From an uncultured Candidatus Saccharibacteria bacterium (GTDB lineage Bacteria > Patescibacteriota > Minisyncoccia > 2-02-FULL-40-12 > GWA2-44-9): DNA of 64,000 nt. The DNA lies in assembly GCA_964513645.1 (NCBI GenBank), contig CAZENF010000001.1, forward strand, positions 135,303 through 199,302, in the 5' to 3' direction. Made by a program: the position numbers and the translations under genes. Of the stretch, positions 1-64,000 are shown piece by piece (within the stretch, counting starts at the first letter, position 1; each line of letters opens with the position of its first letter). The notes beneath the pieces are model-generated. The model saw nothing but the letters and a program-made list of their open reading frames with translations. It ran no database searches and was not told where the DNA came from.

Positions 1-1
1 G

Positions 2-1045
2 CCTTATACCCTTATTGATTTCTTCATTTCCAAAGGTGAGTTTTTGACAATTATTGACGAATCCCACATCTCTCTCCCACAGGTCAGAGGCATGTTCCAC
101 GGCGACCATTCACGCAAAAGCACTTTGGTTAATTACGGTTTCCGCCTGCCTTCGGCTCTCGACAACCGTCCGCTCAAATTCCCTGAATTCAACAAACGCA
201 TTCAGAAAATAATTTATGTTTCCGCCACTCCAGGCAAATACGAACTTGAAAAAGCCGGCAAGACCAACATCGCTGAACAGCTGATACGCCCGACCGGCCT
301 TCTCGACCCGACCATTGAGATTCAGCCGACCAAGAACCAGATTGAACATCTAAAAGAAGAGATTCAAAAACGCATCACCAAAAAAGAAAGAATAATCGTA
401 ACGACTTTGACCAAAAGAATGGCCGAAGATCTTTCCGAATTCTTAGCGGATGCAGGGATTAAGGTTAATTATCTTCACTCCGAGATTAAAACCCTCGAGC
501 GCCTTAAAATACTAAAAGATTTCCGTCTCGGTCATTATGACGTTATCGTCGGCGTTAATTTGCTACGAGAAGGACTCGACTTGCCGGAGGTCTCGTTGAT
601 TGCAATTCTTGATGCCGATAAAGAAGGCTTCCTAAGAAACACTACGACCCTTATCCAGACGATGGGCCGGGCCGCCAGGCACATTAACGGCCATGTAATT
701 TTATATGCCGATAAGATGACAAATTCTATTAAATCTGCGGTTCATGAAACGAACCGCCGCAGGGAAAAGCAGGAAAAACACAATCAGGAGAACAATATTA
801 CGCCGAAAAGCATCAAAAAAGACATCGGCAATTTCGACCTGCCGATATCCAACAACGGTCTTAACAAAACTAAGCGCTGGGGCCAGGACGAAGAAGACAT
901 GGTCTATGTTTTCGGTAACGGTTCAAAAGGTAAAATAATCGGCCAGTTGACCAAAATGATGGAACGAGCAGCCAGAAAAATGGAATATGCCAGAGCTTTA
1001 GCTTTGCGTGAACAAATAAGAAAAATTAAGAGCGATACCGTATAA
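2..1045 (+). CDS. uvrB: Excinuclease ABC subunit B, C-terminal part (5' end lies outside the window)
   Basis: The translation carries helicase C-terminal motifs (QTMGRAARH) and a terminal UVR domain (MERAARKMEYARALALREQIRKIK). The reading frame is open to the window edge. Confidence 0.9.
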   Translation, partial: PYTLIDFFISKGEFLTIIDESHISLPQVRGMFHGDHSRKSTLVNYGFRLPSALDNRPLKFPEFNKRIQKIIYVSATPGKYELEKAGKTNIAEQLIRPTGLLDPTIEIQPTKNQIEHLKEEIQKRITKKERIIVTTLTKRMAEDLSEFLADAGIKVNYLHSEIKTLERLKILKDFRLGHYDVIVGVNLLREGLDLPEVSLIAILDADKEGFLRNTTTLIQTMGRAARHINGHVILYADKMTNSIKSAVHETNRRREKQEKHNQENNITPKSIKKDIGNFDLPISNNGLNKTKRWGQDEEDMVYVFGNGSKGKIIGQLTKMMERAARKMEYARALALREQIRKIKSDTV

Positions 1046-1048
1046 TTA

Positions 1049-1075
1049 AAAACGGGAGTTTATTCCCGTTATTTG
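1049..1075 (+). terminator. Rho-independent terminator after uvrB
   Basis: Hairpin AACGGGAG-tttat-TCCCGTT followed by ATTT. Confidence 0.5.
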
Positions 1076-1229
1076 AACAAAAAACCCATAATTGCTAAGG
1101 ATGCTCCGATAAATCTCAAAATAAATCCGGCTTTAGACTTGTTATCAAAATTAAATACAAACAAAGCCACGCCGATTCCTATCAAAGCATTCAGAAAGAG
1201 ACCCATTGTAACCTCGCGTGTTTAAGAAT

Positions 1230-1724
1230 CTACTTTTTTATTTCTAAATGATATCTGGATTTCAGAAAATCAATCAAAACGCCCTGTTGCATTTCGGCAA
1301 GATTGAATATCCTTACGAAAACCCAGTCTTGTCCGTTGCGCTGAAACAAATAAGCTTGCATATCGGAAGTTAAAATATCGCCATTATCTTGCCATTGCCC
1401 GCCTTCCACAAAAAAAGTCCCAAGCCATAAATTTCCGTTATCTCTACGAAATATATTTACGGTATATCTTTTCAAATTTTCAATATCAGTCCGCTGATAG
1501 GTATTGCCGGCTACTTCAAAAGTTTTGCCGTCATTGTCGCCGGTCATTGTCCATGAATTTGTTAAAGGCCAGTTGCTATAATCCGGAAATGACGGAAAAG
1601 GCTGAGCCGGTTGAGAACTGGCCTGAACAGAAAATGTCAGCAACAATAAAAGTACTGAAAAGCAAATAAACGCCAGGTTTTTTGACTTCACAATTTTCCT
1701 CAAACTTTTTAAGGCACCTTGCAT
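1230..1724 (-). CDS. Hypothetical secreted protein with an N-terminal signal peptide
   Basis: 164-aa ORF with a hydrophobic N-terminus (AFICFSVLLLLLTFSVQASS). No recognisable motif. Confidence 0.5.
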   Translation of the reverse strand: MQGALKSLRKIVKSKNLAFICFSVLLLLLTFSVQASSQPAQPFPSFPDYSNWPLTNSWTMTGDNDGKTFEVAGNTYQRTDIENLKRYTVNIFRRDNGNLWLGTFFVEGGQWQDNGDILTSDMQAYLFQRNGQDWVFVRIFNLAEMQQGVLIDFLKSRYHLEIKK

Positions 1725-1756
1725 AATATAATAAAATATATTAATATATACAAGTT

Positions 1757-2017
1757 ATGCCTATAACTAAATCAGCCCAAAAAGCGTTAAGACAATCCAA
1801 GAAAAGAAGGATAGCCAACCTTCAAAGAGCCAATACTTATAAAGCTGAATTTAAGAAGCTCAAAAAAATGTCCTCTGAAGGGCAGTTGAAGGACGCTCAG
1901 AAACAGCTGGCCGAAGTTTATAAATCGATAGACAAAGCAGCTAAAACAGGAGTAATTAAGAAAAACAAGGCCTCTCGTCTCAAATCAGCCGCCTCGAAAC
2001 TCTTAGCCAAACAATAA
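1757..2017 (+). CDS. rpsT: 30S ribosomal protein S20
   Basis: 86 aa beginning MPITKSAQKALRQSKKRR with a basic helical S20 signature. An AT-rich promoter lies upstream. Confidence 0.9.
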   Translation: MPITKSAQKALRQSKKRRIANLQRANTYKAEFKKLKKMSSEGQLKDAQKQLAEVYKSIDKAAKTGVIKKNKASRLKSAASKLLAKQ

Positions 2018-2027
2018 CAAAACAAAA

Positions 2028-2050
2028 AAGCCCGGCCGGGGCTGTTTTGT
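2028..2050. terminator. Bidirectional GC hairpin terminator between rpsT and the FtsW-like gene
   Basis: AGCCCGGCCGGGGCT hairpin flanked by A- and T-tracts. Confidence 0.55.
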
Positions 2051-2052
2051 TA

Positions 2053-3129
2053 TCAGGCCTTCCTGGCAACGTTGAATACTATGCCCATCCCGGCGAGAAG
2101 CACCATCATCGCAGTTCCACCATAACTGACGAAAGGCAGTGGAACTCCGGTCAAAGGGGCAAGACCGGAAACCGCCGCAATATTTAGAAAGGCTTGGCCC
2201 AGTATCCAGGTCGCCATACCCATCACCAAAAGTTTGCCGAACTTGTCCTTGAGACTGTTGGCGGTATAACCCATCATCAGTCCGAACAGAACAAATAACC
2301 CTATCAATCCAGCCGCTCCGATGAAACCAAGTTCTTCCACTACCACCGCAAAAATAGAATCGTGGATAACCTCGGGCAAAAAGCCGAATTTTTGAGTGCT
2401 CTTTCCGTAACCGACCCCAAACATCCCGCCCGAACCTATCGCGATCATCGACTGGTTGAGCTGATAAGAAATCCCTTTCGGATCCAAGGACGGATCAAGA
2501 TATGTTTTAATCCGGTTCAGCCGATAAGGTTCGACGGTTATTATCAGAACAAAAATTCCCAATATCACCGCACCGATAAGAAAAAGGTGTTTCAAATTAG
2601 AACCAGCAAAAAAATAAATAGAGATTGAGATCAGGGTTACAACGATCAGAGTGCCAATGTCCGGTTGAAGAGCCAGAACACCGGCAACAAAGATAAGCAG
2701 AACAAAGAACGGCGCCATACCGAAAGCCCAGTTTTTTGTTCTTTCATCGCGGTTACTGAACCAGGCGGCCAGATATACTATCAAAGCCAATTTGAGAGCT
2801 TCCGAGGGTTGAAAAGAAAAACCGGCGATGCTAAGCCAGCGAGTTGCACCTTTAAGACCCTGGCCCAAATGAGGAGCAAAAACAGCCAGAAGCATAAAAA
2901 GCGCACCTAAGAGTATCAAAAAAGATATTTTTTTCAAAAATTTGTAATCTATCTTCCGGAAAATGAACATTAAAATAAGCCCCGGCAAAACACCTAAGAG
3001 AAGCTGCCGGTTTAAATAATAGTATGGGGAACCAAAATTTTTCTGGCCCTCAACAAGTCCGGCAGACGACAAAACAACCAACCCAAAGATCAGCAGTATC
3101 ATCGTCATTCCAAAAAGCACTTTGGACAT
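2053..3129 (-). CDS. SEDS-family cell-division / peptidoglycan polymerase (FtsW/RodA)
   Basis: Polytopic membrane protein with the C-terminal motif GGTAMMVLLAGMGIVFNV typical of FtsW/RodA. It sits in a region with mraY and ddl. Confidence 0.85.
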   Translation of the reverse strand: MSKVLFGMTMILLIFGLVVLSSAGLVEGQKNFGSPYYYLNRQLLLGVLPGLILMFIFRKIDYKFLKKISFLILLGALFMLLAVFAPHLGQGLKGATRWLSIAGFSFQPSEALKLALIVYLAAWFSNRDERTKNWAFGMAPFFVLLIFVAGVLALQPDIGTLIVVTLISISIYFFAGSNLKHLFLIGAVILGIFVLIITVEPYRLNRIKTYLDPSLDPKGISYQLNQSMIAIGSGGMFGVGYGKSTQKFGFLPEVIHDSIFAVVVEELGFIGAAGLIGLFVLFGLMMGYTANSLKDKFGKLLVMGMATWILGQAFLNIAAVSGLAPLTGVPLPFVSYGGTAMMVLLAGMGIVFNVARKA

Positions 3130-3171
3130 TACTTAATTTTATTACATTCTGCTTGTATTTCCAAACAAAAC

Positions 3172-3201
3172 TTGACATATCTGGATAAAATTATGTATAA
3201 T
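3172..3201 (+). promoter_or_regulatory. Sigma70-type promoter for the ABC transporter gene
   Basis: TTGACA at 3172-3177, an 18-nt spacer, and TGtTATAAT at 3194-3201. Confidence 0.5.
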
Positions 3202-3217
3202 CTATAATCTTTGTTCG

Positions 3218-5083
3218 TTGACAATGGGGGCTAAGTTAGTGGAAAACAGCCAAGAATCTGCTAAAAAGAACATCTCGACCAATATGAAGCGGGTAGTCCC
3301 CTATCTGTCCGAATATAAATTCAAGATAACCATAATCATTCTCGGCTCACTGTTGTTTGCCCTTATTCGTCTGATAGACCCATACATTTACCGGATAGTA
3401 ATGGATGATGTCCTGGTTAAGGCCTATACGGGCAACCTGTCATTAGGTCCCGCCATCCGAACCGTAGCCATCGCCTGTTCCGTGATATTTTTTCTGCGCA
3501 TAGTCACCAGTTCTGTTTTTGGATTTTACTCCTATCTAAGTCTCGAGGTCGGCAATCGCATCGAAATGAAGATGTTCAGAGATGCCTTGGCCCATCTTCA
3601 ATCGCTTGATATGAGTTTTCACCATAACCAGAATTCGGGCGAGGTTCTGGCTAAAGTTGAGCGAGGTATCGGCGGACTTCAAAGGGTCATGCACGATAAC
3701 CTGTCCAAATTTTTTCTACCAGGTACGATAAACGTAACCTGTCTGTTGGTCTGGATATTTTACCAGAACTGGAAAATGGCCGTTGCGGCGACATTCTTCA
3801 TTCCCTTCCATATCTATTTCTCTTTGGGAAAAGCGAAGCCGATATACGAAGAGCAGTCAAAGATAAACAAGGCCGAAGAAAAAATATATCACCGGGCCTA
3901 TGAAGGAATTTATAACGTCGAAGCGGTAGTTTCTTTCAACGCTTCGCGGCACGAATTAAGTCTTTTTGATAAAGAGAGGATACCGGCCTTTTATTCTCAG
4001 CTCCGGATCGCCAAGTGGTGGCGGCTTTTGGGTTTTTCGGCTTCTTTTTTTGAAGTTCTCGGACGAACGGCGATAATAATCGTCGGAACCTACTTGACCA
4101 TTCAAAAGAAGGCCACGCCAGGCGAAATTCTGATGTTCCTCGCCTATATCACAATGCTTTATCAGCCGCTTCTCGACATGATCACCACTTACTTGAGCAT
4201 GCAGCAGGACCTTTCGAAAGTGCACCGGTTTTTCGATCTCTTGGACACAAAACCAAAAGTCACCGAGATATCTAATCCGATAGATATGTCTCCACTTAGG
4301 CATTCGATCGAATTGAAAAATGTTTCTTTCGGTTACGAGGATTCAACTGGCGTGATCAAAGACATGAATTTAGTCATCCCGGCGGGTAAAAAAATTGCCG
4401 TTGTAGGCAAGACCGGTGCGGGCAAATCGACTTTAGCAAGTTTGATCCAGAGGTTTTACGATCCCGAGGCCGGAATCATAACCGCTGACGGGAATGATCT
4501 CAGGAACATCGGACTTGAATCCTTAAGAAGACAGATAACAACCGTTCCCCAGCATGCCTTATTGTTCTCAAGGACGATAAAAGAAAATATCGCATATGGC
4601 TGTGATGAGCCGGACGATAATAAAATAATCGAAGCGGCACGGATTGCGAACGCACATGAATTCATCGACTCTAAGCCCGAAAAATACGACACGGTTATCG
4701 GCGAAAAAGGTGTGAAATTGTCCGGCGGTGAACAGCAGAGAATATCCATCGCCCGGGCGGTTTTTTCCAACGCCTCGCTTATCATTATGGACGAAGCGAC
4801 TTCGCATCTCGATACTGATTCAGAAGCAGTGGTCCAGGAAGCTCTTTGGAAATTAATGGAAGGCAAGACTGCGATAATCATCGCCCACCGCCTTTCTACA
4901 ATTCTAAGAGCAGATTCGATAGTGGTAATGGATAAAGGACGTATAATCGACCGTGGCACTAGCCAGGAACTTCTTGAAAGATGTCTGTTGTACAGAAGAC
5001 TTTATAACCGGCAATTCGAACTGGAAGATGATGATCTTGGTAATGAAAACAAGGTTGTAAATATTAAACGGCCGTCGAACTGA
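3218..5083 (+). CDS. ABC transporter permease/ATPase fusion (MsbA-like exporter)
   Basis: N-terminal 6-TM domain. Walker A GKTGAGKST, ABC signature LSGGEQQRISIARA, Walker B IIMDEATS. Start may be TTG at 3218 or ATG at 3224. Confidence 0.85.
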   Translation: MTMGAKLVENSQESAKKNISTNMKRVVPYLSEYKFKITIIILGSLLFALIRLIDPYIYRIVMDDVLVKAYTGNLSLGPAIRTVAIACSVIFFLRIVTSSVFGFYSYLSLEVGNRIEMKMFRDALAHLQSLDMSFHHNQNSGEVLAKVERGIGGLQRVMHDNLSKFFLPGTINVTCLLVWIFYQNWKMAVAATFFIPFHIYFSLGKAKPIYEEQSKINKAEEKIYHRAYEGIYNVEAVVSFNASRHELSLFDKERIPAFYSQLRIAKWWRLLGFSASFFEVLGRTAIIIVGTYLTIQKKATPGEILMFLAYITMLYQPLLDMITTYLSMQQDLSKVHRFFDLLDTKPKVTEISNPIDMSPLRHSIELKNVSFGYEDSTGVIKDMNLVIPAGKKIAVVGKTGAGKSTLASLIQRFYDPEAGIITADGNDLRNIGLESLRRQITTVPQHALLFSRTIKENIAYGCDEPDDNKIIEAARIANAHEFIDSKPEKYDTVIGEKGVKLSGGEQQRISIARAVFSNASLIIMDEATSHLDTDSEAVVQEALWKLMEGKTAIIIAHRLSTILRADSIVVMDKGRIIDRGTSQELLERCLLYRRLYNRQFELEDDDLGNENKVVNIKRPSN

Positions 5084-5090
5084 TCGGCCT

Positions 5091-5116
5091 AAAGAGCTCA
5101 GACGAGCTCTTTTTTG
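5091..5116. terminator. Bidirectional terminator
   Basis: AAGAGCTC-agac-GAGCTCTT followed by TTTTTG. It lies between convergent genes. Confidence 0.6.
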
Positions 5117-6175
5117 TTACAAAAGGGGCGGTATTTTTGAGTCCACCAGAAATATTATCAGGCCGATTATCGCTCCAATGGCGCTTATCATCCAAAAACG
5201 CATTGTAACCTGGGTCTCCGGCCAACCTAACGCTTCGAAATGATGGTGGATCGGGGTCGATAAAAATATTTTTTTGCCGCGGAACTTCTTAGATATAAGC
5301 TGAATGATCACGGAGAGGGATTCGATCATCGGAATTATCGCTATTACCGGTAGCAAAAGACCGGTATCCGTCAGGAGAGAAACGACCCCGACGGTAAAAC
5401 CAAGAGCCATTACGCCCGTATCCCCCATGAAAAATCTGGCCGGATAAATATTGAACCACAGAAAACCTACCAGAGCTCCGATTATCGCCGTCAGAAAAAC
5501 CGCCAGATCCATTCTGCCTTGGTCAAAAGCTATTGCCGTCAGAGCTCCGAAAATAACGAGAAAAACACCGCCGGAAAGACCATCCAGACCGTCGGTCTCG
5601 TTCATTGAGAATGCCGTCGCCACCGAAATAAAAATAAAATAAATAATATAGAACCAGCCAACGGTAACATCTCCCAGGAACGGGATATTTATCGCGTTAC
5701 GGCCAAGCTTGAAATAGAACCACCAGGCGCCGATGGCCGCAACCGCAATATAAAGCATGAGCCGGCGACTTATTCTCAATCCGCCCCGTTTAAAGATCCC
5801 GAGAACATCATCAAGCATTCCGACCAGACCGGCAAAGATCAGAATACCCAAGGGCAGAAAGGTCTGGCTTCTTGATAAAAAATTGACCCGTGACCAGAAA
5901 CCATCAATAGTGTTTGAGAGTATAAAAAAGAAAATTGTCAGACAGCTGACAGTGACCCATATTGGCAGACCGCCCATGGTCGGCGTGCCTTCTTTTTTCT
6001 TGTGAAGCTGATTGAAAACCGGGGCATTAGATTTTTCTATCTCTTTTCCGGGTTTAAAATGTTTATCAAGTATTTTTGTCCAGAAAGAAGTAATTATCAA
6101 GTTAATAAAAAAAGCCAGCGTCCCGACTATGAATACTCTGACAATATTAAATATCGTAAAGATTTGATTCTGCAT
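5117..6175 (-). CDS. mraY: Phospho-N-acetylmuramoyl-pentapeptide transferase
   Basis: Motifs MLDDV, FMGDTGVMALG and PIHHHFEALGW are diagnostic of MraY (glycosyltransferase family 4). Confidence 0.85.
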   Translation of the reverse strand: MQNQIFTIFNIVRVFIVGTLAFFINLIITSFWTKILDKHFKPGKEIEKSNAPVFNQLHKKKEGTPTMGGLPIWVTVSCLTIFFFILSNTIDGFWSRVNFLSRSQTFLPLGILIFAGLVGMLDDVLGIFKRGGLRISRRLMLYIAVAAIGAWWFYFKLGRNAINIPFLGDVTVGWFYIIYFIFISVATAFSMNETDGLDGLSGGVFLVIFGALTAIAFDQGRMDLAVFLTAIIGALVGFLWFNIYPARFFMGDTGVMALGFTVGVVSLLTDTGLLLPVIAIIPMIESLSVIIQLISKKFRGKKIFLSTPIHHHFEALGWPETQVTMRFWMISAIGAIIGLIIFLVDSKIPPLL

Positions 6176-6181
6176 TTTATA

Positions 6182-7111
6182 TTATTTCCAACTGTAAGCG
6201 GTCCTGACCCAATCCACCAGTTTCTGGCTGTCACTGAAACGGTCCTGCGAACCCAAGACAATACTTACTATTTTACCATCATAACCCGGTACGCGCGTCA
6301 CCAATATCAAACACTGGCCAGCACCATCAGTGTAGCCGGTCTTGCCGCCGATTATATCTTGAAGCATGCCCAAGAGACGATTAGTGCTGCTAATCGAATG
6401 CTTAATGCTTTCATCTGAAGATTCAATGATGGCCGTTTTTTCAGAAGATATGTCCCAGATCTCAGGATAATTTAAAGAATATGTCACTAATTTTACCAGA
6501 TCCTGAGCGGTTGAATAGGCCTCATCGTTCAGGCCGGCTGGGTCGAGAAAATTAGAATTTTTCATTTCTAAAGCTGCCGCTTTATTGTTCATCATCTCGA
6601 TAAAGTTCAAATCCTTTGTTTTGCCATAAGCTGATATGGCATAGGCCGCATCATTAGACGATTCAATGAGCATCATCTTAAGCAAATTACTGATAGCCAT
6701 TTTTTCACCCAGATAAAGGTCCTGTTTCTGGCCATCGACCCTTATCGAACTTGAACCGATGGTGATAATGTCGTTCTGATCAAGATTCTCAAGCGTTACG
6801 ACCGCGCTTAAAACCTTGGTCAGAGAGGCTATCGGAACTTTGACCGAAGTATTTTTTTCATATAAAAAACGGCTGGAACGAGTATCGTATACCACTGCTG
6901 ATTTAGCACTAATGACCGGACGGCTAATATTTGAATCAAGAACCGGGATATAATTTGGTCCGCCAGAAATAGGAAGAAGATATGCCTGGGTTCGGTCTTT
7001 TTGAGTAACTATCGGGACTGGCAGGTCAGATGAGTTTTTGAAAGCCAAAAAAAAGTTAATTCCAAAGAGAGCAATAATTGTTATTGTTGCGGCGTAAACT
7101 CTTTTTAGCAT
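6182..7111 (-). CDS. D-alanyl-D-alanine carboxypeptidase (peptidase S11, PBP5-like)
   Basis: SxxK active site ASLTK, SxN motif ESSNDA, and KTG motif GGKTGYT. Confidence 0.8.
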   Translation of the reverse strand: MLKRVYAATITIIALFGINFFLAFKNSSDLPVPIVTQKDRTQAYLLPISGGPNYIPVLDSNISRPVISAKSAVVYDTRSSRFLYEKNTSVKVPIASLTKVLSAVVTLENLDQNDIITIGSSSIRVDGQKQDLYLGEKMAISNLLKMMLIESSNDAAYAISAYGKTKDLNFIEMMNNKAAALEMKNSNFLDPAGLNDEAYSTAQDLVKLVTYSLNYPEIWDISSEKTAIIESSDESIKHSISSTNRLLGMLQDIIGGKTGYTDGAGQCLILVTRVPGYDGKIVSIVLGSQDRFSDSQKLVDWVRTAYSWK

Positions 7112-7113
7112 GA

Positions 7114-8505
7114 CTATTTTTCAGATTTAAGATGTAATTCCTTGAGCTGTTTCTTCTCAAGCTCCGACGGACTGCCCATCATTAGGTCGCGCGCGTCGCC
7201 AGTTTTTGGAAAAGCAATGACTTCTCTGATGTTCGGCTCGTCATTCAGGATTGAAACGAATCTATCGAGACCCCAGGCAATTCCACCGTGTGGCGGCGCA
7301 CCCGAACCAAGGGCCCGGATCATATGTCCGAAATTATCATCTATCCTCTGTTTTTCAAAACCCATTATCTCAAATACTTTTTCTAAGGCTTCCGACTGAT
7401 GATTCCTGATGCTACCGCCTCCTATTTCCAGACCGTTCAAAACAACATCATATTGAGTAGTGAGTATCTCCCCTACTTTTTCTTTTTTCAAAAGCAAGTC
7501 CATATGGTCCGGAACGGGCCGGGAAAAAGGGTTATGGGTAAAGGTCCAGCCGCCATCATCGGTTTTTTCAAAAAACGGAAAATCAACGATCCAGCAAAAA
7601 GCCAGAAGGTCAGGGTCATTTTTGTCTTTCCTGATATCCGGCCGATCGGTGTCATATTTTTTCATCGCTTCATGATAATTGAGGCGCGGGAAAGGGATTT
7701 CCTGGATTCTTTTTTTGGGATAAAGTTTCTGGACTATCTCGATAAGCAGTTTCTCGTTCAAAGCCATTACGTCTTCGCGGTCGACGAAACTCATTTCCAA
7801 GTCGAGCTGGGTAAATTCCGGTTGTCTGTCACCGCGAGTATCCTCGTCTCTGAAACATCGGGCTATCTGAAAATATTTTTCAAGACCTGCCACCATCAAA
7901 AGCTGTTTATACTGCTGGGGTGACTGCGGTAGAGCATAAAATTTGCCCGAATATAAACGTGAAGGCACAACATAATCCCGGGCGCCTTCGGGAGTTGATT
8001 TGGTCAGTATCGGCGTCTCTATCTCAAAAAAACCCTCATGGTCGAGATAATCTCGTATTAGCTTAATTATCCGGTGACGGGCGGCCATATTGTTTTTCAT
8101 TCTCTCACGCCGTAAATCGACATAGCGGTATTCCATGCGGTGGTCTTCGCCAATTTCACGACCGTCGGTATCAACCGGGAACGGAGGAGTTACAGCTTTG
8201 TTCAAAACCTCGAGTTCCGTTGGCTCTATCTCTACCTTGCCCGTCTCGATATCAAGATTGACCATCTTTTCAGGACGTTCTTTGACCTTGCCTCTTACCC
8301 GAATGACCCATTCCGACCTCAACTGACTCGCGGTTTCATAGAGGTCTTTGGTCCATGGACCGAAAACTATCTGGACCGAACCTGAACGGTCGCGCAAATC
8401 TATGAAAACTATCTTGCCGTGATCACGCCGAACATTGACCCAACCAAAAAGATCGACTTCCTTGCCGATAAGGTCTTTGGTTTCAGAGATATGATTGCGA
8501 TGCAT
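7114..8505 (-). CDS. aspS: Aspartate--tRNA ligase, short archaeal/eukaryal-type form lacking the GAD insertion
   Basis: Class II aaRS motifs (FRDEDTRGDRQPEFTQLD; GSGAPPHGGIAWGLDRFV) with an N-terminal OB fold. The first in-frame Met at 8550 overlaps a hairpin. Start proposed at MHRNHISE (8505). Confidence 0.8.
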   Translation of the reverse strand: MHRNHISETKDLIGKEVDLFGWVNVRRDHGKIVFIDLRDRSGSVQIVFGPWTKDLYETASQLRSEWVIRVRGKVKERPEKMVNLDIETGKVEIEPTELEVLNKAVTPPFPVDTDGREIGEDHRMEYRYVDLRRERMKNNMAARHRIIKLIRDYLDHEGFFEIETPILTKSTPEGARDYVVPSRLYSGKFYALPQSPQQYKQLLMVAGLEKYFQIARCFRDEDTRGDRQPEFTQLDLEMSFVDREDVMALNEKLLIEIVQKLYPKKRIQEIPFPRLNYHEAMKKYDTDRPDIRKDKNDPDLLAFCWIVDFPFFEKTDDGGWTFTHNPFSRPVPDHMDLLLKKEKVGEILTTQYDVVLNGLEIGGGSIRNHQSEALEKVFEIMGFEKQRIDDNFGHMIRALGSGAPPHGGIAWGLDRFVSILNDEPNIREVIAFPKTGDARDLMMGSPSELEKKQLKELHLKSEK

Positions 8506-8637
8506 AAAATTATCGTAGCATAAAAAAAGACAAAAATAAAAGACCCGCATTACGCAGGTCCGAGTTCAGTTGCTTCTAATTAGATCGAAAAAAATATCTT
8601 TTTGTCAAATAAAAATCGGATACACATCCGATTTAGT

Positions 8638-8847
8638 TCACCAATTGGTCACCCAGAGATATTCTCTTACAACTTTCCTGTTTATCTTGCCATATAAACC
8701 ATAGATATGGGTAAGCAATTCGATCATTTTAATCCCTCTTTTTTTCGCCAACTTCTTAAGTTTTTCGCCAAATTCGGTGAAAGTTTTTAAGAACTCGTCT
8801 ACCTCTTCTATCGACATCGCGTAACATTCAAAACTTTCTGATGCCAT
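8638..8847 (-). CDS. Hypothetical small helical protein
   Basis: 69-aa ORF between aspS and ddl with no recognisable motif. Confidence 0.35.
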   Translation of the reverse strand: MASESFECYAMSIEEVDEFLKTFTEFGEKLKKLAKKRGIKMIELLTHIYGLYGKINRKVVREYLWVTNW

Positions 8848-8854
8848 TATACTC

Positions 8855-9838
8855 CTAAGCCAATGAACTGGAGATTATAATATCCAACAATTGTGGGAAG
8901 GTCAAACCGGCAGTTAATGCCGCTTTGGGCAGAAGTGAGTTAGTGGTCAGGCCGGGCAGAGTGTTAGTTTCGAGAACATAAATATGCTGACCTTTGGCTC
9001 CTTTTTTAATTATCATATCCGTTCTCGAATAGGTTCGACAGCCAAGTATTCTGTGGGCTTTTAATGCCGCATCCTGAACGTTTTTTGTTGTCTCTTCGTC
9101 GAGACGGGCAGGAGTTATTTCATCCGAGTGCCCAAATTTGTATTTAGCATTGTAGTCGAAGAATTTATGGCCGTGTTTGGGAACTATTTCGCTTACCGGC
9201 AGAGCAGTCTCGGTCTGGCCATTAAAATTTTCAAGCACTCCGCAGGTTACTTCCGTTCCGGCGATGAATTCCTCAACCAGAACCTTCTTGTCAAAACGGA
9301 AAGCTTCTTTGACCGCTTCCTCGAGTTGTTTTTTATTTGCGGCTATTCTGACCCCGACCGAGGAACCGTTGGAACAGGGTTTGACTACAACCGGAAAATT
9401 AACGACTTTATTAACAAAAACATTCAAGGTCGCCTGATAGTTGTCCCCTTTTCTTATCTTGAGGGTTTTGGGGGTCTCGAGGCCGGACAGTTTGAAAAGT
9501 TCCCGGCTTTTAAGTTTATCCATCGCCAGAGCCGAAGCGGCAATGCCTGAACCGGTATATTTGGCGCCATAATACTCGAGAAGGGCTTGGGCCTGGCCGT
9601 CTTCGCCGAACTTGCCGTGGAGAGCATTAAACACAAGATTGCATTCTCTGACCGCCTCGGCCTCGGTTCTTTTCCGGCCGTTTACGAACCATTCGTTCTC
9701 TTTGGATATTCTTATCGCCACCGGCTCGTACTTAATCTTATCCAAATTATCCAGAACATTCTGGCCGGTTGCCATTGAAACCTCGTATTCACTGGACGGA
9801 CCGCCCATTAGAACCCCGATTTTGAGAATTTTATTCAC
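8855..9838 (-). CDS. ddl: D-alanine--D-alanine ligase
   Basis: N-terminus MNKILKIGVLMGGPSSEYEVS, an ATP-grasp fold, and C-terminal LETNTLPGLT. Confidence 0.9.
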   Translation of the reverse strand: MNKILKIGVLMGGPSSEYEVSMATGQNVLDNLDKIKYEPVAIRISKENEWFVNGRKRTEAEAVRECNLVFNALHGKFGEDGQAQALLEYYGAKYTGSGIAASALAMDKLKSRELFKLSGLETPKTLKIRKGDNYQATLNVFVNKVVNFPVVVKPCSNGSSVGVRIAANKKQLEEAVKEAFRFDKKVLVEEFIAGTEVTCGVLENFNGQTETALPVSEIVPKHGHKFFDYNAKYKFGHSDEITPARLDEETTKNVQDAALKAHRILGCRTYSRTDMIIKKGAKGQHIYVLETNTLPGLTTNSLLPKAALTAGLTFPQLLDIIISSSLA

Positions 9839-9903
9839 GCCGATACTCTAACACAAAAACTTATAAATTTCAAAATAAAAACGGCTCATTGTAAAGCCGT
9901 TGT

Positions 9904-10578
9904 TCAAAGAATTAGCGTAACTATCGTGAATTCAAATCCGTGGATAAAAACACTGTAAGGACGGTTCTCTATGATAAATCCTGCGGCTCCCAAAACATCT
10001 CCCCGCTTGAGATTGTTCAGCACGGCGGGCAGGCCGGTTCTGGCTTTAAGTTCCATAAAAGCGACTTGTTCTTCGCCTCTCCTCAATTCGACCGCGAGAC
10101 GGCCTCTCTCATATTCACCGTTGCCGGGACCGTGAGCGATCCAGACGTTATCGAAATGGCCGTACCACTTCCAGTAATTTAACTTTGCCATCCTGCGGTA
10201 TAAACCGCCGCCGACATTGAATTGATAAGGCGAAGACATGTCGCATTCGCCGTTACGTCCCCGGACACAGTAAAAAGAAACCGGGACCAGACTCCCCGGC
10301 CTGAAATTAAAGGCCACTCCTTCGATATCGAAAACAAAAGCAACCTTACTTCCGACCGTTTCCACCTGAACCAAATCCGGCTCAACATATTCGACCCAGG
10401 CATTTTTGAACTTGGTATCAAGAAGAGGGATATCCTTCCCTTCTCTTACGGCCGGCCTCAAAACACAACCGCATTCGATGGCAAAGATCAGGAAGCCCAG
10501 GAATGCAACATTCAAAAGAATGATAAAAGCCAGAATCTTCCTAAGGATCGTTCGTGTCATTTCAGCCCCCTTTGTCAA
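9904..10578 (-). CDS. Hypothetical membrane-anchored protein
   Basis: 224 aa with a single N-terminal TM helix and no recognisable catalytic motif. Confidence 0.45.
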   Translation of the reverse strand: MTKGAEMTRTILRKILAFIILLNVAFLGFLIFAIECGCVLRPAVREGKDIPLLDTKFKNAWVEYVEPDLVQVETVGSKVAFVFDIEGVAFNFRPGSLVPVSFYCVRGRNGECDMSSPYQFNVGGGLYRRMAKLNYWKWYGHFDNVWIAHGPGNGEYERGRLAVELRRGEEQVAFMELKARTGLPAVLNNLKRGDVLGAAGFIIENRPYSVFIHGFEFTIVTLIL

Positions 10579-10635
10579 AGATAATGGTTAGTATATTAAA
10601 GATACCGGATAGGTCAATCGGTCTGTTTTGAAATT

Positions 10636-10658
10636 AAAAAAACTGCCTTTCGGCAGTT
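10636..10658 (-). terminator. Rho-independent terminator for the 99-aa gene
   Basis: ACTGCC-tttc-GGCAGT preceded on the plus strand by A7, which is a U-tract on the minus strand. Confidence 0.6.
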
Positions 10659-10663
10659 CATTG

Positions 10664-10963
10664 TCAGTTAAGGCGCCTATTTTTGAAATTCCGGTGAGCA
10701 ATTACCATTTGCTGATGGACCTCCCGATAAGACAATTTGCAGAGGGGAATTTCTGTGAAAAAAGGTGAGCCATCAAGCCAAGTATTGATCTGGTTAATCC
10801 ACCAGCTTGTCCATTTATTCGTTATCTTACGGGGAGAATCGACTGAACGGATATCAATAAGATGCGTCGGCTTGTTGCCGTTAAAAATTATCCCCCGGCC
10901 CAAAGCCGGCGAATAGTGTATTACCTCTTCCACTGGCACCTCCCTTAAGAAATGGGTCTGCAT
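10664..10963 (-). CDS. Hypothetical protein
   Basis: 99-aa ORF followed by a terminator. Confidence 0.35.
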   Translation of the reverse strand: MQTHFLREVPVEEVIHYSPALGRGIIFNGNKPTHLIDIRSVDSPRKITNKWTSWWINQINTWLDGSPFFTEIPLCKLSYREVHQQMVIAHRNFKNRRLN

Positions 10964-11005
10964 AAAATAGCATTTAAATCTAATTTTGTCAAATAAAGGC
11001 CGGCG

Positions 11006-11296
11006 TTAGCCGGCTTTGGATTTTTTTAATCTCTTTCGAACCATATAATCTGTCAGCACCTCTTCAAATTGAAGTCTTTCCCAAAGCATTAATTTTATCT
11101 CCCGGCTCTGCTCTAAAAACGGCCAATGAGCGAGCAGATGATCTAATGTCTCTACCGCTCTCTCCATCAAACAAACCTCGCTGTCAGTGTAGTCAATCTC
11201 ATCCAGCGGAATGGCTTTGATCAGTTCTATATCCTCAAAATTATACTTACTAAGCTTAGGGTATGGCAATGTCCGGATAGCAAGGGTCATTAGCAT
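11006..11296 (-). CDS. Hypothetical protein
   Basis: 96-aa ORF, acidic and helical. Confidence 0.35.
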   Translation of the reverse strand: MLMTLAIRTLPYPKLSKYNFEDIELIKAIPLDEIDYTDSEVCLMERAVETLDHLLAHWPFLEQSREIKLMLWERLQFEEVLTDYMVRKRLKKSKAG

Positions 11297-11461
11297 ATGC
11301 CCGACTCCGGTCGGAAAGTTGCACGCCTCAAACTTAGCAGATTATAAAATTAATTGTATGTTTAGTCAAGAAGAAAGGAAATGACATCTAACACGTATAT
11401 ACTGAGAAAATTGTAAAATTCTCTTTTTTATGTTATTATTTGTTGGTTATAATTGTATTAT

Positions 11462-11559
11462 ATCCGCCCATAGTCCGCCCGAATGAACATCCGTTCGGAC
11501 AGGCTCAGTTGGTACCCGCCCGAACGTACCGTTCGGTACGGGCGGGGAGCAGCTCCCTT
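11462..11559 (+). other. Degenerate duplicate of the tRNA-Lys 5' half, interrupted by two related hairpin insertions
   Basis: atccgcccatag / gctcagttggta / ggagcagctccctt match positions 1-31 of the downstream tRNA-Lys. Two related inserts (TCCGCCCGAATGAACATCCGTTCGGACAG and CCCGCCCGAACGTACCGTTCGGTACGGGCGG) form hairpins. The segment lies between a -10 box (TATAAT 11446-11451) and the GIY-YIG ATG. Confidence 0.6.
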
Positions 11560-11565
11560 AACGCT

Positions 11566-11799
11566 ATGTACACTGTTTATATATTAAAAGACGGCTTTGG
11601 TAAGCTATATAAAGGAATGACAAACAATTTGAGCCGGCGATTAAGTGAACACCAGTCAGGGCATACAATTACCACTTCAAAAATGATAAATTTTAGAGTT
11701 GTATATAAAGAAGAGTATGCAAATTTTGAAGAAGCAAGAAAGCGAGAATTATATTTTAAAACAGCCGCAGGACGAAGATTCTTAAAAAAGGTCATATAA
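11566..11799 (+). CDS. GIY-YIG nuclease superfamily protein (small, YhbQ/UPF0213-like)
   Basis: MYTVYILKDGFGKLYKGMTNNLSRRLSEHQ matches the GIY-YIG N-terminal motif. Start moved to the internal Met. Confidence 0.8.
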   Translation: MYTVYILKDGFGKLYKGMTNNLSRRLSEHQSGHTITTSKMINFRVVYKEEYANFEEARKRELYFKTAAGRRFLKKVI

Positions 11800-11814
11800 A
11801 TTGAATAATTATAT

Positions 11815-11887
11815 CCGCCCATAGCTCAGTTGGTAGAGCAGCTCCCTTTTAAGGAGATGGTCGTAGGTTCGACTCCTACTGGGCGGA
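11815..11887 (+). tRNA. tRNA-Lys (anticodon UUU), no encoded CCA
   Basis: 73-nt cloverleaf: acceptor CCGCCCA/TGGGCGG, D-arm GCTC-AGTTGGTA-GAGC, anticodon loop CTTTTAA, T-arm GTAGG-TTCGACT-CCTAC. Confidence 0.9.
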
Positions 11888-13342
11888 CAAGATTGAAAAG
11901 TCAGCATTTTTAGGAGTGTTGGCTATTCTAAAAAATGGTTTTTTATATTGTATTTCCTGAATTTCTTTATTTTCGAACTGGATGTTCCAAAGTACGGAAT
12001 TTAGTATTTGATACCTTTCTGAATCTTCTCCAAATAAAAAGTCATTTTTAGCATTTTTGGCTTGTAAAAATACTTCTTTTGTTTGTTCCAAAGTAGTTAG
12101 GGCAGAATTAATATTACCCTTCTTGATATGGCCTAGTTGGGCTTCTAATTCAACTCTTTGATTATTTAGTTCGAGCATTTTCTCATCATAGAGGTCTTTT
12201 CTAATTGTTCCGGAAGCAAAACCATCAGTCAGTCGTGATTCTTTCTCCTTGATCGAATTTAGCTCATTCTGAACGTTTTTAGATAGTACCTCGACTCGGT
12301 TATTACTCAAACCAATCTTCTGTTTAGCGGCCTCATACATAATTTCGATTGCCTCATCATCAAAAGCCAAATCACCAAGCTTGTCAGCAATCAATCTGGC
12401 TATATATTCTTCTCGCATATATGATTTTCCCTGTTCGCAATTGCCTTTGCCATTAGTACAGTAATAATATCTGTGTCCTCGTTTTAGGGAAGCTGTAAGC
12501 ATACAACCACACTCTTTACATCTCATCGAACCTCTCAACGGAAAGAACAATGTTTTTTGTTTTGGCCTGGAAGCCTGATTAATAACCTCTTGGCACCGAT
12601 CGAATAATTCTTTTGAAACAATAGGTTCAAATTTACCTAAATATTCCTCTCCATTCTTGGCCATAATTCCATAATAAATTTTATTATTTATATGCCGATG
12701 AATACTTCCTAAGAACATCTTGCCTCCAGATTTAGTTCTTAAACCTTCCTCGTAGAGCATATCTGAAATATCCTCAAAACTTTTAGTTCCAGAGGCATAT
12801 AACTCAAATATTCTTTTCACCCAATGGGATTTATCATTCGGGAATAATTGTTTAGTAGACGAATCACGAGAATATCCAAAAGGAACTTGAAACGGCCACC
12901 TGCCCTGTCGCAAACTTTCACGATTACCCCTTTTTACATTTTCAGCCAAATCACGGCTATACTGATTAGCCATACCGAAATGAACTAAAATCATTAACAC
13001 GTTGTCTTTTGGAAGATGAATTCCCTGATAGGTTCTAATTTCTTTAATAATATTTTTCTGAAGAAGATCTATTATTTGGCCGCCGTCAATTAAGTTTCTT
13101 GCCAACCTGTCCTCTTTCCAGCAAAGAATAGCATCTGCTTTTCCGCTAGTAATCATTTTTATCATTTGGGCAAATATTGGCCGCCCGAGAGATTTAGCTG
13201 ACTGGCTTTCTTCAAATATTTTAATAACTTTTAAATTATCCCTTATTGCGATTTCAAGAAGCTCTGTTTTTTGAGCATCCAAAGACATGACTTGTCTGTC
13301 TTCCGATTCAGTAGATTTTCGGCAATAAATTATATATCTCAT
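11876..13342 (-). CDS. Large serine recombinase (integrase)
   Basis: N-terminal resolvase catalytic domain (YCRKSTESEDRQVMSLDAQ), recombinase domain, a zinc ribbon (CKECGC…YYYCTNGKGNC) and a coiled coil. The 3' end overlaps the tRNA-Lys 3' end. Confidence 0.9.
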   Translation of the reverse strand: MRYIIYCRKSTESEDRQVMSLDAQKTELLEIAIRDNLKVIKIFEESQSAKSLGRPIFAQMIKMITSGKADAILCWKEDRLARNLIDGGQIIDLLQKNIIKEIRTYQGIHLPKDNVLMILVHFGMANQYSRDLAENVKRGNRESLRQGRWPFQVPFGYSRDSSTKQLFPNDKSHWVKRIFELYASGTKSFEDISDMLYEEGLRTKSGGKMFLGSIHRHINNKIYYGIMAKNGEEYLGKFEPIVSKELFDRCQEVINQASRPKQKTLFFPLRGSMRCKECGCMLTASLKRGHRYYYCTNGKGNCEQGKSYMREEYIARLIADKLGDLAFDDEAIEIMYEAAKQKIGLSNNRVEVLSKNVQNELNSIKEKESRLTDGFASGTIRKDLYDEKMLELNNQRVELEAQLGHIKKGNINSALTTLEQTKEVFLQAKNAKNDFLFGEDSERYQILNSVLWNIQFENKEIQEIQYKKPFFRIANTPKNADFSILSAQ

Positions 13343-14070
13343 TTTTCTTCGTAAGTTTTTCTGTTTATAATCCCCACAAATTCATTCATACCATGCCATT
13401 CATAGATAGGCTTTCTTTTAGCATACTTTTCAGCAATTCTTTTTGCAACCTTTTTTCTCATAACTATTTCTTTTGGAAAGCCATGGGATATCCTAAGAAG
13501 CCTCATAGCATTAAACATTACTTGTTCTCCACCCTTGGTGATATATCCGGTGATATAAGTTGCCAGCTTTCCAGAACCGTCAGTTTTTCTCGCATCCACA
13601 TATCCTTCTCCCCAGAGATTCGCAAGAACTCGGGTACTTCGCTCCTCTCCATAGGAAATAATCCGTCTACCAACGCACGTATCTCCGAGAGACAATGGCA
13701 CGTTAAAAATAAGGCCATGGAAGTGTATACGTCCCCTTGGCGATAATTCCGGGACGAAAAGTGAATATGGTTTGCCATATTTAGTTCGCAACCGCATTTG
13801 GAAAATGCGTAAGGAATCATTTGCAAAAGAGGCATCTGATGCATCTCCAGCAAAGGTGAGCGTGACCAAAATCGGACATCCAAATTCTTTAAGAGCAGCA
13901 TGCACGCGCCGCATACATATTTTTCTTGTCCTCCAAATATTATCGGGTCGCCTAACGCCGTATATGGTACGCTTCTTTCTGCGACGACGTACGCATATTT
14001 TGGGCGGGGCTTTTTCGAACGTTGTGACTTCAATAATTTTTCCATATTTTTTAACAATATTAATCATCAT
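13339..14070 (-). CDS. Rolling-circle replication initiator (HUH endonuclease, two-Tyr type)
   Basis: Motif I ILVTLTF, motif II HFHGLIF (HUH), motif III YITGYITK. Its stop overlaps the recombinase start. Confidence 0.75.
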   Translation of the reverse strand: MMINIVKKYGKIIEVTTFEKAPPKICVRRRRKKRTIYGVRRPDNIWRTRKICMRRVHAALKEFGCPILVTLTFAGDASDASFANDSLRIFQMRLRTKYGKPYSLFVPELSPRGRIHFHGLIFNVPLSLGDTCVGRRIISYGEERSTRVLANLWGEGYVDARKTDGSGKLATYITGYITKGGEQVMFNAMRLLRISHGFPKEIVMRKKVAKRIAEKYAKRKPIYEWHGMNEFVGIINRKTYEEK

Positions 14071-14293
14071 TTTTGCAATTGTGAGGGTATATCAAGTCTT
14101 GGGGATTGGACGTCTCGTCGGGCGCTTCGCGCACCCCGCCGAGACTATCCGAACCTACCCCAGCAATTGCCAAATAAAAATCAGCAAACGAATCCAAATA
14201 TTCCTCGGCCTCTGCAGGAGTTAAAATATCGCCGTATCTATCGGCAAAATACTTTTGAATCCGTTGAATTAAATTAAGACTAAATTTGCTCAT
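14060..14293 (-). CDS. Hypothetical small acidic protein
   Basis: 77-aa ORF upstream of Rep with no recognisable motif. Confidence 0.3.
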   Translation of the reverse strand: MSKFSLNLIQRIQKYFADRYGDILTPAEAEEYLDSFADFYLAIAGVGSDSLGGVREAPDETSNPQDLIYPHNCKNDD

Positions 14294-14410
14294 ATACTCA
14301 GTTTCGCAATTGCCAAAAACAACTTTTAGATAACTTCAGAACGAATAAAAAATAAAAAAGACCCAGTAAAAAGGGCCTTTCGAGAAGCGGCTATAAACAA
14401 TAGCTAAAAG

Positions 14411-15289
14411 TTATTCCATATTGTCCAAGGAATATTCATAGATTTTATTCAGAGAGTATCCGCTGGTATCATGCCGGATAATTAAATCCTCCGTAAGCTT
14501 TAACTTCTGACGGAACGCCTTGTTGGTTCGGCTTATTTCCTGCATGATTATTCCCGGTCTTTGCTTGGTTAATTCTTCAAGCTTAGAAAGCTTTGCTAAT
14601 TCCCGAGATAAATTCTTTATGATGACAAACCTCTTTGAGCCACGACGAATTGGGTAATTAAGTTTCTTGTTTTTTACTACTCTATAAATACCCAGCGAAT
14701 CATCTATAAAAATTTTAATCTTTTCTTGAGATTCTGCTTTTTCTGGTTCATCCGTTATTTTCTCGACTTCCGGTATAAATTGAATATGGAACTTTCTTAG
14801 CTCATTTTTGTAATAACTTCTTTCTCCTTCGTAAGCCTTGGCATAGGATTTTAATCCCTCCTTAGACCATTTGAAATAATTTTTAGGATTCTTATGATAA
14901 CCGCGCCTAAGAACATTCTTTAATCCTTTAAGCATAATTAAAGCAACCGGATCTTGGTCTTCATCAAATTCATCAGTAGTCATATAATCCTCAAGGGGGA
15001 AATATATTTTAATGTAGAGAGTTAAATAATGGGCGGTATATAAATTATATCGCTCGAGCTTAGATATCTGCTCTGATCTTAATCTTGCGTTTGCATCCTC
15101 GGTTTTAGAATCCAAAATTTTAATATTAGTTTTACGATATTGTTTTTCTGTGTCATTAATAATCTTGGCTAGGGCAGGAGTTTTAACTATAAAATCAATG
15201 TATTTATGTACATTTTCATAAAATTCGGAATCAGAATTGCTCTGAAGCGCAGCATCATATCTGATTTTAAGCCCACCCATTAAATCCAT
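14411..15289 (-). CDS. Hypothetical protein (island cargo)
   Basis: 292 aa, charged and helical, with no recognisable motif. Confidence 0.45.
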   Translation of the reverse strand: MDLMGGLKIRYDAALQSNSDSEFYENVHKYIDFIVKTPALAKIINDTEKQYRKTNIKILDSKTEDANARLRSEQISKLERYNLYTAHYLTLYIKIYFPLEDYMTTDEFDEDQDPVALIMLKGLKNVLRRGYHKNPKNYFKWSKEGLKSYAKAYEGERSYYKNELRKFHIQFIPEVEKITDEPEKAESQEKIKIFIDDSLGIYRVVKNKKLNYPIRRGSKRFVIIKNLSRELAKLSKLEELTKQRPGIIMQEISRTNKAFRQKLKLTEDLIIRHDTSGYSLNKIYEYSLDNME

Positions 15290-15349
15290 GCACAGGATAC
15301 TAACATATAAATTAGATTTTTTTAATACTGGTGCTATACTAATTTTGCA

Positions 15350-16156
15350 ATGAAACCATACTATGATAAAAATAATTTCAAACTATATCAGGCAAACTGC
15401 CTAGATCTACTATCCGAGCTCCCAGAAAATTCCGTTGATATGATCTTTGCCGATCCACCCTACAATCTCTCTAATGGCGGTTTTTCCGTTCATGCCGGCC
15501 GAATGGTCAGTGTTAACAAGGGCGATTGGGATAAAAGCAAAGGATTTAAAGATGATTATAATTTTCACTATAGCTGGATGGAGGCTTGTAGAAGGGTTTT
15601 AAAGCCACATGGTACACTCTGGGTTAGCGGAACATATCATTCAATATATCAGTGTGGACATGCTCTCCAAGCCCTTAATTATCACATCCTAAACGATATT
15701 GCCTGGTTTAAGCCAAACGCTTCACCCAATTTAAGCTGCCGATTCTTTACCGCAAGCCACGAAACATTAATCTGGGCTAGAAAAGAAAAGAAGGCAAAGC
15801 ATATCTTTAATTATGATTTAATGAAAAACGGCGAATGGCCGGAAGATAAATTAAAAAAGCCAGGCCTACAAATGAGATCTGTATGGTCAATGGGAACTCC
15901 AAAACCGATTGAAAAAAGATTCGGAAAACACCCTACACAAAAACCGGAAGATCTGTTAAAAAGAATAGTATTAGCCAGTACAAAGAGGGGGGATCTTGTA
16001 GTTGATCCTTTCACTGGAAGCTCAACAACGGGGCTTGCATCATATCTACTCGGCAGGAAATTTATAGGCGTTGATACCGAAAAAAAATATCTGGACTTGT
16101 CTATAAAAAGATTCGAAGAGTTAGATAAAAATTTAAAAAATAAGTCTAACAAATAA
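15350..16156 (+). CDS. DNA methyltransferase (N6-adenine/N4-cytosine, beta-class)
   Basis: Motif IV IFADPPYNL precedes motif I VDPFTGSSTTG, which is the beta-class order. Confidence 0.85.
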   Translation: MKPYYDKNNFKLYQANCLDLLSELPENSVDMIFADPPYNLSNGGFSVHAGRMVSVNKGDWDKSKGFKDDYNFHYSWMEACRRVLKPHGTLWVSGTYHSIYQCGHALQALNYHILNDIAWFKPNASPNLSCRFFTASHETLIWARKEKKAKHIFNYDLMKNGEWPEDKLKKPGLQMRSVWSMGTPKPIEKRFGKHPTQKPEDLLKRIVLASTKRGDLVVDPFTGSSTTGLASYLLGRKFIGVDTEKKYLDLSIKRFEELDKNLKNKSNK

Positions 16157-16157
16157 T

Positions 16158-16682
16158 ATGAAAAAATTTGGAATTGGAGGAGCAAATACAAAAACAGGGC
16201 TAGTCTTTGAGGGCAAAGTTGATTTTTTAACCTTTATCGCTAAGCAAAAAAATTACTCTGTTAAAGGTGCGAATATTTTTTATAACAGTGATGAAGTTGC
16301 CATGTCGTTTAAAAAATATGGCCTTTATAAGTACTTAGAAAGCAAAGGGATTGATTATAAAAAATTCATATCAAAAAGACTTCTTCCGGATGATGCTATC
16401 TATGTAATAGCCAACAATCATTTTTATATACTTGAGATTAAATTTCAGGAAGTCGGCGGATCCGTTGATGAAAAACTCCAAACCTGTGATTTCAAAATTA
16501 AACAATATAAAAAACTACTCTATAGTTTAAATGTTGAAGTTGAATTTATTTATATTTTAAGCGAATGGTTTCAGAAGCCGGAATATAAAGACGTTCTTGA
16601 TTATATAATTTCTATTCCGGGCTGTTCTTTCTACTTTAATTACTTGCCTCTCCAAAAAATAGGCCTTCCCATACCAGAATAA
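16158..16682 (+). CDS. Putative type II restriction endonuclease partner of the methyltransferase
   Basis: Starts 1 nt after the MTase stop. Possible PD-(D/E)xK core (PDDAIYVIANNHFYILEIKFQ). The assignment is by context. Confidence 0.45.
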   Translation: MKKFGIGGANTKTGLVFEGKVDFLTFIAKQKNYSVKGANIFYNSDEVAMSFKKYGLYKYLESKGIDYKKFISKRLLPDDAIYVIANNHFYILEIKFQEVGGSVDEKLQTCDFKIKQYKKLLYSLNVEVEFIYILSEWFQKPEYKDVLDYIISIPGCSFYFNYLPLQKIGLPIPE

Positions 16683-16826
16683 ACGCGTTTTTGGCTCGCC
16701 AAAAATTATACCACGCGGGGACCCCTACTTCGTCACCCCGCGTGGTGGCGAGCCTTGCGAGCCAAGGGAAAACGCTTCACAAATCGACTAAATTCTGATA
16801 TATTCGCCGTGTTTAATAAATAAGTC

Positions 16827-17258
16827 ATGATCTCATACGAAGAACTTAAGAAGATATCCAGAACTCGTATTGCCGAAGCGCAAATTCTTTTTGATAACGA
16901 AAAATTTGATGGGTCAATCTATTTATGTGGCCATGCGATCGAGATAGCTTTAAAGGCCATAATATGTAAAAATTTAAGAGGGTCTACTCAAAGTTTTGGT
17001 CATATACCAAGCACCATATCTGAATTCAAAACTGTAGCCGAAATGAAAACTCATAAATTAGATGAGCTTCTAGCCGCAACAGGACTACAAGTTGAAATCA
17101 CATCAAAACCAGCAAGATGGACTGCTTGGAGCACGCTATTAAAATGGAATCCTGAAATCAGATACTCGCCGATTAAGGGGAGGCTCATGAAAACTAGCGC
17201 TGAAGAAGTTATTAATTCTGCTAATAAATTGTTACATTTTTTCTGGCGTCAAGTCTAA
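16827..17258 (+). CDS. HEPN domain protein
   Basis: Helical protein with a HEPN-like pattern (GSIYLCGHAIEIALKAI … THKLDELL … EIRYS). Confidence 0.55.
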   Translation: MISYEELKKISRTRIAEAQILFDNEKFDGSIYLCGHAIEIALKAIICKNLRGSTQSFGHIPSTISEFKTVAEMKTHKLDELLAATGLQVEITSKPARWTAWSTLLKWNPEIRYSPIKGRLMKTSAEEVINSANKLLHFFWRQV

Positions 17259-17269
17259 ATAGAATAACA

Positions 17270-17635
17270 ATGGAAGATATTATAAAAAAATTAAATAAGG
17301 TCCTAGAATCAATTCTTAAAGAAAGAGATGTTGTTTTGTTTGCTGTTATTAAAAGAGAAGATGCCGAATTGTGGGATATAGTCATTTCAGGTAATCAACT
17401 TGATAATCAAGAAAACTTGAGGTGGATAATAGGCCTGATAAATAACGTCTTAGAAAAGAATGAGATGACAGCATTCTCTCGCTTGTTATTATTAAATACT
17501 GACGAGGATTTTGTAAAAAATCTAACAAAAACTTTTGGATTTACAACTAAAGACGGTCGTATGGAACTGAAAAACGTAAGAATTAATAATATATTTATTA
17601 AGCACGCATATTTACTCAGGAGTAGGACAAAATAA
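17270..17635 (+). CDS. Hypothetical protein, possibly a degenerate minimal-nucleotidyltransferase-like partner of the HEPN protein
   Basis: VVLFAVIKREDAELWDIVI resembles the MNT core (FGSxARG…DiD) but with the catalytic residues replaced. Confidence 0.3.
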   Translation: MEDIIKKLNKVLESILKERDVVLFAVIKREDAELWDIVISGNQLDNQENLRWIIGLINNVLEKNEMTAFSRLLLLNTDEDFVKNLTKTFGFTTKDGRMELKNVRINNIFIKHAYLLRSRTK

Positions 17636-17639
17636 ATTT

Positions 17640-18413
17640 ATGTTCAATGATAACATACAGTATAAAAAGAAGGTGATAAGAAGAGTCTTGGCTTATTTTA
17701 GCGGTGGTAACACTGGGGTTGGTTCAGGATTTTTTGTAAATAAGAATGGAATATTTTTAACGTGTTTTCATGTTGCATTTGGGGGAGAACTTAAAAATCT
17801 AAGAAATGATCCAGATTTTATTGCCATTAAAGAATCCGATGAACATAAAAAATTAGAGACTTGGTATTCTAATAAAATTAATAAAATAGAAGTTGAACTG
17901 CCCGATTCATCCAAAGAAGAATTAAAATTAGTTAGCTTTGATGAAAAATATGATATTGCAGTCTTAAAACTGGAAAATAAAGAAAAAATTAGAGATATAG
18001 ACAACATAAAATTTGATTTTAAAAAACAGCTTAAACAGGGTGACCATGTTTTCTTTGGAGGATTCCCGATAAGCTATCCATATAAAGCAGAAGAGTCGCC
18101 TTTTGCAATAAACACAGGGATGGTTTCTAGTTTCCCTAACACTATTATCGGAGGAGACTTCTATGAACATGCCCAGATAAATTCAGTAAATTTAGGAGGA
18201 AATAGTGGTGCTCCATTATTTATAAAAAATAAAAATAAAGTCATAGGAATTATTAATGGGAATATGAATTGGGGTAGTGATTTTGTGGTATTTAAAAATA
18301 AATCTGGCAAAGAAGAGGTGGGGCCTCTGAGAGTTCCCTTAAGTATAGCCTACGCAACACCCGTAAGCTTACTTAAAAAAGAAAGTAAGGTTTTTAAATC
18401 AGCTATAAGCTAA
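17640..18413 (+). CDS. Trypsin-like serine protease (S1 family)
   Basis: His motif LTCFHVA. Ser motif GGNSGAPLF. Confidence 0.75.
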   Translation: MFNDNIQYKKKVIRRVLAYFSGGNTGVGSGFFVNKNGIFLTCFHVAFGGELKNLRNDPDFIAIKESDEHKKLETWYSNKINKIEVELPDSSKEELKLVSFDEKYDIAVLKLENKEKIRDIDNIKFDFKKQLKQGDHVFFGGFPISYPYKAEESPFAINTGMVSSFPNTIIGGDFYEHAQINSVNLGGNSGAPLFIKNKNKVIGIINGNMNWGSDFVVFKNKSGKEEVGPLRVPLSIAYATPVSLLKKESKVFKSAIS

Positions 18414-18724
18414 ATAGCACTGTTCCAACATCCTCCCACAGGGCGGACCACATCGGATTGAAGGCGCTGAAACGCGCCTTCCGTCCTTATGAAATCAGCA
18501 TTACTTGCGGTTCGAACTCTGAGCAAATGGGCGAGCTCGTGAGGCAGTTCGGAATATCTATGCGGCCTTCTTTTCGTGTTCTTTTGCCAGATGCAAAAGG
18601 GCCAAAAGCTTACGAATCTCAGTCATTATCGTGTTCGAATTTTCTCTGACGTGGCGGACCTAGGCTTAAGTTTCCAGATGATGGGCGTCGCAAAATGCCC
18701 ACTCAAGTATCCTTATAAATAGGC

Positions 18725-18994
18725 CTATTTTATTTTCCTTTGAAACCCCCTAGAAGCCAGCCATACTCCAAATAAGACAACGAAGGCCCAGAATCCCATA
18801 AATACTAGTCTGAAAAAGGCGCTAACTCCGTCCGGTAAATTGTCATAACTTAGAAGGTAGTATCTAAGGCCCTTTACGCCTAGGGCAATCAAACTAACTA
18901 GCAACAACCAGAAGAAATCTTTATCGTGATATTTTTTCCAGAAAACATAACCGATTACTGCCGTTAATGTACACAAATATATATTTACATCCAT
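18725..18994 (-). CDS. Small membrane protein, candidate immunity protein for the adjacent RHS toxin
   Basis: 89 aa with 3 predicted TM helices, directly downstream of the RHS gene on the same strand. Confidence 0.4.
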   Translation of the reverse strand: MDVNIYLCTLTAVIGYVFWKKYHDKDFFWLLLVSLIALGVKGLRYYLLSYDNLPDGVSAFFRLVFMGFWAFVVLFGVWLASRGFQRKIK

Positions 18995-19023
18995 TGCGTT
19001 ATTATATTATTTTTTTACTAAAT

Positions 19024-20619
19024 TTAAAATCTAGACCATGAACTACCCTGGGGCCTTCCCTGTCCCTGGCTAGTTGGCGGTGGAGCTGGCCTTGACGGCG
19101 GCGGTTGATTATTCTTATTTCCATTATTAGCGGATCCTCCTTGGGAAGAATTAGGAAGATTCTGTTTGTTCGCAGGCCCTATATATTGTCTATTATCATT
19201 TGTTGGACCAATACGTTCATTCTTATTACTTTGTGTAGTATTAGATCCATTTGTTATATCTTTAGCAGAATTATCTTGATTTTTATAGCCATCATAATAC
19301 TCAGTCACACCGACTACACCTAATATGCCAGCAGCAACTACTTTAGCCCAATTTGGAATATTTGGCTTCATGTTTTTTATCATATCCCCTGGATCTTGAG
19401 CCTGTGGCTGCCCTTGAGCACTGGTAGGTATCTGCGGCTGAACCCACCTCATCTCAGAAATATTCTGAACTATGGCATTTGCAGCATAGTAAAGTGCGGC
19501 AGCTCCTGCTATTGCATACGGAGCCCACATTGGTAGTGTCGCCGCTTCAAGAACAACTTGATTTCCCGTAGGATCTGTATTTTTGACCGGGTTATTCCTG
19601 GCATACGCATATGAATTTAGTTGCTGTGGATCGGCTAGTTGCTCTCTTTGATTCTGTCCTGTAAGCGCTCTGAATCTATTGTTGTCCCCAATCGCCAAGA
19701 AGCTTGGATCCTGACTCATAAACCTTCCCCATTTGCCACTTTGATAGCGTGCATTCGCATAGTTCAGTGATGTCGTCTGGTCAAATTCATATCCGGTGAA
19801 TTTTCGTTGTTCGTTAATGTGTGAGCCGTTACTGTTTTGGTCGAGTCTTACCTCTCCATACGGATAGTAATCAGTCAGTTCAATCTGCTTGTCTGAGGAG
19901 TTGGTAATTATTGAGCTTCCGGTCAAATTATCTGTATGAACATAGCTAACACTTGCTGTGCTCCCCGTCCCGATAACATCAGCAACCAATGTCCCACCTG
20001 GAGTAAATATATGCTTGTATCTTGTAGTGCCGTCGTAGTTGTAGAACTTAGTGGGATAGTAAGTAGTATTAGTAGCCGTCTTGACCTTAACTCTTTGACC
20101 GGTATAGTCATAAGCATAAGATGAAGAAGCTCCATTGCCGGTTACCTTACTTACTCGATTGTTATAATCCCAGGTATAGGAGGTGGAAGGTACGGATGAG
20201 AACTTATAGAAGGTGCTGGGAGAGGATTGGTTGTTGTATTCGGTTTTGACCCAGGCAGAAGAGGCGGTAACATTCTCAATTCTTGTCTCGTCCAATATAC
20301 CATTGGTATAGCCTATATTATCTCCTCTTTGACCGATGTAAACACCAGTAGAATTTCCGGTGAATAGACCTATGCCAGGAGTGCGGTCAGCGGCGCTTAG
20401 GTCAGTACCATCAACATACATCTTATAGGTAGTGCCGTCGAAGGTAGCAGTGACTAGATGCCATCCAAAAGCTATATCTCCGCTTGAATTAACATTAACA
20501 GCTGTGCCAGCAGCAGCAGCATTGGCCAGATAATAAAGTCTTTGGGTAAAGGCGGTATTGGCACCTAGAATCAACATCACTTGCGGTTCGAACTTTTTTG
20601 TATTTATTGACGACCCCAA
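19024..20619 (-). CDS. RHS repeat-associated core domain protein (short/orphan form) with a C-terminal polymorphic domain and a Q/N/P-rich tail
   Basis: LamG-like N-terminus and YD repeats (YDYTGQRVKV, YYPYGEVR). RHS core end RYQSGKWGRFMSQDP … NPVKNTDPTGNQ. Two hydrophobic segments and a low-complexity tail follow. Confidence 0.8.
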   Translation of the reverse strand: MGSSINTKKFEPQVMLILGANTAFTQRLYYLANAAAAGTAVNVNSSGDIAFGWHLVTATFDGTTYKMYVDGTDLSAADRTPGIGLFTGNSTGVYIGQRGDNIGYTNGILDETRIENVTASSAWVKTEYNNQSSPSTFYKFSSVPSTSYTWDYNNRVSKVTGNGASSSYAYDYTGQRVKVKTATNTTYYPTKFYNYDGTTRYKHIFTPGGTLVADVIGTGSTASVSYVHTDNLTGSSIITNSSDKQIELTDYYPYGEVRLDQNSNGSHINEQRKFTGYEFDQTTSLNYANARYQSGKWGRFMSQDPSFLAIGDNNRFRALTGQNQREQLADPQQLNSYAYARNNPVKNTDPTGNQVVLEAATLPMWAPYAIAGAAALYYAANAIVQNISEMRWVQPQIPTSAQGQPQAQDPGDMIKNMKPNIPNWAKVVAAGILGVVGVTEYYDGYKNQDNSAKDITNGSNTTQSNKNERIGPTNDNRQYIGPANKQNLPNSSQGGSANNGNKNNQPPPSRPAPPPTSQGQGRPQGSSWSRF

Positions 20620-20737
20620 TGTGTGAATGTTTGAACCTGTTCAAAGTTTTTTGAGTTTGGCGGACAAGCATTGATAAATTGCTATATAAGTGTTATTTTT
20701 TTCTGAGTTTTTTGAAAGAGATATTGTGAGGATTATC

Positions 20738-21118
20738 ATGTATAGGCTTTCATTAGCTGTTGAAGGCAGAGTCTCTGAGTGGTCGACGATATGTTTTTTC
20801 TGGAAAATTCCGAATGATGCTGCCAGAATTTTCTATGATCCAGACGGCAAGAGGCAGCTCCTGCCCTCAAAAGGTCTGCCGAAGGATTTAAGTTTATTGG
20901 TAGGAAGGTTAAGAAATGCCGAAGATTATCCGTATTCAGTTCAGGGCGAATCCTGGATAACCCCCAAAGAACTTGGGAATATTAATAATGAATTTACAAG
21001 ACTTTACAATACTGAAAGTAAATTCTTGCAAGCATTACTGCTAATCAATTCTCAATCTAATTTTTATGATGAAACCAGATTAGTTTTTTGGTGGTGCTTG
21101 GTAGAACCACCCAAATAA
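20738..21118 (+). CDS. Hypothetical protein
   Basis: GAGGA RBS 7 nt upstream of ATG. 126 aa with no recognisable motif. Confidence 0.4.
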   Translation: MYRLSLAVEGRVSEWSTICFFWKIPNDAARIFYDPDGKRQLLPSKGLPKDLSLLVGRLRNAEDYPYSVQGESWITPKELGNINNEFTRLYNTESKFLQALLLINSQSNFYDETRLVFWWCLVEPPK

Positions 21119-21212
21119 CCGCCGGCTAGTGCCGGCTTTTATATTTCATACTCTTTACAAACTTACTCCGCCTGTGTTATTTTTACTCTCCAGTTCTTTA
21201 AAAGGAGGTCTG

Positions 21213-21407
21213 ATGGAAGGAAAATTAGTTCTTCATCATGACGACCCGCCGTGTACTGCACGTCTCGAAAATGGCTACTGCCCCGAATGTAAATTTGTAC
21301 CGGATATGCAAAGTACATGTTTTTATTATTACTGTCCGAATTGCATAGTTCAGCTTCACCATATGATTTGTCCTAATTGTCTTATTAAATTTGAAACACG
21401 AAAATAG
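21213..21407 (+). CDS. Small zinc-ribbon protein
   Basis: AAGGAGG RBS upstream. Cysteine pairs CPEC / CPNC / CPNC. Confidence 0.45.
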   Translation: MEGKLVLHHDDPPCTARLENGYCPECKFVPDMQSTCFYYYCPNCIVQLHHMICPNCLIKFETRK

Positions 21408-21485
21408 CCGGCTAACTCCGGCTTTTATATTGACAAAGTGTTGTTTAAGTGGTATTTTAAGAAAGCTTTCCAAGGAGGCGCCAGG

Positions 21486-21842
21486 TTGGAAAAGTTCTTT
21501 GTTATCTGCCATTTCGGATGTAAATCTTACGCTGACGGCGGCATCGCGCTTGTCCGTGATTCAAGCGAGAATCCTGGAGAAAAAGAGATAATCGTAGTCG
21601 GGCCTTGGGCTGGCCCTGGACCATGTTATATTGTTGAAGATTGGCAAAGCGAAGACTATGCCAGTATCGTGAAGAACGGCAGACTGTTAGACCTTCCTGA
21701 CTCCCTGTGGAACGCCGTGATGCGTCTGCGGGACATAGAAAAAACCGATTCTGTTTCAGAGAGAAAAAAAATCGTTGAAGATTTCGAAGATATAATCGGG
21801 ACAGGCCTTAAAGTCAAAATGCTTCTGGCAGGAGCGCTCTGA
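21486..21842 (+). CDS. Hypothetical protein (TTG start proposed)
   Basis: Promoter TTGACA-17-TATTTT and AAGGAGG RBS precede TTG. A hairpin terminator follows. Confidence 0.35.
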   Translation: MEKFFVICHFGCKSYADGGIALVRDSSENPGEKEIIVVGPWAGPGPCYIVEDWQSEDYASIVKNGRLLDLPDSLWNAVMRLRDIEKTDSVSERKKIVEDFEDIIGTGLKVKMLLAGAL

Positions 21843-21849
21843 CAGAAAA

Positions 21850-21876
21850 AGCTGACAAATAGTCAGCTTTTATATT
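21850..21876 (+). terminator. Rho-independent terminator
   Basis: AGCTGAC-aaata-GTCAGCT followed by TTTTAT. Confidence 0.6.
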
Positions 21877-21903
21877 GACTTGGGGTGTGAAATATGATAT
21901 AAT
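21875..21903 (+). promoter_or_regulatory. Consensus sigma70 promoter
   Basis: TTGACT, a 17-nt spacer, then TATAAT. It directly follows the terminator T-tract. Confidence 0.65.
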
Positions 21904-21992
21904 CATACCACGATAAACTTAAGCACATAGAAGGTGTAAGTTTCGTTCCTTTATTACCTTCTCTGGCTTAACAAGCGCGGAGGAGGTAGAAG

Positions 21993-22310
21993 ATGGAGGC
22001 GATAGTTGGCAAGATAGTCGCGTTCGTCGTTGCCGACGACGAGTTGGCACCAGAGGAAGGCGTCGAGTTCTTCGATGCCAAAGAAGCACACGCATTCGCG
22101 CGGTGCAACGAAGGCTGCTACGGCGGCTGGTACTTCATAAAGCTCGAACTGCCCACAGGGCGAATCGAGTACGACGCCGGGTTCAATGAGGACGCCCTCA
22201 TTGGTGAGAAGCGCTACGGTCTTCTTTGCTCAAAGTGCCATCGACGCACCTGGTGGCACAAACGCTACGATTATGGCATCGAGAATTACTGTTACGAGTG
22301 TTCAAACTGA
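21993..22310 (+). CDS. High-GC small Cys-rich protein (foreign-looking)
   Basis: GGAGGAGG RBS upstream. Codon usage is much GC-richer than the neighbours. Cysteine pairs CSKCH … CYEC. Confidence 0.5.
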   Translation: MEAIVGKIVAFVVADDELAPEEGVEFFDAKEAHAFARCNEGCYGGWYFIKLELPTGRIEYDAGFNEDALIGEKRYGLLCSKCHRRTWWHKRYDYGIENYCYECSN

Positions 22311-22314
22311 AAAA

Positions 22315-22369
22315 GCCCGGCCTTGCCGGCAGGCCCGCTCAAAAGCGGGCCTTTTGTTTTAAAACAAAA
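22315..22369 (+). terminator. Strong GC hairpin terminator
   Basis: GGCCCGC-tcaaaa-GCGGGCC followed by TTTTGTTTT. Confidence 0.6.
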
Positions 22370-22387
22370 TTCCGGCCTAAGCCGGAA

Positions 22388-22762
22388 TTAATTTTTAATA
22401 ACACTCAACAGATACTGTTGCTTGGATTTTTCGAGCATGACAGAAACCTTTTCCTTATGAAGTTCGTCTATCTGCCGGGTTATCTCTTTTTCTCTTTCAT
22501 CGAGTTTAAGCATATCATCCGTATCTACATCCCCGCTCTTAACCAGTTCAAGATAAGCAAGCTTTCTTCGAAGTTCTTTTGCTGTGTTCCATTTTATATG
22601 AATGGAGTTCGGCGGACCGGCCAGTTCGCTGCCATATATTCTCCAAACCGCAGCAAAATTATCTTCTTCGCTTTTAGCTTCTGATTCGAGACGCACTATT
22701 TCATCATTCAGTCTGATCATTTCGTGCTTTATTTTAAGTATCTGACCTTGCGTTAGAGGCAT
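22388..22762 (-). CDS. Hypothetical coiled-coil protein
   Basis: 124-aa charged helical ORF. A small hairpin lies downstream of its stop. Confidence 0.4.
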   Translation of the reverse strand: MPLTQGQILKIKHEMIRLNDEIVRLESEAKSEEDNFAAVWRIYGSELAGPPNSIHIKWNTAKELRRKLAYLELVKSGDVDTDDMLKLDEREKEITRQIDELHKEKVSVMLEKSKQQYLLSVIKN

Positions 22763-22823
22763 TTGCTGTCACCACAAAAGGGACTTGTAAAAGCTTACCA
22801 TTATAAAAATTAGAGTCAAAAAA

Positions 22824-23240
22824 TCAAAGTGAGTTAGAAATGAGATTGTAGATGGAGGTTGCCTTCTTGAATACGATCTCTCGATCGCCGATTATACAAA
22901 CCCGGACCGCCATATAGTCGTTCATTTCGTAGCGGAGAGCGTCAAAGTATTCTTTCTGGGTATCTTTGAGGGAAAGTATCTTGCCGTTGTCGTGATAAAG
23001 TATATCTTCGGGTACAAAGCGCCAGGGTGTAAGAGTCGGAACAATGACAACCTGGTGGGCGGGAATTTTTAAAAGCGCGGCAACTTTTGATTCGAGTGCT
23101 TCAAGATCGTGGGGCGAAGCATGCTTCATGAATTTCTGGAAAAACTCCTGGTCCTCGCCGATGACTTTAATATCTTTGCCGATAATCATAGCCTTGAGTT
23201 GCGTGTTTTTTGACCGTTTGGTGAGGCCCGTTCGTGGCAA
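22824..23240 (-). CDS. Hypothetical protein
   Basis: 138-aa ORF with no recognisable motif. Confidence 0.4.
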   Translation of the reverse strand: MPRTGLTKRSKNTQLKAMIIGKDIKVIGEDQEFFQKFMKHASPHDLEALESKVAALLKIPAHQVVIVPTLTPWRFVPEDILYHDNGKILSLKDTQKEYFDALRYEMNDYMAVRVCIIGDREIVFKKATSIYNLISNSL

Positions 23241-23354
23241 TTCACGTATATACTAGGCTTTGTATTGGAACTGGATGTCTCTGTTTTTATGCTTTTAGAT
23301 CCTGGCCATCAGTTATTTGTCATGCTTCCGCAACAGCTTTTTGGGTGCTACCGT

Positions 23355-24089
23355 TTAAAGGTGGATAAGACGAGCGGCCATTTTCTGGAGAAATCTCTGG
23401 CTGATAAGAGCAGATTTATGAAGGTAAACCTCCTTATACATATAGATATAAAGGCGCTGCATCTGCTTAGCGGCTTCGAGAGATTTTTTATCGATGACGA
23501 GTTTGCTTTCGAGATAGACCAAATAATTGAACAAACTCTCGATGTCCGGCCGCTGGCCGAAACCGGTATGATAAGTATCGCGTTCGAGATAATCGAGTTT
23601 ATCCATCCCGACGTTCTTATCCATTACGATGCGGTAAAGCGGAACCTTGTGCGAAGCGATCTTTTTTATGAATTCGTAATCACCGCCGGCTTTTTTGACG
23701 CTGTCTTTCATCAGTTCCAAAACCACCAGACCGTTCTCGTCCTCATCACCGCTTAACGGGGTAAGTTCCTCGATAACATGAGAAAACGGGCCATGGCCGA
23801 TATCATGGAGCAAGCCGAACAAAGAAATATTCTTGGCTTCGTCCGCAGTCAAAAAACCATCCTCTACCATTCTCTTGGTAAATCTTTTGGTCTTGGCATA
23901 AACTCCAAGAGCATGTTCGAAGCGGTTGTGATTCGCGCCAGGAAAAACGTTTATCGTCGTGCCAAGCTGAGAAATATAAAGCAGGCGGTGGAAAAGAGGA
24001 TGCTGGATTATCGGCATAATATCCCGGATGTCTATGGATTCGTTGGGAGGTATACGGATATATTTTCTGTAAAATTTTGAGGGCGGCAT
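23355..24089 (-). CDS. HD-domain phosphohydrolase (dNTP triphosphohydrolase-like, short)
   Basis: NRFEHALGV … LLHDIGHGPFSH metal-binding motifs. Confidence 0.8.
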   Translation of the reverse strand: MPPSKFYRKYIRIPPNESIDIRDIMPIIQHPLFHRLLYISQLGTTINVFPGANHNRFEHALGVYAKTKRFTKRMVEDGFLTADEAKNISLFGLLHDIGHGPFSHVIEELTPLSGDEDENGLVVLELMKDSVKKAGGDYEFIKKIASHKVPLYRIVMDKNVGMDKLDYLERDTYHTGFGQRPDIESLFNYLVYLESKLVIDKKSLEAAKQMQRLYIYMYKEVYLHKSALISQRFLQKMAARLIHL

Positions 24090-24194
24090 GTACCTTAAGT
24101 ATTAAGAATAAGTATTAAAAAATCAAGTCAAAATAAAAAACCGCCAGAGGTTCTGTTTATCACAGAACATGGCGGCTTGAGCTGGTCCTTCGAA

Positions 24195-24446
24195 TTACCT
24201 TGCGACCATCTTGTAGAGCGTGAACGGCATCAGCCGAAGCAGGATGTCTCTTCGATACCATCCGAACTTTGAAGCGCACCGGACTTGAGTGCTTTCCGGA
24301 AAAAACCAGGTCTCCTCCGGATAGACCCCGATGGCGTCGGACGAAAGAACGGTGATATCCGCTCCAGCTTCACAAACCGCAGCTTTGGTGTCCCGTATGG
24401 CACGCCACATATGCGGCCGGGCGGCGACAACCAGAGTTTTTGCCAC
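24195..24446 (-). CDS. High-GC small hypothetical protein
   Basis: GAAGGAGAT RBS upstream. GC-rich codon usage. 83 aa. Confidence 0.4.
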   Translation of the reverse strand: MAKTLVVAARPHMWRAIRDTKAAVCEAGADITVLSSDAIGVYPEETWFFPESTQVRCASKFGWYRRDILLRLMPFTLYKMVAR

Positions 24447-24657
24447 TGATATCTCCTTCTGACCTGGTAGGGTTGAAGCTGAACGAGCGTCGTCAGCAAC
24501 AGGATAGTAAAAGTGACACCAGCGAGAATCAGAACCGGAAGTGACAAGAACAACTGAAACTCAGGAGTCAGCAAACTGTCAATTTAGGCCTCCCTGAATT
24601 GTTAATCTTACTACTTGATATTATACCACATTTAATATTTAAAATCAAGAGAAAATA

Positions 24658-24681
24658 AAGGCCCTTTTTCAGGGCTTTTAT
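24658..24681 (-). terminator. Terminator for the MazG-like gene
   Basis: GGCCCT-ttttc-AGGGCT with a U-tract on the minus strand. Confidence 0.6.
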
Positions 24682-24983
24682 GCTTCTTCGAGGATAATGC
24701 GTTTTTCGAATTTACCACGTTCTCTGGCTTTTTTAGCCTTATGCATTCTGACATTTTCATCAAAAAGAGGGCCGAGATGGTTAAGGATAGCGTCGATGAC
24801 TTCGAGAACATCGGCTAATTCTTCTCCGCTCTCTTTTTCCAGAAATTCGTTAACTTCTTCCAGTAATTTTTCTTTTAAATAGGGTCTGTATTCCTTTATA
24901 TCAGCAACCCTGATCCTGGGCTCAATCCCATTGCCTCTCAAGATATCAGGTATCTTATCGCGAACAAGTTTATTGTATTTCAT
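24678..24983 (-). CDS. MazG-like nucleotide pyrophosphohydrolase (small all-alpha NTP-PPase)
   Basis: N-terminus KLVRDKIPDI and EEVNEFLE … LADVLEVIDAI, typical of house-cleaning MazG-family proteins. Confidence 0.65.
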   Translation of the reverse strand: MKYNKLVRDKIPDILRGNGIEPRIRVADIKEYRPYLKEKLLEEVNEFLEKESGEELADVLEVIDAILNHLGPLFDENVRMHKAKKARERGKFEKRIILEEA

Positions 24984-25048
24984 TAGAACATTTCCTGAAA
25001 ATAACTGGAGAATAAAATAGCACTTAAAGTACTATTTGTCAATGAAGA

Positions 25049-26827
25049 TTATCCATTATTTTTCATTGCTTCTTCGAGTACTCTTTTGAGACCGTCGGTA
25101 TCAACTTCAATTTTCGCTCTTTCACGTTTTTCTTCTATCTTTTTGCCATGAAAATTAACAGGACTGTTCCTGAAAGCATCATTGAGGGATAATCCCGAAC
25201 CAGGTCTAGAAGGATTTGGCCGCGATGCTTGGGGTTGAACAATTTTCTTCGGTTCAAGACCGATTGTCCTGGCTTGTCCTGATGGAGGATAGGCCGGCCT
25301 TTCTTCAGTCACTTTAGGCATGGGTGCGGGTTTAGGCATTTCGGCCGGTTTGGGTGCAGTAGCCGGAACCTGGTTCACCGGTTCAACTGTCTGATAACTC
25401 GGTCTTGGACGAGGCGCTTCCGGTCGCGGCATCGGCGGTCTCATCTGTTCTCTCGATTCATAAGGCGCTTGGCGGTAAGGCCGCCTTTCAAAAGACTGGC
25501 CTTGGCTCTTCTGTTCGGCATTCTTTGCAGCCTGTTCCATTCCCAAAGCCCACTCGCTGATGCTTTTCTCTACATTCTCACGTGGCGTAGCATAGTTCTG
25601 TCTCGAATACTGAACTATCTCTTCGCGGTTTGATTTTTTGATCTTGGCCAAAGGAGTAATGGTGGTGGCTGAAAATCCTTTTGACGACACGCCGTCAATC
25701 ATTAGTTTCAAATAAATATTGTATTTCCCAAGATTAACAATATCCGACATCATAAAATCAGGCGCGAACCATTTTTCTAAGAATTCGGCATCTTCAGCGC
25801 CGACACGGAAAGAGATTATAGTTCCGACATTTCCGAAAACCGCATCTCTGACTGGTTCTTCCATTTGTTTGATATACTGATGGGCCATTATCAGGCTTAG
25901 ATGGAATTTCCTGGCCTCGGACAAGATGTTAGCGAAGGATTCGGTCGCAAAATGTTGGAACTCGTCAACATAAAGATAAAAATCATTTCTCTGTTCCTCC
26001 GGAATATCCACTCTGGACATGGCCGCAAGTTGGATCTTGGTAACCAAAAGCGCGCCAAGCAAACGCGAAGCGTCCTCCCCTATTTTGCCGCGGGAAAGGT
26101 TTACGATAAGGATCTTTTTCTCATCCATTATCTTGCGGATATCGATGGTCGAATGGACCTGGCCGATGATGTTACGGATAAGATTGTTCGAGATGAACTG
26201 ACCGATCTTGTTTTGAATGGCCGGAGTTGCTTCCTGCATATAACGATCGGTGTATTTGGCAAACTCGTTGACCCAGAAAGATTTAACGATGGGGTCCTTT
26301 AAATTATCCACGACCTTTTTGCGGTATTCCTTTTCGGATAACATCCGGTTTATGCCGAGCAAGGTAGCGTCTGGATATTCAAGAAGGGCTAAGATAGTGT
26401 TGTTCAAAATATATTCCATTCTGCCCGACCAGACCTCAACCCCGAATATTTTCTTGAACACACCCAAGAGGCCAGAGGCAACAAGGTGCCGGTACTCAAA
26501 ACCAACTTTCTCCATCACGTTAAAGGCGATTGGAAAAGCGAGATCGCCCGGGTCAAAATAAATGACGTCTTTTATCCTTTCTTCGGGTATGTAATCGAGA
26601 AGCCCATCAGATGGATCACCGTGAGGATCTATGAAGGCCAACCCATGCCCGGCTTCAATATCCTGGATAGCCATATTCTTAAGGAATTCGGTTTTACCCA
26701 TGCCGGTAGAACCAACCACATACATATGGCGGCGACGATCATCCGGTTTAATTCCAAATCGCCAGCGCTGGCTTCGGAAATTAGTTTCACCGATGACAAC
26801 TATTTCGTTGTTCTTTTTTGACGGCAT
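25049..26827 (-). CDS. VirD4/TraG/TraD-like coupling-protein-type ATPase (FtsK–HerA superfamily) with a disordered Pro-rich C-terminus
   Basis: Walker A GSTGMGKT, Walker B LYVDEFQ and an IMAHQ motif. The last ~170 aa are P/Q/A-rich low complexity. Confidence 0.65.
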   Translation of the reverse strand: MPSKKNNEIVVIGETNFRSQRWRFGIKPDDRRRHMYVVGSTGMGKTEFLKNMAIQDIEAGHGLAFIDPHGDPSDGLLDYIPEERIKDVIYFDPGDLAFPIAFNVMEKVGFEYRHLVASGLLGVFKKIFGVEVWSGRMEYILNNTILALLEYPDATLLGINRMLSEKEYRKKVVDNLKDPIVKSFWVNEFAKYTDRYMQEATPAIQNKIGQFISNNLIRNIIGQVHSTIDIRKIMDEKKILIVNLSRGKIGEDASRLLGALLVTKIQLAAMSRVDIPEEQRNDFYLYVDEFQHFATESFANILSEARKFHLSLIMAHQYIKQMEEPVRDAVFGNVGTIISFRVGAEDAEFLEKWFAPDFMMSDIVNLGKYNIYLKLMIDGVSSKGFSATTITPLAKIKKSNREEIVQYSRQNYATPRENVEKSISEWALGMEQAAKNAEQKSQGQSFERRPYRQAPYESREQMRPPMPRPEAPRPRPSYQTVEPVNQVPATAPKPAEMPKPAPMPKVTEERPAYPPSGQARTIGLEPKKIVQPQASRPNPSRPGSGLSLNDAFRNSPVNFHGKKIEEKRERAKIEVDTDGLKRVLEEAMKNNG

Positions 26828-26833
26828 ATTAAA

Positions 26834-28120
26834 TTACATTACTGGCAACCCTGACGGCGGCTCACCTTTCTTGGCTTCAACCCTCGGCAATAACGGCGAA
26901 CGGACACCGACATCCGGGAAGTGAAAGATAGTCGCCATTTCTTCGGTATTCAGAGTAAACCTTAGTACCATCGGATTAAAAAGTTTTCTTTCTTTATAGG
27001 CCGAGTAAATCGCTCTTTTCCTGGTTAAAAGTTTGCTTTTCTTGAACAATCCTTTTGCATAAGTAAGGGTATATTTATTCCCTTTGAAGCCGTTCAGATT
27101 TTGAGAAGCGAATTGCCTGAACGACCCGGAGATTCCGGCGGCGTGGGTTGGGTTAAAAGCGTTCTTTGGGCCTAAATATAAAGTCCGAATAACAGTTTCG
27201 TAGCCCAGTTTATCCCAGCTTTTTTCCATTGCCTTTATTATTTCCTGTTTGCCGGGAGTCATCTCAACTCTTTCTTTTTTTTCTTCTTTTCTTTCTACTT
27301 TTGCCCCTTCAACAACTGTCGGAGACGGACCGATGTTTGATATCGCTTTATCTATCGAGAAAACCATGTCACTCAAAAAATCGCCTTTAGGGGTTGGCGT
27401 TTTACCCATGATTTTATCGATCTCGGCCTGGCCACGTTTTATCCAACCGTCACCGACCGGAGCAGCGGTTATCTGGATCCAAATTTTTTCTCCGTTCCTT
27501 AAGGTGCTGAAAAGTTCGGACAAGGAAGCCAGAGGGTCTATTCTTTTTACATCATCCGGTCCAGTCCCCTTTTCTTCAAAATCAGGATAAGTTCTGATAG
27601 GAAAAGCGTCGGGTTTGGAAAGCATCATGTCAGTACCCCAGACATCATAATTGTCATCCGGCAATGAAAGAGGCATTTCGTTAACGTAATCGGGAACAGG
27701 GAAAATTTCGGCCTCAGGGTATTGCGCATAAACCTGGGCTTCAACGATGTTTTTAAATTTTTCGAGGGTCCGAATATAAAAATGAGTCTCTCCGCTGTTG
27801 CCGACCATCTCAAAAGAATAATAATCGAGGTCTTTACCGTAGAAAAACTTATCTTTAAAATCGAGGGGTTTAGAATAAATTCCGTGAAGACCGGCAAACA
27901 CCTGTTCCATCGCCTTCGGACTTTTACGGACTTCCTTAGGGATCTTTATTTCGAGAAGGAGCCATTTTAAACCGACCCGGTACCTAAGATTAGTATAGTT
28001 CCGTATCGCCGCATCGGCCAATAAAAATAAAAAGATGGGCAAATAAACCCACCATAATGAGAGGAGTAGCGATAAGACCGTCTTAAAAGTATTAAATATT
28101 AAAAGAAGCGTATCCAACAA
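26834..28120 (-). CDS. Hypothetical membrane-anchored protein, upstream partner of the VirD4-like ATPase
   Basis: N-terminal TM segment. The 428-aa gene stops 7 nt before the ATPase start. Confidence 0.45.
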   Translation of the reverse strand: MLDTLLLIFNTFKTVLSLLLSLWWVYLPIFLFLLADAAIRNYTNLRYRVGLKWLLLEIKIPKEVRKSPKAMEQVFAGLHGIYSKPLDFKDKFFYGKDLDYYSFEMVGNSGETHFYIRTLEKFKNIVEAQVYAQYPEAEIFPVPDYVNEMPLSLPDDNYDVWGTDMMLSKPDAFPIRTYPDFEEKGTGPDDVKRIDPLASLSELFSTLRNGEKIWIQITAAPVGDGWIKRGQAEIDKIMGKTPTPKGDFLSDMVFSIDKAISNIGPSPTVVEGAKVERKEEKKERVEMTPGKQEIIKAMEKSWDKLGYETVIRTLYLGPKNAFNPTHAAGISGSFRQFASQNLNGFKGNKYTLTYAKGLFKKSKLLTRKRAIYSAYKERKLFNPMVLRFTLNTEEMATIFHFPDVGVRSPLLPRVEAKKGEPPSGLPVM

Positions 28121-28138
28121 TGTAAATCCTAAGCGCTA

Positions 28139-28208
28139 AATACCAAATCCTAAACATTCGGATTTTGAAACTGTTTAGTATTTCGGATTTCGGATTTAGG
28201 ATTTTCTG
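28139..28208. repeat. Short tandem repeats (TTCGGATTT / GGATTT units)
   Basis: …cggattttgaaactgtttagtatttcggatttcggatttaggatttt… in an intergenic region. Confidence 0.6.
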
Positions 28209-28209
28209 A

Positions 28210-29247
28210 CTATGCCTTTCTTAAGGCATATGTTCCGTCTTCACGTTTTGAAAAAACTTTCGAATCCTGAAGATTAAGCAAAATAGTGTTCTCTTTGACC
28301 ATGCGGGTATCCAGAACTTTCGCAATCAAGTCGGCTTTGGCCAATGGCTTTGAAGATTTTTTAATTATACCGACGAGGACTTCCTTGACCGTACCCGGCT
28401 GATAGCCCCATTCGGACAATCCGTACATACCGCGCCCAACAAGGACAAAACGATTATCTTTGATAAGTTCGTTGTGAACTGTCTGAATATTGGCTTTCTT
28501 GGCTGAAAATCCTGTCACATTTATAAGTTTAGCAATCTCCGTAAAATGTTTCGGCTGTTTTTCTTTCTTAAGGACCAGATAAGCTTTGTCTCGAACACCT
28601 TTAGGTTTGACTTCGGCCCATTTCAAAAGACCGACTTCTCCGAAAACATTCTTACCAAGCTCTTTGCTGATACCCATCAAAGACATGGTGTCTTTGGAAC
28701 CGTCGGAATTATTTGCTTGGATAAACGAAGCAAGTTCAGCTTCGGAAACAGATCTTGAGTTCTTTTCAAAAGCACGAACCAAGGAGACCATACCGTTCTT
28801 GAAAGATTCGGCAGAATTTTTGTCCGTTGCCCAGAAAGAATGATGAAGTTCGTTATCACCCAATCTGACCGGTTCACCACTTAGAGTGAGGACAAAAACG
28901 AGAGAAGCGTTAACAACATTGTCTTTTTCGTTGCCGCTGAAAGCTTTGAAGAGTTCGCTTTCTTTCATGACACCACCATGGTCAGTAAGTATCTCTTTGG
29001 CCAATGAGACATATTTGGTCATTTCAGGCAAAGAGTTCGCCACTTTGGATAGTTGGGCAACCGAGAATTCTTCTATTTGTCTGACTCTTTCTCGGGTAAT
29101 CCCATAACTCTGGCCGATTGATTCGAGAGTTTCTTTTTTGCCTGTTTTCAAGCCAAAACGCCTGGAAATTATGTCCTTGTTACGGGTAGATACGTTCTTC
29201 AGTAACGAAGCTACTGTCTTAGTTATTGCTGATGTTTGGCTTGCCAT
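28210..29247 (-). CDS. Protein with an N-terminal sigma-70 region-4-like HTH
   Basis: ISRRFGLKTGKKETLESIGQSYGITRERVRQIEEFSVAQL is a region-4 signature. The remaining ~270 aa are unassigned. Confidence 0.55.
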   Translation of the reverse strand: MASQTSAITKTVASLLKNVSTRNKDIISRRFGLKTGKKETLESIGQSYGITRERVRQIEEFSVAQLSKVANSLPEMTKYVSLAKEILTDHGGVMKESELFKAFSGNEKDNVVNASLVFVLTLSGEPVRLGDNELHHSFWATDKNSAESFKNGMVSLVRAFEKNSRSVSEAELASFIQANNSDGSKDTMSLMGISKELGKNVFGEVGLLKWAEVKPKGVRDKAYLVLKKEKQPKHFTEIAKLINVTGFSAKKANIQTVHNELIKDNRFVLVGRGMYGLSEWGYQPGTVKEVLVGIIKKSSKPLAKADLIAKVLDTRMVKENTILLNLQDSKVFSKREDGTYALRKA

Positions 29248-29327
29248 TATTTATAGCTATTATATCCTCCTATACAATAGCATTAATGTTAATTGGGGTC
29301 AAGTGTTGATAATTTATAAGGGTTACT

Positions 29328-30245
29328 TTAGCGCTTACTTCTGTCACTATGGCCTTTTGAGAACATCTGAGACCACCAGACCAGTATCGGGGAGGCCACG
29401 AATATGGATGAATAAGCTCCTAAGAAAATACCGATTATAAGGGCCAAAGTGAAATATTTTAAGCTGTCGCCGCCAAATAAGTATATTGCTATCAATGACA
29501 ACAGGACGGTGAAGGTCGTATTTAATGACCGGGTCAGGGTTTGCAGAATACTCTGGTGGACTATCGTTCCGAAACCGTCTCTCGCTCTTGTTCTTATAAC
29601 ATTTTCCCTTACCCTGTCAAATATGACTACTGTATCTGAAACAGAATATCCAAGGATTGTCAACAGAGCGGCAACAAAAACCGCTCCGATCTCAACATGG
29701 TAGTAGCGGCCGAGGAGAGAAAATACGCCAACCGGAATTACGATATCGTGGAACAAAGCCGCGATCGCCGCCATACCCATCGCCCACGGTGAAAGGACCA
29801 GGGCCATTTTCCTGAAGACAAAAGCAATGTAAACCATTACCAAAAGAAGGACTAAAATTATCGCAGTGATGCTGTTTGACTTAAGTTCCTGGCCGATTAC
29901 CGGCCCGATCGAATTAAACTGTTTCTCGGTAATATTGGCCGAAACAAAATCGGATTTAAGGGTTGCTAAAACTTTCTGATGGATATCTTCTTGAAGTTCT
30001 CCTGATTTAATGATCAGTCCGTTGTCGCCGACAAGGGTGAATTCGAATTCGGTCGTTCCGAATTTACCGTCAAGAGATTTGTGAAGCTGGTCAACAGACG
30101 GACGACCGCCGGGAAAATCAAGTTCGAGACTTGAACCGCCTTTAAAATCAACGCCCAAATTAAGACCCCAGGTCAAAAAAGCGATTAGAGCCGCGATGGT
30201 CAGCGTTGCCGAGAAAAAAAACATAAATATGTAAGTCTTCCTCAT
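29328..30245 (-). CDS. secF: Protein-export membrane protein SecF
   Basis: SecD/SecF family TM architecture. It is adjacent to secD. Confidence 0.9.
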   Translation of the reverse strand: MRKTYIFMFFFSATLTIAALIAFLTWGLNLGVDFKGGSSLELDFPGGRPSVDQLHKSLDGKFGTTEFEFTLVGDNGLIIKSGELQEDIHQKVLATLKSDFVSANITEKQFNSIGPVIGQELKSNSITAIILVLLLVMVYIAFVFRKMALVLSPWAMGMAAIAALFHDIVIPVGVFSLLGRYYHVEIGAVFVAALLTILGYSVSDTVVIFDRVRENVIRTRARDGFGTIVHQSILQTLTRSLNTTFTVLLSLIAIYLFGGDSLKYFTLALIIGIFLGAYSSIFVASPILVWWSQMFSKGHSDRSKR

Positions 30246-30254
30246 AATGTAAAT

Positions 30255-31628
30255 TTATCTAAATAGCCACTTTTTACTTTCAAACCATTGTCCTGTGAAA
30301 AGGACAAGAAAAGCCCGGGTCACGGAAATAGCGGTGAACAAACTGGTCAGAACTCCAATACCAAGCGTTAAAGCAAAACCTTTCACGATCGAGGTCGTGA
30401 AAGCATAAAGCACTATCGCGCCGATAAGAGTTGTAACGTGGCTGTCGCGGATGGATAACCAGGCCCGCGAAAAACCTTCTTTAGTCGAACCAGTCAAACC
30501 CTTACCTGCGGCAAGCTCTTCTTTCATTCTGGCAAAAATAAGAATGTTGGCATCCACGGCCATACCCAAAGACAGTATGAAACCTGCGATACCGGCCAAA
30601 GATAATGTCACAGGAATAACTTTATAGACCGACAAAACAATCAGGACGTAGATTATCAAAGCAACCACCGAAATAATTCCAGGCAGCCGGTAAAAAACTA
30701 TCATGAAAAGTCCGACGAGGATCAGGCCGTAAATTCCGGCTTTCAAACTTTTAGCAAGTGATTCCTGCCCGAGAGAAGCACCTATCGTCTGCTGTGAAAT
30801 GAGTTTTATCGGCACGGGTAAGGCGCCGGAATTCAAACGGGTTGAAAGAAGTTTGGCCTCATCCGGGGTAAATTTTCCTGAAATAACGGCATTGCCGGAA
30901 GTGATGACGCTTTGGACGGTCGGGACACTTATCGGCACCCCGTCCAAATATATCGCAACCGGTTTGCCAAGGTTTCTCTTGGTAATATCGGCGAAAAGTT
31001 TTGCTCCTTCATCGTTAAGCTGCAAACTGACCTGCGGCTCACCCGTCTTAGGGTCAAAAATAAGTTCGGCTTTTTTAAGATGTTTCCCATTCAGACCTGT
31101 TGAAACAAAAACCTGGTCGTTAAGCTGAAGCTGGTCAAGTTGGGTCGCCTTCCCGGCGGCCTGTTTTTTATTGAAATCGTCTATCAACTGCTGGGCATTC
31201 GGAGCCTGCTCTTTGAACTCGAGAAAGGGCGTCTCACCTATTAATTTTATTGCCTGATTAACATCACTCACTCCGGCTAATTCAACTATCAGACGATCTT
31301 TGCCGGAAACCTGAACCAAAGGTTCAGAAACTCCGAAGTAATTTACCCTCCGCTCAATGACATCCCTAATACCTTGCATCGCATCGGCCTGGTTGGCTGA
31401 ATCAACCTTTGAAAGATCGGCTTGGTATAAAAGATGTGTCCCGCCTAAGAGGTCGAGGCCCAAAACGAAAGGTTTGTTATAAAAATGAGGTAATTTAAAA
31501 TGAGCCAATTTTGATAGCCGGTTATTGAATACATCCGCGCCCTTATTGACCGCCTGCGGCCAAACAAAAGCGAACAAAAAAACAGAAACGAGAAGAATGG
31601 CAATTAAGAAATAGGTATTTTTATTCAT
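30255..31628 (-). CDS. secD: Protein-export membrane protein SecD
   Basis: Periplasmic domain plus a C-terminal 6-TM RND-like domain. It sits immediately upstream of secF. Confidence 0.9.
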   Translation of the reverse strand: MNKNTYFLIAILLVSVFLFAFVWPQAVNKGADVFNNRLSKLAHFKLPHFYNKPFVLGLDLLGGTHLLYQADLSKVDSANQADAMQGIRDVIERRVNYFGVSEPLVQVSGKDRLIVELAGVSDVNQAIKLIGETPFLEFKEQAPNAQQLIDDFNKKQAAGKATQLDQLQLNDQVFVSTGLNGKHLKKAELIFDPKTGEPQVSLQLNDEGAKLFADITKRNLGKPVAIYLDGVPISVPTVQSVITSGNAVISGKFTPDEAKLLSTRLNSGALPVPIKLISQQTIGASLGQESLAKSLKAGIYGLILVGLFMIVFYRLPGIISVVALIIYVLIVLSVYKVIPVTLSLAGIAGFILSLGMAVDANILIFARMKEELAAGKGLTGSTKEGFSRAWLSIRDSHVTTLIGAIVLYAFTTSIVKGFALTLGIGVLTSLFTAISVTRAFLVLFTGQWFESKKWLFR

Positions 31629-31707
31629 TCGAGGATTGCTCTCAAAAATACTTTGAGAATTAAAACATAATCAAAAATAAAAAGCAAGAACATAATAAAA
31701 ATAAAAA

Positions 31708-31755
31708 GCTCCGGCAGGGATCAGTGTGGAATTTCCACACGGATCCAACCGGAGC
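31708..31755 (-). terminator. Compound hairpin terminator containing the perfect palindrome GTGTGGAATTTCCACAC
   Basis: Outer stem GCTCCGG/CCGGAGC around a 17-bp palindrome. The minus strand is followed by a T-rich tract. Confidence 0.45.
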
Positions 31756-31763
31756 GGACTGAA

Positions 31764-32470
31764 CTACTTCCGAGGCCTGACCGCCGGTGCCGGAAGTTCG
31801 AGCCAATTTAACAGAACTCCTGGATCACCTTTCTTGACGTCCTGCCAGACACGAGATTTCGTGTCCTGGAGTTCGTCGAGCTTGTCCTCGAAACAGTTGC
31901 GAAGAGCTCGCTGTGCGGCGACCTTCTTCTCTGTCGAAAATCTCCGCGTCATCAGAGTCGCAACCGGTGCCAAGGTGTCGATCGGCGCGCTCGTGATACC
32001 CGGATAATTGACCTTGGATTTTCGGTAGACATTCCCGACCTTGGTCGCCACCGGATCGTATATCGGCAGAAGCTTGTAATTGCCCTTGTTCGGCAAACCA
32101 GCGATATTCGGCAATGGCTGCGCGCCGACGAATACTGCCGCGGCAACATCACCATTGTCCAAAGCAGGAATGACTTCTTTGCCACTATTGTAAGAAGTGA
32201 CAATCACCCCCGCATCGCCTGTACCGTTCAGAACTTGAAGCGTCAGAACTCCGCCGCCGGCTGCGCCGACCACCGGTCGTCCTGCCACACCTCCCTGTTC
32301 AAGGAAAATGTAATAGAACGCTCAATACCCTCCGCTACAGTAACCGCATAGCGGCGTCGGCCAGAGGTGATGTTTGTCACCTTTGCCACGATAAACGTGG
32401 CGGGCGGGACGTATCCGTTCTTCACGGACTCCCCTCCTTTCTGGTCTGGCCTGTTCCAAACACAACTCAC
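31764..32470 (-). pseudogene. High-GC, frameshifted remnant of a periplasmic solute-binding protein
   Basis: Two overlapping frames (32243-32470 and 31764-32288) together read like one solute-binding-type protein. The GC content is far above that of the flanks. Confidence 0.4.
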
Positions 32471-32740
32471 CTTTCAGCAACCTCCTTTCATGACAGTTGT
32501 TAACGAGCTTTGACTAAACGGCAATATATTAACACTAAAAATTAATTGAGTCAAATGAAATTTAAAACTCCGCCTTAGCGGAGTTTTGGAATAGAATATC
32601 ATTTTTTAGAGTTGTCAGAGAACGGCCAACAGTTAAGCTATGGCAAGATAATAATACATTAAATGACAATTGTCAATAACCCGGACCCAATTAAAAAGAC
32701 CGTGTTGTCCGGTCTTTTTAATTTAAAATTTTCGCAATAT

Positions 32741-34369
32741 TTATCTTGCAACAACCATCGGATGACTGCCGATAATAAAGTTAACGATAGCCGCCCCGAG
32801 ACGAAGGAAAGGGTTGGATGAGGTCGGTGATGGAGGTGGAGGCAATGGAGGCTTAGGCGGCGGAGTTCCAGTAAAAGTACCGGGGCCTTCCTGGTGAGGC
32901 ATATTTGTTCCCGGACTGACCGAAGGTCTGACACAGGTGTGATTATCCGAATTCCACTGGCCGCCTAACTGGACGCATTTATCCGCATAACTTGAACACT
33001 GGCTGCCGTCCCAATAGTAGTACGGCTGACAGGCAGGCCTTGTCGGCATAGCTTCTCCGGGACTGGTTCCAGGCATTCCATGTTCCGACATCCCCTGCCC
33101 GGGCATCGGTGAACCGTTCAGACCTTGAGATTGTTCAAAACATTTTTTAACAACGGCTATCACATCGGGACTCAAATCCTTTGTATTCGGCGGAGTGTCT
33201 CCCGAGAAAAAGCTATAATTAGTCTCGCTCAAGTTTTCTTTAAGACATGAGAGTATCTGGGGCGGGAGTTTCATCGGATGAGGCGAACCCTGCGGATTAC
33301 CCTGGCCATTGGTCTGACCACCGCTCTGGCCTTGGAAACATTCTTTGGCTTTAGAGGTTGTCGTGCCGCTGGGCAGCAATTGACCGTTCTCAAGTTTGGT
33401 GATCGTGTCATCGCCAAGTTTCTGTTTTAAGCAGTTGAGAGTTTGGGGTGGCAAGTTTTGAAGTTTTTGTTTGACCTGGTCTGAATTTGATTTTATATCT
33501 TCGATAGTTTTCTTCGGAATAAGATTGTGTTCCTGGGCGAACTTGAGACAGGTATCGTGATTGGCGGCATCGTTGCAAAAAGCCGAGCACTCTTCTCTGC
33601 TCTTACACCCGCCCGGACCTTCACCTTTTGTTTCCTTAAAATCTCCGGCCTGATCTTTGGTCACAACTCCGAGCTTAAGTAAGAAATCAGCGCACTCCGT
33701 CGAATGAGAAGAATCGGAACAATATTGATGGCAATCTTGAGTTGTTTTGCACCCTCCGGGTGTCTGGCCGGACTGAACCAGTGAAAGAAATTTGGCTACC
33801 TTATCCGACTGGTCTTTGGGAATTAAATTATGTTCCTTTGCAAAAGAAAGGCATTCGTCCTGATGAGACGGGTCAGAACAGTATTGCCGACAAGTATCTT
33901 TACTTGAACAGCCGCCAGGACCGGTAGTCTCTTGTAAGGTGGAGTTAATTTTTGAATCAGCACTCGGAGTCTGTGGGGGTTTGGTCAGACCGTGAGCTTG
34001 GGCAAAGGTCTTACATTCTGATTGATTGTCAGGATTCTGGCAGTAAGTCCGACAGGAATCAAAACTGTCACAGCCGCCGGGACCGCCGCCGTTTTTTATG
34101 GCTTGAGCAAGATTACTAGCAGTTCCGCTATCACCGTTATTCGTTTTGGGAGTTAAATTGTGAGCCTGGGCAAAGGCCTGACAGGCAGGAATATTGTTAG
34201 GATCGTTGCAATACTGCCGGCAGGAATCCTTATCCTGACAATTTCCAAGCTCGGCTATCGGAAAAGTAATATTGGCGGTGGTCGCGGCAAAGACCACAAC
34301 CGCGAACAAGCCGCTTATGACCGAGGTAGCGATGATGAGTTTCTTATTCAAATGGGTTTTGATAAGCAT
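32741..34369 (-). CDS. Secreted/anchored protein with five ~52-aa Cys repeats (C-x5-C-x3-C-x8-C) and a Pro-rich C-terminus
   Basis: N-terminal TM/signal. Repeated PGGC(x)5C(x)3C(x)8C…FAQ(A/E)HNL units. A PPLPPPPSP tail. Confidence 0.6.
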   Translation of the reverse strand: MLIKTHLNKKLIIATSVISGLFAVVVFAATTANITFPIAELGNCQDKDSCRQYCNDPNNIPACQAFAQAHNLTPKTNNGDSGTASNLAQAIKNGGGPGGCDSFDSCRTYCQNPDNQSECKTFAQAHGLTKPPQTPSADSKINSTLQETTGPGGCSSKDTCRQYCSDPSHQDECLSFAKEHNLIPKDQSDKVAKFLSLVQSGQTPGGCKTTQDCHQYCSDSSHSTECADFLLKLGVVTKDQAGDFKETKGEGPGGCKSREECSAFCNDAANHDTCLKFAQEHNLIPKKTIEDIKSNSDQVKQKLQNLPPQTLNCLKQKLGDDTITKLENGQLLPSGTTTSKAKECFQGQSGGQTNGQGNPQGSPHPMKLPPQILSCLKENLSETNYSFFSGDTPPNTKDLSPDVIAVVKKCFEQSQGLNGSPMPGQGMSEHGMPGTSPGEAMPTRPACQPYYYWDGSQCSSYADKCVQLGGQWNSDNHTCVRPSVSPGTNMPHQEGPGTFTGTPPPKPPLPPPPSPTSSNPFLRLGAAIVNFIIGSHPMVVAR

Positions 34370-34631
34370 CTGAAATAGGGTTCGTTGACGTATTGAAAGG
34401 ATTGGTCTGGGGAATACTATTGGTCGGGGAAGAGGCCTTGTCGTAAATATCGGCCCCTACGCCTGAATTCACGGATTGGGGCAAAGGGGTCGCCTGGGAC
34501 ACGGTAGAAACAACAGGTTGTGCGGTTTTTAAAACGCCGGCTTCAAAACGGATATAAACAACTATTACAAGCAGCACGGCAAAAACGCTTAGGGCAATAA
34601 TGAATTGATTTTTCTCCGAGATCGGGGGCAT
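34344..34631 (-). CDS. Small membrane-anchored protein
   Basis: 95 aa with an N-terminal TM helix and an S/T/N/P-rich C-terminus. Confidence 0.35.
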   Translation of the reverse strand: MPPISEKNQFIIALSVFAVLLVIVVYIRFEAGVLKTAQPVVSTVSQATPLPQSVNSGVGADIYDKASSPTNSIPQTNPFNTSTNPISDAYQNPFE

Positions 34632-34683
34632 CAGTTACTATTATAACTCCCCGATGAACAACAGAAAAGAATATCTGTTGATA

Positions 34684-36186
34684 TTATCCGTCTAAACTTT
34701 CTTTTTCCCTGCCTTTAGCGGGCTTTTGATGTTCGAGCCATTCCTTTATAAGCATTGTTGCCCTGACATCATCTTCATTATACTTAAGTATTTTTTTCAT
34801 TATCGAGTCATCTTTTTTCTCAAGCCATTCATTATACCAGACGACCGATTCTGCTCCACCGGCTTCAGGGTCATTCCATTTGTAGCCGAGATACCCGGCT
34901 ACATCTTTTAAGCTGTAAAAATATAAAGGCAAGACGGCAGAATCAACTACTTGAGCATGAAGATCGATGGTATTGTCATGAAATTTATCCATTAAGGATG
35001 CCGGCGCACCATAACGGAGCGACAAGCGGTCAAAAACCTGCCTTTCATAATAGGCATAGTGGTAGATGACAAAATCATCAAGTCCGGCCAGGAAATCAAG
35101 AAATTTTTGCCATATTTTTTCCTCGTCTTTTTTTTCATTCGCTAGCAAATATTCATACTTTGCCTGACCACCGGTTTTAACAAGATAGCCCAACAGATAA
35201 TCAATATCGCGGGTTGGATCTGACTCGATATCGAAATATATCTCATGTTTAACCGTTGGCAAAACGCTTTTTCTCAATATCAACGGCTGCTGGGAAAGCA
35301 GGACCCTCGCCTGATTCGACATTCTGATGATTTTATCAAAAGGCCAGTCTTCGAGTTTTGACTGAAGCTCATTCACATCCGAGTTTGCAAGGTCAGAAAC
35401 GGTTTTAATTCCGATGCCATAGAATCTTCTTTGGTCGGCCTGACTTAAACGGTAAATGAGCGAGACATCGTCGCAATCTTTGGCGTCAGAGAAACACAGG
35501 GAATACCATGGGGTTTTTTTACAGGTTGATTTAATGAAAGGCGCCGGTTTTTCCCCGTCGAGGATCTTTTCTATTTGAAGACGGGTCAAATGGAATTGAT
35601 CGATAAAATCATCAACCTTGAACGAACGTTCGTTGCCTTGAGCGTCCATAACATATGCCTCCTTGGGCCTGACCCCCTGAAGACGCTCGAGCATCAAACT
35701 ATAAAAAATAAGTTGGAATTTATATTCGTCCCGCAGATCAAGAGTTGATTGAACATCATAGACAACATAATGCCAGTCACCTAAATTGGACTTACCCGGC
35801 CGGGCTTCCAATAAGTCAGGAATCCCCGCCCAGTCTTCCGACATCAGAACGCCGTGATAAATATTCTTGCCTTGTTTCATCAATTCAAGAGTGGCCAAAA
35901 AACCTTCTTCGAGGTCCTTTAAAAGTTCGGGTTTTATTTCTTCGAATCTTTTATGTTCTCTCAACGAACCGGCCGAATCGGAGGATTTGCCTTTATAGAT
36001 AAGCTCCATTATCGCCGGAGTTTTTTTCCTTTTGGTGGCATCAGCGTAAATGTCGTACCAAATCCAATGCGGGCATTGGAAAAATTTATAAAAATGTTCG
36101 GCGTAGAGTTTGGGCGCAGTTGGCATAATTATATATTGAGGTCTTGTATAACCTGAAAACGCGAAGCCATATCCACGTAGTGACAA
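34684..36186 (-). CDS. RecB-family PD-(D/E)xK nuclease with a C-terminal RNase-H-like domain (COG2251/TM0106-like)
   Basis: N-terminal FQCPHWIWYDIY, a GIPDLLE … YVVYDVQ core, a Cys cluster CKKTPWYSLCFSDAKDC, and a C-terminal YFDIESDP motif. Confidence 0.6.
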   Translation of the reverse strand: MSLRGYGFAFSGYTRPQYIIMPTAPKLYAEHFYKFFQCPHWIWYDIYADATKRKKTPAIMELIYKGKSSDSAGSLREHKRFEEIKPELLKDLEEGFLATLELMKQGKNIYHGVLMSEDWAGIPDLLEARPGKSNLGDWHYVVYDVQSTLDLRDEYKFQLIFYSLMLERLQGVRPKEAYVMDAQGNERSFKVDDFIDQFHLTRLQIEKILDGEKPAPFIKSTCKKTPWYSLCFSDAKDCDDVSLIYRLSQADQRRFYGIGIKTVSDLANSDVNELQSKLEDWPFDKIIRMSNQARVLLSQQPLILRKSVLPTVKHEIYFDIESDPTRDIDYLLGYLVKTGGQAKYEYLLANEKKDEEKIWQKFLDFLAGLDDFVIYHYAYYERQVFDRLSLRYGAPASLMDKFHDNTIDLHAQVVDSAVLPLYFYSLKDVAGYLGYKWNDPEAGGAESVVWYNEWLEKKDDSIMKKILKYNEDDVRATMLIKEWLEHQKPAKGREKESLDG

Positions 36187-36854
36187 TGGTCGCAGTGGCC
36201 CTTTTTTGGTTTGTCGATAGGCGCTTTTTCAGAGCGGGCTATTTCAACCGCTCTGGTAAAAGCTTCGCCGACCCAGTCTGTGTTGACCACGACCGGCCGG
36301 ACATCTTCCTTAAACTTAAGAGCATTGGCAAAACCATCCTCGCCTTCTTTGATGACCTGATAAAAAACAAAGAACGCTTCAGGATAAGTCTGATGCCCTT
36401 TCTGTTTCAGAATATAATTGTAAACTTCCATCTGCCGGCGATAGTCTTCGTAAATGGTAATTTCTTTTGAACCGGAGGATTTGTAATCGATGACCGCCAA
36501 AGAACCGTCATCAAATTCGAGAATATCGTCCACCGCACCGTAAAGTGTTGCGTTCAAATGCTCGTCATAATAAGCTACGCCTTTGAAATTATTCCTCCAT
36601 TCGGATAATTCCGGTCCGGTAAACAACTTAGCGTCCTTGATGCCGAATTTTTTCAAAACCGGCGGCAAAGTGCCTTCATTGCGGTATTTGTCGAATTCTT
36701 TTTTAACCAGGAAATCCACCGCGGCAGATAAAGTATAGGGATAGCCGGGCGGACGTTTTATCTTATGATGGAGGTCAAGCCAAAAACATCTCGGGCATTC
36801 GAGAAAAAGATTAAGCCCGCTCCGTGAAATTTTTATTGTACCTAAATTACTCAC
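36129..36854 (-). CDS. Cas4-like PD-(D/E)xK exonuclease (DUF83 family)
   Basis: LECPRCFWL, AVIDYKSS (DYK) and C-terminal HCDHC. Four Cys suggest an Fe-S cluster. Confidence 0.7.
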   Translation of the reverse strand: MSNLGTIKISRSGLNLFLECPRCFWLDLHHKIKRPPGYPYTLSAAVDFLVKKEFDKYRNEGTLPPVLKKFGIKDAKLFTGPELSEWRNNFKGVAYYDEHLNATLYGAVDDILEFDDGSLAVIDYKSSGSKEITIYEDYRRQMEVYNYILKQKGHQTYPEAFFVFYQVIKEGEDGFANALKFKEDVRPVVVNTDWVGEAFTRAVEIARSEKAPIDKPKKGHCDHCHYVDMASRFQVIQDLNI

Positions 36855-36915
36855 TAAGTTATTCTACACCATTAACATTAAAAAACAAAAACCCGCATTT
36901 AAGCGGGTCTATTAA

Positions 36916-37641
36916 TTACTTCTTCAATCTCTGTCTTAATTTCTGCCAATTACCGTCAAATATTTCATCAGCTAATCCCCAACTGACCGTATCCCGTGGG
37001 CTCAAATAGACGTCTTCTTTTTTATCCATCTGGCTTTGGAGAATTTCTTTTATATATCTCTTGGGCTTTTTTGAATAAATACCCTTTTCCTTCATTCGGC
37101 TTGCATATATCTCGAGCATGTTTGGATTATCCCTTTCCGCCCATTTCATAGTTGAATGGGAAGTTTTCCACGTTCCAGAAACAGCGATCGTACCTTCGTG
37201 AAACATAAAACTGCTGTTGGGCATCATCACACGCTTGTTGGCGGCCTGAAAAATTATTGAGCTCATTGAACGGGCATGAGTATAGTTAAGAATAACGATC
37301 GGATTTTGGGCAAAACGTATCGTATCATATATCGCCATGCCCTCACTCCAATCTCCACCATCCGTTTTCATATGAATAAGGATAGGGCGCTTAGAGTCAA
37401 TATCCGCAAGTATATGCAGATTCTTTATCAAGCGCGCACTCATCTGATATTCGACACCTGGCTCTTCACGATTATCCCATTCGTCATCAGCATCGTATTC
37501 CATTTTTTCCCCGGTCAAATATATCGCAAACTGTCGGACATCAAGATTCCACTCCTGGACTGCGTAGATAGATTCGTGCATTTCTGTGCCGAACATTCGG
37601 GACTTAAACGATTTTCGGCTTTGAGACATTCGGTAACTCAA
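36916..37641 (-). CDS. ClpP-family serine protease with an N-terminal extension
   Basis: ILIHMKTDGGDWSEGMAIYDT … ARSMSS … MFHEG … LSPRDTVSWGLADEI aligns to the ClpP Ser/His/Asp regions. Confidence 0.7.
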   Translation of the reverse strand: MSYRMSQSRKSFKSRMFGTEMHESIYAVQEWNLDVRQFAIYLTGEKMEYDADDEWDNREEPGVEYQMSARLIKNLHILADIDSKRPILIHMKTDGGDWSEGMAIYDTIRFAQNPIVILNYTHARSMSSIIFQAANKRVMMPNSSFMFHEGTIAVSGTWKTSHSTMKWAERDNPNMLEIYASRMKEKGIYSKKPKRYIKEILQSQMDKKEDVYLSPRDTVSWGLADEIFDGNWQKLRQRLKK

Positions 37642-37788
37642 ATTTTAAACGTTCAATTGAGAGATAGGATAACCATATTTCTTACGTATGTCAATGTTAA
37701 ATAGCAAATATAAAATATTTGACTTTTTTACAAAATATTATTAAATTATTAAATCCTCGGGTATCACGCTCTTTTAAAAGGACTTCAG

Positions 37789-38808
37789 ATGAGAAGACCG
37801 ACCAAGCTTTTTCCTGAAATAAAAGAAATAAGATATGAATTTTTACAGCCCAAGACGGTTCCCGCACCCGAATCTGAAAAAAAACCTGCCGCTTCTCAAG
37901 CAAATGAAATACACCGGGTTTATTATGAAGTTTGCGGAAATCCAAAAGGCAAGCCGATAGTTTTTTTGCCGGGCGGACCGGGCGGCGGACTTGAACCGAA
38001 AGACAGACGTTTCTTTGACCCTAAAAAATGGCGCATCTTCCTAATAGAATTACGTGGTTCTGGCAAATCAAAACCTTCCCGTGAACTCGAAAACAACACT
38101 ACTCAACACGCTGTTTCAGATATATTTCAGATCTTAGAAAGAAACAAGATTAAAAGGGCCGCTTTTTTTGGAGGCTCCTGGGCTTCTTGCTTAGCTTCAG
38201 TTTATACCATAACCCATCCTGAAACTGTGTCCGGTCTTGTTTTGAGAGGAATATTTTTAGGAGAAGAAGAAGAGACCGAAGATTACTTTTCCGGCAAATT
38301 GGCAAAAACCGAATACGCAAAGAAGGCATGGCAAAGATTTTTCAATCACGCCAATCCTGAATTAGGCTGGACTACCCAGATGTATTACTACCATCAGATG
38401 AATTCCAAAAAAGAAGCCGACTTCAGGCGGGAATACTTTGCCTATGAGTGGTGCCGATATGAAACCTGCCTTCTTTATCAGAAGCCGAAACCGGAAGCTG
38501 AGATAGAGAAAGAGATCCGAAGCTGCAACTTTGAGGCCTGGGCCCTGATGGAAGCCCATTATTTTGTCCATAATTGTTTCATTGAAGACAGATTCATCAT
38601 TAACAACGCTTCAAAATTCCCCGATGTGCCCGTCAGCATCATCCAAGGCCGCGATGATATGGTCTGTCCGCCAAAGAGCGCCCACCGTCTTCACAAAGCA
38701 TTACCTGGTTCGTCGCTCTATATGGTCAATGCCGGCCATTCTTCAAGCGAACCGGAAATTTTAAAAAAATTAGTCTCCGAGATTGATATCCTTTACGATA
38801 AAATCTGA
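37789..38808 (+). CDS. pip: Proline iminopeptidase (alpha/beta hydrolase, S33)
   Basis: VYYEVCGNPKGKPIVFLPGGPGGG N-terminal signature, a GGSWAS nucleophile elbow, and C-terminal NAGHS. Confidence 0.85.
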   Translation: MRRPTKLFPEIKEIRYEFLQPKTVPAPESEKKPAASQANEIHRVYYEVCGNPKGKPIVFLPGGPGGGLEPKDRRFFDPKKWRIFLIELRGSGKSKPSRELENNTTQHAVSDIFQILERNKIKRAAFFGGSWASCLASVYTITHPETVSGLVLRGIFLGEEEETEDYFSGKLAKTEYAKKAWQRFFNHANPELGWTTQMYYYHQMNSKKEADFRREYFAYEWCRYETCLLYQKPKPEAEIEKEIRSCNFEAWALMEAHYFVHNCFIEDRFIINNASKFPDVPVSIIQGRDDMVCPPKSAHRLHKALPGSSLYMVNAGHSSSEPEILKKLVSEIDILYDKI

Positions 38809-38826
38809 TCCCCTGCGGGGGATCAT

Positions 38827-39849
38827 TTAATTTTTAGTGCTGTAGATTATTTTGCCGTTCTCAAAAACATGGAAAGAATCGTTCTCTTCAGAAACTGTAA
38901 AAATAGTTGTGCCCTTGAAAACATATGAAGCGGTGATCGCGGATAAATGTCGTGAATGGACCTTTCCCCTGAACCCGAACTGTTCAGACAGGTCTTTGAA
39001 TTTTCCAGGATTAAGCTTATCGGCGATAACCCGCGGGCGCAAACCCTCGATAATTATTCCTGAATGGATAATATTGCCGTGACGATCTATCAGGATCGCA
39101 CCGTCAAAATTAACCGTCGTTTCAAAGTCATATTTGTGGGTCTTATAATGCTCGAGGATGTTCTGACGATGCTTTACATATATATCCTGTCCGGAATCGG
39201 GCAGATCGGTAAATTTTCTCCACTTATCCTGCCAACCTAAAATGACAAAAAGACCAAAACCTCTTTTCTGGTTCATCAGTTTAAGGATGAGTTTTGAGGT
39301 TTTTAATCTTAATTTTTCAGGAAATTTTATTTTTGACCGCTGAAAAACGTTTTTTAACTCATAGAGCATCTTTTCGATATCAAGCACCCGGACCGGTTTT
39401 AACCTGTCGACATATTTGGCTAGAAGCCAGGAACTCGACTGAACTTTACCACCTTTACCAATATTAAATATCATTTTTGCGCCGACCTTGCGGCAGGCTT
39501 CGACTTCAGGAATATCATTCTCATTCTTCCTGTCTCCGCCGTTGGCAAAAATATCTGGTTTTATTTTGAGTATCTCTTTAGAAACGCTCATATCCTTCGG
39601 ATTTTTGGGGTGACCGGTTATAACAACCGCATCCACACCGAAGATGGATTCGATTACCTCTTTGCGCTCTTTTTGATGCATAAAAACATGGTTCTTCTTT
39701 TTTTTGAGCCAGTTATCGTTGTTTAATATTACAATCAGCCGGTCACCTAGTTTTTTGGCCTCTTGGAACATCCGAATATGGCCGATGTGAACCGGGTCAA
39801 ATCCACCTGAGACAACGACGGTAGTTAATTTTTTTTCACCTATATTCAT
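38827..39849 (-). CDS. Fusion of a HIGH-motif nucleotidyltransferase (cytidylyltransferase-like) with a DAC-like (diadenylate-cyclase/DisA_N-like) domain
   Basis: N-terminus GGFDPVHIGHIRMF. The C-terminal region (~38827-39280) carries GFGLFVI, DGAILIDRHGNII, HSRHLSAI (RHL in place of RHR) and TVSEE. Confidence 0.6.
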   Translation of the reverse strand: MNIGEKKLTTVVVSGGFDPVHIGHIRMFQEAKKLGDRLIVILNNDNWLKKKKNHVFMHQKERKEVIESIFGVDAVVITGHPKNPKDMSVSKEILKIKPDIFANGGDRKNENDIPEVEACRKVGAKMIFNIGKGGKVQSSSWLLAKYVDRLKPVRVLDIEKMLYELKNVFQRSKIKFPEKLRLKTSKLILKLMNQKRGFGLFVILGWQDKWRKFTDLPDSGQDIYVKHRQNILEHYKTHKYDFETTVNFDGAILIDRHGNIIHSGIIIEGLRPRVIADKLNPGKFKDLSEQFGFRGKVHSRHLSAITASYVFKGTTIFTVSEENDSFHVFENGKIIYSTKN

Positions 39850-39850
39850 A

Positions 39851-40324
39851 TTAAATACTTGTTACCTCCTTAAGGTCGCTTGAAATTATTTCGTCATGGC
39901 CTCTGAACAAAAAATGGCCCTTAAACTTCTTGCCTTCAAGACACAATGGCAGCCAATATTTATCGTCCGGCCACATTTGATCAAAAGGGATCTCTTTGAT
40001 GTCGAACCATTGCGGTTTCATCTCTTCGCTTTCAACAAATTCGCCTGTAAAGTCCGGGGTTTTAAACACGTTAACCTCAAGGATTACCGGATCATTAAAA
40101 AACTCAAAATTTATCACGCCAACCCTTTCAATCGAACCAGTTTTTATGCCCGCTTCTTCATAAAGTTCTCTCCGGGCGGCGTCTTCGAGCAATTCCCCAG
40201 GTTCAACCTTTCCACCGAAGCCGTTCCACCTGCCGGCTCCGAATCCCCTTTTTTTCATACCTAAAAGAACCTGCGTATGCTTATGAACTATACATAGAGT
40301 TAAGATTGTTTTGCTTTTTTCCAA
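39851..40324 (-). CDS. NUDIX hydrolase
   Basis: Nudix box GGKVEPGELLEDAARRELYEEAGI. Confidence 0.85.
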   Translation of the reverse strand: MEKSKTILTLCIVHKHTQVLLGMKKRGFGAGRWNGFGGKVEPGELLEDAARRELYEEAGIKTGSIERVGVINFEFFNDPVILEVNVFKTPDFTGEFVESEEMKPQWFDIKEIPFDQMWPDDKYWLPLCLEGKKFKGHFLFRGHDEIISSDLKEVTSI

Positions 40325-40325
40325 A

Positions 40326-40814
40326 TTATTCGCGAGGAATATTTAACTTTTTACGCATTATCATAACCAGGACAAAAAGAGTTGTCGACGAAGCGGCAGA
40401 AGTTAAACAATAGATACAGAGTGCTTTTAGGATAAATATCTGAATGCCTAACAAACTCAATGACACCAAAAACGCCGCTGTGGTCATGAGACTTAAAAGT
40501 TTAAGCCAAATATTCCCGCCGTAAAGGTCGTATATATTTACAGCCAAGAAGACCGAGGCATAGAAACCTAAACCCCACCAACTTAAATGAATGCCGGCAA
40601 AAACAGAATATTTACTGGTCAGAACTTTTTCGCAACCGTTAACAATAATACACTTGATAGTACCTCCATAGATCTCATTGAGTATCAGATAGAGAGTGTC
40701 GCCGATGCCGACAAGAGAAACGGCCATGACGGACCATGGCCAAAGCTTAGACGGTTTAACCTGGGTATTATTTTCCGGCGAGGGCTTGATCGATGAGAGA
40801 TTTGAATCCATCAT
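40326..40814 (-). CDS. Vitamin K epoxide reductase (VKOR)-family membrane protein
   Basis: TM protein with the Cys motif KCIIVNGCEKVLTSKYSVFAGIHLSWWG. It is adjacent to a DsbA-like gene. Confidence 0.65.
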   Translation of the reverse strand: MMDSNLSSIKPSPENNTQVKPSKLWPWSVMAVSLVGIGDTLYLILNEIYGGTIKCIIVNGCEKVLTSKYSVFAGIHLSWWGLGFYASVFLAVNIYDLYGGNIWLKLLSLMTTAAFLVSLSLLGIQIFILKALCIYCLTSAASSTTLFVLVMIMRKKLNIPRE

Positions 40815-41409
40815 AACTGGCAGGATTATTTAGTTTAATACCGTTCAAATAGAAGGTCGGGGTCGAATTTACCCCCAGTCCCGCACCTTGCTGATAATCC
40901 TTCTCAACTGCATCGCTGGCCACAGTTGAATCCATGTCTTTAAGGAATTGGTCCTTATTCATGCCAAGAGACTGAGCATAGGAAACAAATTTTTGTTTAG
41001 CTGCGTCGTTAGACAAACTCGCCCATTGATCCTGGTTGGTAAACAACTGGTCTTCCATTTCGTTGAATTTATTTTGCAAGCGGGCCGCCTCGCCTGCTTG
41101 AGCAGCTATTTGGGCGTTCGGATGTATCTGCCTCAATGGAAAATATTTATAAACTATCGTGAGTTTATCGCCATAATCGGAGCGGAGCTGTTTCACGAAC
41201 GGATAATAGTAACCGCAAGCGGGACATTCAAAATCGGCAAACTCAACAAGGACAGCTTTGCCGGGTCCGGACGGCTGGAAACCTTCATCCGTAATTGCAG
41301 GGCCGGGATTATTGGCTTGGTTCTGGCCGTTCTTTATCAGCCAGAAGATACCGAAAAATGTCAGACCAAACACTGCAAGAAGTATTAAACGTGATGTTAA
41401 ATTTTTCAT
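40768..41409 (-). CDS. DsbA-like thioredoxin-fold oxidoreductase
   Basis: Signal peptide plus the active-site motif FADFECPACGYYYP. Confidence 0.8.
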   Translation of the reverse strand: MKNLTSRLILLAVFGLTFFGIFWLIKNGQNQANNPGPAITDEGFQPSGPGKAVLVEFADFECPACGYYYPFVKQLRSDYGDKLTIVYKYFPLRQIHPNAQIAAQAGEAARLQNKFNEMEDQLFTNQDQWASLSNDAAKQKFVSYAQSLGMNKDQFLKDMDSTVASDAVEKDYQQGAGLGVNSTPTFYLNGIKLNNPASYDGFKSLIDQALAGK

Positions 41410-41471
41410 AATGGAGCCATTATAAAATAAAATTACGGTAAATACAAATTAGGTTAAATAAAAACCGAGCT

Positions 41472-42074
41472 TCATTGCTCGGTAAACACTTTGTTTACGT
41501 CTCCAAGAAAGACATCCAGAAATCTTCGGGTCATATTCACAGTAAGTCCATAAACATTTCCAATATCACAGTAAAAATTTTCATAATACTTTTTCAGCAA
41601 ATGATTATATTGATCAAATCCGCCAGAATGCTCATAGCCATATCCCATATCAATATAAAGTTCGGCTACTTCGACGGGTATCTGCGTGAACCTTATTTCG
41701 GCCTGGTCAACACCCCAAAGTCTCTGGCCTCCGAACAAATTTGTCACCACAACCGACGTAACCGTCCTCAAGGGGTATTTATGGGCAGTCAGAAGAAAAA
41801 CAAACGCCTCCGATTCGTCGACAGGTTTTTCACGTATAACGTTGTTATAGAGAACTACCTGGTCCGAAGTTATCAGAATAGCTCTATGCACCGGGAGCCT
41901 GCTTCTAATGGCATTTGCCTTGGCATGAGCCAATTTTGTGACCAATTTGACAGGGTCCTTATGGCGGATAGCCCTTTCATTTATTTCTGCAGGGACAACA
42001 CCGAATAATTTGTGACCCATTTTTTGAAGAACTCTTTTCCTGCCTTCAGAACGTGAACCGAGAATCAGCCTCAT
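41472..42074 (-). CDS. maf: Maf-like nucleotide pyrophosphatase
   Basis: MRLILGSRSEGRKRVL and VVLYNNVIREKP are Maf-family features. Confidence 0.75.
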   Translation of the reverse strand: MRLILGSRSEGRKRVLQKMGHKLFGVVPAEINERAIRHKDPVKLVTKLAHAKANAIRSRLPVHRAILITSDQVVLYNNVIREKPVDESEAFVFLLTAHKYPLRTVTSVVVTNLFGGQRLWGVDQAEIRFTQIPVEVAELYIDMGYGYEHSGGFDQYNHLLKKYYENFYCDIGNVYGLTVNMTRRFLDVFLGDVNKVFTEQ

Positions 42075-42164
42075 GAACCTCCTCTGGGTTAAAATCTACG
42101 AACGATATATTTTAACACTTTTTAAGACAAAAACAACCCCGCGGGTTTCGCGGGTATAGTCTGT

Positions 42165-42437
42165 TCAGAAAACAGCGAATTTGGACCAGTTTTTTGGGTC
42201 TAATATTCTGCCCACTCGAAGATCAAACCTGTCAGACAAAAGAAGGCAATTAGAATCTGAAACGATAGGCATTATTTTCCAGATTAATTTTTTAGAATTG
42301 AGATCATGCCGACCCTGGACAATAAGAAAGGTATCGTGTTTTTTCTGCCAAGCCACAACGGTCCAAACATCTTCAGGTTTATTTGCAGAACAGATAACGT
42401 CTCCGGGTTTTAATTCCCGGAACTCCATGTCTCTCAT
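42165..42437 (-). CDS. Hypothetical small protein (internal start chosen)
   Basis: The ORF's N-terminal 66 aa are Arg-rich and of low plausibility. Start proposed at MRDMEF. Confidence 0.3.
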   Translation of the reverse strand: MRDMEFRELKPGDVICSANKPEDVWTVVAWQKKHDTFLIVQGRHDLNSKKLIWKIMPIVSDSNCLLLSDRFDLRVGRILDPKNWSKFAVF

Positions 42438-42535
42438 CGGCAGACCGATAAACAAGGACTGGCCAGATATTATCATATTTGAAATGATTTTACAAAAATA
42501 CATTTGTATTGTATAAATATGGCTGGAGGTGAGAA

Positions 42536-42712
42536 ATGGTAGGAACGAGAGACGACTACGAAAGAACCGCCACCGCGGTTGCCTGGAGAGTCGCCGCCCT
42601 CGTCGCATTTGTTGCCTGGATAGCAACCGGCTCATTCATGATAGGTCTGGCCTGGGGAGTTCTGTGCATCCCTCTTCCGTGGATGCTAACCTATTTCACA
42701 CGCCATCCCTGA
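42536..42712 (+). CDS. High-GC small membrane protein (58 aa)
   Basis: AGGAGGTGA RBS upstream. One TM helix. GC-rich. Followed by a T-tract hairpin. Confidence 0.35.
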   Translation: MVGTRDDYERTATAVAWRVAALVAFVAWIATGSFMIGLAWGVLCIPLPWMLTYFTRHP

Positions 42713-43227
42713 CCGCCCGCCCGCCCGCCGCTAATCCGGCAGGCTTTTTTATTTAATATTTGAAACTATTGACAGATTGAGGTGAAATGTGTTATACTTG
42801 GATGGTGCAGAGGCGGTTAGACTCCGTCCTCATGGCTCCCTCGGAGATGCGACCATTTCAGAGTCGCTATCACTCCGAGGGATTTTCTATTTTCCATGAC
42901 ATTTCACATTCGCGCTACTACGCTCAGTATTTCGCGACCTTCGTCACTTAACTTATATTTGTTTACATGCCCACAAGAGTGTGCTATGGTGTGGTTGGTA
43001 CTTTTTAGGAAAAATATATGGAAAATAAGACTACGGAACAGATCGTTCAAGAAATTCAGGCTCAAGCTGATGCTTGTGCAAATGCAAGGCCCTCATTTCC
43101 ATTCTGGTTGCTTTGCAAGCTGATCTATCTTGACATTCGTGGCCGAAAGGTCAAACGTGTTGATCTTTTTCCTCCATATAATATAGAATTTGCCGATTCC
43201 ATCTCATAACCCCATTTTGGGGTTTTA

Positions 43228-46014
43228 TTATTTTCCATGGCATTTCTTGTATTTTTTCCCTGAACCACACCAACAAGGGTCGTTGCGGCCCGCCTTAACT
43301 TCGCCCTGGCGAGGCGAGCCAGGTTCGGGATGGTCATTTTGAAGCGGCCGATGAGATGGTTCGTTTATTTGAGTTTGATGTGTATGCTGGTCAACGGTAA
43401 CATCCGGCCTGCCCGCCAAAGTTTCAACGACGGCGGGACGACGTTCTTCCATTTTAACTTCGCGTGGTTGCTGCATCATCTGGACCTTGAAGATCGTGTT
43501 GGCAAACTGGCCTTTGACCGAATACTGAAGATTTTCAAACATTTTCTGGCCTTCTATCTTATACTCGATGAGAGGGTCACGTTGGCCGTAAGCCCTCAAC
43601 CGTACCGAATCACGCAAAGATTCCATCGCTTCAATATGATCCATCCAAAGTTCGTCGATCGTCCGGAGAAGGACAAACCTTTCGAGCTGGCGCATCATTT
43701 CCGGACCAAGACTTTTTTCTCTGTTTTCATAGGCCTTAACAACGTAATCAATGACGAAATGCGCGAAGTTATGATGATCGTGGTCACCGGCCGCCTCGAG
43801 AAGTTTAGAATGAAGAGCGTCGTCCTGTCCGATAATAGATTTGAGAGCTTCGGCAATCTCTTCAATATTCCACTCTCCCCCGTCTTCGGGCGCATGAACC
43901 GCAACCATATTATTCACTACATCTAAAATATAGCCCATAACCGTTTCCCGGATATTTTCAGACAACAAAACCTCATGCCGCAAACGATAAACCGCTTCAC
44001 GATGTTTGTTCATCACATCATCATATTCGAGAACATATTTTCTAATATCAAAATTATGCCCCTCGATCCGTGTCTGGGCCTGTTCTATTGCGCCAGATAT
44101 GAATCGATTCTCGATAACATCGTCTTCGCCTATTCCAAGAGTTTCCATCATATTCTTTAAACGGTCGCCGCCGAAAATGCGGATAACATCATCTTCGGTT
44201 GAAACAAAGAATTGCGATGAACCGGGATCACCCTGACGGCCGGAACGGCCACGAAGCTGGTCATCTATCCGGCGGGCTTCGTGTCGTTCGGTACCGATGA
44301 CATGCAGACCGCCAGCCTGTCTGACTTTTTCAGATTCTTCTTTGTCGGGCGGATTGCCGCCCAAAATTATATCGACGCCACGGCCGGCCATATTCGTGGC
44401 CACCGTTACCGCACCCAAGCGTCCGGCCTGGGCATGAAGTTCAGCTTCTTTTTCATGCTGTTTGGCGTTTAAAACATTATGTCTGACGCCTTCCCGGTCG
44501 AGAAGTTTAGACATCAGCTCATTTTTTTCTATTGAAACCGTTCCAATAAGAACCGGCTGGCCTTTTTCATGTCGTTCCTTTGCTTCTCTCGCCACTGCCC
44601 GGAACTTGCCCATTTCGGTTTTGTATATTCGGTCAGCTAAATCATCACGAATTGCAGTTTTGTTGGTCGGAACAGAAACAACGTCAAGACTATAAACTTT
44701 GTGGAACTCTTCAGCGGATGTCCTGGCCGTTCCTGTCATTCCGCCCAATTTTTTATATAAACGGAAATAATTCTGAAAAGTTATCGTGGCCAGAGTTCTG
44801 GATTCTTTCTGAACGCTTACACCTTCCTTGGCCTCAACGGCCTGATGAAGACCTTCAGACCAGCGTCGGCCCGGCATTAAACGTCCGGTAAATTCATCGA
44901 CAATGATAACCTCGCCGTCTTTAACAACATAATCTCTATCGCGCTTGAAAAGTATCTGGGCTTTTAATGCCTGCTCCAGATGATGAACATAACGAATTCC
45001 GCCTTGGTCATAGATATTCGAAAGACCAAGAATTTTCTCAACTTTTTCGATGCCGGCCTCGGTTATGGACACAGCTTTTAATTTTTCATCGACATTATAG
45101 TCGTCATTTTCAACAAGCCGCGGAGTAACCTTGGAGAATGTCCGGTAAAGTTCGGTAGAATCTGTATCGGGAGCAGAGATTATAAGAGGGGTCCTGGCTT
45201 CGTCAATCAAAATTGAGTCAACTTCATCCACTATCGCAAAATTAAATTCACCAGTTCTTTGAGACATTTGCTTAACGTCATAGGCCATATTATCCCTAAG
45301 ATAATCAAATCCATATTCGTTGTTGGTCCCATAAGTAATATCTGCGCCGTAGGATTCTTTTTTATCGACTGGACGTAGAAATTCATGAACAACATGAAAA
45401 CTTCCAATAGTATCCCTTTCTTTATCCAATTCTTTTTCTGATTTTGAATTTTGATTATTAGGATTTTGGATTTGTTTGGAATTTGGCGCTTGGAATTTGG
45501 AATTTGTACTTATATGACTTTCGTCATATAAGTAGCTGGCATCATGATTGATACAACCGACTGTCAGACCCAGAGCATTGTATATCTGGCCCATCCAGGC
45601 CGCATCGCGTCTGGCCAGATAATCGTTGACCGTCACCACGTGCACACCTTTGCCCGATAAAGCGTTCAGATAAGCGGGTAAGGTGGCAACCAAGGTTTTA
45701 CCTTCACCGGTCCGCATTTCGGATATCTTTCCCTGATGAAGTACTATGCCGCCAATCAGCTGGACGTCAAAATGTCTCTGGCCGAGAGTTCTTTTTGAGG
45801 CTTCGCGAACCGCTGCAAACGCTTCCGGCAGAATATCATCCAGAGTTTCTTCTTTATTGATCCGTTTTTTGAATTCTGATGTTCTGGCCTTTAATTCAGC
45901 ATCTGAAAGCTTCTCGTAATTTTTTTCGAGTTCGTTTATTTTTTCTATTACTGGCTCAAGCGATTTAACGTAGCGTTCGTTCGCGTCGCCGAAAATTTTG
46001 CCTAAAAATGACAT
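43228..46014 (-). CDS. secA: Preprotein translocase ATPase SecA
   Basis: Full-length SecA with a C-terminal zinc finger CWCGSGKKYKKCHGK. It contains an in-frame low-complexity insertion at 45440-45532. Confidence 0.95.
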   Translation of the reverse strand: MSFLGKIFGDANERYVKSLEPVIEKINELEKNYEKLSDAELKARTSEFKKRINKEETLDDILPEAFAAVREASKRTLGQRHFDVQLIGGIVLHQGKISEMRTGEGKTLVATLPAYLNALSGKGVHVVTVNDYLARRDAAWMGQIYNALGLTVGCINHDASYLYDESHISTNSKFQAPNSKQIQNPNNQNSKSEKELDKERDTIGSFHVVHEFLRPVDKKESYGADITYGTNNEYGFDYLRDNMAYDVKQMSQRTGEFNFAIVDEVDSILIDEARTPLIISAPDTDSTELYRTFSKVTPRLVENDDYNVDEKLKAVSITEAGIEKVEKILGLSNIYDQGGIRYVHHLEQALKAQILFKRDRDYVVKDGEVIIVDEFTGRLMPGRRWSEGLHQAVEAKEGVSVQKESRTLATITFQNYFRLYKKLGGMTGTARTSAEEFHKVYSLDVVSVPTNKTAIRDDLADRIYKTEMGKFRAVAREAKERHEKGQPVLIGTVSIEKNELMSKLLDREGVRHNVLNAKQHEKEAELHAQAGRLGAVTVATNMAGRGVDIILGGNPPDKEESEKVRQAGGLHVIGTERHEARRIDDQLRGRSGRQGDPGSSQFFVSTEDDVIRIFGGDRLKNMMETLGIGEDDVIENRFISGAIEQAQTRIEGHNFDIRKYVLEYDDVMNKHREAVYRLRHEVLLSENIRETVMGYILDVVNNMVAVHAPEDGGEWNIEEIAEALKSIIGQDDALHSKLLEAAGDHDHHNFAHFVIDYVVKAYENREKSLGPEMMRQLERFVLLRTIDELWMDHIEAMESLRDSVRLRAYGQRDPLIEYKIEGQKMFENLQYSVKGQFANTIFKVQMMQQPREVKMEERRPAVVETLAGRPDVTVDQHTHQTQINEPSHRPLQNDHPEPGSPRQGEVKAGRNDPCWCGSGKKYKKCHGK

Positions 46015-46037
46015 GGATTAGTTATTTTAGCACGTTT

Positions 46038-46083
46038 TTACCCAAGATAAAAGCGGTTTCAAACCGCTTTTATCTTGGGTAAA
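46038..46083. other. Long perfect inverted repeat (21-bp arms) between secA and the hibernation-factor gene, possibly a terminator or regulatory hairpin
   Basis: TACCCAAGATAAAAGCGGTTT-c-AAACCGCTTTTATCTTGGGTA. Confidence 0.5.
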
Positions 46084-46086
46084 ATT

Positions 46087-46416
46087 CTATTTTTTAACCC
46101 GCCGGGAGAGGTCTTTGGCCTTGTTTTTTAATTTTTTTATCTGGACCTGAAGCTCATGTTCGACTTTTGTTATCGCCGAACGCAAGTCAACGTGTTCCGA
46201 TTCCCCTCTCAATAAAACTCCGCCTGTTTTTAAGTTTACCTCGGCGTAGAAAACCGGCCCTTTGCGATGCTGTTCCGAAGGTTTGCCGATCTCGACCCTG
46301 GCTTCCGAATCGTCCTTGCCTTTAAAGAATTTAGCGAGATTGCCGATCTTCGCCTCGACAAAAACCCTTAACGGTTCGTCGAGAGTTATGTTTTTTGTGG
46401 TTATGGATATTTTCAT
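46087..46416 (-). CDS. hpf: Ribosome hibernation promoting factor (HPF/RaiA family)
   Basis: MKISITTKNITLDEPLRVFVE … VNLKTGGVLLRGESEHVDLRSAI. The start codon lies in the terminal repeat of IR element copy 1. Confidence 0.85.
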   Translation of the reverse strand: MKISITTKNITLDEPLRVFVEAKIGNLAKFFKGKDDSEARVEIGKPSEQHRKGPVFYAEVNLKTGGVLLRGESEHVDLRSAITKVEHELQVQIKKLKNKAKDLSRRVKK

Positions 46417-46529
46417 CCCGTACGAAGTAGCCTTTACAGGGTCTGAAGGTCAAACGTTTGCCATTCAAATCCATGCAAAGACTTCACCTATTGTCCCGCT
46501 AAAGTTTTTACTACTTCGTACGGGATTCA
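46412..46529 (-). repeat. IR element copy 1 (118 bp, inverted orientation)
   Basis: TTCAT|CCCGTACGAAGT … ACTTCGTACGGGA|TTCAT. The reverse complement of the left end gives GGGATGAAA, which is the hpf start codon. Confidence 0.7.
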
Positions 46530-46549
46530 TGCAAATCATTATATTATCT

Positions 46550-48319
46550 TTATCTTGTGATTTCAACTCCGTTCTTATAGTAGTTCAGTTCCAGGTCACT
46601 TATGGTAAATATTGCATTCCAGTCCCGACCAGAAGCATCCCATTGAGCTGGAGTAAGGTGAAGCCAGTGCTTGGTTCCGGAGGCGATTCCCGTAGAAGTT
46701 CCTCCACGGGAACCTTCGCCTTGCTCCGGCCAAACGGCATACACCTTCTGGTCATTGGCATATTTAACGTAATTTGAAGTTTGGTATGAATCAAAAACTT
46801 CCGGCTCCGGAGAAACCGCCTTCGAAGGGTCAAGTTGTCCGTAAAGTTTAACCACATCCGAGTTAAGATAGCGTTTGTATTTGCCCGAGATAACATATAA
46901 TTCTTTTTCGGTGGGTCTTTTGATCAGCATTCCATCTTGAAGAAGAGGAATATTTTTAACATCCGAACTTTTTACCGAAGAAATCTTTATATTTATCCCG
47001 AAAAGCATCTCATCAGTTCCAAAGTCAGAAATTTTGGTATCTTTGGTCGCAACAACGATCACCTTATCCAAATGTTTGTCCGAAGAATTTACGACAAAAC
47101 CAGTCCCGGAAGCGTTATTTACATTTATCTTATCCAGTCTAACCTGCCCATTACTGTAATAGCTTACTGTTCCAGCAAGGTAACTCTGCCCATTCTGTCC
47201 AGTAACATCTACCCTGAAACTTTGGTTCGGGTCGTTCGATAATTGGCTGACATTGAATTCAAGCCATAAGGGCTGCCAATCTTTGATAGTTTTATAAAAA
47301 TTGTATTCCTGAAGTCCGGGTGAAAGATATATCGTCTGCTCCGGAACAACATGGACAGAGTTAAGACCGGCACGAGTATAACCCAAAACCGGGTCAGCGC
47401 CGATGTTATTCGTATAAACAGCCCCCATCCAATCGACAAAAACATCGCCGAAATTTTCGTAACTGCCATGACTGGCAAGATATTTGTTTATCGAATCAAT
47501 GCCATATGAAGAACCTTTTAAAGTATCGGATAAAATAGAATTTCCGAACCTTTCTGTCAGGTACTCTCCTACCATATTCGCGGCCGCGTAATCAGTTACT
47601 GAATTGGGCCACTCGGTCAGACTATCAGAAGGTTTTTCCAAAAAATCTTGGACCCTATTATCGAGATTTGAACCAAGATAAACATCATTATAACCAAGCA
47701 AGGTTATTGAATATTCAGAGCGGAGTTCGTTTAACCAAGTGGATTCTTGGGAATGACGAAGTAATTCTTTCTGATTAAATGAGATCAGATGCTGGAACTC
47801 GTGCGCCATAAATTCTTTGGCCAGATCGCCTCCGGTTCGAGACAACACATCGCTATTCATGAACATCATTTCTCTTTGATTCGAAGTGGAAACAAGTGAA
47901 CGTGAATATTCATTGGCACTGTTAAAATCCCCGCCGTTGTTTTTTATAAGCTGAGTTACCAGAAGAGTTATCTTTGGGTCATTGTCTATCCCTGGATTTG
48001 GTTCTGAGCCCCAGAATTGGATTTCTTTCGGGTAAATATTGGAATCGAATTCGCTAGTCAATGAGGTTATGTTGGCCACAAGAGAACTTTGTTGTGCCAT
48101 ACTAAGAGAGTTCCAGTAATCATCTTCGACATAGACATATAACTTGTCGCTTGTTTGGCGAAGAGTTGCCGAAACACTTGAGCGACTAAATTTATCGAAC
48201 ACTCGATTAACATAAAAATTTTGACGCTGGCCGACAGTATCAGCAAAAGTTGTGCCGACAAAAAAAAGAAAAAGTAAATAAATTAAAAAAGGATATAAAA
48301 ATTTAGGCCATCTTAGCAT
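46550..48319 (-). CDS. Large secreted protein with an HExxH motif (possible metallopeptidase)
   Basis: Signal peptide and the motif FMAHEFQHLISF. No other recognisable domains. Confidence 0.45.
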   Translation of the reverse strand: MLRWPKFLYPFLIYLLFLFFVGTTFADTVGQRQNFYVNRVFDKFSRSSVSATLRQTSDKLYVYVEDDYWNSLSMAQQSSLVANITSLTSEFDSNIYPKEIQFWGSEPNPGIDNDPKITLLVTQLIKNNGGDFNSANEYSRSLVSTSNQREMMFMNSDVLSRTGGDLAKEFMAHEFQHLISFNQKELLRHSQESTWLNELRSEYSITLLGYNDVYLGSNLDNRVQDFLEKPSDSLTEWPNSVTDYAAANMVGEYLTERFGNSILSDTLKGSSYGIDSINKYLASHGSYENFGDVFVDWMGAVYTNNIGADPVLGYTRAGLNSVHVVPEQTIYLSPGLQEYNFYKTIKDWQPLWLEFNVSQLSNDPNQSFRVDVTGQNGQSYLAGTVSYYSNGQVRLDKINVNNASGTGFVVNSSDKHLDKVIVVATKDTKISDFGTDEMLFGINIKISSVKSSDVKNIPLLQDGMLIKRPTEKELYVISGKYKRYLNSDVVKLYGQLDPSKAVSPEPEVFDSYQTSNYVKYANDQKVYAVWPEQGEGSRGGTSTGIASGTKHWLHLTPAQWDASGRDWNAIFTISDLELNYYKNGVEITR

Positions 48320-48346
48320 AATTTAATTATATCTTTTTTAAGAGTT

Positions 48347-49252
48347 TTACTTAAGACCCGACAAGGATTTGAGTTCTGCAAGACCTTCCTCGATCTTTAC
48401 CCTTGGCTTCCATCCGAGTAGTTTAAGGGCGAGGGAATTGTCGGCTAAAGTGTGTTTAGGTTCAAGCCGGGCCGGGATATATTTGACCGGTCCGCCGATA
48501 AGTTTGGTAATGAGGTTTATAGACTGGTTCTTACCGGCTCCGATATTAATGACCTCGCCGTGGCCCACTTTTTTTGAGCTCATCGCCAGAATATTCGCCC
48601 GGACAACATCCCTGACATGAGTAAAATCTCTGGTCTGTTCGCCGTCGCCGGTAATAGTCATCGGCTCGCCAAATGAACGCTGTTTTAGAAATCTGCCGAC
48701 GACAAGAGCATAAGCACCCTCGGGATCGAGCCTTGGTCCGTAGACATTAAAGTAACGAAGTGAAACGGTGGACAGTCCGTATATTTCACTCCAGAGACGG
48801 CAATAAAGTTCACCGATATATTTTTGGAGACCGTAAGGACTTTTTGGCATTGCCGGAAAATTTTCTTTTAAAGGCATTTTTTTCTGGTCGCCATAAACGG
48901 AACTTGAGGCTGAATATATCAGACGTTTAACTCCGGCCTTCTGGCTAGCCATCAGAACATTCAATGTTCCCGAAACGTTAGTCTTGTTGGCAGTATCGGG
49001 TTCTTCGATCGAGAACTGTACACGCGGTAAAGCGGCAAGATGAAAAACATAATCCACCCCTTTAAAAAGCGGTTCAATCGCTCCGAGGTCGTTTATATCT
49101 CTAACATAAAGCTTCGCTTTTTTATTTACGTTTTCCTTTTTGCCGTTGGACAGATTGTCTATGACCAAAACCTCAAAACCTTGTTCGATAAGAGCATCCG
49201 TTAAATTTGAACCGATAAATCCGGCTCCACCGGTAACAAGTGCTTTTTTCAT
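48347..49252 (-). CDS. NAD-dependent sugar epimerase/dehydratase (UDP-glucose 4-epimerase-like SDR)
   Basis: Rossmann motif VTGGAGFIGSNL and a YxxxK catalytic motif. Confidence 0.85.
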   Translation of the reverse strand: MKKALVTGGAGFIGSNLTDALIEQGFEVLVIDNLSNGKKENVNKKAKLYVRDINDLGAIEPLFKGVDYVFHLAALPRVQFSIEEPDTANKTNVSGTLNVLMASQKAGVKRLIYSASSSVYGDQKKMPLKENFPAMPKSPYGLQKYIGELYCRLWSEIYGLSTVSLRYFNVYGPRLDPEGAYALVVGRFLKQRSFGEPMTITGDGEQTRDFTHVRDVVRANILAMSSKKVGHGEVINIGAGKNQSINLITKLIGGPVKYIPARLEPKHTLADNSLALKLLGWKPRVKIEEGLAELKSLSGLK

Positions 49253-50223
49253 TGTCTTATTTTTTTCCGCTTTTGAAGAATTATCTCCTTGTCATGCCTG
49301 GAAACTTCGGCCATGGCCAGACCTTGAGACTTAATAAGCGTTTCGTTATAGTTTCTGACTGATTTTAAAACCGCCAGACCCGCCTTCATTACGTTTAAAT
49401 GTTCTTTGTCGAGAATTTTTTTATCCGTTGCACTTTTTTCGAGTTCTTGACCAAAAGCAATGAAAGCATTCATATCCTTCGGAAAACAATAGCCCCCGGC
49501 ACCGGAATAATCTCCGTGGTTAACGTTGAGCCAGGCCGGACCGATCCGTAGATCGGCTCCGATAATTTCCCGGATATTATCATAATCAACTTTAATACCT
49601 CGAACCTTTATCATTGCATAACAAAGATCGGCCAGAATATTGCCGTAGATAACTTTTACATAACCAAAAACATTTGAAGCATATTTGCCAAATTCAGCTT
49701 CTGTAGCATTGACCGATTTTTTTGAGTAATCCGAAGTCCAGGGACGTATGAAATTTTTCTTAGGCAAGAGATTAAGAACTTCCACAGTGTCCGAAACGCT
49801 TTTAGCAGTGTGGCCGATTATCTGGCGATCGGGTGACAAAAAATCCTCCCAGGCCTGTGATTCGGTCAAAAATTCAGGATTAAATATGAGGCGTTTTTTA
49901 GGATATTTTTTTTGAAGACTTTCAATAGTCCCCGGAACAATCGTTGATTTAACAACCACCACTTTTCCCTCCTTTATTGACGCAACCGCCGCTTCAACGA
50001 GAGAAGTATTACAGCTACCGTCCGGGTTTGGAGGAGTCGGAACAGAAACAAATATTATATCCGCCAGATTCACATCATCAGTATAACCTTTCTTCGGATC
50101 AACATCGTAGCAAAACAGGTCACGCCCACGTTTATAACCGTTTATTTCTTCGAACCATTTTCTTATCGGTCCGCCGACCATGCCGATACCGATAATGCCT
50201 ATTTTTAGTTTGGTTCGTGACAT
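49249..50223 (-). CDS. UDP-glucose/GDP-mannose 6-dehydrogenase family protein (short)
   Basis: IGIIGIGMVGGPI N-terminal Rossmann motif. NPEFLTESQAWEDFLSPDRQIIG family signature. Confidence 0.7.
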   Translation of the reverse strand: MSRTKLKIGIIGIGMVGGPIRKWFEEINGYKRGRDLFCYDVDPKKGYTDDVNLADIIFVSVPTPPNPDGSCNTSLVEAAVASIKEGKVVVVKSTIVPGTIESLQKKYPKKRLIFNPEFLTESQAWEDFLSPDRQIIGHTAKSVSDTVEVLNLLPKKNFIRPWTSDYSKKSVNATEAEFGKYASNVFGYVKVIYGNILADLCYAMIKVRGIKVDYDNIREIIGADLRIGPAWLNVNHGDYSGAGGYCFPKDMNAFIAFGQELEKSATDKKILDKEHLNVMKAGLAVLKSVRNYNETLIKSQGLAMAEVSRHDKEIILQKRKKIRQ

Positions 50224-50305
50224 TGATTAAGAATATACCATTAAAATAGTTATGAGTCAATTGGTTGACTAAACAATGGTTTTGCTTTATTATATTTAAT
50301 AATTA

Positions 50306-50410
50306 TGAATCCCGTACGAAGTCAGATTCGCTTTAAAAGTGCGAATTAGGCAGATATTCTTAAGACTTCTTCGTAACATGATTTCAACGGGATACTTCGT
50401 ACGGGATGAA
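50306..50410 (+). repeat. IR element copy 2 (105 bp)
   Basis: ATGAA|TCCCGTACGAAGT … ACTTCGTACGGG|ATGAA. The downstream ATG (50406) is the sugar-transferase start. Confidence 0.7.
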
Positions 50411-51722
50411 GAGATTTGGCCTTCTTTTTCTTGATATAGCCGCATTATATGCTGCTTTAACTTTAACGGTCCTTGTAAGATATCCGGATAATTTTGCTTA
50501 CCAATTCGGCCTCCATTCCGGGCCTTTTTTGTTCCTTTTTATTTTATGGCTCATGGTTTTTTATATTACCAATCTTTATGAGCTAAGTTTTCTTAAGAAT
50601 AATATAAATTTTTATACCAGTATTTTCCGAGCAATAGCTTTTGCTTCGTCAATCTCTATCGGTGTGTTTTATCTGCTGCCGATATTTAGCATCACTCCAA
50701 AAACCAACCTGGCTATTTTTATAGTCATATTTGCGGGAATAGTCATGGGCAGCCGGACCCTATTCAATAGGGCCAGCACCAAAGGCGCCAAGAGACCCCT
50801 TCTCATTGTCGGAGTTAACCAACAAACTCTTGATCTTGCAAAATTCATCGAACAAAATCCTCAACTCGGCTACGAACTTAAATACATAATGGATATCGGT
50901 AAAGAAGGCATCCGCGACGTCGACAAATTAATAAGACGGGAGAGAATAAACACGGTTGTCATTGCGCCCGAGGCCTATCAGGTCCCGACAATAGTTGATG
51001 TTTTCTACCGCTCACTCGACAATCAGGTTACTTTTAAGAACCTGTCGAATTTTTACGAAGAACTTACCAATCGTGTTCCTTTGGGTGCAATAAATCAGAT
51101 CTGGTTCCTGGAAAATTTAAGTGAAGGCAACAAAAGAACATACGAGGTCTTGAAAAGATTCTTTGATATTATTTTTTCGGTTCTCTTAAGCATAGTTGTC
51201 CTGCCATTTATACCTCTATTCTCTCTGGCCGTTAAACTCGAATCGTCCGGGCCGGTGTTTTATCGTCAAAGAAGACTGGGACAGAACGGAAAAATATTCG
51301 AGATAATAAAATTCCGGACCATGTCCAAAGATGCCGAGGCAAAAAGCGGCGCGGTTTGGGCCAAAGAGAACGATTCCCGCATTACCCGGCTCGGAAAAAT
51401 ATTCAGAAAGGCGAGAATAGATGAGTTGCCACAGCTTTGGAATATTTTAAGAGGTGAAATGTCGTTTGTCGGTCCAAGAGCCGAAAGGCCCGAGTTCCAT
51501 GACAAATTAAAGAACAACATCCCTTTTTATGAAGGGCGTTACATAATTAAGCCAGGTCTCTCGGGCTGGGCCCAGATAAATTACCGCTACGGTTCGTCCG
51601 TAGAGGATGCGGCAGAAAAACTTCAATATGATCTCTACTACATCAAGAACCGTTCGCTTATTCTTGATCTGGGTATCATTCTAAAAACAATAGATATTTC
51701 TCTTAAGCAGGAGGGTCGGTAA
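50406..51722 (+). CDS. Polyprenyl-phosphate sugar-phosphate transferase (bacterial sugar transferase / WbaP-like)
   Basis: C-terminal catalytic domain KFRTM … DELPQLWNILRGEMSFVGPR plus N-terminal TM helices. Confidence 0.85.
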   Translation: MKRFGLLFLDIAALYAALTLTVLVRYPDNFAYQFGLHSGPFLFLFILWLMVFYITNLYELSFLKNNINFYTSIFRAIAFASSISIGVFYLLPIFSITPKTNLAIFIVIFAGIVMGSRTLFNRASTKGAKRPLLIVGVNQQTLDLAKFIEQNPQLGYELKYIMDIGKEGIRDVDKLIRRERINTVVIAPEAYQVPTIVDVFYRSLDNQVTFKNLSNFYEELTNRVPLGAINQIWFLENLSEGNKRTYEVLKRFFDIIFSVLLSIVVLPFIPLFSLAVKLESSGPVFYRQRRLGQNGKIFEIIKFRTMSKDAEAKSGAVWAKENDSRITRLGKIFRKARIDELPQLWNILRGEMSFVGPRAERPEFHDKLKNNIPFYEGRYIIKPGLSGWAQINYRYGSSVEDAAEKLQYDLYYIKNRSLILDLGIILKTIDISLKQEGR

Positions 51723-51744
51723 TAAAAATAAATTCAAAAAATAA

Positions 51745-51774
51745 AAATCCCCTGCCGACGGCGGGGGATTTTTA
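51745..51774 (+). terminator. Rho-independent terminator
   Basis: CCCCTGCCG-acg-GCGGGGG followed by ATTTTTATT. Confidence 0.6.
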
Positions 51775-51846
51775 TTAACTTATCAACAAAAATTCTTTTT
51801 AATTTTTTTTTTAACTCTATAATTAAAGTATAAATTAAATCCGTCT

Positions 51847-52389
51847 ATGCTGCCTACCAAAATATTTTTCACCAAAGGAGCCGGGACACACAAGGAATAT
51901 TTATCTTCTTTTGAGTTGGCCTTGCGTTCGGCCGGTATCGCTCAATATAACCTGGTTTCCGTTTCCAGCATCTATCCACCGAATGTTAAAAAAGTCTCGC
52001 GCGATGAAGGAGTGACCTTACTTCCCGCGGGTTCAGTAATCCCGGCCGTCATCGCCCGCAATTCTACCAATGAACCAAACCGGCTTATTTCGGCTTCAAT
52101 CGGTGTAGCCATCCCGAATGACCCGAGCCAATACGGATATCTTTCCGAACATCATCCCTTCGGCGAGACCGACGAAAAAGCCGGTGAATATGCCGAAGAT
52201 CTTGCCGCAACAATGTTGGCAACGACCTTAGGTGTAGAATTTGATCCCGAAATTTCCTGGGATGAAAAAGAGCAATTGTTCAAAGCTTCCGGCCAGATAA
52301 TCAGAACCACGAACTTTACTCAATCAGCCATCGGTAACAAAGACGGCCTCTGGACTACTGTCGTCGCGGTTGCGGTATTAATAGAATAA
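51847..52389 (+). CDS. Pyruvoyl-dependent arginine decarboxylase
   Basis: [42 protein letters not shown] matches the PvlArgDC family N-terminus, including the SS processing site. Confidence 0.75.
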
Positions 52390-52437
52390 TCTATTGGTAT
52401 CAAAAACCCACCGTCAGGCGGATTTTTTATTTCCTAT

Positions 52438-54687
52438 CTACCACTGTCTGCCGATTGATTTAACAAAGGCCTGGGCTTCGGCGGTATATTTATCGTCCAC
52501 CGTCGCAGCGGCATGAGCCTGTTCAACAGCTTTATCAAGCATTCCGGCTTTGGCATAAGCTACGGCAAGCGTCGCGTGATATTGTCCGTTATCCGGATAA
52601 TTGGCTACAAGCATCTCGGAAACCCAGACTATTCTAGCCAAATCCCCTTTCTTTTCATAAAGACTAAGAAGTTTCTGAAGGTCCGGTTCGGCCGGTCCGT
52701 ATTTATGGGTTTCGATTATATTTTCAAGAATGCTTAAACCGAGGTCGACATTGCCTCTCTGAATTTCTACCACACCCCAATACCAGGAAGATATTCCGGC
52801 GTCCGGATTTAATTGGGCCGCTTCTTTAAAATATTTTGCAGCGTTATCATAATCTTTTTTATTCAGATATGCTTGACCTATTTCATAATATGTCCTGATG
52901 AAGGTTGGAGAAATTTTAAGTGCGGCCATCGAATACTCGAGAGACTTATCGTTATAAGGAGATTTATCGTCGTCTTTGCCCAGAGTTACATATAATCTTG
53001 CTTCGTAAAGATAAGGCAGATAGTCCGGCTTATTCTCGTCGATATTTTTCTGAACTTGAGCGGCAGCGTCAAGAGTCGCATCGATATATGTCTGATTGAT
53101 CTGGGAAGGAACATTTTCAATTATAAACTGGGCGTATCTGTTCCGGTACTCGTACTTGCCAGGAGCATCGTATGATGTCGCTTCCTGGAATTTAGCGACG
53201 GCGGCCGGAAAATCTTTAGCCCAGCCGGCGATTATGCCCCGGGTCGAGGCATAATTGGCCAGTGAAGTCTGGATATTTACCATATAGATACAGATGAACG
53301 ACGTCACGAAAAGAGCCGCCCCGGTCATGACCCAAAGACCCTGATTTACTCTCCGCTGAATCGGTTTTTTATTCTCAACAGTTTTTGGAACAGAAAGATA
53401 TGATATGAACCCGAGGATAGTAAAGAAAACCAGAAAATTTGCAGAAGTATCAAAGATAAAAGAATTGTGAATAACATAGGCGATGAGTAATGATATAAAA
53501 CCGACACCGTACAGAGTGGTATCTTTGTTGTGGATGTTCTTCCATAAAGACTGGAAACTTGAAATAAATATCCAAATGTATGTTCCGAGTCCAAGAAGCC
53601 CCATTGTTACAAGTATCTCGACGAACATATTGTGAGCCCGGTCGAATAAGGTTTCCGCACCCGGTCCACTGAAGAATTTAGGATTAAAATATTTCGAGAA
53701 CGGCACATCAAAATTTTCAGGACCCCAGCCGAGCAAAATTGTTTTTGGTCCTTCCTTCCAGCCTTTTAAGCCGGCCTGCCAAGCCCAAAAACGCGTCTTA
53801 ACTGTCTGGTCGGTCAAAGAAAAATTAGTGATCCTTTTCAAATAACCTGAATTCTGGACAAGCGGTGTATTTTTCAATAAAAGAGCGGCCACCACAAACA
53901 CTGCCGCAAGCGCTATCAAAGTTAAAAGTATTTTCTTCGCCTTTTGAGAACGATAAGCCGAGGAATAGAGCAAAGCAAATGTCAAAAAGCCGACACAAAT
54001 ACCAAGTATCGAGCCTCTGACCACGGTCATAAAGGCAGCAATGAACATTATCAAAGCGGAGCTACCGTAAAATATCCTGAAATTCTTTGAGATCCCCGAC
54101 TTGAATATGAACATTCCGGACAGAAAAGCCAATAATATCTGATACCCGGCAAACAAGGCCGGGTTGCCGATCGTACCGAATATTCTTTCGCGGCCACCAG
54201 AACCGATAAAGAAGTCGATGTTTGTCCTTTGGCCGAAACCATAAAAAGCCGAGAGGACCCCAGCAAATATCATTACATCGAAGAGTCTTATCCAGTCCTT
54301 TTCGTTCTTAAATACTGAAATCAAGATTATAAAGTAAACAAAATAATGCCAGAATGTTACCGCTCCGCCCATCCTTTCAAGAGAACCCCAGGCGCTAATA
54401 TAAGGTATAACGCTGGTGATAGCAGTCAGGGTAAAGGCACAGGCAAAAAAGAAAAAAGCCCAGCTGACCCGCGTCATCTTCGGTAAATAGCTCCCGTCCT
54501 TCCAAATCAGAAGAATGTAAAAAACAACCATCAATTCGACAATACTTCTGAACACAACCACCTTTCCGAAATGGAAAGGTGAAATAAAATCATTAAAAAT
54601 TATCAGCGGCATAAAAGCCGCACCATAGATGAACCAACGCAATATCTTAGCAAAAACGTGTTCTTTCATACCGTAAAAGATTACCAC
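52438..54687 (-). CDS. O-antigen ligase-like polytopic membrane protein with C-terminal TPR repeats
   Basis: About 12 TM helices. The C-terminal ~250 aa carry TPR-like repeats. Confidence 0.65.
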   Translation of the reverse strand: MVIFYGMKEHVFAKILRWFIYGAAFMPLIIFNDFISPFHFGKVVVFRSIVELMVVFYILLIWKDGSYLPKMTRVSWAFFFFACAFTLTAITSVIPYISAWGSLERMGGAVTFWHYFVYFIILISVFKNEKDWIRLFDVMIFAGVLSAFYGFGQRTNIDFFIGSGGRERIFGTIGNPALFAGYQILLAFLSGMFIFKSGISKNFRIFYGSSALIMFIAAFMTVVRGSILGICVGFLTFALLYSSAYRSQKAKKILLTLIALAAVFVVAALLLKNTPLVQNSGYLKRITNFSLTDQTVKTRFWAWQAGLKGWKEGPKTILLGWGPENFDVPFSKYFNPKFFSGPGAETLFDRAHNMFVEILVTMGLLGLGTYIWIFISSFQSLWKNIHNKDTTLYGVGFISLLIAYVIHNSFIFDTSANFLVFFTILGFISYLSVPKTVENKKPIQRRVNQGLWVMTGAALFVTSFICIYMVNIQTSLANYASTRGIIAGWAKDFPAAVAKFQEATSYDAPGKYEYRNRYAQFIIENVPSQINQTYIDATLDAAAQVQKNIDENKPDYLPYLYEARLYVTLGKDDDKSPYNDKSLEYSMAALKISPTFIRTYYEIGQAYLNKKDYDNAAKYFKEAAQLNPDAGISSWYWGVVEIQRGNVDLGLSILENIIETHKYGPAEPDLQKLLSLYEKKGDLARIVWVSEMLVANYPDNGQYHATLAVAYAKAGMLDKAVEQAHAAATVDDKYTAEAQAFVKSIGRQW

Positions 54688-54715
54688 AAAAAAGTTTTAA
54701 TTCAAAATTTAATTC

Positions 54716-56029
54716 TTACGTTTCAAGCTTTCTTGAAAGATATATAAATGAGATGAGATGGCTGATCGTGAACCAGAGCGTAACCATTATCACTGCGCCC
54801 CAGATAGCAAAATTTGCGACCAGCCATAAACCTAAAGGAATACCCGCGGCAAGTGTCACAATATTTATAAGGATAGAAACTTTGACCCGGTTGACCGCCC
54901 GCCACATAGGACCGAGACCGATGCCGATGCCGTAAAATGCACCGTAAACGAAAAATCCAAAAATATACTTAATGCTCGGCAGAAATCTTGAACCGTAAAT
55001 TATCTTGAACAAGATCGGAGCCGCAATTACTCCGCCCGCGGTAAGAAGCGCCGACAATGCCATCGCGTACAACGATACTCTGACAAAATTCTGGCGGAGA
55101 CGATGGGTTTCTCCGGCCTGCATTTTAGGAAACTCGACGTTCAAAAGTATCGATATCGGACCAAGAAGGCTCATTATCAAATTTATATATCCGAAAGCGA
55201 GTTTAAAAAAAGAGACCTCGGAAACCGTTACATATGCCCCGACGATCAGAACCGGCAGTATCATATATAGCATCGAGATGTTGCGGTCCAAGGCAACCCA
55301 GAAACTGAAACCGAAATATTTTTTATAATCTATTTTCGACCCGTGAATCAGATTTCTTATCGAGGGCAGGATGGGGTTGGATCTTTTTATCTTTTCCCAG
55401 ACAACCACTGAAATTATAAAAACTATCATGGCACCGATGAGATGCGCGCTGACTGCACCGGCAATACCAAATCCCAGAAGGACCAGAATCAATGAGAGCG
55501 ACCAACGGGTGACCTGATCAACAACACCCAACGACATCATATCCTGTATCCTGCCGGTTATCTGAAGGGCAATGGTCGAGAAAGAAAAAAAAGAATTGGA
55601 AATTATCCCCGCCAGAACAACAATCATTGCATAGAACCCTATCATTGAGTTATGGTAGTATTTTGCCGATATTAAAGGCGCAAAAAATATCAGAGTCAAG
55701 GAGATCAAAGAAGTAATGATCGTGATGCCGAAAAGAAATCTAAAAATATTAAAAATCTCTTTTTCGTCTTTTTTGGTATAGCTTGCGCCGAGCAGAGATG
55801 AAGCGGCATCCTGAACGCCGGTGGCGAGAAGAATGCTTAAGAGCGAGGCCAAACTCATCGACAAACTATAAACACCAAAACGCTCTGGCTGCAAAAGCCG
55901 AGCCAAAAAAATACCGACCACCGCCTGGGTCATCGTTTCTATCAAATTACCTGCCTGGAGGGTAAAGGCCTGGCGGACGAACCAATGCTGTCGGTAGTAT
56001 TCGATTTTTCCCCTGATATTACTAAGCAT
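54716..56029 (-). CDS. Polysaccharide flippase (Wzx / MOP superfamily)
   Basis: 437 aa with about 12 TM helices and polysaccharide-biosynthesis-protein architecture, within a glycan cluster. Confidence 0.7.
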   Translation of the reverse strand: MLSNIRGKIEYYRQHWFVRQAFTLQAGNLIETMTQAVVGIFLARLLQPERFGVYSLSMSLASLLSILLATGVQDAASSLLGASYTKKDEKEIFNIFRFLFGITIITSLISLTLIFFAPLISAKYYHNSMIGFYAMIVVLAGIISNSFFSFSTIALQITGRIQDMMSLGVVDQVTRWSLSLILVLLGFGIAGAVSAHLIGAMIVFIISVVVWEKIKRSNPILPSIRNLIHGSKIDYKKYFGFSFWVALDRNISMLYMILPVLIVGAYVTVSEVSFFKLAFGYINLIMSLLGPISILLNVEFPKMQAGETHRLRQNFVRVSLYAMALSALLTAGGVIAAPILFKIIYGSRFLPSIKYIFGFFVYGAFYGIGIGLGPMWRAVNRVKVSILINIVTLAAGIPLGLWLVANFAIWGAVIMVTLWFTISHLISFIYLSRKLET

Positions 56030-56105
56030 TTGATGAAAATCCTTATAACTATACCCTAAAAATCAGGGATTGTAAAAAAATTTTTTTTATAATAATCTTC
56101 TAACA

Positions 56106-57191
56106 ATGGCTCGAAACAAGAAAATCAAAACCGCTCTCATAACCGGCATTACCGGCCAAGATGGCTCGTACCTCGCCGAATTCCTACTGCACAAACACTA
56201 CGACGTTCACGGCATCATCCGCCGCGCTTCGACTTTCAATACCGTCAGACTGAATAACATTTATCAGGACCCTCATGTCGTTGACAGAAAATTAACCCTT
56301 CATTACGGGGATCTTGCCGATGCCGGAACGATAAGAAAGATAATTTACAAAATTAAACCGGATGAAATATACAATCTTGGCGCCCAGTCCCATGTCAAAG
56401 TTTCTTTTGAGATTCCTGAATATACGATGGACATCACCGGCAATGGTGCCCTCCGGGTTCTTGATGCAATAAGGGACTTTGAACAGGATACCGGCAAAAA
56501 AGTTAAATTTTACCAGGCCTCAAGTTCCGAAATGTTCGGTGCCTCTCCCCCGCGCCAGAATGAGAAAACTCCCTTCAAACCTCAGAGTCCGTACGGTGCC
56601 GCGAAGGTTTTTGCCTATAACATGACCAACCTTTACCGCGAAGCTTACGGAATATTCACGGTCAACGGAATTTTATTCAACCACGAGTCCCCGCGCCGGG
56701 GCGAGACTTTCGTCACCCGTAAAATAACCCGGGGCATTGCCCGCATCAAAGCCGGCCTTGATAAAAAAATATATCTCGGCAATCTCGACGCCAAACGCGA
56801 CTGGGGTTATGCGCCCGAATATATGAAAGCAGCCTGGCTGATGATGCAACGCGAAAAACCGGACAATTATGTCATTGGCACCGGCGAAACCCATACTGTC
56901 AGAGAATTCGTGGAGCTGGCTTTTCAAATTGCCGGCCTGGGTGACTGGAAAAAATACGTTGAAGTAGACCCGCGATACTATCGTCCAGCCGAGGTCCACC
57001 ATCTCGTAGCCGATTATGCCAAGGCCAGACGGAACCTTAACTGGCGGCCAAAAACAAAATTCAAAGACTTGGTAAAAATAATGGTCAGAGCAGACTTGAA
57101 TGAATCCCGTACGAAGTCACGCTCGCCACAAGGTGGCGAGTCCGTAGGACCTCGGCGGGGCTACTTCGTACGGGATGAATTTAAAAAATAA
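56106..57191 (+). CDS. gmd: GDP-mannose 4,6-dehydratase, with the last ~25 codons supplied by IR element copy 3
   Basis: [19 protein letters not shown] with YxxxK and other SDR motifs. The C-terminal tail [29 protein letters not shown] is encoded by the repeat element. Confidence 0.9.
57101..57179 (+). repeat. IR element copy 3 (79 bp)
   Basis: ATGAA|TCCCGTACGAAGT … ACTTCGTACGGG|ATGAA. The downstream ATG (57175) is the fcl start. The interior has a GCTCGCC/GGCGAG hairpin. Confidence 0.7.
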
Positions 57192-58125
57192 AAAAATTCT
57201 CGTCACGGGCGGAGCCGGATTTCTCGGCTCTTTTGTCGTGAAAAAACTTCTCGAACGCGGCGTCCCCAAGAAAAATATATTTGTTCCACGTTCAAAAGAC
57301 CTCGACCTCCGTAAAATTGAGAACTGTGTCAAAGCCGTGAAAGGACGAGACGTCGTCATCCATCTCGCCGCCATCGTCGGCGGTATCGGTTATAACCAAA
57401 AAGTTCCCGGTCAAATGTTCTATGACAACCTGACGATGGGCGCCCAACTCTTAGAAGCGGCCCGGCAGAATAGAATTGAAAAGTTCATAGCCATCGGAAC
57501 AGTTTGCGCTTATCCCAAACACACACCGGTTCCTTTCAAAGAATCCGACCTCTGGAACGGCTATCCTGAAGAGACCAACGCCCCTTACGGTCTGGCCAAA
57601 AAAATGCTTCTCGTCCAGTCCCAGGCCTACCGCCAGGAATACGGGCTTAATTCTATTTACCTCCTACCGGTAAATCTCTACGGGCCCGGAGATAATTTTA
57701 ACGACAAAACTTCGCATGTCATTCCGGCTTTGATAAAAAAAGTAGCCGAAGCCAAGAGATCAGAACAAAAACACATCGAGGTCTGGGGTTCAGGCAAAGC
57801 CTCACGTGAATTTTTATACGTGGAAGATTGCGCCGAAGGAATTGTTTTGGCCGCAGAAAAATACGATAAACCTGAACCGGTAAACATCGGCGCCGGAAGA
57901 GAAATAAAAATTAAAGATCTGGTTACAACTATTTGCCGGTTAATGGATTTCAAGGGCGAGATAAGATGGGATAAAACCAAGCCAGACGGTCAACCCAGAA
58001 GAATGCTCGATACAACTCTCGCCAAAAAAGAATTCGGGTTCAAGGCAAAGATGGATTTTGAAGATGGCCTTACCAGAACTATCTCCTGGTACAAAAATCA
58101 AGAATTAAAAAGGCAGCCTTCATAG
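57175..58125 (+). CDS. fcl: GDP-L-fucose synthase (GDP-4-keto-6-deoxymannose 3,5-epimerase/4-reductase)
   Basis: [15 protein letters not shown] Rossmann motif, SDR fold, and position immediately downstream of gmd. Confidence 0.85.
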
Positions 58126-58782
58126 GCTGCCTCGCGGTATTACCAGTTCAGTGTAAAGTTCTTTCTGGTTATCAACCGTTTCCATTATCTTGGCCGCAAC
58201 TTTCTCCGGCTCGAGAAATGAATCAAAGTTCGGATGGTTATATTTCTTCCACATATCCGTCTTCATACTTGAAGGCAGGAAAAGAGAAACGTGAATGTTC
58301 GGGTCCTTGTTCTCAACACCCAAAGACCGGGTAAACCCGACCTGGGCATGTTTGGTCGCATCGTACAACGCTTCACCAGAACTCGCTTTTATCCCCGAGA
58401 CCGAAGCAATCGTCACAAAGTTCTTGGGAGACCCGGCATACTGGAACTGTTGCCAAACCTCATGGGCAATAAAAAGCGCGTTTCTGAAATTAACATCTAC
58501 CATCCGGATGATGTCTTTTTTGTCCTGGGACCGGAACTCTCCTCTTAGGAATTCCCCAGCAACCCAAAAAAAATTATCTACCGGACCGTCATTTTTCAAG
58601 CGTTCAATACAATTCATCACCATCATCAGGTTCGACAAATTGCACTTGTGAACCTGCCGGTTCTCTGTTTTGCTGTCCATAACCGAACGACTTATTTCAA
58701 TAGTATAATCACCTCTTTGTCGGCAAAGTTCGGTAATTTTAGCTCCCAACCCGCGTGATGCTCCTAAGATAATGGTTTTCAT
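58120..58782 (-). CDS. Short-chain dehydrogenase/reductase
   Basis: ILGASRGLG cofactor motif and a YxxxK catalytic motif. Confidence 0.75.
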
Positions 58783-58873
58783 ATTTCTTTTTCAAAAAAA
58801 CATTCGACGCTATTGTACCACAAAAAGCTATCCATTGCCAAAAATAATAAAAAGATATATCATTTCACTACTT

Positions 58874-59953
58874 ATGCCGAAAATAAAGAGAATTCTCGTG
58901 ACGAATGCAGGCGGTTCACCTTCTCTGAATTTTATAAATTCTCTCCATCTTTCTGGTGAGAAGTTCTATATTATTGGTATTGATGCAAATAAATATTCTC
59001 TTGAAAGAGGGGTAAATATTGATAGGAAATTCTTGGTTCCGTATTATAACGACCCCAACTACCTTCCTATCCTAAAGAGCATAATAAAAGAAACAAAACC
59101 TGATATGATCCACGTCCAAAACGACTATGAACTTGGCGTCGTATCAATCAATCGGGACAACATTAATGTTAAGAACTTTTTCCCCAGTAAAAAAACAATA
59201 AGGATCTGTCAGGATAAATTTCAGACATATGAAGCTTGGTCAAAAGCCGGACTGCCTCAGCCAAAAACTATTATAATAGCCAACAAGGAAGACCTTAAAA
59301 AAGCTTTCGATAAATTCGGCAGCCCTTTGTGGCTTCGCGAAATACATGGCGGAGCTGGTAAGGGTTCAATCATGGCCAAAGATATTGATATGGCGATTTC
59401 TTGGATAAATTTTTCTAAAGGCTGGGGTATTTTCACCGCAGCAGAATATCTTTCTCCGCAATCAATAACCTGGCAATCTATATGGAGAGACGGCGAACTC
59501 ATCATAGCCCAGAACCGCAAACGTTTGTATTGGGAATTCGCCAATCGCGCGCCTTCCGGCATAACTGGTTTAACTGGCACAGGGGTAACAGTTAAAGATA
59601 GGTCATTAGATAAGATGGCGATTCGGGCGATAAAAGCAGTTGACAATAAACCACATGGAATTTTCAGTGTTGATATGACTTATGATAAAAAGGGTGTCTT
59701 GAATCCGACAGAGATAAATATAGGACGTTTTTTTACCACTCATGAATTTTTCAGCCAAGCAGGTCTTAATATGCCATATATTTATGTAAAACTTGCGTTC
59801 AATGAACCGGTCAAAATAAATAAAAAACTTAATCCCCTGAAACCAGGTTTGGCCTGGGTCAGAGGTCTCGATTTTTTGCCCAAACTGACAACAATTTCAG
59901 CTATTAACTCTCATGAAGATAAATTAAAAAAAAGATTAAGTCGGATAAAATAA
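58874..59953 (+). CDS. ATP-grasp domain enzyme (within the glycan cluster)
   Basis: ATP-grasp pattern: KDIDMAISW, a central Gly-rich loop, and WLREIHGGAGKGS. Start moved to the internal Met (MPKIKRILV). Confidence 0.65.
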   Translation: MPKIKRILVTNAGGSPSLNFINSLHLSGEKFYIIGIDANKYSLERGVNIDRKFLVPYYNDPNYLPILKSIIKETKPDMIHVQNDYELGVVSINRDNINVKNFFPSKKTIRICQDKFQTYEAWSKAGLPQPKTIIIANKEDLKKAFDKFGSPLWLREIHGGAGKGSIMAKDIDMAISWINFSKGWGIFTAAEYLSPQSITWQSIWRDGELIIAQNRKRLYWEFANRAPSGITGLTGTGVTVKDRSLDKMAIRAIKAVDNKPHGIFSVDMTYDKKGVLNPTEINIGRFFTTHEFFSQAGLNMPYIYVKLAFNEPVKINKKLNPLKPGLAWVRGLDFLPKLTTISAINSHEDKLKKRLSRIK

Positions 59954-59975
59954 AAACCCCATTAAGGGGTTTTGT
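59951..59975. terminator. Bidirectional terminator
   Basis: AAACCCC-atta-AGGGGTTT flanked by A- and T-tracts between convergent genes. Confidence 0.6.
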
Positions 59976-59976
59976 T

Positions 59977-60966
59977 CTATTTTCTTATTGTAGCTAAAAA
60001 TTCATCATAATTTCTTATATAATCCTCCGATTCATAAGGATGTGAAGCAAACACGAGAAGTGTTGCATTCTCGGAATGCCGGTATTGGGTTGCCCAGACC
60101 ATCGGTGGTATATAGAGACCAAGCGAAGGTTTGTTCAAATTTACTTCTGACCTGTTTTGTCCGTCATCGAGAACAACCGAAACACTGCCATGGGTGCATA
60201 TAAGGAATTGGATGCATTTTTTATGAGCATGCTCGCCCCTAGCTTGTCTGCCCGGAACATCGTAAGTGATAAAGAAACGTGAAGGGATAAACGGTATTTC
60301 TTTATCAAAAGATCCGACAGTTAAACTTCCCCGCAAATCAACATGTACTGACATGTGAAATAATCGGGCATTCCCTACTCCTATCTTTTCTAATCCAACA
60401 TTTGTATCCGAGAGGGTGAATTCTTTTTTTTGGTCAAAATGAGGAGTATCTATGTACCCAGTAATTACCGCCGGATTACCCATAACTATCGCCCGGGCAG
60501 GTACATTGTGAGTAACAACGGCTCCAGCTCCAACCATGGCTTCGGAACCAATAGTTAATCCTGGAAAAATAACAGACGCCGCTCCGATAGAGGCAGCTCT
60601 TCCTATATGAGTTTGGACTGGATCAACATGAAACTTGCTTCGTGGAAAAGGGTCGTTGGTAAAAGTTGCATTCGGACCGATAAAAACATCGTCACTTATC
60701 CGCAAACCGTTCCAGAGCTGAACTCCGTTTTTGACCGTAACTCGGTCACCGAGAACAACATCGTTCTCAATAAAAACATTGTTACAAATGTTACAATCTT
60801 TACCAATTACAGCGCCAGACAAAACATGAGCAAAGGCCCAGATCTTGGTTCCGTCCCCTACCTTATCCGTCTCACAAATTCCATGAGGATGAATAAAAAA
60901 ACTCACTAAGCCCACCTTTTTTAAAAAACTTGATACTATACTAAATTTAAGTTCAGTATCTGTCAA
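59977..60966 (-). CDS. Bidomain sugar-modifying enzyme: N-terminal hexapeptide-repeat acetyltransferase plus C-terminal WxcM/FdtA-like cupin domain
   Basis: Left-handed beta-helix repeats (VIGKDCNICNNVFIENDVVLGDRVTV…), then a cupin-like tail. Confidence 0.7.
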   Translation of the reverse strand: MTDTELKFSIVSSFLKKVGLVSFFIHPHGICETDKVGDGTKIWAFAHVLSGAVIGKDCNICNNVFIENDVVLGDRVTVKNGVQLWNGLRISDDVFIGPNATFTNDPFPRSKFHVDPVQTHIGRAASIGAASVIFPGLTIGSEAMVGAGAVVTHNVPARAIVMGNPAVITGYIDTPHFDQKKEFTLSDTNVGLEKIGVGNARLFHMSVHVDLRGSLTVGSFDKEIPFIPSRFFITYDVPGRQARGEHAHKKCIQFLICTHGSVSVVLDDGQNRSEVNLNKPSLGLYIPPMVWATQYRHSENATLLVFASHPYESEDYIRNYDEFLATIRK

Positions 60967-61011
60967 AACATAAGACCTTAAATTTTATGGAGGAGTAGAG
61001 AGGAGTTTGCG

Positions 61012-62166
61012 TTAATGAAGTATTGGGATACCTATTAATTTCTGCTGAGCAACATTAACATAGTGAAAAGCAATTGAAACATTGCCATTACCCGAATTAA
61101 CAGCTTCTAAATCCCCAATAAAGTTAGAATCGTGCCTGGAATCCGCCAAAGTACCATTGAGAACAGATACATTCGTATTGGTATCAGAAAAACTGGTAAA
61201 GGCGAATAATGCATCATTTACAGACAAGTTGGCAGATGTTGAATAATCGCCTGCAGCATTAATAAACTGTTTACTTATTGTACCTATGCCACCATTTGCC
61301 CCGAGAAAAGATGCCGAACTCCCTGTCATTCTTGAACTTGTATTCCAATTTGCTGAAACTAAATTAGTTCCGGGCATAGGGTTTGATAGTGTGAATATCC
61401 AAGTAAAGGCAAAAGCTCCGCCGCTACCAAAATCAGAAACAACCGGTGTCATTGGAGAACCACCGTACGTAATGGAAACACTACTAACCTCGTCTCTAAA
61501 TGCTAAACCCACAATTAAAAGATTGGCCCCGTTAGATACATGTGTCCAAGATATACTATTAACACCGCTTCCCGAAGTTTCTACTCCTGATGCAGAATCT
61601 AATGAAACCGCGGAACCTACAGAAGTAGTTATATCTACCCACGAGTTACCATTAAAACCCTTAAAATTCTTGGTCATTGTATTAAAGTATATTTGTCCGG
61701 CAACTGGGTTATCCGTCGGATCGGCAGATTTTTGGGCAACAGCAAGAGAGCCACCACCAACCAATACTTTGCCAGTTCCTGTAGGATTTAAGGATATGGA
61801 TTGGTTTGTGCCGTTAGCAGATACAGTATTAGTTGTAACCTGAGATACTTTAAGATTTTTATTTACATTATCCCAGAATAAATTTGAATTATCTCCTACT
61901 AACGCTGTCCCGGATGAAAATATCACTGAGCCAATAGGAAAAGAACTATTACCGGTTCCACCGTTGGATAATCCTAAAGTGCCGGAAAAATTTATAGTGT
62001 GAGTTCCGGTTCCGTTATTGCTTATGCTTATATTTGTACCTCCAGACAGTACTTGATCAACTGTTGCATCAAGATTAATTGTCTTGATAGCTCCCGCCGC
62101 CCAGACAACCCCGGCAGAAACTAATATTGTTACCGAAACCGATACAAAAACTTTTATTTTTTTCAT
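61012..62166 (-). CDS. Secreted S/T/G/N-rich surface protein
   Basis: Signal peptide and low-complexity beta-rich repeats (SGGTNISISNNGTGTHTINFSGTLGLSNGGTGN). Confidence 0.45.
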   Translation of the reverse strand: MKKIKVFVSVSVTILVSAGVVWAAGAIKTINLDATVDQVLSGGTNISISNNGTGTHTINFSGTLGLSNGGTGNSSFPIGSVIFSSGTALVGDNSNLFWDNVNKNLKVSQVTTNTVSANGTNQSISLNPTGTGKVLVGGGSLAVAQKSADPTDNPVAGQIYFNTMTKNFKGFNGNSWVDITTSVGSAVSLDSASGVETSGSGVNSISWTHVSNGANLLIVGLAFRDEVSSVSITYGGSPMTPVVSDFGSGGAFAFTWIFTLSNPMPGTNLVSANWNTSSRMTGSSASFLGANGGIGTISKQFINAAGDYSTSANLSVNDALFAFTSFSDTNTNVSVLNGTLADSRHDSNFIGDLEAVNSGNGNVSIAFHYVNVAQQKLIGIPILH

Positions 62167-62270
62167 ATTTTTTTAATTATTTAATTGGTTGTAAGATAGC
62201 ACACACAAATTCAATGTCAAAAGACTAAGGTATATTTTGCAGTTTATAAGATTTAATATATTATTTTCAT

Positions 62271-62966
62271 ATGAACCGAGCCGCACAACATAGCATTACA
62301 GTTATTATCCCTATTCACAGAAATCCTGAGTTTATAATAAGTTCCGTAGAAAAGATACAAAGTTTTCTTTCTAAAAACTTTGTATCTTTTGAAATAATTC
62401 TCCTCGATAGCGGATTAGGTGATTGCCCAGGTTTGTGCGATTTAATGGTTAAAAAATATAATACAGTCAGGGCAATCCACGACCCGATAAATACCGGTTT
62501 AGGACAGAAGATCAGAAGAGGTTATCACGAAGCTAAGAAAGATTTTATTTGGATGATACCTGTCGATATGCCTTTTTCTCTGGACCATATTTTTGAAGCA
62601 CTTCCTCTTTTGGAAGAATATGACTGCGTTTTCAGTTATCGTATCAACGATAAAAGGAATGCATGGCGCAGAATCCAAACCTCTGTCTACGGCCTAACAA
62701 CTAGAATATTTTTAGGAATAAAAGTCCGTAACGTCAATTCACAGTTTCATGTATTAAAAAGAGATGTAGTTCAGCCGTTAAAACTAATATCCAAAGAGTG
62801 GTTCATTGATGCGGAAGTATTATATTATATTACAAGACTTAACATTTCCTACACCGAAATACCTGTTGAAATGACTGAAGATGATAAAACAAAATCGAGT
62901 GTAAATAAGTTTGCCTTTTTGGGAGTATTAAAAGAGATGTTTTATTTTATAGCCGCAAATCTTTAG
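62271..62966 (+). CDS. Family 2 glycosyltransferase (DPM1-like)
   Basis: ITVIIPIHRN N-terminus, DxD-type motif LDSGLGD, and a GT-A fold. Confidence 0.8.
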   Translation: MNRAAQHSITVIIPIHRNPEFIISSVEKIQSFLSKNFVSFEIILLDSGLGDCPGLCDLMVKKYNTVRAIHDPINTGLGQKIRRGYHEAKKDFIWMIPVDMPFSLDHIFEALPLLEEYDCVFSYRINDKRNAWRRIQTSVYGLTTRIFLGIKVRNVNSQFHVLKRDVVQPLKLISKEWFIDAEVLYYITRLNISYTEIPVEMTEDDKTKSSVNKFAFLGVLKEMFYFIAANL

Positions 62967-64000
62967 ATCCCAGATATCCTTTAACCTTCTTATAACATAG
63001 TCCTAAACCAAGAACTCCGAGAAGAATATATAGCGGTTCTATCTGAAAACGATAAAGCGCCGAGGCCATGATTCCTGTCAGACTGGCGACATAAATTACC
63101 AGACCTGAAAACAGATGGACCATAAAACGCTTCTCACGCTCCATATAAAAAGCAAAGACCGACATGGCAACAGTTCCCAAAAATAACAGGAACAGAAATG
63201 CCCTCTCGAGGACAACGCTGTAAGCAAATAAACTGGTGTCTTTAAATTTGAGAACCTCTTTGATGCTTATGTCCTCTTTTTGTTCCGGTGAAAATATCCT
63301 GAACCAGGCCCTCGCCCCGTCGCGGACAAAGAATTTAAAGAACAATTCGCTACGCGATTCGAACAAAGCTTTTGGTGATGAGAACATAATCTCAAGCGAA
63401 CGTTGTTTTAAATATGGCCACGCATCAAATTCCGAAGGAATTTCAGCCGGACCGACAGCATTTGGCAGACCGAGTTTATCCAACGCTTCTCTGGTTAGAA
63501 TTTTAGACGCCTGATCATAAGTAATGTGGTGAGTATAACTATAAACCGACGGTGCATCATAAAAATACATCTGTATCCAAAGAATGGAAGAAATATCGTA
63601 ATGACCGAAGACGAGATAATTTCTGAACTGCCACGGAAAAAGAACGGCAAAAAATATCAATACTAATGTAAGCGGCACAAGACAAAGCATTTTTTTATCA
63701 AAACTACTTTTGTTTAGATAACAATAATAGAAGAAAGAAAGAATGAACAAGACAACCAAATACTGGCCTATAGGTCTGATAAGAGCGGTCAGCGGTATTA
63801 GTATGGCCGTAAGCATGAGGTAAAGATTTCTTTTGCTTTCCAAGAATTTAAGCCAAAAATAGGCACTTAAGATAACCGCTGAAACAAATAATGTTTCCGT
63901 CAAAAACTCGAGCGGAGCTATCATTGATATCGGGGTGAATGAGAATACCGCGGCCGCAATATAGCCTAATTTTTGATAGTCAAGTTTAGAAGCAAAAAGG
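62947..64000 (-). CDS. Polytopic membrane protein, probably a GT-C-type glycosyltransferase (N-terminus outside the window)
   Basis: Multiple TM helices. The frame stays open on the minus strand to the window edge with no in-frame stop. Confidence 0.45.
   Translation of the reverse strand, partial: LFASKLDYQKLGYIAAAVFSFTPISMIAPLEFLTETLFVSAVILSAYFWLKFLESKRNLYLMLTAILIPLTALIRPIGQYLVVLFILSFFYYCYLNKSSFDKKMLCLVPLTLVLIFFAVLFPWQFRNYLVFGHYDISSILWIQMYFYDAPSVYSYTHHITYDQASKILTREALDKLGLPNAVGPAEIPSEFDAWPYLKQRSLEIMFSSPKALFESRSELFFKFFVRDGARAWFRIFSPEQKEDISIKEVLKFKDTSLFAYSVVLERAFLFLLFLGTVAMSVFAFYMEREKRFMVHLFSGLVIYVASLTGIMASALYRFQIEPLYILLGVLGLGLCYKKVKGYLGSKDLRL

Follow-up and report, generated by a model that had tools for sequence, protein, structure and literature searches.

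A ClpP-fold protease gene beside Cas4-like and TM0106-family nuclease genes in a Patescibacteria chromosome: probably neighbours rather than a single module

Cas4 nucleases (PF01930/TIGR00372) combine a PD-(D/E)xK core with a QxxxY motif and four cysteine ligands, the cysteines following a 1+3 pattern. The RecB-type fold to which they belong also underlies the nucleases of the AddAB/AdnAB/RecBCD machines and Dna2, and the TM0106 family (TIGR03491) joins a Cas4-like domain to an RNase-H-like one. Solo Cas4 genes, which stand outside any CRISPR context, are over-represented and vertically inherited in CPR and DPANN-archaeal genomes (PMC5704561, Hudaiberdiev et al. 2017). Among 3'-5' exonucleases, MrfB (YprB) of mitomycin repair has been characterised as a DNA repair enzyme (PMC11194089). 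We analysed a locus in which genes of these kinds adjoin a gene for a protease with the S14 fold, the fold of canonical ClpP and of the ClpP-related head-maturation proteases of phages. It lies in a 64-kb stretch of DNA, the window, from an uncultured Candidatus Saccharibacteria bacterium, and an earlier note had proposed an operon of the protease with two nucleases, possibly acting as a DNA-repair or processing module or as an uncharacterised defence system. The locus is instead an ordinary chromosomal one of small-genome Patescibacteria; its two nucleases, often found side by side, are of catalogued, uncharacterised DNA-processing kinds, and the protease is rarely beside them.

The three co-directional genes of that proposal, here g1, g2 and g3, were confirmed as minus-strand ORFs at the coordinates first assigned to them and with the domains claimed (Table 1). 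The start of g1 is probably ATG 37629, giving 237 aa, the length of the public gene call P0001. All 120 listed homologues of g3 are about 480 aa long, and we therefore place its start most likely at ATG 36126; the nuclease and RNase-H-like domains of the proposed 500-aa RecB-family protein stand, and a length of 480 aa is likelier. With this start the g2-g3 junction reads TAA-tt-ATG, a gap of 2 nt. Of the genes described as overlapping or abutting, g2 and g3 thus abut without overlap, and a hairpin parts g1 from g2.

Table 1. Genes and transcription signals of the locus, in positions of the window
Feature	Position	Strand	Description	Basis
g1	36916-37641	-	ClpP-fold (S14) serine protease gene, non-canonical subfamily	
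g2	36129-36854	-	Solo Cas4-like PD-(D/E)xK nuclease (PF12705 type), 241 aa	
g3	34684-36126 (alternative start 36186)	-	TM0106-family two-domain nuclease, 480 aa from 36126	
Promoter candidate for g1	37666-37694	-	Sigma-70-like, TTGACA-17-TATCCT	Consensus scan
Terminator-like hairpin	36889-36910	-	Intrinsic-terminator-like, between g1 stop and g2 start	Terminator scan, RNA fold

HMM searches with Cas4, TM0106 and ClpP profiles, suggested at the outset, placed the TM0106 and CLP_protease matches above cutoff and the Cas4 matches below. The g2 product matched PDDEXK_1 (1.4e-12, 48.5 bits, cutoff 22), and its scores against the Cas4 models PF01930 (19.4, cutoff 22.7) and TIGR00372 (31.6, cutoff 65) fell short. 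Its active-site signature is complete and invariant (D110, D123-Y-K125, Q141…Y145). The protein has exactly four cysteines, invariant in the family, in the arrangement C20-x2-C23 … C221-x2-C224, as metal or Fe-S ligands. This 2+2 pattern (CxxC…CxxC) departs from the 1+3 of Cas4, with which the core, QxxxY motif and four ligands are common. By its PDDEXK_1 score, motifs and cysteines g2 is a Cas4-like PD-(D/E)xK nuclease (PF12705) of the solo Cas4 kind, which bears out the DUF83/Cas4-like assignment with four Cys, the Cas4 models themselves remaining sub-cutoff. An AF2 model (pLDDT 83) superposed on type I-C Cas4 and SSO0001 with TM of ~0.45-0.5, and its best Foldseek matches were the AdnA nuclease domain, Cas4, lambda exonuclease, ACE1, Dna2 and EXO5. 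The structural neighbours of g2 (AdnAB, Cas4, lambda exonuclease, Dna2 and EXO5) are end-processing nucleases. The g2 family drew 5989 database hits against at least 645 for g3 among the matches listed (8000 candidates), a disparity from which g2 probably often occurs without g3.

The g3 product matched the TM0106 model end to end (2.5e-99, 333.3 bits, cutoff 97.45; residues 29-484, profile positions 3-462), and its C-terminal domain matched RNase_H_2 (PF13482; 3.8e-33, 115 bits); Cas4 models again scored below cutoff (PF01930 18.1 against 22.7, TIGR00372 34.3 against 65). Four cysteines (C18, C202, C211, C218) are invariant in the N-terminal Cas4-like domain, which also has D104 and D124; Gln126 stands where PD-(D/E)xK enzymes have their canonical lysine. 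Across 72 clade sequences this position is Q in 53, K in 15 and R in 4, and it is the sole exception among otherwise invariant catalytic and cysteine residues. In this clade, then, the canonical catalytic lysine of the TM0106 protein has been replaced and everything else kept. In the C-terminal DEDDy RNase-H-fold domain D299, E301, D388, Y449 and D453 are each conserved in 71-72 of the 72 sequences; the domain has the motif residues of DEDD (DnaQ-like) 3'-5' exonucleases, and that activity is predicted for it. No sequence-level match of g3 to solved structures was found. In AF2/Foldseek comparisons Dna2, DnaQ, Cas4 and the MrfB core matched g3 weakly, the model being of low confidence in the N-terminal domain (pLDDT <50 at residues 1-130).

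Most of the 150 nearest TM0106 cluster representatives resemble g3 in standing alone, with two domains in ~440-530 aa. Distant short and proteobacterial forms keep [DE]-x-K, where the Paceibacteria clade has mostly Gln, and space their C-terminal cysteines C-x2-C-x5-C, as against C-x8-C-x6-C in the g3 clade. Proteobacterial fusions of TM0106 to SF1 (DNA2/NAM7-type) helicases share the same Cas4-like + RNase_H_2 module (~25% identity over 96% of g3). These either carry an AAA_11/AAA_12 helicase at the C-terminus of a ~1100-aa protein or are encoded by two separate genes, whereas g3 has no helicase; a divergent WYL regulator adjoins them in 6/6 loci examined and is no neighbour of g3. Their loci are on plasmids near HEPN, DUF3883, SbcCD-like or SOS genes. 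The g3 C-terminal domain also matches the MrfB core 8un9 (Foldseek probability 1.0, TM 0.45, 19% identity), with all four acidic DEDD residues in common. MrfB is however DEDDh and g3 DEDDy (Y449), and g3 has neither a TPR domain nor an MrfA/YprA helicase neighbour. AddAB/AdnAB, like the g2-g3 locus, offer two nuclease domains, and AdnA and Dna2 are the best Foldseek matches of g2 and g3, respectively. In contrast to AddAB/AdnAB/RecBCD and Dna2, g2 and g3 are small and separate, with no helicase/ATPase motor in or beside the pair, and the DEDDy exonuclease domain of g3 is absent from those machines.

The g1 product matched Pfam CLP_protease (3.7e-23, 82.8 bits, cutoff 20.2) over residues 63-229. 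Ser125, His148 and Asp210 aligned by hhalign with the triad of E. coli ClpP. S125 and H148 are invariant in the family alignment and D210 is Glu in a few relatives. The assignment to a ClpP-family protease with an intact Ser-His-Asp arrangement is thus confirmed, and the product would be a self-compartmentalising ClpP-fold serine protease. While g1 shares the S14 fold and triad of canonical ClpP, it differs in its scores against NCBIfam ClpP equivalog/subfamily models, which are far below cutoff (46-70 bits, cutoffs 228-359; best NF001368, 69.8 against 249; TIGR00493, 46.1 against 308.6), and in its first 62 residues, which fail to align with the canonical N-terminus. The 75-aa N-terminal extension reported before is real as an unaligned region, shorter at ~62 residues and replacing ~48 of the E. 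coli precursor; it is conserved across the subfamily. The ClpP-related head-maturation model NF045542 also scored g1 below cutoff (58.9 bits, cutoff 120). Pfam scanning of the window's ORFs (most of those ≥220 aa) turned up no AAA+ unfoldase.

Transcription signals do not bear out a three-gene operon. The minus strand between g1 and g2 carries a hairpin (GACCCGC-UUAAAU-GCGGGUU) with an 8-bp stem and a centroid energy of about -13 kcal/mol (-13.2), followed by a U-run. The promoter candidate upstream of g1 matches the consensus at 10/12 positions; such promoter-like sites are no commoner in the region than in shuffled sequence, so that it is weak evidence. The single-operon test failed on the hairpin and on the scarcity of ClpP-like genes near g3. 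The best reading is that g1 is a monocistronic, stand-alone gene and g2-g3 a separate bicistron.

This scarcity was measured over 47 dereplicated g3 loci whose upstream flank extends to 3 kb or more. Of these, 2/47 have a ClpP-like gene no farther than 3 kb upstream of g3; over 9.5 kb the count is 1/30. Even the nearest g3 relatives among those with enough upstream DNA (L020, 80%; L025, 79%) lack it. Looking from the protease, g2/g3 genes lie within 10 kb of a ClpP-like gene in 0/14 loci from other Patescibacteria genomes (L006-L019); tblastn or HMM searches found no g2/g3-family gene near the ClpP-like loci L004/L005 and L107, and the 83 viral ClpP-like loci examined have none beside the protease gene. 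In other genomes the position upstream of g2 is filled by many unrelated genes (M16, M32 and JAB peptidases, PPIase, CTP-transferase). Of the two findings that, in the earlier note, would refute its proposal, one was thus obtained: the nuclease genes are not conserved neighbours of the ClpP-like gene.

The nuclease genes keep closer company. Upstream of g3, no more than 3 kb away, g2 is present in 34/47 loci, 31 of them with both genes on one strand; the other 13/47 lack it there. Among 36 same-strand loci the gap is ≤30 nt in 9 and >150 nt in 22, the longer gaps usually holding other ORFs, and most loci have unrelated genes, some on the opposite strand, between the two. Four lineages have an inverted, 34%-identical paralogue in the g2 slot, and abutting or overlapping stop-start codons recur in several distinct lineages. 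Downstream, secD/F follow g3 within 3 kb in 40/49 loci and within 9.5 kb in 33/33, and the g2-g3 adjacency is no better conserved than that of g3 with secD/F. The pair belongs to a conserved Paceibacteria backbone order, secA … g2 - g3 - secD - secF; neighbours in the window are SecA, Maf, a DsbA-like protein, VKOR, NUDIX, SecD and SecF. Identity to the relative L001-3 is 70% for g3, 69% for SecA and 62% for the ClpP-like protein, and g3 identity across the clade (60-82%) is comparable to that of SecA. The two nuclease families are inherited vertically, evolve slowly and are roughly on a par with SecA in conservation.

We also evaluated the CRISPR and defence context. No CRISPR-like repeats were found in the window, and neither cas genes nor ClpX among its Pfam-scanned ORFs (most ORFs ≥220 aa), in agreement with the absences first noted. 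With sub-cutoff Cas4 scores, no cas1 or cas2 among those ORFs and no array, we rejected g2 and g3 as CRISPR-associated Cas4; in its lack of CRISPR context the g2 locus resembles those of the solo Cas4 genes of CPR (PMC5704561). PADLOC returned nothing for g1; its hits for g2 and g3 were weak and of a generic nuclease type (Cas4/DruK), and they made up no complete system. No system-specific component of a known anti-phage system (PADLOC-DB) was detected, and the flanks are housekeeping genes. A restriction-modification-type candidate of the window, a DNA methylase, sits elsewhere, in a low-GC island at 11.8-18.5 kb.

We consider it probable that the locus holds two independent units, neighbours by local gene order and not by function, of which g2-g3 processes DNA ends. 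In this model the two nucleases would serve repair or recombination of the chromosome by acting on DNA ends or flaps; a 5'-end PD-(D/E)xK activity would come from g2 and a 3'-5' exonuclease activity from g3. DNA-end binding may be the main task of the Cas4-like domain in g3, given that the canonical Lys is Gln in most of the clade. The pair would work without a fused helicase, unlike its proteobacterial relatives, whose fusion or adjacency to DNA2/NAM7-type SF1 helicases is consistent with a role in DNA-end processing. These enzymatic activities and this cellular role are predictions from sequence, and it is adjacency that suggests that g2 and g3 cooperate. Of the DNA-repair or processing role once proposed, the part concerning the nucleases remains plausible and the coupling to a protease is unsupported.

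A less likely reading holds that inherited gene order alone keeps g2 and g3 adjacent, that they serve separate pathways, for example g2 as a general solo Cas4-like nuclease and g3 as an independent TM0106 exonuclease, and that their tight spacing in the window is a local accident. The link of g3 to secD/F, as conserved as that to g2 or more so, favours it, as do the paucity of gaps ≤30 nt, the frequency of gaps >150 nt, the 13 loci without g2 and the much larger g2 family. It has to contend with the shared strand in 31/34 loci, the abutting or overlapping codons of several distinct lineages, and the fact that both proteins are predicted end-processing nucleases of one superfamily; an intact D-x-K in g2 and D-x-Q in g3 are at least compatible with complementation. 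That the three genes form one module, as a protease-regulated nuclease or a new defence system, is the least probable reading, and the neighbourhood statistics already largely refute it. The genes are adjacent in the window and close in three lineages (L001-3, L026/L108, L045), with varying order and orientation, and on one Rhizobium plasmid 3 kb separate a ClpP gene from a TM0106-helicase pair. Phage ClpP-like genes often have a nuclease directly upstream (phrog_298 exonuclease in 9-10 loci, ERCC4-type in 17), but these nucleases are of other families, on the opposite side of the protease gene and in packaging/head modules. The terminator-like hairpin, the 2/47 count, the 14 genome and 83 viral ClpP-like loci without g2/g3 and the many unrelated genes in the slot upstream of g2 all speak against it. 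Protease-nuclease coupling and a new defence system thus go unsupported, also by the housekeeping backbone and PADLOC, and the apparent 'protease + two nucleases' operon dissolves.

Shorn of the protease, g2-g3 might be an anti-phage or anti-plasmid system degrading invading DNA, which we regard as very improbable. The proteobacterial TM0106-helicase fusions, distant as they are, adjoin WYL regulators in each of the six loci examined and, on some of those plasmids, HEPN, DUF3883, SbcCD-like or methyltransferase genes; in Synechococcus a Cas4-like nuclease is known to limit how well plasmids are maintained (PMC10653904), some DPANN solo Cas4 genes adjoin restriction-modification genes (PMC5704561), and Cas4 and DruK nuclease models were hit, weakly, in PADLOC. 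Yet g2-g3 sits in a secA … secDF housekeeping backbone and in no defence island, without a sensor, regulator, helicase or ATPase partner and apart from the window's DNA methylase. The 60-82% identity of g3 is unlike that of patchy, fast-evolving defence genes, the viral ClpP-like loci examined have no g2/g3, and tblastn of the g2 protein against the GenBank phage collection gave no match. Likewise very improbable is nucleotide salvage, in which g2 and g3 would degrade imported or damaged DNA to mononucleotides for an organism unable to make nucleotides de novo. Motifs and fold matches predict 5'-end (PD-(D/E)xK) and 3'-5' (DEDDy) activities that would suit it, as would the housekeeping-level sequence conservation and the over-representation of solo Cas4-like genes in small-genome symbionts (PMC5704561). 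Against this purely inferential idea, transporter or nucleotidase genes are not linked to g2-g3, and com DNA-uptake genes are dispensable for fitness in the one genetically tractable Patescibacterium (PMC10633639), which argues against DNA uptake as a nucleotide source. The Paceibacteria g2-g3 pair, often adjacent and conserved at the level of SecA, is a concrete candidate for the unexplained function of 'solo Cas4' in bacteria with small genomes (PMC5704561).

The ClpP-like subfamily of g1 is abundant in phage head modules (portal-protease-capsid). We found 379 g1 relatives in viral contigs, many within terminase/portal/capsid modules; in crAss-like contigs homologues of ~48% identity fill the slot portal - protease - (scaffold-position gene) - major capsid. 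With the phage head-maturation proteases (NF045542; PHROG 94, 2976, 133) g1 shares the S14 fold and triad, but those enzymes sit in head modules, whereas g1 and the other Patescibacteria copies are chromosomal, and neither the surroundings of g1 in the window nor L001-L099 yielded TerL, portal or capsid homologues. A rough neighbour-joining tree places the Patescibacteria clade with g1, itself free of viral sequences, inside a basal, mostly viral grade, in which six MAG-derived sequences are interleaved. Tentatively, what is called 'ClpP' on the chromosomes of this bacterium and many other Patescibacteria may be a domesticated protease of a phage head-maturation family and not canonical ClpP, a possibility we hold to be on balance doubtful. 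If true, a phage-derived recruit would be the housekeeping-looking protease of a major bacterial radiation, and the occasional placement of g1 by nuclease genes might be a relic of phage gene order. ClpP annotation and inferences on Clp proteolysis in Patescibacteria call for caution, given that the gene's subfamily serves phage head modules. Several Patescibacteria ClpP-like loci carry a second ClpP paralogue next door.

The three minus-strand ORFs on which the earlier note was built are real, and encode proteins with ClpP (g1), Cas4-like PD-(D/E)xK nuclease (g2) and TM0106-type nuclease (g3) domains. They lie on a Patescibacteria chromosome among housekeeping genes (SecA, Maf, DsbA-like, VKOR, NUDIX, CTP-transferase/DAC-like, alpha/beta hydrolase, SecD, SecF and a sigma-like protein), and the closest database proteins carry the names Yanofskybacteria, Taylorbacteria and Parcubacteria. 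The reported lack of clpX, CRISPR array and cas genes nearby was borne out: the window contains no CRISPR-like repeats, and neither a cas gene nor a ClpX-type unfoldase occurred among the window ORFs scanned against Pfam (most ORFs of at least 220 aa). PADLOC had no hit for g1, and for g2 and g3 it gave only generic matches to Cas4/DruK nucleases. The components are further members of already known, uncharacterised families.

Features of the window and of related Patescibacteria loci (positions are those of the sequence named)
Feature	Sequence	Positions	Strand	Match or remark
g1 ORF	window	36916-37641	minus	Pfam CLP_protease 3.7e-23
g2 ORF	window	36129-36854	minus	PDDEXK_1 1.4e-12; Cas4 models matched below cutoffs only
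g3 ORF	window	34684-36186	minus	TIGR03491 (TM0106 family) end to end 2.5e-99; RNase_H_2 3.8e-33
95-aa protein, hydrophobic start	window	34344-34631		directly downstream of g3
542-aa Cys-rich repeat protein, N-terminal hydrophobic segment	window	32741-34369		directly downstream of g3
TraG/VirD4/HerA-like coupling-ATPase homologue, 592 aa	window	25049-26827		with 428-aa protein of unknown function
Low-GC island	window	11815-18500		GC 0.33-0.38; adjoins tRNA-Lys
tRNA-Lys	window	11815-11888		
Large serine recombinase	window	11876-13342		low-GC island
Rolling-circle Rep, ORF2/G2P type	window	13339-14070		low-GC island
N6/N4 DNA methylase	window	15350-16156		low-GC island
Trypsin-like peptidase	window	17640-18413		low-GC island
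Second ClpP-fold paralogue	L004/L005/L009	6844-7467		
Second ClpP-fold paralogue	L011	11720-12280		
Second ClpP-fold paralogue	L010	15862-16470		

The three genes had been taken for one operon, which the transcription signals do not favour. The 61-nt spacer between g1 and g2 has the shape of an intrinsic terminator on the coding strand (GACCCGC-UUAAAU-GCGGGUU, then UUUGUUUUUU; centroid fold -13.2 kcal/mol), and a promoter-like site, TTGACA-17-TATCCT, lies closely upstream of g1. From the sequence we predict a monocistronic g1 and a g2-g3 bicistron rather than a three-gene operon. As all 120 of the g3 homologues listed are about 480 aa long, the g3 start is most likely the ATG at 36126. With this start the g2/g3 junction reads TAA-tt-ATG, which suggests tight coupling, and g2 and g3 are probably co-transcribed in the window. 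The two proteins encoded directly downstream of g3 had no Pfam match and are nearly missing from related loci (1/62); their genes have been inserted between g3 and secD in a lineage-specific manner.

The proposal of a coupled protease-nuclease system fared no better when related loci were compared. Scanning species-representative genomes with the family alignment gave 14 ClpP-like loci from diverse Patescibacteria, and in none of the 14 did tblastn or profile HMMs find any relative of g2 or g3 up to 10 kb from the ClpP-like gene. Further look-ups placed the ClpP-like gene beside a second divergent ClpP paralogue (L004/5/9, L011, L010), or beside HtrA, SmpB, a proteasome-like gene and ArgRS. 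A metagenome scan with the g3 alignment yielded 80 g3 loci, 70 after dereplication at 95% identity; a ClpP-like gene lay within 3 kb upstream of g3 in two of the 47 with enough flank, and none lay beside g3 in its nearest relatives whose upstream flank was long enough (L020, 80% identity; L025, 79%). The slot upstream of g2 is occupied by variable genes, including M16, M32 and JAB peptidases, a PPIase, a CTP-transferase and an alpha/beta hydrolase. Proximity of ClpP, g2 and g3 is limited to a few related lineages (L001-3, L026/L108 and L045), which differ in gene order, in spacing and even in the direction of the PD-(D/E)xK gene. The ClpP-like protease is not a conserved partner of g2 and g3, and the original triad as a single module is highly improbable.

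The sequences and modelled structures of g2 and g3 point to DNA processing. Invariant in the g2 family are C20-x2-C23, C221-x2-C224, D110, D123-Y-K125 and Q141…Y145, and the structures closest to the g2 AF2 model (pLDDT 83) were the AdnA nuclease domain, type I-C Cas4, SSO0001, lambda exonuclease, the Argonaute-associated Cas4-like ACE1, Dna2 and EXO5. The AdnA domain, the Cas4s, lambda exonuclease, ACE1, Dna2 and EXO5 are all DNA-end processing nucleases. The g3 family has invariant C18, C202, C211, C218, D104 and D124, together with a full DEDDy set (D299, E301, D388, Y449, D453). At residue 126, the canonical PD-(D/E)xK lysine position, the 72 clade members include 53 with Gln, 15 with Lys and four with Arg, whereas the remaining catalytic residues and the Cys do not vary in the clade; [DE]-x-K is retained in proteobacterial members and in more distant stand-alone TM0106 proteins (27-45% identity). 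As a predictor of g2 absence, Lys126 retention gave a weak, non-significant trend among phylogenetically non-independent loci (5/10 versus 30/38; Fisher p = 0.11). In the g3 AF2 model the N-terminal nuclease domain is poor (pLDDT <50 at residues 1-130) and the C-terminal domain alone is reliable, so that the best Foldseek matches, to Dna2, a DnaQ domain, Cas4 and the MrfB exonuclease core, are weak. MrfB has been characterised as a 3'-5' exonuclease in DNA repair (PMC11194089). Searching the g2 and g3 sequences against solved structures gave nothing useful, and profile-profile comparison of g2 with g3 produced only a low-probability alignment, in which the motifs were placed consistently. We conclude that g2 and g3 are probably housekeeping DNA-processing nucleases. 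They possibly cooperate, in which case g2 would contribute an intact PD-(D/E)xK site, and g3 a putative 3'-5' exonuclease together with a predicted four-Cys DNA-end-binding domain that has lost the lysine.

The main alternative is that g2 and g3 are neighbours through mere synteny, which we consider unlikely though a serious contender. Of 47 loci, 34 have a g2 gene no more than 3 kb upstream of g3, and in 31 of these the two share a strand. The gap in 36 same-strand cases was at most 30 nt in nine, 31-150 nt in five, 151-1000 nt in 11 and over 1 kb in 11, the wider gaps often containing inserted ORFs. As a control, secD/F lies downstream of g3 within 3 kb in 40/49 loci and within 9.5 kb in 33/33; secA is found within 9.5 kb upstream in 23/30. 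Judged against the secD/F counts, g2-g3 adjacency is conserved no better than the obviously non-functional adjacency of g3 and secDF. A defence system formed by g2 and g3 is improbable: the identity of g3 to its relative in L001-3 (70%) is on a par with that of SecA (69%; CTP-transferase 66%, ClpP-like protein 62%), indicating that g3 evolves like a core housekeeping protein, unlike defence genes. Nucleotide salvage by the pair is about as improbable; that a cultured Saccharibacterium can do without its com genes (PMC10633639) counts against it.

In 10 of the 70 dereplicated loci (those listed being L020, L024, L025, L043, L055, L059, L064 and L001) a 176-aa PaaX-like protein with a Cas2-like central domain (PF20803, 6.9e-23) is encoded between the Cas4-like and TM0106 genes, and might act as a local regulator. 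The remnant of a CRISPR adaptation module, built from the Cas4-like, Cas2-like PaaX and DnaQ-like domains, was considered and rejected for the window, which has no PaaX-like gene, cas1 or array.

The wider TM0106 family comprises 4239 cluster representatives (E <= 1e-3); a literature search for it turned up unrelated papers only. The nearest relatives of g3 are mostly, like g3, stand-alone two-domain proteins of about 440-530 aa. In contrast to this motorless form from the Candidate Phyla Radiation (CPR, or Patescibacteria), the TM0106 module on alphaproteobacterial plasmids (L100-L105) is fused to a DNA2/NAM7-type SF1 helicase (about 1100 aa) or forms a split pair with the helicase gene following it. 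This association supports a DNA-end processing chemistry for the module. All six loci examined have a WYL regulator in divergent orientation ahead of the module, with HEPN, DUF3883, SbcCD-like or SOS genes among the neighbours, and the set may represent an uncharacterised nuclease-helicase module under WYL control. Locus L100 also has a ClpP gene and a ThiF-family gene, 3 kb from the TM0106-helicase genes.

The g1 protein belongs to a divergent subfamily: its scores fall far short of all curated ClpP cutoffs, and short of that for ClpP-related head-maturation proteases as well, and alignment to ClpP leaves out its first 62 residues. This subfamily is abundant in viral contigs, with 379 confirmed IMG/VR loci, many on contigs of 170-371 kb. 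On crAss-like contigs, relatives at 48% identity lie between the portal and major capsid genes; another phage clade has the order ERCC4-type nuclease, protease, terminase, portal, and in a jumbo-phage clade a phrog_298 exonuclease is immediately upstream of the protease gene. No g2- or g3-family gene was found in the viral loci examined with a g1-type protease, and tblastn of g2 against the GenBank phage collection gave no match. A rough NJ tree, rooted on an E. coli ClpP sequence and a second CPR ClpP paralogue, placed the virus-free Patescibacteria clade including g1 inside a basal grade made up mostly of viral sequences, among which six MAG-derived ones are interleaved. This nesting hints at an origin of the CPR 'ClpP' from prohead proteases of phages, a derivation we regard as tentative. 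Prophage origin of the window locus itself was rejected, as its flanks are housekeeping genes and homologues of terminase, portal and capsid proteins are missing. The second ClpP-fold paralogue, still more divergent than g1 (187-207 aa; CLP_protease about 1e-9 to 1e-10), follows or lies near the g1-type gene in several Patescibacteria lineages, which suggests a two-subunit protease in those lineages; the 64-kb window contains no such paralogue.

Elsewhere in the window, the coupling-ATPase homologue and its 428-aa companion are part of a block conserved downstream of secDF in many related loci. The low-GC island probably represents a small mobile element that has integrated and carries a modification or restriction module.

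Follow-up and report, generated by a model that had tools for sequence, protein, structure and literature searches.

A gene on the minus strand of the window (the whole 64-kb stretch of DNA analysed) encodes a nucleotidyltransferase joined via a two-helix linker to a domain of the diadenylate cyclase (DAC) fold. The C-terminal module represents a distinct subfamily of Patescibacteria and DPANN archaea, seemingly confined to them, which is large and strongly conserved and keeps most catalytic residues of diadenylate cyclases but always lacks the second RHR arginine. Our best guess, offered tentatively, is that the DAC-like module acts as a cyclase of variant type, with the nucleotidyltransferase coupled to it. 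A protein identical to the gene product (P0001) is encoded on a 304-kb NCBI contig. The gene and its parts are the following:

38827 to 39849, minus strand: whole gene (340 aa, ORF call), comprising nucleotidyltransferase, two-helix linker and DAC-like domain
39412 to 39825, minus strand: cytidylyltransferase-family (HIGH) nucleotidyltransferase domain, aa 9–146, from Pfam, TIGR00125, Foldseek and PDB profile matches
39778 to 39789, minus strand: HIGH (HxGH) nucleotide-binding signature, aa 21–24, inside GGFDPVHIGHIRMF, read directly
39430 to 39438, minus strand: SSS motif, aa 138–140, counterpart of the second signature of the superfamily (ISST/GISTT)
39268 to 39378, minus strand: two-helix segment, aa 158–194, from AF2 helices, corresponding to the N-terminal extension of stand-alone DAC-like proteins
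38839 to 39267, minus strand: DAC (DisA_N)-fold domain, aa 195–337, from Pfam DAC, family profile against the PDB, and domain model
39097 to 39105, minus strand: DGA motif, aa 249–251, inside DGAILIDRHGNII, invariant in 149 of 149 fusions
38962 to 39048, minus strand: family-specific segment of ~20–29 aa, aa 268–296, separating the DGA strand from the RH helix, absent from canonical DACs
38938 to 38958, minus strand: HSRHLSA, aa 298–304, counterpart of GTRHRAA of CdaA in a residue-by-residue alignment
38884 to 38895, minus strand: VSEE, aa 319–322 (TVSEE, aa 318–322), counterpart of VSEETG in CdaA

An earlier note, made from the DNA letters, had proposed both domains, and all motif strings quoted there (GGFDPVHIGHIRMF, GFGLFVI, DGAILIDRHGNII, HSRHLSA and TVSEE) are found in the ORF translation. 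Homology of the C-terminal domain to DACs is confirmed by three independent lines of sequence and model comparison and is regarded as secure: (i) Pfam DAC (PF02457) covers aa 195–333 (profile positions 9–118 of 119) with a significant E-value of 6.2e-6 and 26.2 bits, i.e., 0.8 bit under the gathering score of 27, and is matched at E <= 0.01 by 39 of 44 relatives (best 8.6e-11), (ii) the family profile matches CdaA in the PDB (8ofg, E 7e-5; best matches 8ofg, 9g69, 7l8n and 6gyw), the alignment to CdaA being in register (GTRHlsA/GTRHRAA and SEETG/SEETG), and (iii) the domain model (pLDDT 92.4, pTM 0.89) retrieves 67 PDB matches at E <= 1e-3 in Foldseek, the top 50 of which are all DisA, CdaA, CdaM, DacM or CdaS (prob 1.00), with a moderate fold match (TM 0.5–0.6, 11–17 % identity to solved DACs). 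Both the DisA_N profile search, lack of a significant match in which the earlier note had named as refutation, and the comparison of a predicted structure with CdaA thus point to a DAC-like domain. AF2 helices in the preceding linker span aa 158–170 and 178–194 (9–21 and 29–45 in the numbering of the domain-only model); in alignments the linker falls on the N-termini of stand-alone relatives, and split genes end or start at its boundary.

The N-terminal HIGH nucleotidyltransferase is equally borne out, with Pfam CTP_transf_like (PF01467) covering aa 14–106 (E 7e-14, 52.5 bits at a cut-off of 21) and TIGR00125 scoring 53.9 bits (cut-off 27.7). Conserved in this domain are HxGH, a Lys pair (KK) and SSS: G23 and H24 never vary among 93 homologues, in which H21 is conserved to >=90 %; SSS aligns with NSSSS of 3glv and S139 and S140 are invariant in homologues. 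Foldseek matches are 3glv, HldC, Fom1 CyTase and TagD, and the domain profile matches ECT, 3glv and TagD in the PDB; 3glv is the best full-length match, and rfaE_dom_II and TagD are the best NCBIfam models. With TagD (GCT), ECT/CCT, HldC/RfaE domain II and RibL-type 3glv the domain shares fold, HxGH, Lys pair and SS(S/T), but its scores lie far under the equivalog cut-offs of RfaE domain II/HldC (TIGR02199, 70.4 versus 181.5 bits) and TagD (TIGR01518, 62.5 versus 165.4 bits). Assignment of a specific substrate was dropped, the NCBIfam, PDB sequence/profile and fold searches pointing to the GCT/ECT/RfaE-II/RibL clade without discriminating its members. Judged by these matches and motifs, the domain is a catalytically intact cytidylyltransferase-family member of this type, predicted to transfer NMP from ATP or CTP to a phosphorylated small molecule with release of pyrophosphate. 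We know of no cytidylyltransferase-family member with a DAC-like C-terminal domain. NadM-Nudix (NMN adenylyltransferase/ADP-ribose pyrophosphatase) likewise pairs a HIGH-family nucleotidyltransferase with NUDIX; here, in contrast, NUDIX is a separate MTH1-like gene, the role of constant partner falling to the DAC-like module, and NCBIfam NadM-Nudix models match at E 1e-3 to 2e-2 only.

To our knowledge, DGA and RHR are common to all characterised diadenylate cyclases, RHR being present in every one of them. In HSRHLSA the first Arg (R300) and the His (H301) are retained, whereas the second Arg is replaced by Leu (L302). This replacement, pointed out in the earlier note for the single protein, recurs in 149 of 149 fusions, and Arg occupies the third RHR position in none of 331 sequences; as far as these alignments reach, loss of the second Arg is a fixed feature of the subfamily and not a one-off. 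Conversely, D249, G250, A251, K296, R300, H301, S320, E321 and E322 are invariant in the 149 fusions, and 104 CPR stand-alone proteins show almost no variation at the catalytic Asp, at the first Arg and the His, or at either Glu; the catalytic positions of the fusions are evidently under purifying selection. In the fusion group, Ile or Met takes the place of the adenine-stacking Tyr of CdaA/DacM. The SEE(T) acidic segment is the metal ligand in CdaA structures; the SEE glutamates of the module are missing in about one quarter of the DPANN-branch sequences. The family-specific segment contains the invariant residues E268, G269, L270, P272, D286, L287, S288, Q290, F293 and K296 and AF2 helices at 272–279 and 287–290; in the Pfam DAC alignment 139 residues are spread over 110 profile positions. 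Published RHR mutants that were found are either triple or confined to the first Arg, and a residue-level search of the CdaA literature found nothing. Enzymes with RHR changed to AAA neither bind ATP nor are active (PMC3328451, PMC13022847, PMC4568413), and in DacM the first of the two Arg residues touches the ribose and is indispensable (bioRxiv 10.1101/2022.03.11.483894).

The fusion gene is the last of a run ordered Maf, DsbA-like, VKOR, NUDIX and fusion (successive gaps of 62, -47, +1 and +1 nt), in agreement with the gene order and final position given in the earlier note; beyond it lies a hairpin between convergent stop codons. Two features adjoin the gene:

39851 to 40324, minus strand: upstream NUDIX gene, separated by a 1-nt gap (Pfam NUDIX, E 7e-17)
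38806 to 38825, no strand assigned: palindromic hairpin, sequence TGATCCCCTGCGGGGGATCA, between convergent stops and terminator-like for both strands

Maf may not be co-transcribed, since 62 nt and a terminator-like hairpin set it apart from the rest of the run. The 64-kb window yielded neither a second DAC-like gene (tblastn) nor a c-di-AMP riboswitch or any further c-di-AMP component, an Rfam scan of it returning one tRNA and nothing else.

Homologues of the window fusion number >2000, the best 120 of which have 318–357 aa and 63–80 % identity; at 90 % clustering the subfamily comprises >2000 fusion proteins, with stand-alone forms besides. Surveyed across 56 species loci, as had been suggested for the fusion, the nucleotidyltransferase is fused in 19, exists in 5 as a gene of its own that adjoins and overlaps the module gene, and is otherwise absent; the module stands alone (~185–230 aa) in 37 of the 56, always in the same slot of housekeeping context (SecA ... 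PDDEXK_1 ... RNase_H_2). The two genes of one split pair (L011) are orthologues of the respective halves of the window gene (150-aa nucleotidyltransferase gene with 63 %, DAC-like gene with 57 % identity). The conserved unit and constant element of the locus is the DAC-like module, not the fusion, and the module looks autonomous. The earlier note had overlooked this unit, which stands alone in most genomes and has the nucleotidyltransferase sometimes as a separate adjacent gene. In the DPANN loci examined, neither a nucleotidyltransferase nor a NUDIX link was found. An anti-phage (CBASS-like) role was considered and rejected, the protein giving no PADLOC match and the locus being a housekeeping slot beside SecA; the PD-(D/E)XK neighbours show generic Cas4-like similarity only. 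Automatic annotation already labels some members diadenylate cyclases. A literature search on this architecture found nothing relevant, a 2023 census of DAC architectures being beyond its reach.

Of the operon genes named in the earlier note, NUDIX is retained as a functional partner, whereas VKOR, DsbA and Maf are dropped because they are not conserved neighbours, being absent near the gene in most relatives. NUDIX ORFs are enriched beside the gene (7 of 323 nearby versus 0 of 684 distant ORFs, Fisher p 3e-4), with adjacency in ~6 of 56 loci, and NUDIX-DAC-like fusions form at least 4 clusters with intact NUDIX box; by adjacency enrichment and fusions, the link of NUDIX to the DAC-like module is real. 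The NUDIX genes involved fall in different subfamilies. That of the window matches human MTH1 in the PDB over its full length (E 2.6e-55) and is, on this similarity, a full-length MTH1/NUDT1-type nucleotide-pool sanitiser.

The window protein fits none of the five classical diadenylate cyclase architectures (CdaA, DisA, CdaS, CdaM and DacZ): its N-terminus is CTP_transf_like, and TM helices, DisA linker/HhH and PK_C-like domain are not found in it. The layout of the stand-alone relatives, and of aa 150–340 of the window protein, is that of CdaS (YojJ; sporulation-specific in Bacillus), a small soluble protein of ~200 aa with N-terminal helices followed by the DAC domain, the structure of which (PDB 2fb5) is among the matches of the module (TMq 0.49, identity ~16 %). 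Both have DGA and acidic residues of the SEE type, but CdaS has RHR, whereas the module family has RH plus a hydrophobic residue and the extra ~20–29 aa between DGA and RH; unlike CdaS, this family occurs in Patescibacteria/DPANN and is often fused to, or located beside, a nucleotidyltransferase or NUDIX. The best sequence-profile matches are to the catalytic domain of CdaA/DacA (TMt up to 0.60). CdaA is anchored in the membrane by three TM helices and possesses RHR and the stacking Tyr; by analogy, physical coupling of a cyclase to a precursor-making enzyme (CdaA with GlmM, PMC8573169) is the idea common to both systems. The window protein differs from CdaA-GlmM in being soluble and in having its partner, of another enzyme class, covalently fused, cyclase activity being only predicted.

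As to nucleotide binding, catalysis, product and coupling of the DAC-like module, we infer the following scheme. The window gene would encode two enzymes in a single chain. The DAC-like module would still bind an adenine nucleotide and a divalent metal, and as a head-to-head dimer could catalyse 3'-OH-to-alpha-phosphate nucleotidyl transfer, yielding c-di-AMP or a close relative; in place of the missing Arg, the family-specific insert with its invariant Lys296 may serve. Whether fused or adjacent, the nucleotidyltransferase would be an enzyme partner that couples to or tunes the cyclase, much like the precursor enzyme GlmM in the case of CdaA (PMC8573169). This reading is preferred on account of the DAC homology, the conserved catalytic positions and the autonomy of the module, and coupling is suggested because an intact nucleotidyltransferase domain is tied to it by fusion (19/56) or as an adjacent gene (5/56). 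Against a variant cyclase speak the family-wide absence of the second Arg, the loss of the stacking Tyr in fusions, the SEE decay in DPANN, the moderate fold match, the insert next to the active site and the lack of any c-di-AMP component in the window.

Several of these points would equally suit a DAC-derived nucleotide-binding sensor or regulator that is no longer a cyclase, a reading we consider rather unlikely, if seriously in contention. An unconventional cyclic-dinucleotide synthase and a DAC-derived regulatory domain were the two options put forward in the earlier note, and the computational results do not decide between them. With ATP, ADP, c-di-AMP or another adenine nucleotide as ligand, such a module would control the nucleotidyltransferase or NUDIX in cis where fused and in trans where stand-alone. 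Its joining to two kinds of enzyme is how regulatory modules behave, and absence of the second RHR Arg in 331 of 331 sequences, the replaced Tyr of the fusion group and the decaying SEE glutamates in part of the DPANN branch also speak for it; canonical enzymes with triple RHR mutation lose ATP binding and activity (PMC3328451). However, invariance of Asp, first Arg, His and both Glu in 149 fusions, and near-invariance in 104 CPR stand-alones, exceeds what binding alone usually needs, and the module mostly stands alone, without an output domain. Metal-binding acidic residues are usually the first to be lost in degenerate signalling domains.

NUDIX enzymes act by cleaving pyrophosphate bonds, of which c-di-AMP has none, and yet NUDIX is enriched beside the gene (p 3e-4). 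One may speculate that the module is enzymatically active but follows a different chemistry and that the associated NUDIX proteins degrade its product, so that synthase and hydrolase make up a pair; we regard this as doubtful, and as less probable than a sensor. The product could retain a pyrophosphate or triphosphate (linear pppApA), or transfer could occur onto the ribose 3'-OH of an NDP-X made by the nucleotidyltransferase. The at least 4 clusters of NUDIX-DAC-like fusions with intact NUDIX box would fit, as would the conserved insert beside the active site and the family-wide change of a residue in a motif reported as necessary for ATP binding (PMC3328451). On the other hand, the NUDIX partners belong to differing subfamilies, that of the window being an MTH1-like house-cleaning enzyme, adjacency is limited to ~6 of 56 loci, and the DPANN relatives lack a nucleotidyltransferase or NUDIX link. 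We know of no precedent for altered product chemistry within the DAC fold. In its furthest form, which we hold to be quite improbable, the RH-hydrophobic DAC-like module would synthesise some nucleotide that is not c-di-AMP and its recurrent NUDIX partners would hydrolyse that product, constituting a new pathway specific to ultra-small symbiotic prokaryotes; the candidates, a linear dinucleotide with a 5'-triphosphate or an adduct on the NDP-X of the partner, may serve signalling or a cofactor pathway.

That the DAC similarity arose by chance or convergence and the region is an unrelated domain, as the slightly sub-threshold Pfam score (26.2 versus 27 bits) and the 11–17 % identity to solved DACs might be taken to suggest, is extremely improbable and effectively already refuted, since three independent lines concur, the motifs are in register and 67 PDB matches at E <= 1e-3 are headed by 50 DACs.

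We are not aware of any description of c-di-AMP signalling in Patescibacteria and DPANN archaea. In a gut-genome census, no gut Patescibacteria species encoding a DAC was reported (PMC12901056), and the precomputed Pfam list gives DAC for only about one third of the best 120 fusion homologues. The stakes are moderate, fold and both domain families being already known; linkage to nucleotidyltransferase and NUDIX makes the function biochemically approachable. If the module is active, Patescibacteria/DPANN would own a cyclase often overlooked by gathering-threshold HMM annotation, and the role of the RHR motif would need re-examination; if inactive, the module would represent a clear case of conversion of a cyclase to a sensor.

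The two-domain protein encoded at 38827..39849 (-) combines an intact cytidylyltransferase-family enzyme with a diverged module of the diadenylate cyclase (DAC) fold. Gene coordinates and length (340 aa) agree exactly with the earlier note, and every peptide quoted there was found in the protein. The proposed N-terminal HIGH-motif nucleotidyltransferase was recovered by Pfam (CTP_transf_like, aa 14-106, E 7e-14, 52.5 bits). Among NCBIfam models, TIGR00125 (adenylyl/cytidylyltransferase family) scored above its cut-off for this part; the top specific models, at 70 bits for RfaE domain II and 62 bits for TagD, fell far short of the equivalog cut-offs. By sequence, profile and fold, the domain groups with GCT/TagD, ECT/CCT, HldC/RfaE-II and archaeal 3glv (RibL-like), the last providing the sole full-length alignment. 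Conservation of HxGH, the Lys pair K51/K52, E61, R62 and the SSS motif implies that the domain should be catalytically active.

For the C-terminal part, the suspected relationship to DAC was borne out by Pfam DAC/DisA_N (PF02457; aa 195-333, profile positions 9-118 of 119) at E 6.2e-6 and 26.2 bits, i.e., 0.8 bit below the gathering score of 27, and by matches of 39 of 44 individual members of the domain family (best E 8.6e-11). Two segments accompany the core:

aa 158-194, two helices ahead of the DAC core
aa 268-296, extra 20-29 residues separating the DGA strand from the RH helix

Conversely, when all PDB sequences were searched with the family profile, every top hit was a diadenylate cyclase (CdaA 8ofg, E 7e-5, then 9g69, 7l8n and 6gyw), with GTRHlsA aligned to GTRHRAA and SEETG to SEETG. 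In an AF2 model of the full-length protein (pLDDT 85, pTM 0.56), the N-terminal half matched HldC, TagD and 3glv, and the C-terminal half matched DisA of M. tuberculosis. The domain-only model, made from a diverse 45-sequence alignment, reached pLDDT 92.4 and pTM 0.89; its best 50 PDB matches were all DisA, CdaA, CdaM, DacM or CdaS (prob 1.00, TM ~0.5-0.6, identity 11-17%). Since sequence profiles, reverse profile search and structure model independently agree, the domain has a clearly diverged DAC fold. Chance similarity is effectively excluded by the same concurrence.

Fusion proteins of this kind are numerous and highly conserved: 2039 homologues were matched, the best 120 of which all measure 318-357 aa at 63-80% identity, the named ones among these belonging to Yanofskybacteria, Taylorbacteria, Paceibacterota and 'Patescibacteria group'. 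When 1.84 billion 50%-identity representatives were scanned exhaustively by HMMER with the C-terminal 191 aa, only 91 clusters reached E <= 1e-3, the majority being stand-alone proteins of ~185-260 aa that match the entire query including the helices. The relatives include DPANN archaea (e.g., Woesearchaeota, archaeon AR17). Active-site positions were tabulated over 331 collected sequences, none of which has Arg at position 302. In all 149 nucleotidyltransferase fusions, D249, G250, A251, K296, R300, H301, S320, E321 and E322 are invariant and position 302 is Leu, so that the RHL remarked on earlier in place of RHR characterises the whole fusion group. Leu also occupies this position in 88 of 104 CPR stand-alone proteins (remainder Ile, His, Tyr, Met, Ser, Phe); the 49 DPANN-type proteins mostly have Thr, Ile, Leu or Val, and the SEE glutamates are missing from about one quarter of DPANN-branch sequences. 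The adenine-stacking Tyr of CdaA/DacM is retained in part of the family, but the fusion group has Ile or Met instead.

The gene order Maf, DsbA-like, VKOR, NUDIX, fusion described as a tight operon was correct (gaps 62, -47, +1 and +1 nt); Maf itself may belong to a separate transcript, since a terminator-like hairpin lies at its end. Conservation of neighbours in relatives does not extend to VKOR, DsbA and Maf. The conserved slot, into which the window fits, consists of S30AE and SecA upstream, and a variable peptidase or hydrolase, a PDDEXK_1 protein and an RNase_H_2-type nuclease downstream. Window coordinates for three of these, and for a hairpin next to the fusion gene, are:

43228-46014, SecA
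38806-38825, palindromic hairpin where the fusion gene and an alpha/beta hydrolase gene converge, between their stop codons
36129-36854 (-), PDDEXK_1 protein (~240 aa in CPR loci)
34684-36186 (-), RNase_H_2-type nuclease (~480-500 aa in CPR loci)

All CPR loci examined (window, L002-L014) have the latter two downstream of the DAC-like gene; both show only weak Cas4-like PD-(D/E)XK similarity. No defence-system signs were found for the fusion gene, and the 64-kb window contains neither a c-di-AMP riboswitch nor a second DAC-like gene.

Several further features of the window were recorded. The DsbA-like ORF shares 47 nt (40768-40814) with the VKOR ORF. As the pair also overlaps in relatives (L002/L003), the genes may be translationally coupled or one start mis-called. 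About 6 kb from this disulfide-forming pair, a Cys-rich 542-aa protein (32741-34369, -) has an N-terminal hydrophobic segment and ~5 repeats of GGPGGC.S.D.CR.YC.DP....EC..FA..H.L; Pfam gives no match to it, nor to the ORFs of 589 aa (46550-48319, -) and 156 aa (42165-42635, -). The shorter of these two ORFs sits between SecA and Maf, with a GC-rich terminator-like hairpin behind it (42154-42138). A 241-aa ClpP-like protein (36916-37641, -) carries an N-terminal extension of ~60 aa, and in relatives its slot is occupied by an unrelated small opposite-strand ORF. The sugar-nucleotide/glycan cluster at 48347-51722 (NAD-dependent epimerase/dehydratase, UDP-glucose/GDP-mannose dehydrogenase-like gene with possibly truncated N-terminus, Bac_transf initiating sugar transferase) is a possible consumer of nucleotide-activated precursors.

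Directly upstream of the fusion gene, the NUDIX gene (39851-40324, -) encodes a protein homologous over its full length to animal MTH1/NUDT1, the hydrolase of oxidised purine NTPs (E 2.6e-55, alignment beginning at residue 3); for a CPR bacterium this is striking. This homology supports the 157-aa TTG start; the 135-aa call on the public contig looks too short. In Yanofskybacteria GCA_001795655, the fusion gene lies between two NUDIX genes of different subfamilies (L003 5603-6001 and 7016-7450), and the stop and start codons of these neighbours overlap or abut; of the two, the upstream NUDIX gene is the MTH1-like orthologue of the window NUDIX gene (65% identity). NUDIX-box ORFs occur on the same strand within 1.5 kb of the DAC-like gene in 6 of 56 loci (7/323 nearby vs 0/684 distant ORFs; Fisher p = 3e-4), NUDIX-DAC-like fusions with intact NUDIX box form at least 4 protein clusters, and the partners represent more than one orthologous group.

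These 56 loci come from scanning a single genome for each GTDB species; nearly all belong to Parcubacteria/Paceibacteria-type Patescibacteria. The fusion to a nucleotidyltransferase, for which a survey had been suggested, is present in 19; the other 37 have a stand-alone DAC-like gene, in 5 cases adjacent to an orthologous nucleotidyltransferase gene. The same locus of Yanofskybacteria GCA_001794195 holds three separate genes for a 150-aa CTP_transf_like, a 185-aa DAC-like (start overlapping the preceding stop) and a 312-aa NUDIX protein; the first two share 63% and 57% identity with aa 3-144 and 159-337 of the window protein, respectively, and are thus its orthologues. In Azambacteria, the DAC-like gene occupies the slot alone. 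At the DPANN loci examined, no nucleotidyltransferase or NUDIX link was found. In two different archaeal genomes, stand-alone DAC-like genes (L015 5001-5750, L018 5001-5699) lie head-to-head with a 328-aa HTH_24/AsnC-type regulator and adjoin a class Ib aminoacyl-tRNA synthetase and a LigT-type 2',5'-RNA ligase/phosphoesterase. A single woesearchaeotal locus (L017) has a CTP-dependent riboflavin kinase gene (6418-6813) 3 kb from the DAC-like gene, of interest given that the window N-terminal domain finds its closest relatives in the 3glv/RibL-like group.

Family-wide, the second RHR arginine is replaced, while the other catalytic residues are strictly conserved. That the module so often stands alone, and that its Asp, Arg-His and Glu-Glu are strictly invariant, speaks for a probably active enzyme. 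In the simplest reading, offered tentatively, it would be a variant diadenylate cyclase, which the partner enzyme may couple or tune as in CdaA-GlmM. However, to our knowledge all characterised cyclases possess RHR. Exchange of RHR for AAA, which abolished ATP binding and activity (PMC3328451, PMC13022847, PMC4568413), likewise counts against a variant cyclase. The first Arg, kept in the window family, is essential in DacM (bioRxiv 10.1101/2022.03.11.483894), and no experiment singling out the second was found in the literature searched. CdaA-GlmM, the analogy used, is alike in the idea of enzyme-cyclase coupling (PMC8573169); CdaS has a layout similar to that of the core module. A DAC-derived nucleotide sensor regulating the partner enzymes is a somewhat less likely alternative to the variant cyclase. 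Less probable still is an enzyme with new chemistry, whose pyrophosphate-containing product would explain the NUDIX link.

Because RHR is among the features that define the DAC family and is missing from the window protein, and because none of the five classical cyclase architectures applies to it, the protein is not classed as a diadenylate cyclase; it is a divergent DAC-fold member fused to a cytidylyltransferase-family enzyme. The literature search, beyond whose reach lay the census of Galperin (2023; 22 DAC families), provided no description of this architecture or motif variant. A few relatives already bear the automatic names 'diadenylate cyclase' or 'DisA'. The housekeeping locus has the DAC-like module as its ancestral and constant gene, with the transferase and NUDIX enzymes as recurrent yet optional partners of the module.

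Follow-up and report, generated by a model that had tools for sequence, protein, structure and literature searches.

Hairpin-ended inserts at start codons in Patescibacteria and a putative nuclease-encoding partner

Elements of the IS200/IS605 family use an HUH (Y1) transposase, leave no target duplication, and have ends that are not inverted copies of each other. Rickettsia palindromic elements (RPEs) are palindromic mini-elements that are tolerated in-frame as peptide insertions. In Neisseria, Correia elements (also known as CREE or NEMIS) are MITEs co-transcribed with genes, and they form a hairpin in mRNA that RNase III can bind and cut, altering expression (PMC2649163). GIY-YIG homing endonuclease genes, such as T4 seg and I-TevI, are wedged between genes or at their edges, where they cause little disruption and their expression is tied to that of their neighbors (PMC2988022).

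Here, a 64-kb window (the whole stretch of DNA analyzed, from a Candidatus Saccharibacteria contig) was found to carry three short inserts, each at the start codon of a gene. These are probably non-autonomous, MITE-like members of a hairpin-ended mobile family of Patescibacteria/Parcubacteria, the full-length relative of which carries one nuclease gene and prefers ATGRA sites and start codons. The original prediction had left two readings side by side, a miniature transposable element and a stem-forming leader that sequesters the translation start; the former is supported by empty sites in relatives, by the flanks of copies elsewhere, and by nuclease-encoding versions with the same kind of ends. 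We infer mobility from purely comparative data.

Three inserts in the window and their host genes

The window contains exactly six occurrences of the 12-nt motif CCCGTACGAAGT and its reverse complement, which form three pairs of identical arms (46417-46428/46513-46524, 50311-50322/50394-50405, and 57106-57117/57163-57174). The chance expectation for matches of this type in a random 64 kb is approximately 0.008 (2 x 64000 / 4^12), and the paired-arm pattern appeared in 0 of 100 shuffled sequences. Terminal inverted repeats of 12-13 bp had been proposed for the three copies; with the adjoining AT, the repeat comes to 14 nt in all of them (ATCCCGTACGAAGT / ACTTCGTACGGGAT), and in copy 1 it extends to 16 perfect nucleotides (46415-46430 / 46511-46526). 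The ATGAA direct repeat was recovered in three of three copies, all of which read ATGAA-T-[CCCG...CGGG]-ATGAA in gene orientation, and the downstream ATGAA is, as anticipated, the start of hpf (minus strand), of a sugar transferase gene (50406), and of fcl (57175). The interiors, first put at 38-92 bp, measure 84, 71, and 45 nt between the 12-nt arms of copies 1, 2, and 3, respectively, and the corresponding elements of 108, 95, and 69 bp are non-coding, with only short ORFs that stop within the element. The interiors were also described as unrelated, which holds among the three window copies, but each is related to copies in other genomes (copy 1 to one at locus L024, copy 3 to those at L006:1406 and L016:5842, and copy 2, weakly, to one at L026). 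Read directly, the arm sequence lacks the attC core (R/L box, GTTRRRY). The arms bring to mind loxP half-sites (ACTTCGTA), and the joined ends a serine-recombinase site (14-bp arms, central GA); both candidates were set aside, and the full-length element makes use of no recombinase.

All three copies are predicted to fold into stable hairpins, at -51.6 (z = -6.6), -34.5 (z = -2.75), and -46 kcal/mol (z = -6.2) for copies 1, 2, and 3, respectively. Across this range of -35 to -52 kcal/mol, the AU of the host AUG lies within the predicted stem, with no Shine-Dalgarno (SD) motif in between.

Copy 1 (46417-46524, minus strand) is located at the start of hpf (46087-46416, minus strand), a raiA-type ribosome hibernation factor gene with a product that aligns to Pfam S30AE from residue 3 onward. 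The upstream core and its T span 46525-46530 (ATGAA at 46530-46526), with T 46525 pairing with the A of the hpf ATG; the downstream ATGAA (46412-46416) comprises the start codon plus 2 nt and contributes its A and T to the two outermost stem pairs. Upstream of hpf, a sigma-70-like promoter (46538-46566, minus strand; TTGAAA-17-TATAAT, 11 of 12 consensus matches) has a -10 box that, by consensus match, ends 7 nt 5' of the upstream ATG. Judging from this spacing, hpf was probably transcribed without a leader ancestrally, and its 5' leader is now probably the element. One hpf orthologue (L127) carries a single ATGAAAAT without an insert, and in another (L129), the ATG is occupied by a different hairpin element, which has decayed. 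Comparison of the two orientations of the copy 1 interior with element family B gave identities of 0.54 against 0.55, from short matches only. A nuclease-like tblastn match at 46859-46921 was dismissed as chance similarity within a 589-aa ORF.

Copy 2 (50311-50405, plus strand) precedes a Bac_transf sugar transferase gene (50406-51722, plus strand), whose ATGAA (50406-50410) is the downstream core. The upstream ATGAA and its T (50305-50310) had been thought to open a tiny ORF, and this ORF proved to have 14 codons and to end inside the element; at 101 nt from ATG to ATG, the two starts are out of frame. A promoter-like site, identified by consensus match, lies just 5' of the element (50265-50293, plus strand).

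Copy 3 (57106-57174, plus strand), a GC-rich element, sits in the overlap between gmd (56106-57191, plus strand) and fcl (57175-58125, plus strand), the latter encoding a GDP-fucose synthase-like epimerase whose ATGAA (57175-57179) is the downstream core. Its upstream ATGAA and T (57100-57105) fall within the 3' end of gmd. This ATGAA had been said to run into the gmd frame and add some 25 codons: 25 codons are indeed gained (75 nt from ATG to ATG), as a stop-free, in-frame read-through of the element ahead of the last five codons, but the upstream ATG itself is out of the gmd frame (TTG AAT GAA TCC). Its original stop, 17 nt into fcl, still terminates the gene. The window gmd product has 361 aa, vs 329-350 aa for most of the 119 other homologues listed, none of which aligned to the 25-codon extension (query coverage 89-94%); a gmd bearing the extension but lacking the repeat, named beforehand as evidence against insertion, was absent from these 119. 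In L045, the closest gmd relative among the matches listed (84% identical), the site is empty and reads ...AATAATTAATGAATCTCAAAA, with one ATGAAT only, which is the fcl start, and an 18-residue stretch of fcl aligns with an 18-residue stretch of the orthologue. The suggested search for empty sites thus returned a single ATGAA at orthologous fcl (L045) and hpf (L127), and on this sequence comparison the window inserts are insertions. As expected of MITEs, the three copies are small and non-coding, share the 14-nt terminal inverted repeats, combine a flanking ATGAA repeat with empty sites in these relatives, and occur as several copies per genome (three in this window of 64 kb).

Because a small segment with short inverted repeats at both ends lies directly 5' of glycan-synthesis genes, the inserts could also be imagined as an invertible, phase-variable switch, in which the repeats are recombinase sites and the interior flips to switch downstream surface-polysaccharide genes. 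However, locus L046, assembled independently (Logan SRR12313479), matches the window at 100% identity over 2854 bp and contains copy 3 in the same orientation. Moreover, the same arms precede housekeeping genes, the interiors contain no consistent promoter, and the direct repeats and empty sites point to insertion rather than inversion; such a switch is scarcely credible.

Distribution, target preference, and stem conservation

Arm matches in GTDB species genomes amounted to 29 loci, all in Patescibacteria MAGs, and IMG/VR viral contigs yielded no copies in a search with a 40-70 gap. Genomes and metagenomes together provided a collection of 135 unique elements; in 88 of these, the ATG or GTG of an ORF of 50 codons or more lies immediately next to the element. 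The arm search beyond the window, as the original prediction had proposed, therefore revealed both ATGAA-type flanks and start-codon association in copies elsewhere. Host genes include rpoC, thrS, pheT, rplI, and those for an H+-PPase, a pilus ATPase, and a transporter; with the first five among the hosts, expression must survive insertion. Copy density reaches five in 8.2 kb (L095) and is 2.3 per 10 kb across L047-L126.

Within 657 kb, unoccupied ATGRA sites numbered 172 at ORF starts, 419 in intergenic DNA, and 2785 in coding sequence, and occupancy was about 34% at starts vs roughly 1% in intergenic DNA (with crude gene calls and, by our own tally, about six occupied non-start sites). The start-codon bias exceeds the prediction from the pentamer alone, an excess that could partly reflect retention, as start-codon copies are removable only by precise deletion. 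The direct repeat is identical at five of five positions in 72 of the 135 elements and at no fewer than four in 88. The proposed specificity for ATGAA stands as a preference, with a target that is ATGRA-like and need not be ATGAA itself. Two descriptions of the duplication serve equally well: a 5-bp repeat with one further base, or a 14-bp inverted repeat with a 2-bp repeat. With the core on both sides, insertion regenerates an intact start codon directly 3' of the right arm. Among the 88 start-associated copies, 28 have an altered upstream core (ATGAT, GTGAAT, ATAAT, TTGAAT, and others); since an intact downstream start is part of the class definition, only upstream decay is informative.

The matched AUGAA on either side of a stable hairpin might alternatively act as take-off and landing sites for ribosomal bypass or scanning, with initiation at the upstream AUG, in its original ribosome-binding context, and a hop over the hairpin to the downstream AUG, as in phage T4 gene 60, where the gap is itself borne by a mobile element (bioRxiv 10.1101/2022.08.31.505936). 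In many loci, an SD-like GGA or GGAG does occur 0-3 nt 5' of the upstream ATG. However, this ATG is lost or altered in the same 28 copies, neither spacing nor interiors are conserved, and upstream ORFs continue into the element for 7-35 codons and end at no shared position, which renders bypass highly improbable. Translation through the element as an N-terminal extension was likewise rejected, as there is no preference for multiples of three and upstream ORFs end inside the element. The same fate befell stop/start coupling via a small ORF in miniature elements (no consistent ORF), SD spacing as a discriminator (motifs rare in these genomes, spacing scattered, only 20 usable cases), and an outward promoter within family A (weak consensus matches only). 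Excision footprints (ATGAATATGAA and similar) showed no enrichment at gene starts.

Compensatory changes were found at 11 of the 14 stem pairs, 96.9% of cells are paired, and the arms co-vary between subfamilies; because the inner 12 pairs served as the detection criterion, their pairing statistics are biased. The two outermost pairs, which were not used for detection, are Watson-Crick in 130 and 110 of the 135 elements, respectively, and draw on bases 1 and 2 of the host start codon, with a change from T to C when the start is GTG. Arm co-variation would equally be expected from the binding of both ends by one protein.

Compensatory changes extending to the host AUG bases, together with presence in essential genes (rpoC, thrS, pheT, and rplI), which implies near-neutrality for the phenotype, would also be compatible with an intron-like intervening sequence. 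Here, the element would be transcribed and its stem then excised or cleaved by a protein to give a near-leaderless mRNA, with the GIY-YIG ORF of full-length versions in a homing-endonuclease role as in group I introns. Scarless removal would be possible through the direct repeat, the predicted hpf promoter would start transcription at the upstream ATG and hence place the element in the mRNA, and for Correia elements, RNase III is known to cut MITE hairpins carried in mRNAs (PMC2649163). Nevertheless, Rfam gave no match at the elements with either gathering or permissive thresholds, and they do not resemble a known structured RNA family (riboswitch, leader, ribozyme, or intron). The consensus structure of the family A alignment (12 members) is the closing stem alone, the interiors differ wholly between families and thus hold no ribozyme core, and non-start, intergenic, nested, and stacked copies better fit DNA insertion. 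An intron-like nature is therefore unlikely.

The start-sequestering leader of the original prediction accords with the AU of the AUG lying in the predicted stem, but leaves the origin of the element unexplained. In a more explicit version, a selected cis-regulatory hairpin operator, and not mobile DNA, would mask the start codons of a regulon until opened by a trans-acting factor. Identical arms at three unrelated window genes and in distant genomes would agree with this, as would the sequestered AU and a family A interior with ~85% conservation between species in which the host proteins share only 28% identity. It is contradicted by orthologues without the element, core duplications, protein-coding versions, nested or stacked copies, copies away from genes, and the absence of a functional theme among the hosts (hpf, fcl, rpoC, thrS, pheT, rplI, the pilus ATPase, and the transporter), and we consider it very unlikely.

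Turning back to the mobile family that we favor, a nested copy was observed at L002:4045, head-to-tail stacks at L053, L060, L076, and L093, and two full-length paralogues, 94% identical, at different genes of one contig (L004). At one and the same orthologous start, the element may be full-length in one species and miniature in others (L050 vs L001/L028; L073 vs L027; L040 vs L056). Copies at different loci are mostly well diverged, and with few pairs reaching 93% identity, there is no sign of a recent burst.

Full-length elements and the GIY-YIG nuclease

Full-length versions are 273-284 bp long (about 276) and contain one ORF for an 86-residue GIY-YIG nuclease of the UPF0213 type. A left arm of 12-14 bp is followed by 4-10 nt and then by the 86-codon ORF, the last four codons of which (F-R-T-G) constitute the right arm. 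This ORF is intact in 62 of 65 full-length copies; the nuclease gene always overlaps the following gene by 4 nt, and in 51 of the 65 its stop is the TGA of (A/G)TGA, overlapping the host start. The product matches Pfam GIY-YIG (PF01541; E = 8e-15, 55 bits, cut-off 22.6) and, in keeping with the superfamily, Y6, Y8, Y19, T20, R29, and E65 are invariant in 24 sequences, presumably with the catalytic roles that family background would assign to them. By sequence, the nearest solved structure is UPF0213 BH0048 (1zg2, E = 9e-5); the predicted fold (pLDDT 83.6) also matches 1zg2 first and then Slx1 nuclease domains (TM 0.6-0.66), ahead of UvrC and I-TevI. For the nuclease, 1528 homologues were found; identities among the 120 listed range from 70 to 100%, most of these proteins have 86 aa, and NCBIfam contains no named family for it.

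No full-length copy was found within the 64-kb window, where the only GIY-YIG ORF (11566-11787) is 41% identical and has a different context. The candidate autonomous partners, 273-284-bp elements with matching arms that encode the nuclease, all lie outside it; among them, a full-length pseudogene (L122) has the exact AAGT/ACTT arms of the window copies.

In the proposed mechanism, the small nuclease would move full-length and miniature elements alike through structure-specific cleavage at the stem base, which would explain the conservation of pairing rather than sequence. A staggered cut or microhomology at the core may produce the short duplication of 1-2 nt (or 4-5 nt), and host genes would be translated from the regenerated downstream ATG. 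For full-length elements, this could proceed by stop/start (ATGA) coupling to the nuclease ORF; for copy 3, fcl translation may depend on gmd read-through, with the old gmd-fcl coupling preserved; at copies 1 and 2, ribosomes on the short upstream ORF might melt the stem, or the nuclease might process the hairpin. Two points count against this mechanism. GIY-YIG enzymes act as hydrolytic nucleases and are not known to carry out strand transfer, and the 86-aa catalytic core comes without a DNA-binding domain to account for the choice of ATGRA or start codons.

A bolder proposal, to which we give slightly less than an even chance, is that the 273-284-bp elements are an unrecognized class of autonomous mobile DNA, the smallest known, in which an 86-residue Slx1-like nuclease recognizes its own extruded hairpin by shape. 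Integration would be start-codon-specific, rebuilding the host start from the element's own terminal bases and using the host ATGA as its own stop, and the window copies would be non-coding passengers. If the nuclease does move the elements, it would represent a new enzymatic basis for DNA transposition (we know of no insertion-sequence family that uses a GIY-YIG nuclease alone), lower the size limit of an autonomous mobile element to below 300 bp, and provide a mobile element aimed at start codons. The inserts reach a high density in Patescibacteria genomes (about 2 per 10 kb in the sampled loci) and occupy the start codons of essential genes, and their fake upstream ATGs and false protein extensions (as in gmd) mislead start-site calling and annotation. 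They also raise the question of how translation initiates directly after a very stable hairpin in reduced bacteria that often lack Shine-Dalgarno sequences.

Comparison with known systems

Hairpin-ended elements of Patescibacteria (CPR) have seemingly escaped description so far: the searchable literature contained no prior account of such CPR elements, whether hairpin-ended with a GIY-YIG nuclease or MITEs at start codons. The UPF0213/COG2827 proteins (BH0048, EF2693, and E. coli YhbQ) include the solved structure closest to the nuclease in sequence and fold (1zg2), and no description of a mobile-element role for them was found in that literature. Slx1 is, according to PDB entry titles, a structure-specific nuclease for branched DNA, and differs in having an extra RING/zinc domain and a partner, Slx4.

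Like IS200/IS605 elements and PATEs, the elements are very small, have hairpin DNA at their center of action, and adjoin a short, specific target of 4-5 nt; they depart from both in that the sole ORF of full-length versions is GIY-YIG, with no HUH, and a direct repeat is present. The in-frame tolerance of copy 3 in gmd recalls the RPEs, which have no tie to start codons and, as far as we know, no encoded nuclease partner with shared ends. T4 seg and I-TevI offer another parallel, as a GIY-YIG nuclease is the sole product of the selfish insert. However, those enzymes possess DNA-binding domains and address a long site in one specific gene, and their genes have neither inverted-repeat ends nor a flanking duplication, whereas the present elements combine an 86-aa catalytic core with many unrelated hosts and perfect-hairpin ends. 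With so many hosts and a single-domain protein of this size, they are not classical homing endonuclease genes.

The Correia elements of Neisseria resemble the window copies in being non-coding inserts of 50-150 bp that end in inverted repeats and are flanked by a short duplication, and in being multi-copy, gene-adjacent, and hairpin-forming in mRNA. They differ in their 26-bp repeats, their TA target, and the lack of start-codon placement, and we know of no nuclease-only partner for them. Unlike Correia elements, those described here have a stem that includes the host start codon, an ATGRA target, and a 276-bp GIY-YIG partner with shared ends.

Hairpin elements at three gene starts

In the window there are exactly six matches to the 12-mer CCCGTACGAAGT or its reverse complement, arranged as three convergent pairs; about 0.008 matches to a 12-mer were calculated to be expected by chance in 64 kb, and the paired arm pattern appeared in none of 100 shuffles. 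The full inverted repeat extends to 14 nt (ATCCCGTACGAAGT / ACTTCGTACGGGAT), and to 16 nt in copy 1. All three copies (46417..46524, minus strand; 50311..50405; 57106..57174) read ATGAA-T-[CCCG...CGGG]-ATGAA in the orientation of the downstream gene, and the downstream ATG opens, respectively, hpf (46416..46087, minus strand), a Bac_transf sugar transferase gene (50406-51722), and fcl (57175-58125). The two ATGs of each copy lie 114, 101, and 75 nt apart, respectively. The gmd gene (56106-57191) was found to read through copy 3, gaining 25 codons before ending at its old stop. This region is 100% identical over 2854 bp, copy 3 included, in an independent Logan assembly; thus, copy 3 is not an assembly artefact.

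Comparison with orthologous sites indicates that the elements at gmd/fcl and hpf are insertions. The closest gmd relative (L045, 84% identical) carries ...AATAATTAATGAATCTC..., in which a single ATGAAT serves as the fcl start; its Gmd ends in ...DIKEFNN*, and the window protein minus the element would end in ...ADLNEFKK*. None of the 119 other Gmd homologues listed aligns over the C-terminal extension: they cover 89-94% of the 361-aa window protein, and most are 329-350 aa long. At hpf, a syntenic orthologue (L127; gene order unknown ORF, hpf, secA) contains a single ATGAAAAT without an element. An hpf orthologue from another Parcubacteria lineage (L129) bears a different, imperfect, and partly decayed hairpin directly before its ATG (516-600, CCCGTGGGATAT...ATATCCATCGGG), indicating that hpf starts have been hit more than once.

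Two features adjoin these sites. Next to copy 2 lies a UDP-glucose/GDP-mannose dehydrogenase-like ORF (49249-50223, 324 aa) whose match to the N-terminal Pfam domain starts only at profile position 70 and in which the C-terminal domain is missing; judging from these matches, the ORF may be truncated or degraded. Between the stop of hpf and the start of secA (minus strand), the gap is filled by a perfect palindrome of 24 bp with a 1-nt loop (TTTTACCCAAGATAAAAGCGGTTT / AAACCGCTTTTATCTTGGGTAAAA, 46036-46084), unrelated in sequence to the elements.

Family, flanks, and stem

A search for the two arms at a spacing of 60-90 nt, with one genome for each GTDB species, yielded 29 loci, every one in a Patescibacteria metagenome-assembled genome (Nomura-, Yanofsky- and Zambryskibacteria, Paceibacterota, and some labelled Saccharibacteria), while an IMG/VR scan for arms with a 40-70 gap returned no copies. 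Almost all 29 loci are flanked by ATGAAT...ATGAA, and the variants co-vary on both sides (ATGGAT...ATGGA, ATGTAT...ATGTA, ATGCCT...ATGCA); a long ORF begins at the base after the right arm. The flanks and placement at ORF starts thus recur in other genomes, but the interiors, thought from the window to be unrelated, are not random and form families common to several genomes. Family A, for example, is approximately 99 nt long and has 13 full-length members, with 84% identity per column among the 12 aligned. A protein-anchored metagenome scan contributed 80 further loci, and the pooled set comprises 137 unique hairpin elements. Flanks were usable in 135 of these, of which 65 are full-length (273-284 bp) and 70 are miniature (33-228 bp).

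Among these 135, the right flank is most often ATGAA (64), followed by ATGGA (13) and GTGAA (8). The direct repeat, comparing the 5 nt before the spacer base with the 5 after the right arm, is identical in 72 and matches at four or more positions in 88. The right flank begins with a base complementary to the spacer base in 130 of the 135 (spacer T with ATG, C with GTG), and the next stem pair is Watson-Crick in 110, or 124 when G-U is included. Hence, the stem is 14 bp long and includes the first two nucleotides of the host's start codon. Two descriptions of the anatomy are equivalent, a 5-bp duplication plus one base or a 14-bp inverted repeat with a 2-bp duplication; under the latter description, the ATGAT class has a 1-bp duplication. 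Arm sequences differ between subfamilies (CCCGTACGAAGT / ACTTCGTACGGG; CCCGTACGAAAT / ATTTCGTACGGG; CCCGTTAGAGAT / ATCTCTAACGGG; CACGTACGAAAT / ATTTCGTACGTG). Two-sided changes occur at 11 of the 14 stem pairs and 96.9% of cells are paired. The inner 12 pairs were a detection criterion, so that only the outer two give an unbiased pairing test.

Start codons as sites and their expression

Eighty-eight of the 135 elements abut the ATG or GTG of an ORF of at least 50 codons. Several of the remainder adjoin another element head-to-tail (right flank ATGATCCC...) or lie nested within one, and others have non-ATG cores such as ATTAG, ATTAA, ATAAA, GCTGG, and GTCAA. Over 657 kb of these loci, ATGRA sites without an element total 172 at ORF starts, 419 in intergenic DNA, and 2785 in coding sequence, giving an occupancy of approximately 1 in 3 at starts against roughly 1 in 100 between genes, a comparison resting on crude gene calls. 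Retention bias may contribute to this excess, because an element can be removed from a start codon only by precise deletion. Despite these caveats, the ATGRA pentamer alone does not explain the start-codon pattern. Host genes include rpoC, thrS, pheT, rplI, and those for an H+-pyrophosphatase, a pilus ATPase, and a solute-binding protein; insertion must therefore be compatible with expression.

Head-to-tail stacks were observed at six loci (L053, L060, L066, L072, L076, and L093) and also at L095, which holds five elements in 8.2 kb. Right arm and next left arm are separated by 5-6 nt (ATGAT, ATAAT, ATCAT, ATGAAT), and from these sequences one insertion appears to rebuild the start codon that the next one targets.

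The upstream core is altered in 28 of the 88 start-associated copies (ATGAT in 11, GTG or TTG in 3, start lost in 7, other differences in 7). An intact downstream start partly defines this class, so only the upstream decay is informative; it speaks for the downstream ATG as the working start and disfavours models needing the upstream AUG. A role as an N-terminal extension was rejected: the ATG-to-ATG distances show no preference for multiples of three, and the upstream ORFs stop inside the element.

Copy 3 is in frame and stop-free within gmd, whose stop lies 17 nt inside fcl; ribosomes finishing gmd therefore still terminate at that point, as in the empty state, and read-through would preserve gmd-fcl coupling. 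At hpf, a promoter-like TTGAAA-17-TATAAT ends 7 nt before the upstream ATG, and thus the ancestral mRNA was probably leaderless. Copy 1 is now, according to the folding model, a structured hpf 5' leader (predicted -51.6 kcal/mol) with a stem holding the AU of the real AUG. Across the window, most long ORFs lack a Shine-Dalgarno motif, and in several a -10-like box lies a few bases upstream of the ATG, which suggests that leaderless or very-short-leader mRNAs are widespread in this genome.

Nuclease, spread, and known systems

No full-length element lies within the 64-kb window. One of the collected loci (L004) contains two copies of 276 bp whose ends are of the same type, encoding a GIY-YIG domain protein of 86 aa (Pfam E = 8e-15). 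This nuclease has 1528 homologous matches; the 120 listed share 70-100% identity, and most are exactly 86 aa long. The right arm encodes the conserved C-terminus ...RFLFRTG, and in the genomic contexts examined the nuclease gene always overlaps the next gene (e.g., an SDR gene or rplI) by 4 nt. The ORF is intact in 62 of 65 full-length copies, and its stop is the TGA of the host (A/G)TGA in 51 of 65. A frameshifted full-length copy (at L122) has exactly the AAGT/ACTT arms of the window.

The nearest solved structures by sequence are the UPF0213 proteins BH0048 and EF2693. With a confident model (pLDDT 83.6), Foldseek ranked BH0048 first, then a series of Slx1 nuclease domains, with UvrC and I-TevI further down; the Slx1 matches have TM scores of 0.6-0.66 and rmsd of approximately 2-4 Å, with weak E-values (0.0015-0.06). 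Slx1 is a cutter of branched DNA. Because the predicted fold is Slx1-like and pairing rather than sequence is conserved, we favour a mobility step in which the nuclease would cleave, in a structure-specific manner, at the base of the extruded hairpin.

Just upstream of tRNA-Lys(ttt) (11815-11888), the window contains a divergent GIY-YIG ORF of 74 aa (11566-11787) that shares 41% identity with the nuclease of the start-codon elements. Before this ORF, the 5' half of the tRNA is duplicated as three exact pieces (11457-11473, 11503-11514, and 11547-11559) interrupted by two short palindromic inserts. From its layout, the region (11457-11888) resembles a GIY-YIG element of a second kind that has inserted into a tRNA gene and partly regenerates it.

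One contig carries two full-length copies, 94% identical, at different genes; copies are otherwise diverged. At the same orthologous start, one species can carry a full-length element where others carry a miniature version. At three loci (L054, L059, and L065), the element retains 84-87% nucleotide identity against approximately 50% protein identity for the host, and at a further pair (L009 and L010) the values are 85% and 28%. Elements are thus better conserved than their hosts, which reflects either horizontal spread into the same sites or selection.

A 612-bp contig (L043) matches one rplI locus (L040) identically across the upstream flank and 276-bp element, and its downstream gene is identical to that of another element-bearing locus (L051). 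The L040 and L051 elements share just 86% identity; either two element copies truly recombined to give L043, or the contig is an assembly chimera. Elsewhere (L002), two 48-bp mini-elements (4975-5022 and 7827-7874; 94% identical) lie 2.8 kb apart in opposite orientation, flanked by GTCAAC / GTCAAC and GTCAAC / GTTGAC, bracketing the segment like a composite element.

[quoted passage not shown] An IS200/IS605-like identity was considered and rejected, because there is a duplication but no HUH enzyme. The literature searched, including a MITE survey of 183,232 genomes (PMC11602168), yielded no description of the elements reported here. We classify the finding as fitting the MITE and selfish nuclease element kinds, and there is a substantial chance that the full-length element represents a categorically new transposon class. 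Its nuclease gene is similar in lifestyle to a free-standing GIY-YIG homing endonuclease gene (PMC2988022), but the enzyme lacks both a long target and a DNA-binding domain. The closest functional analogue of the window's elements is Correia/CREE, in which the mRNA hairpin is an RNase III substrate (PMC2649163).
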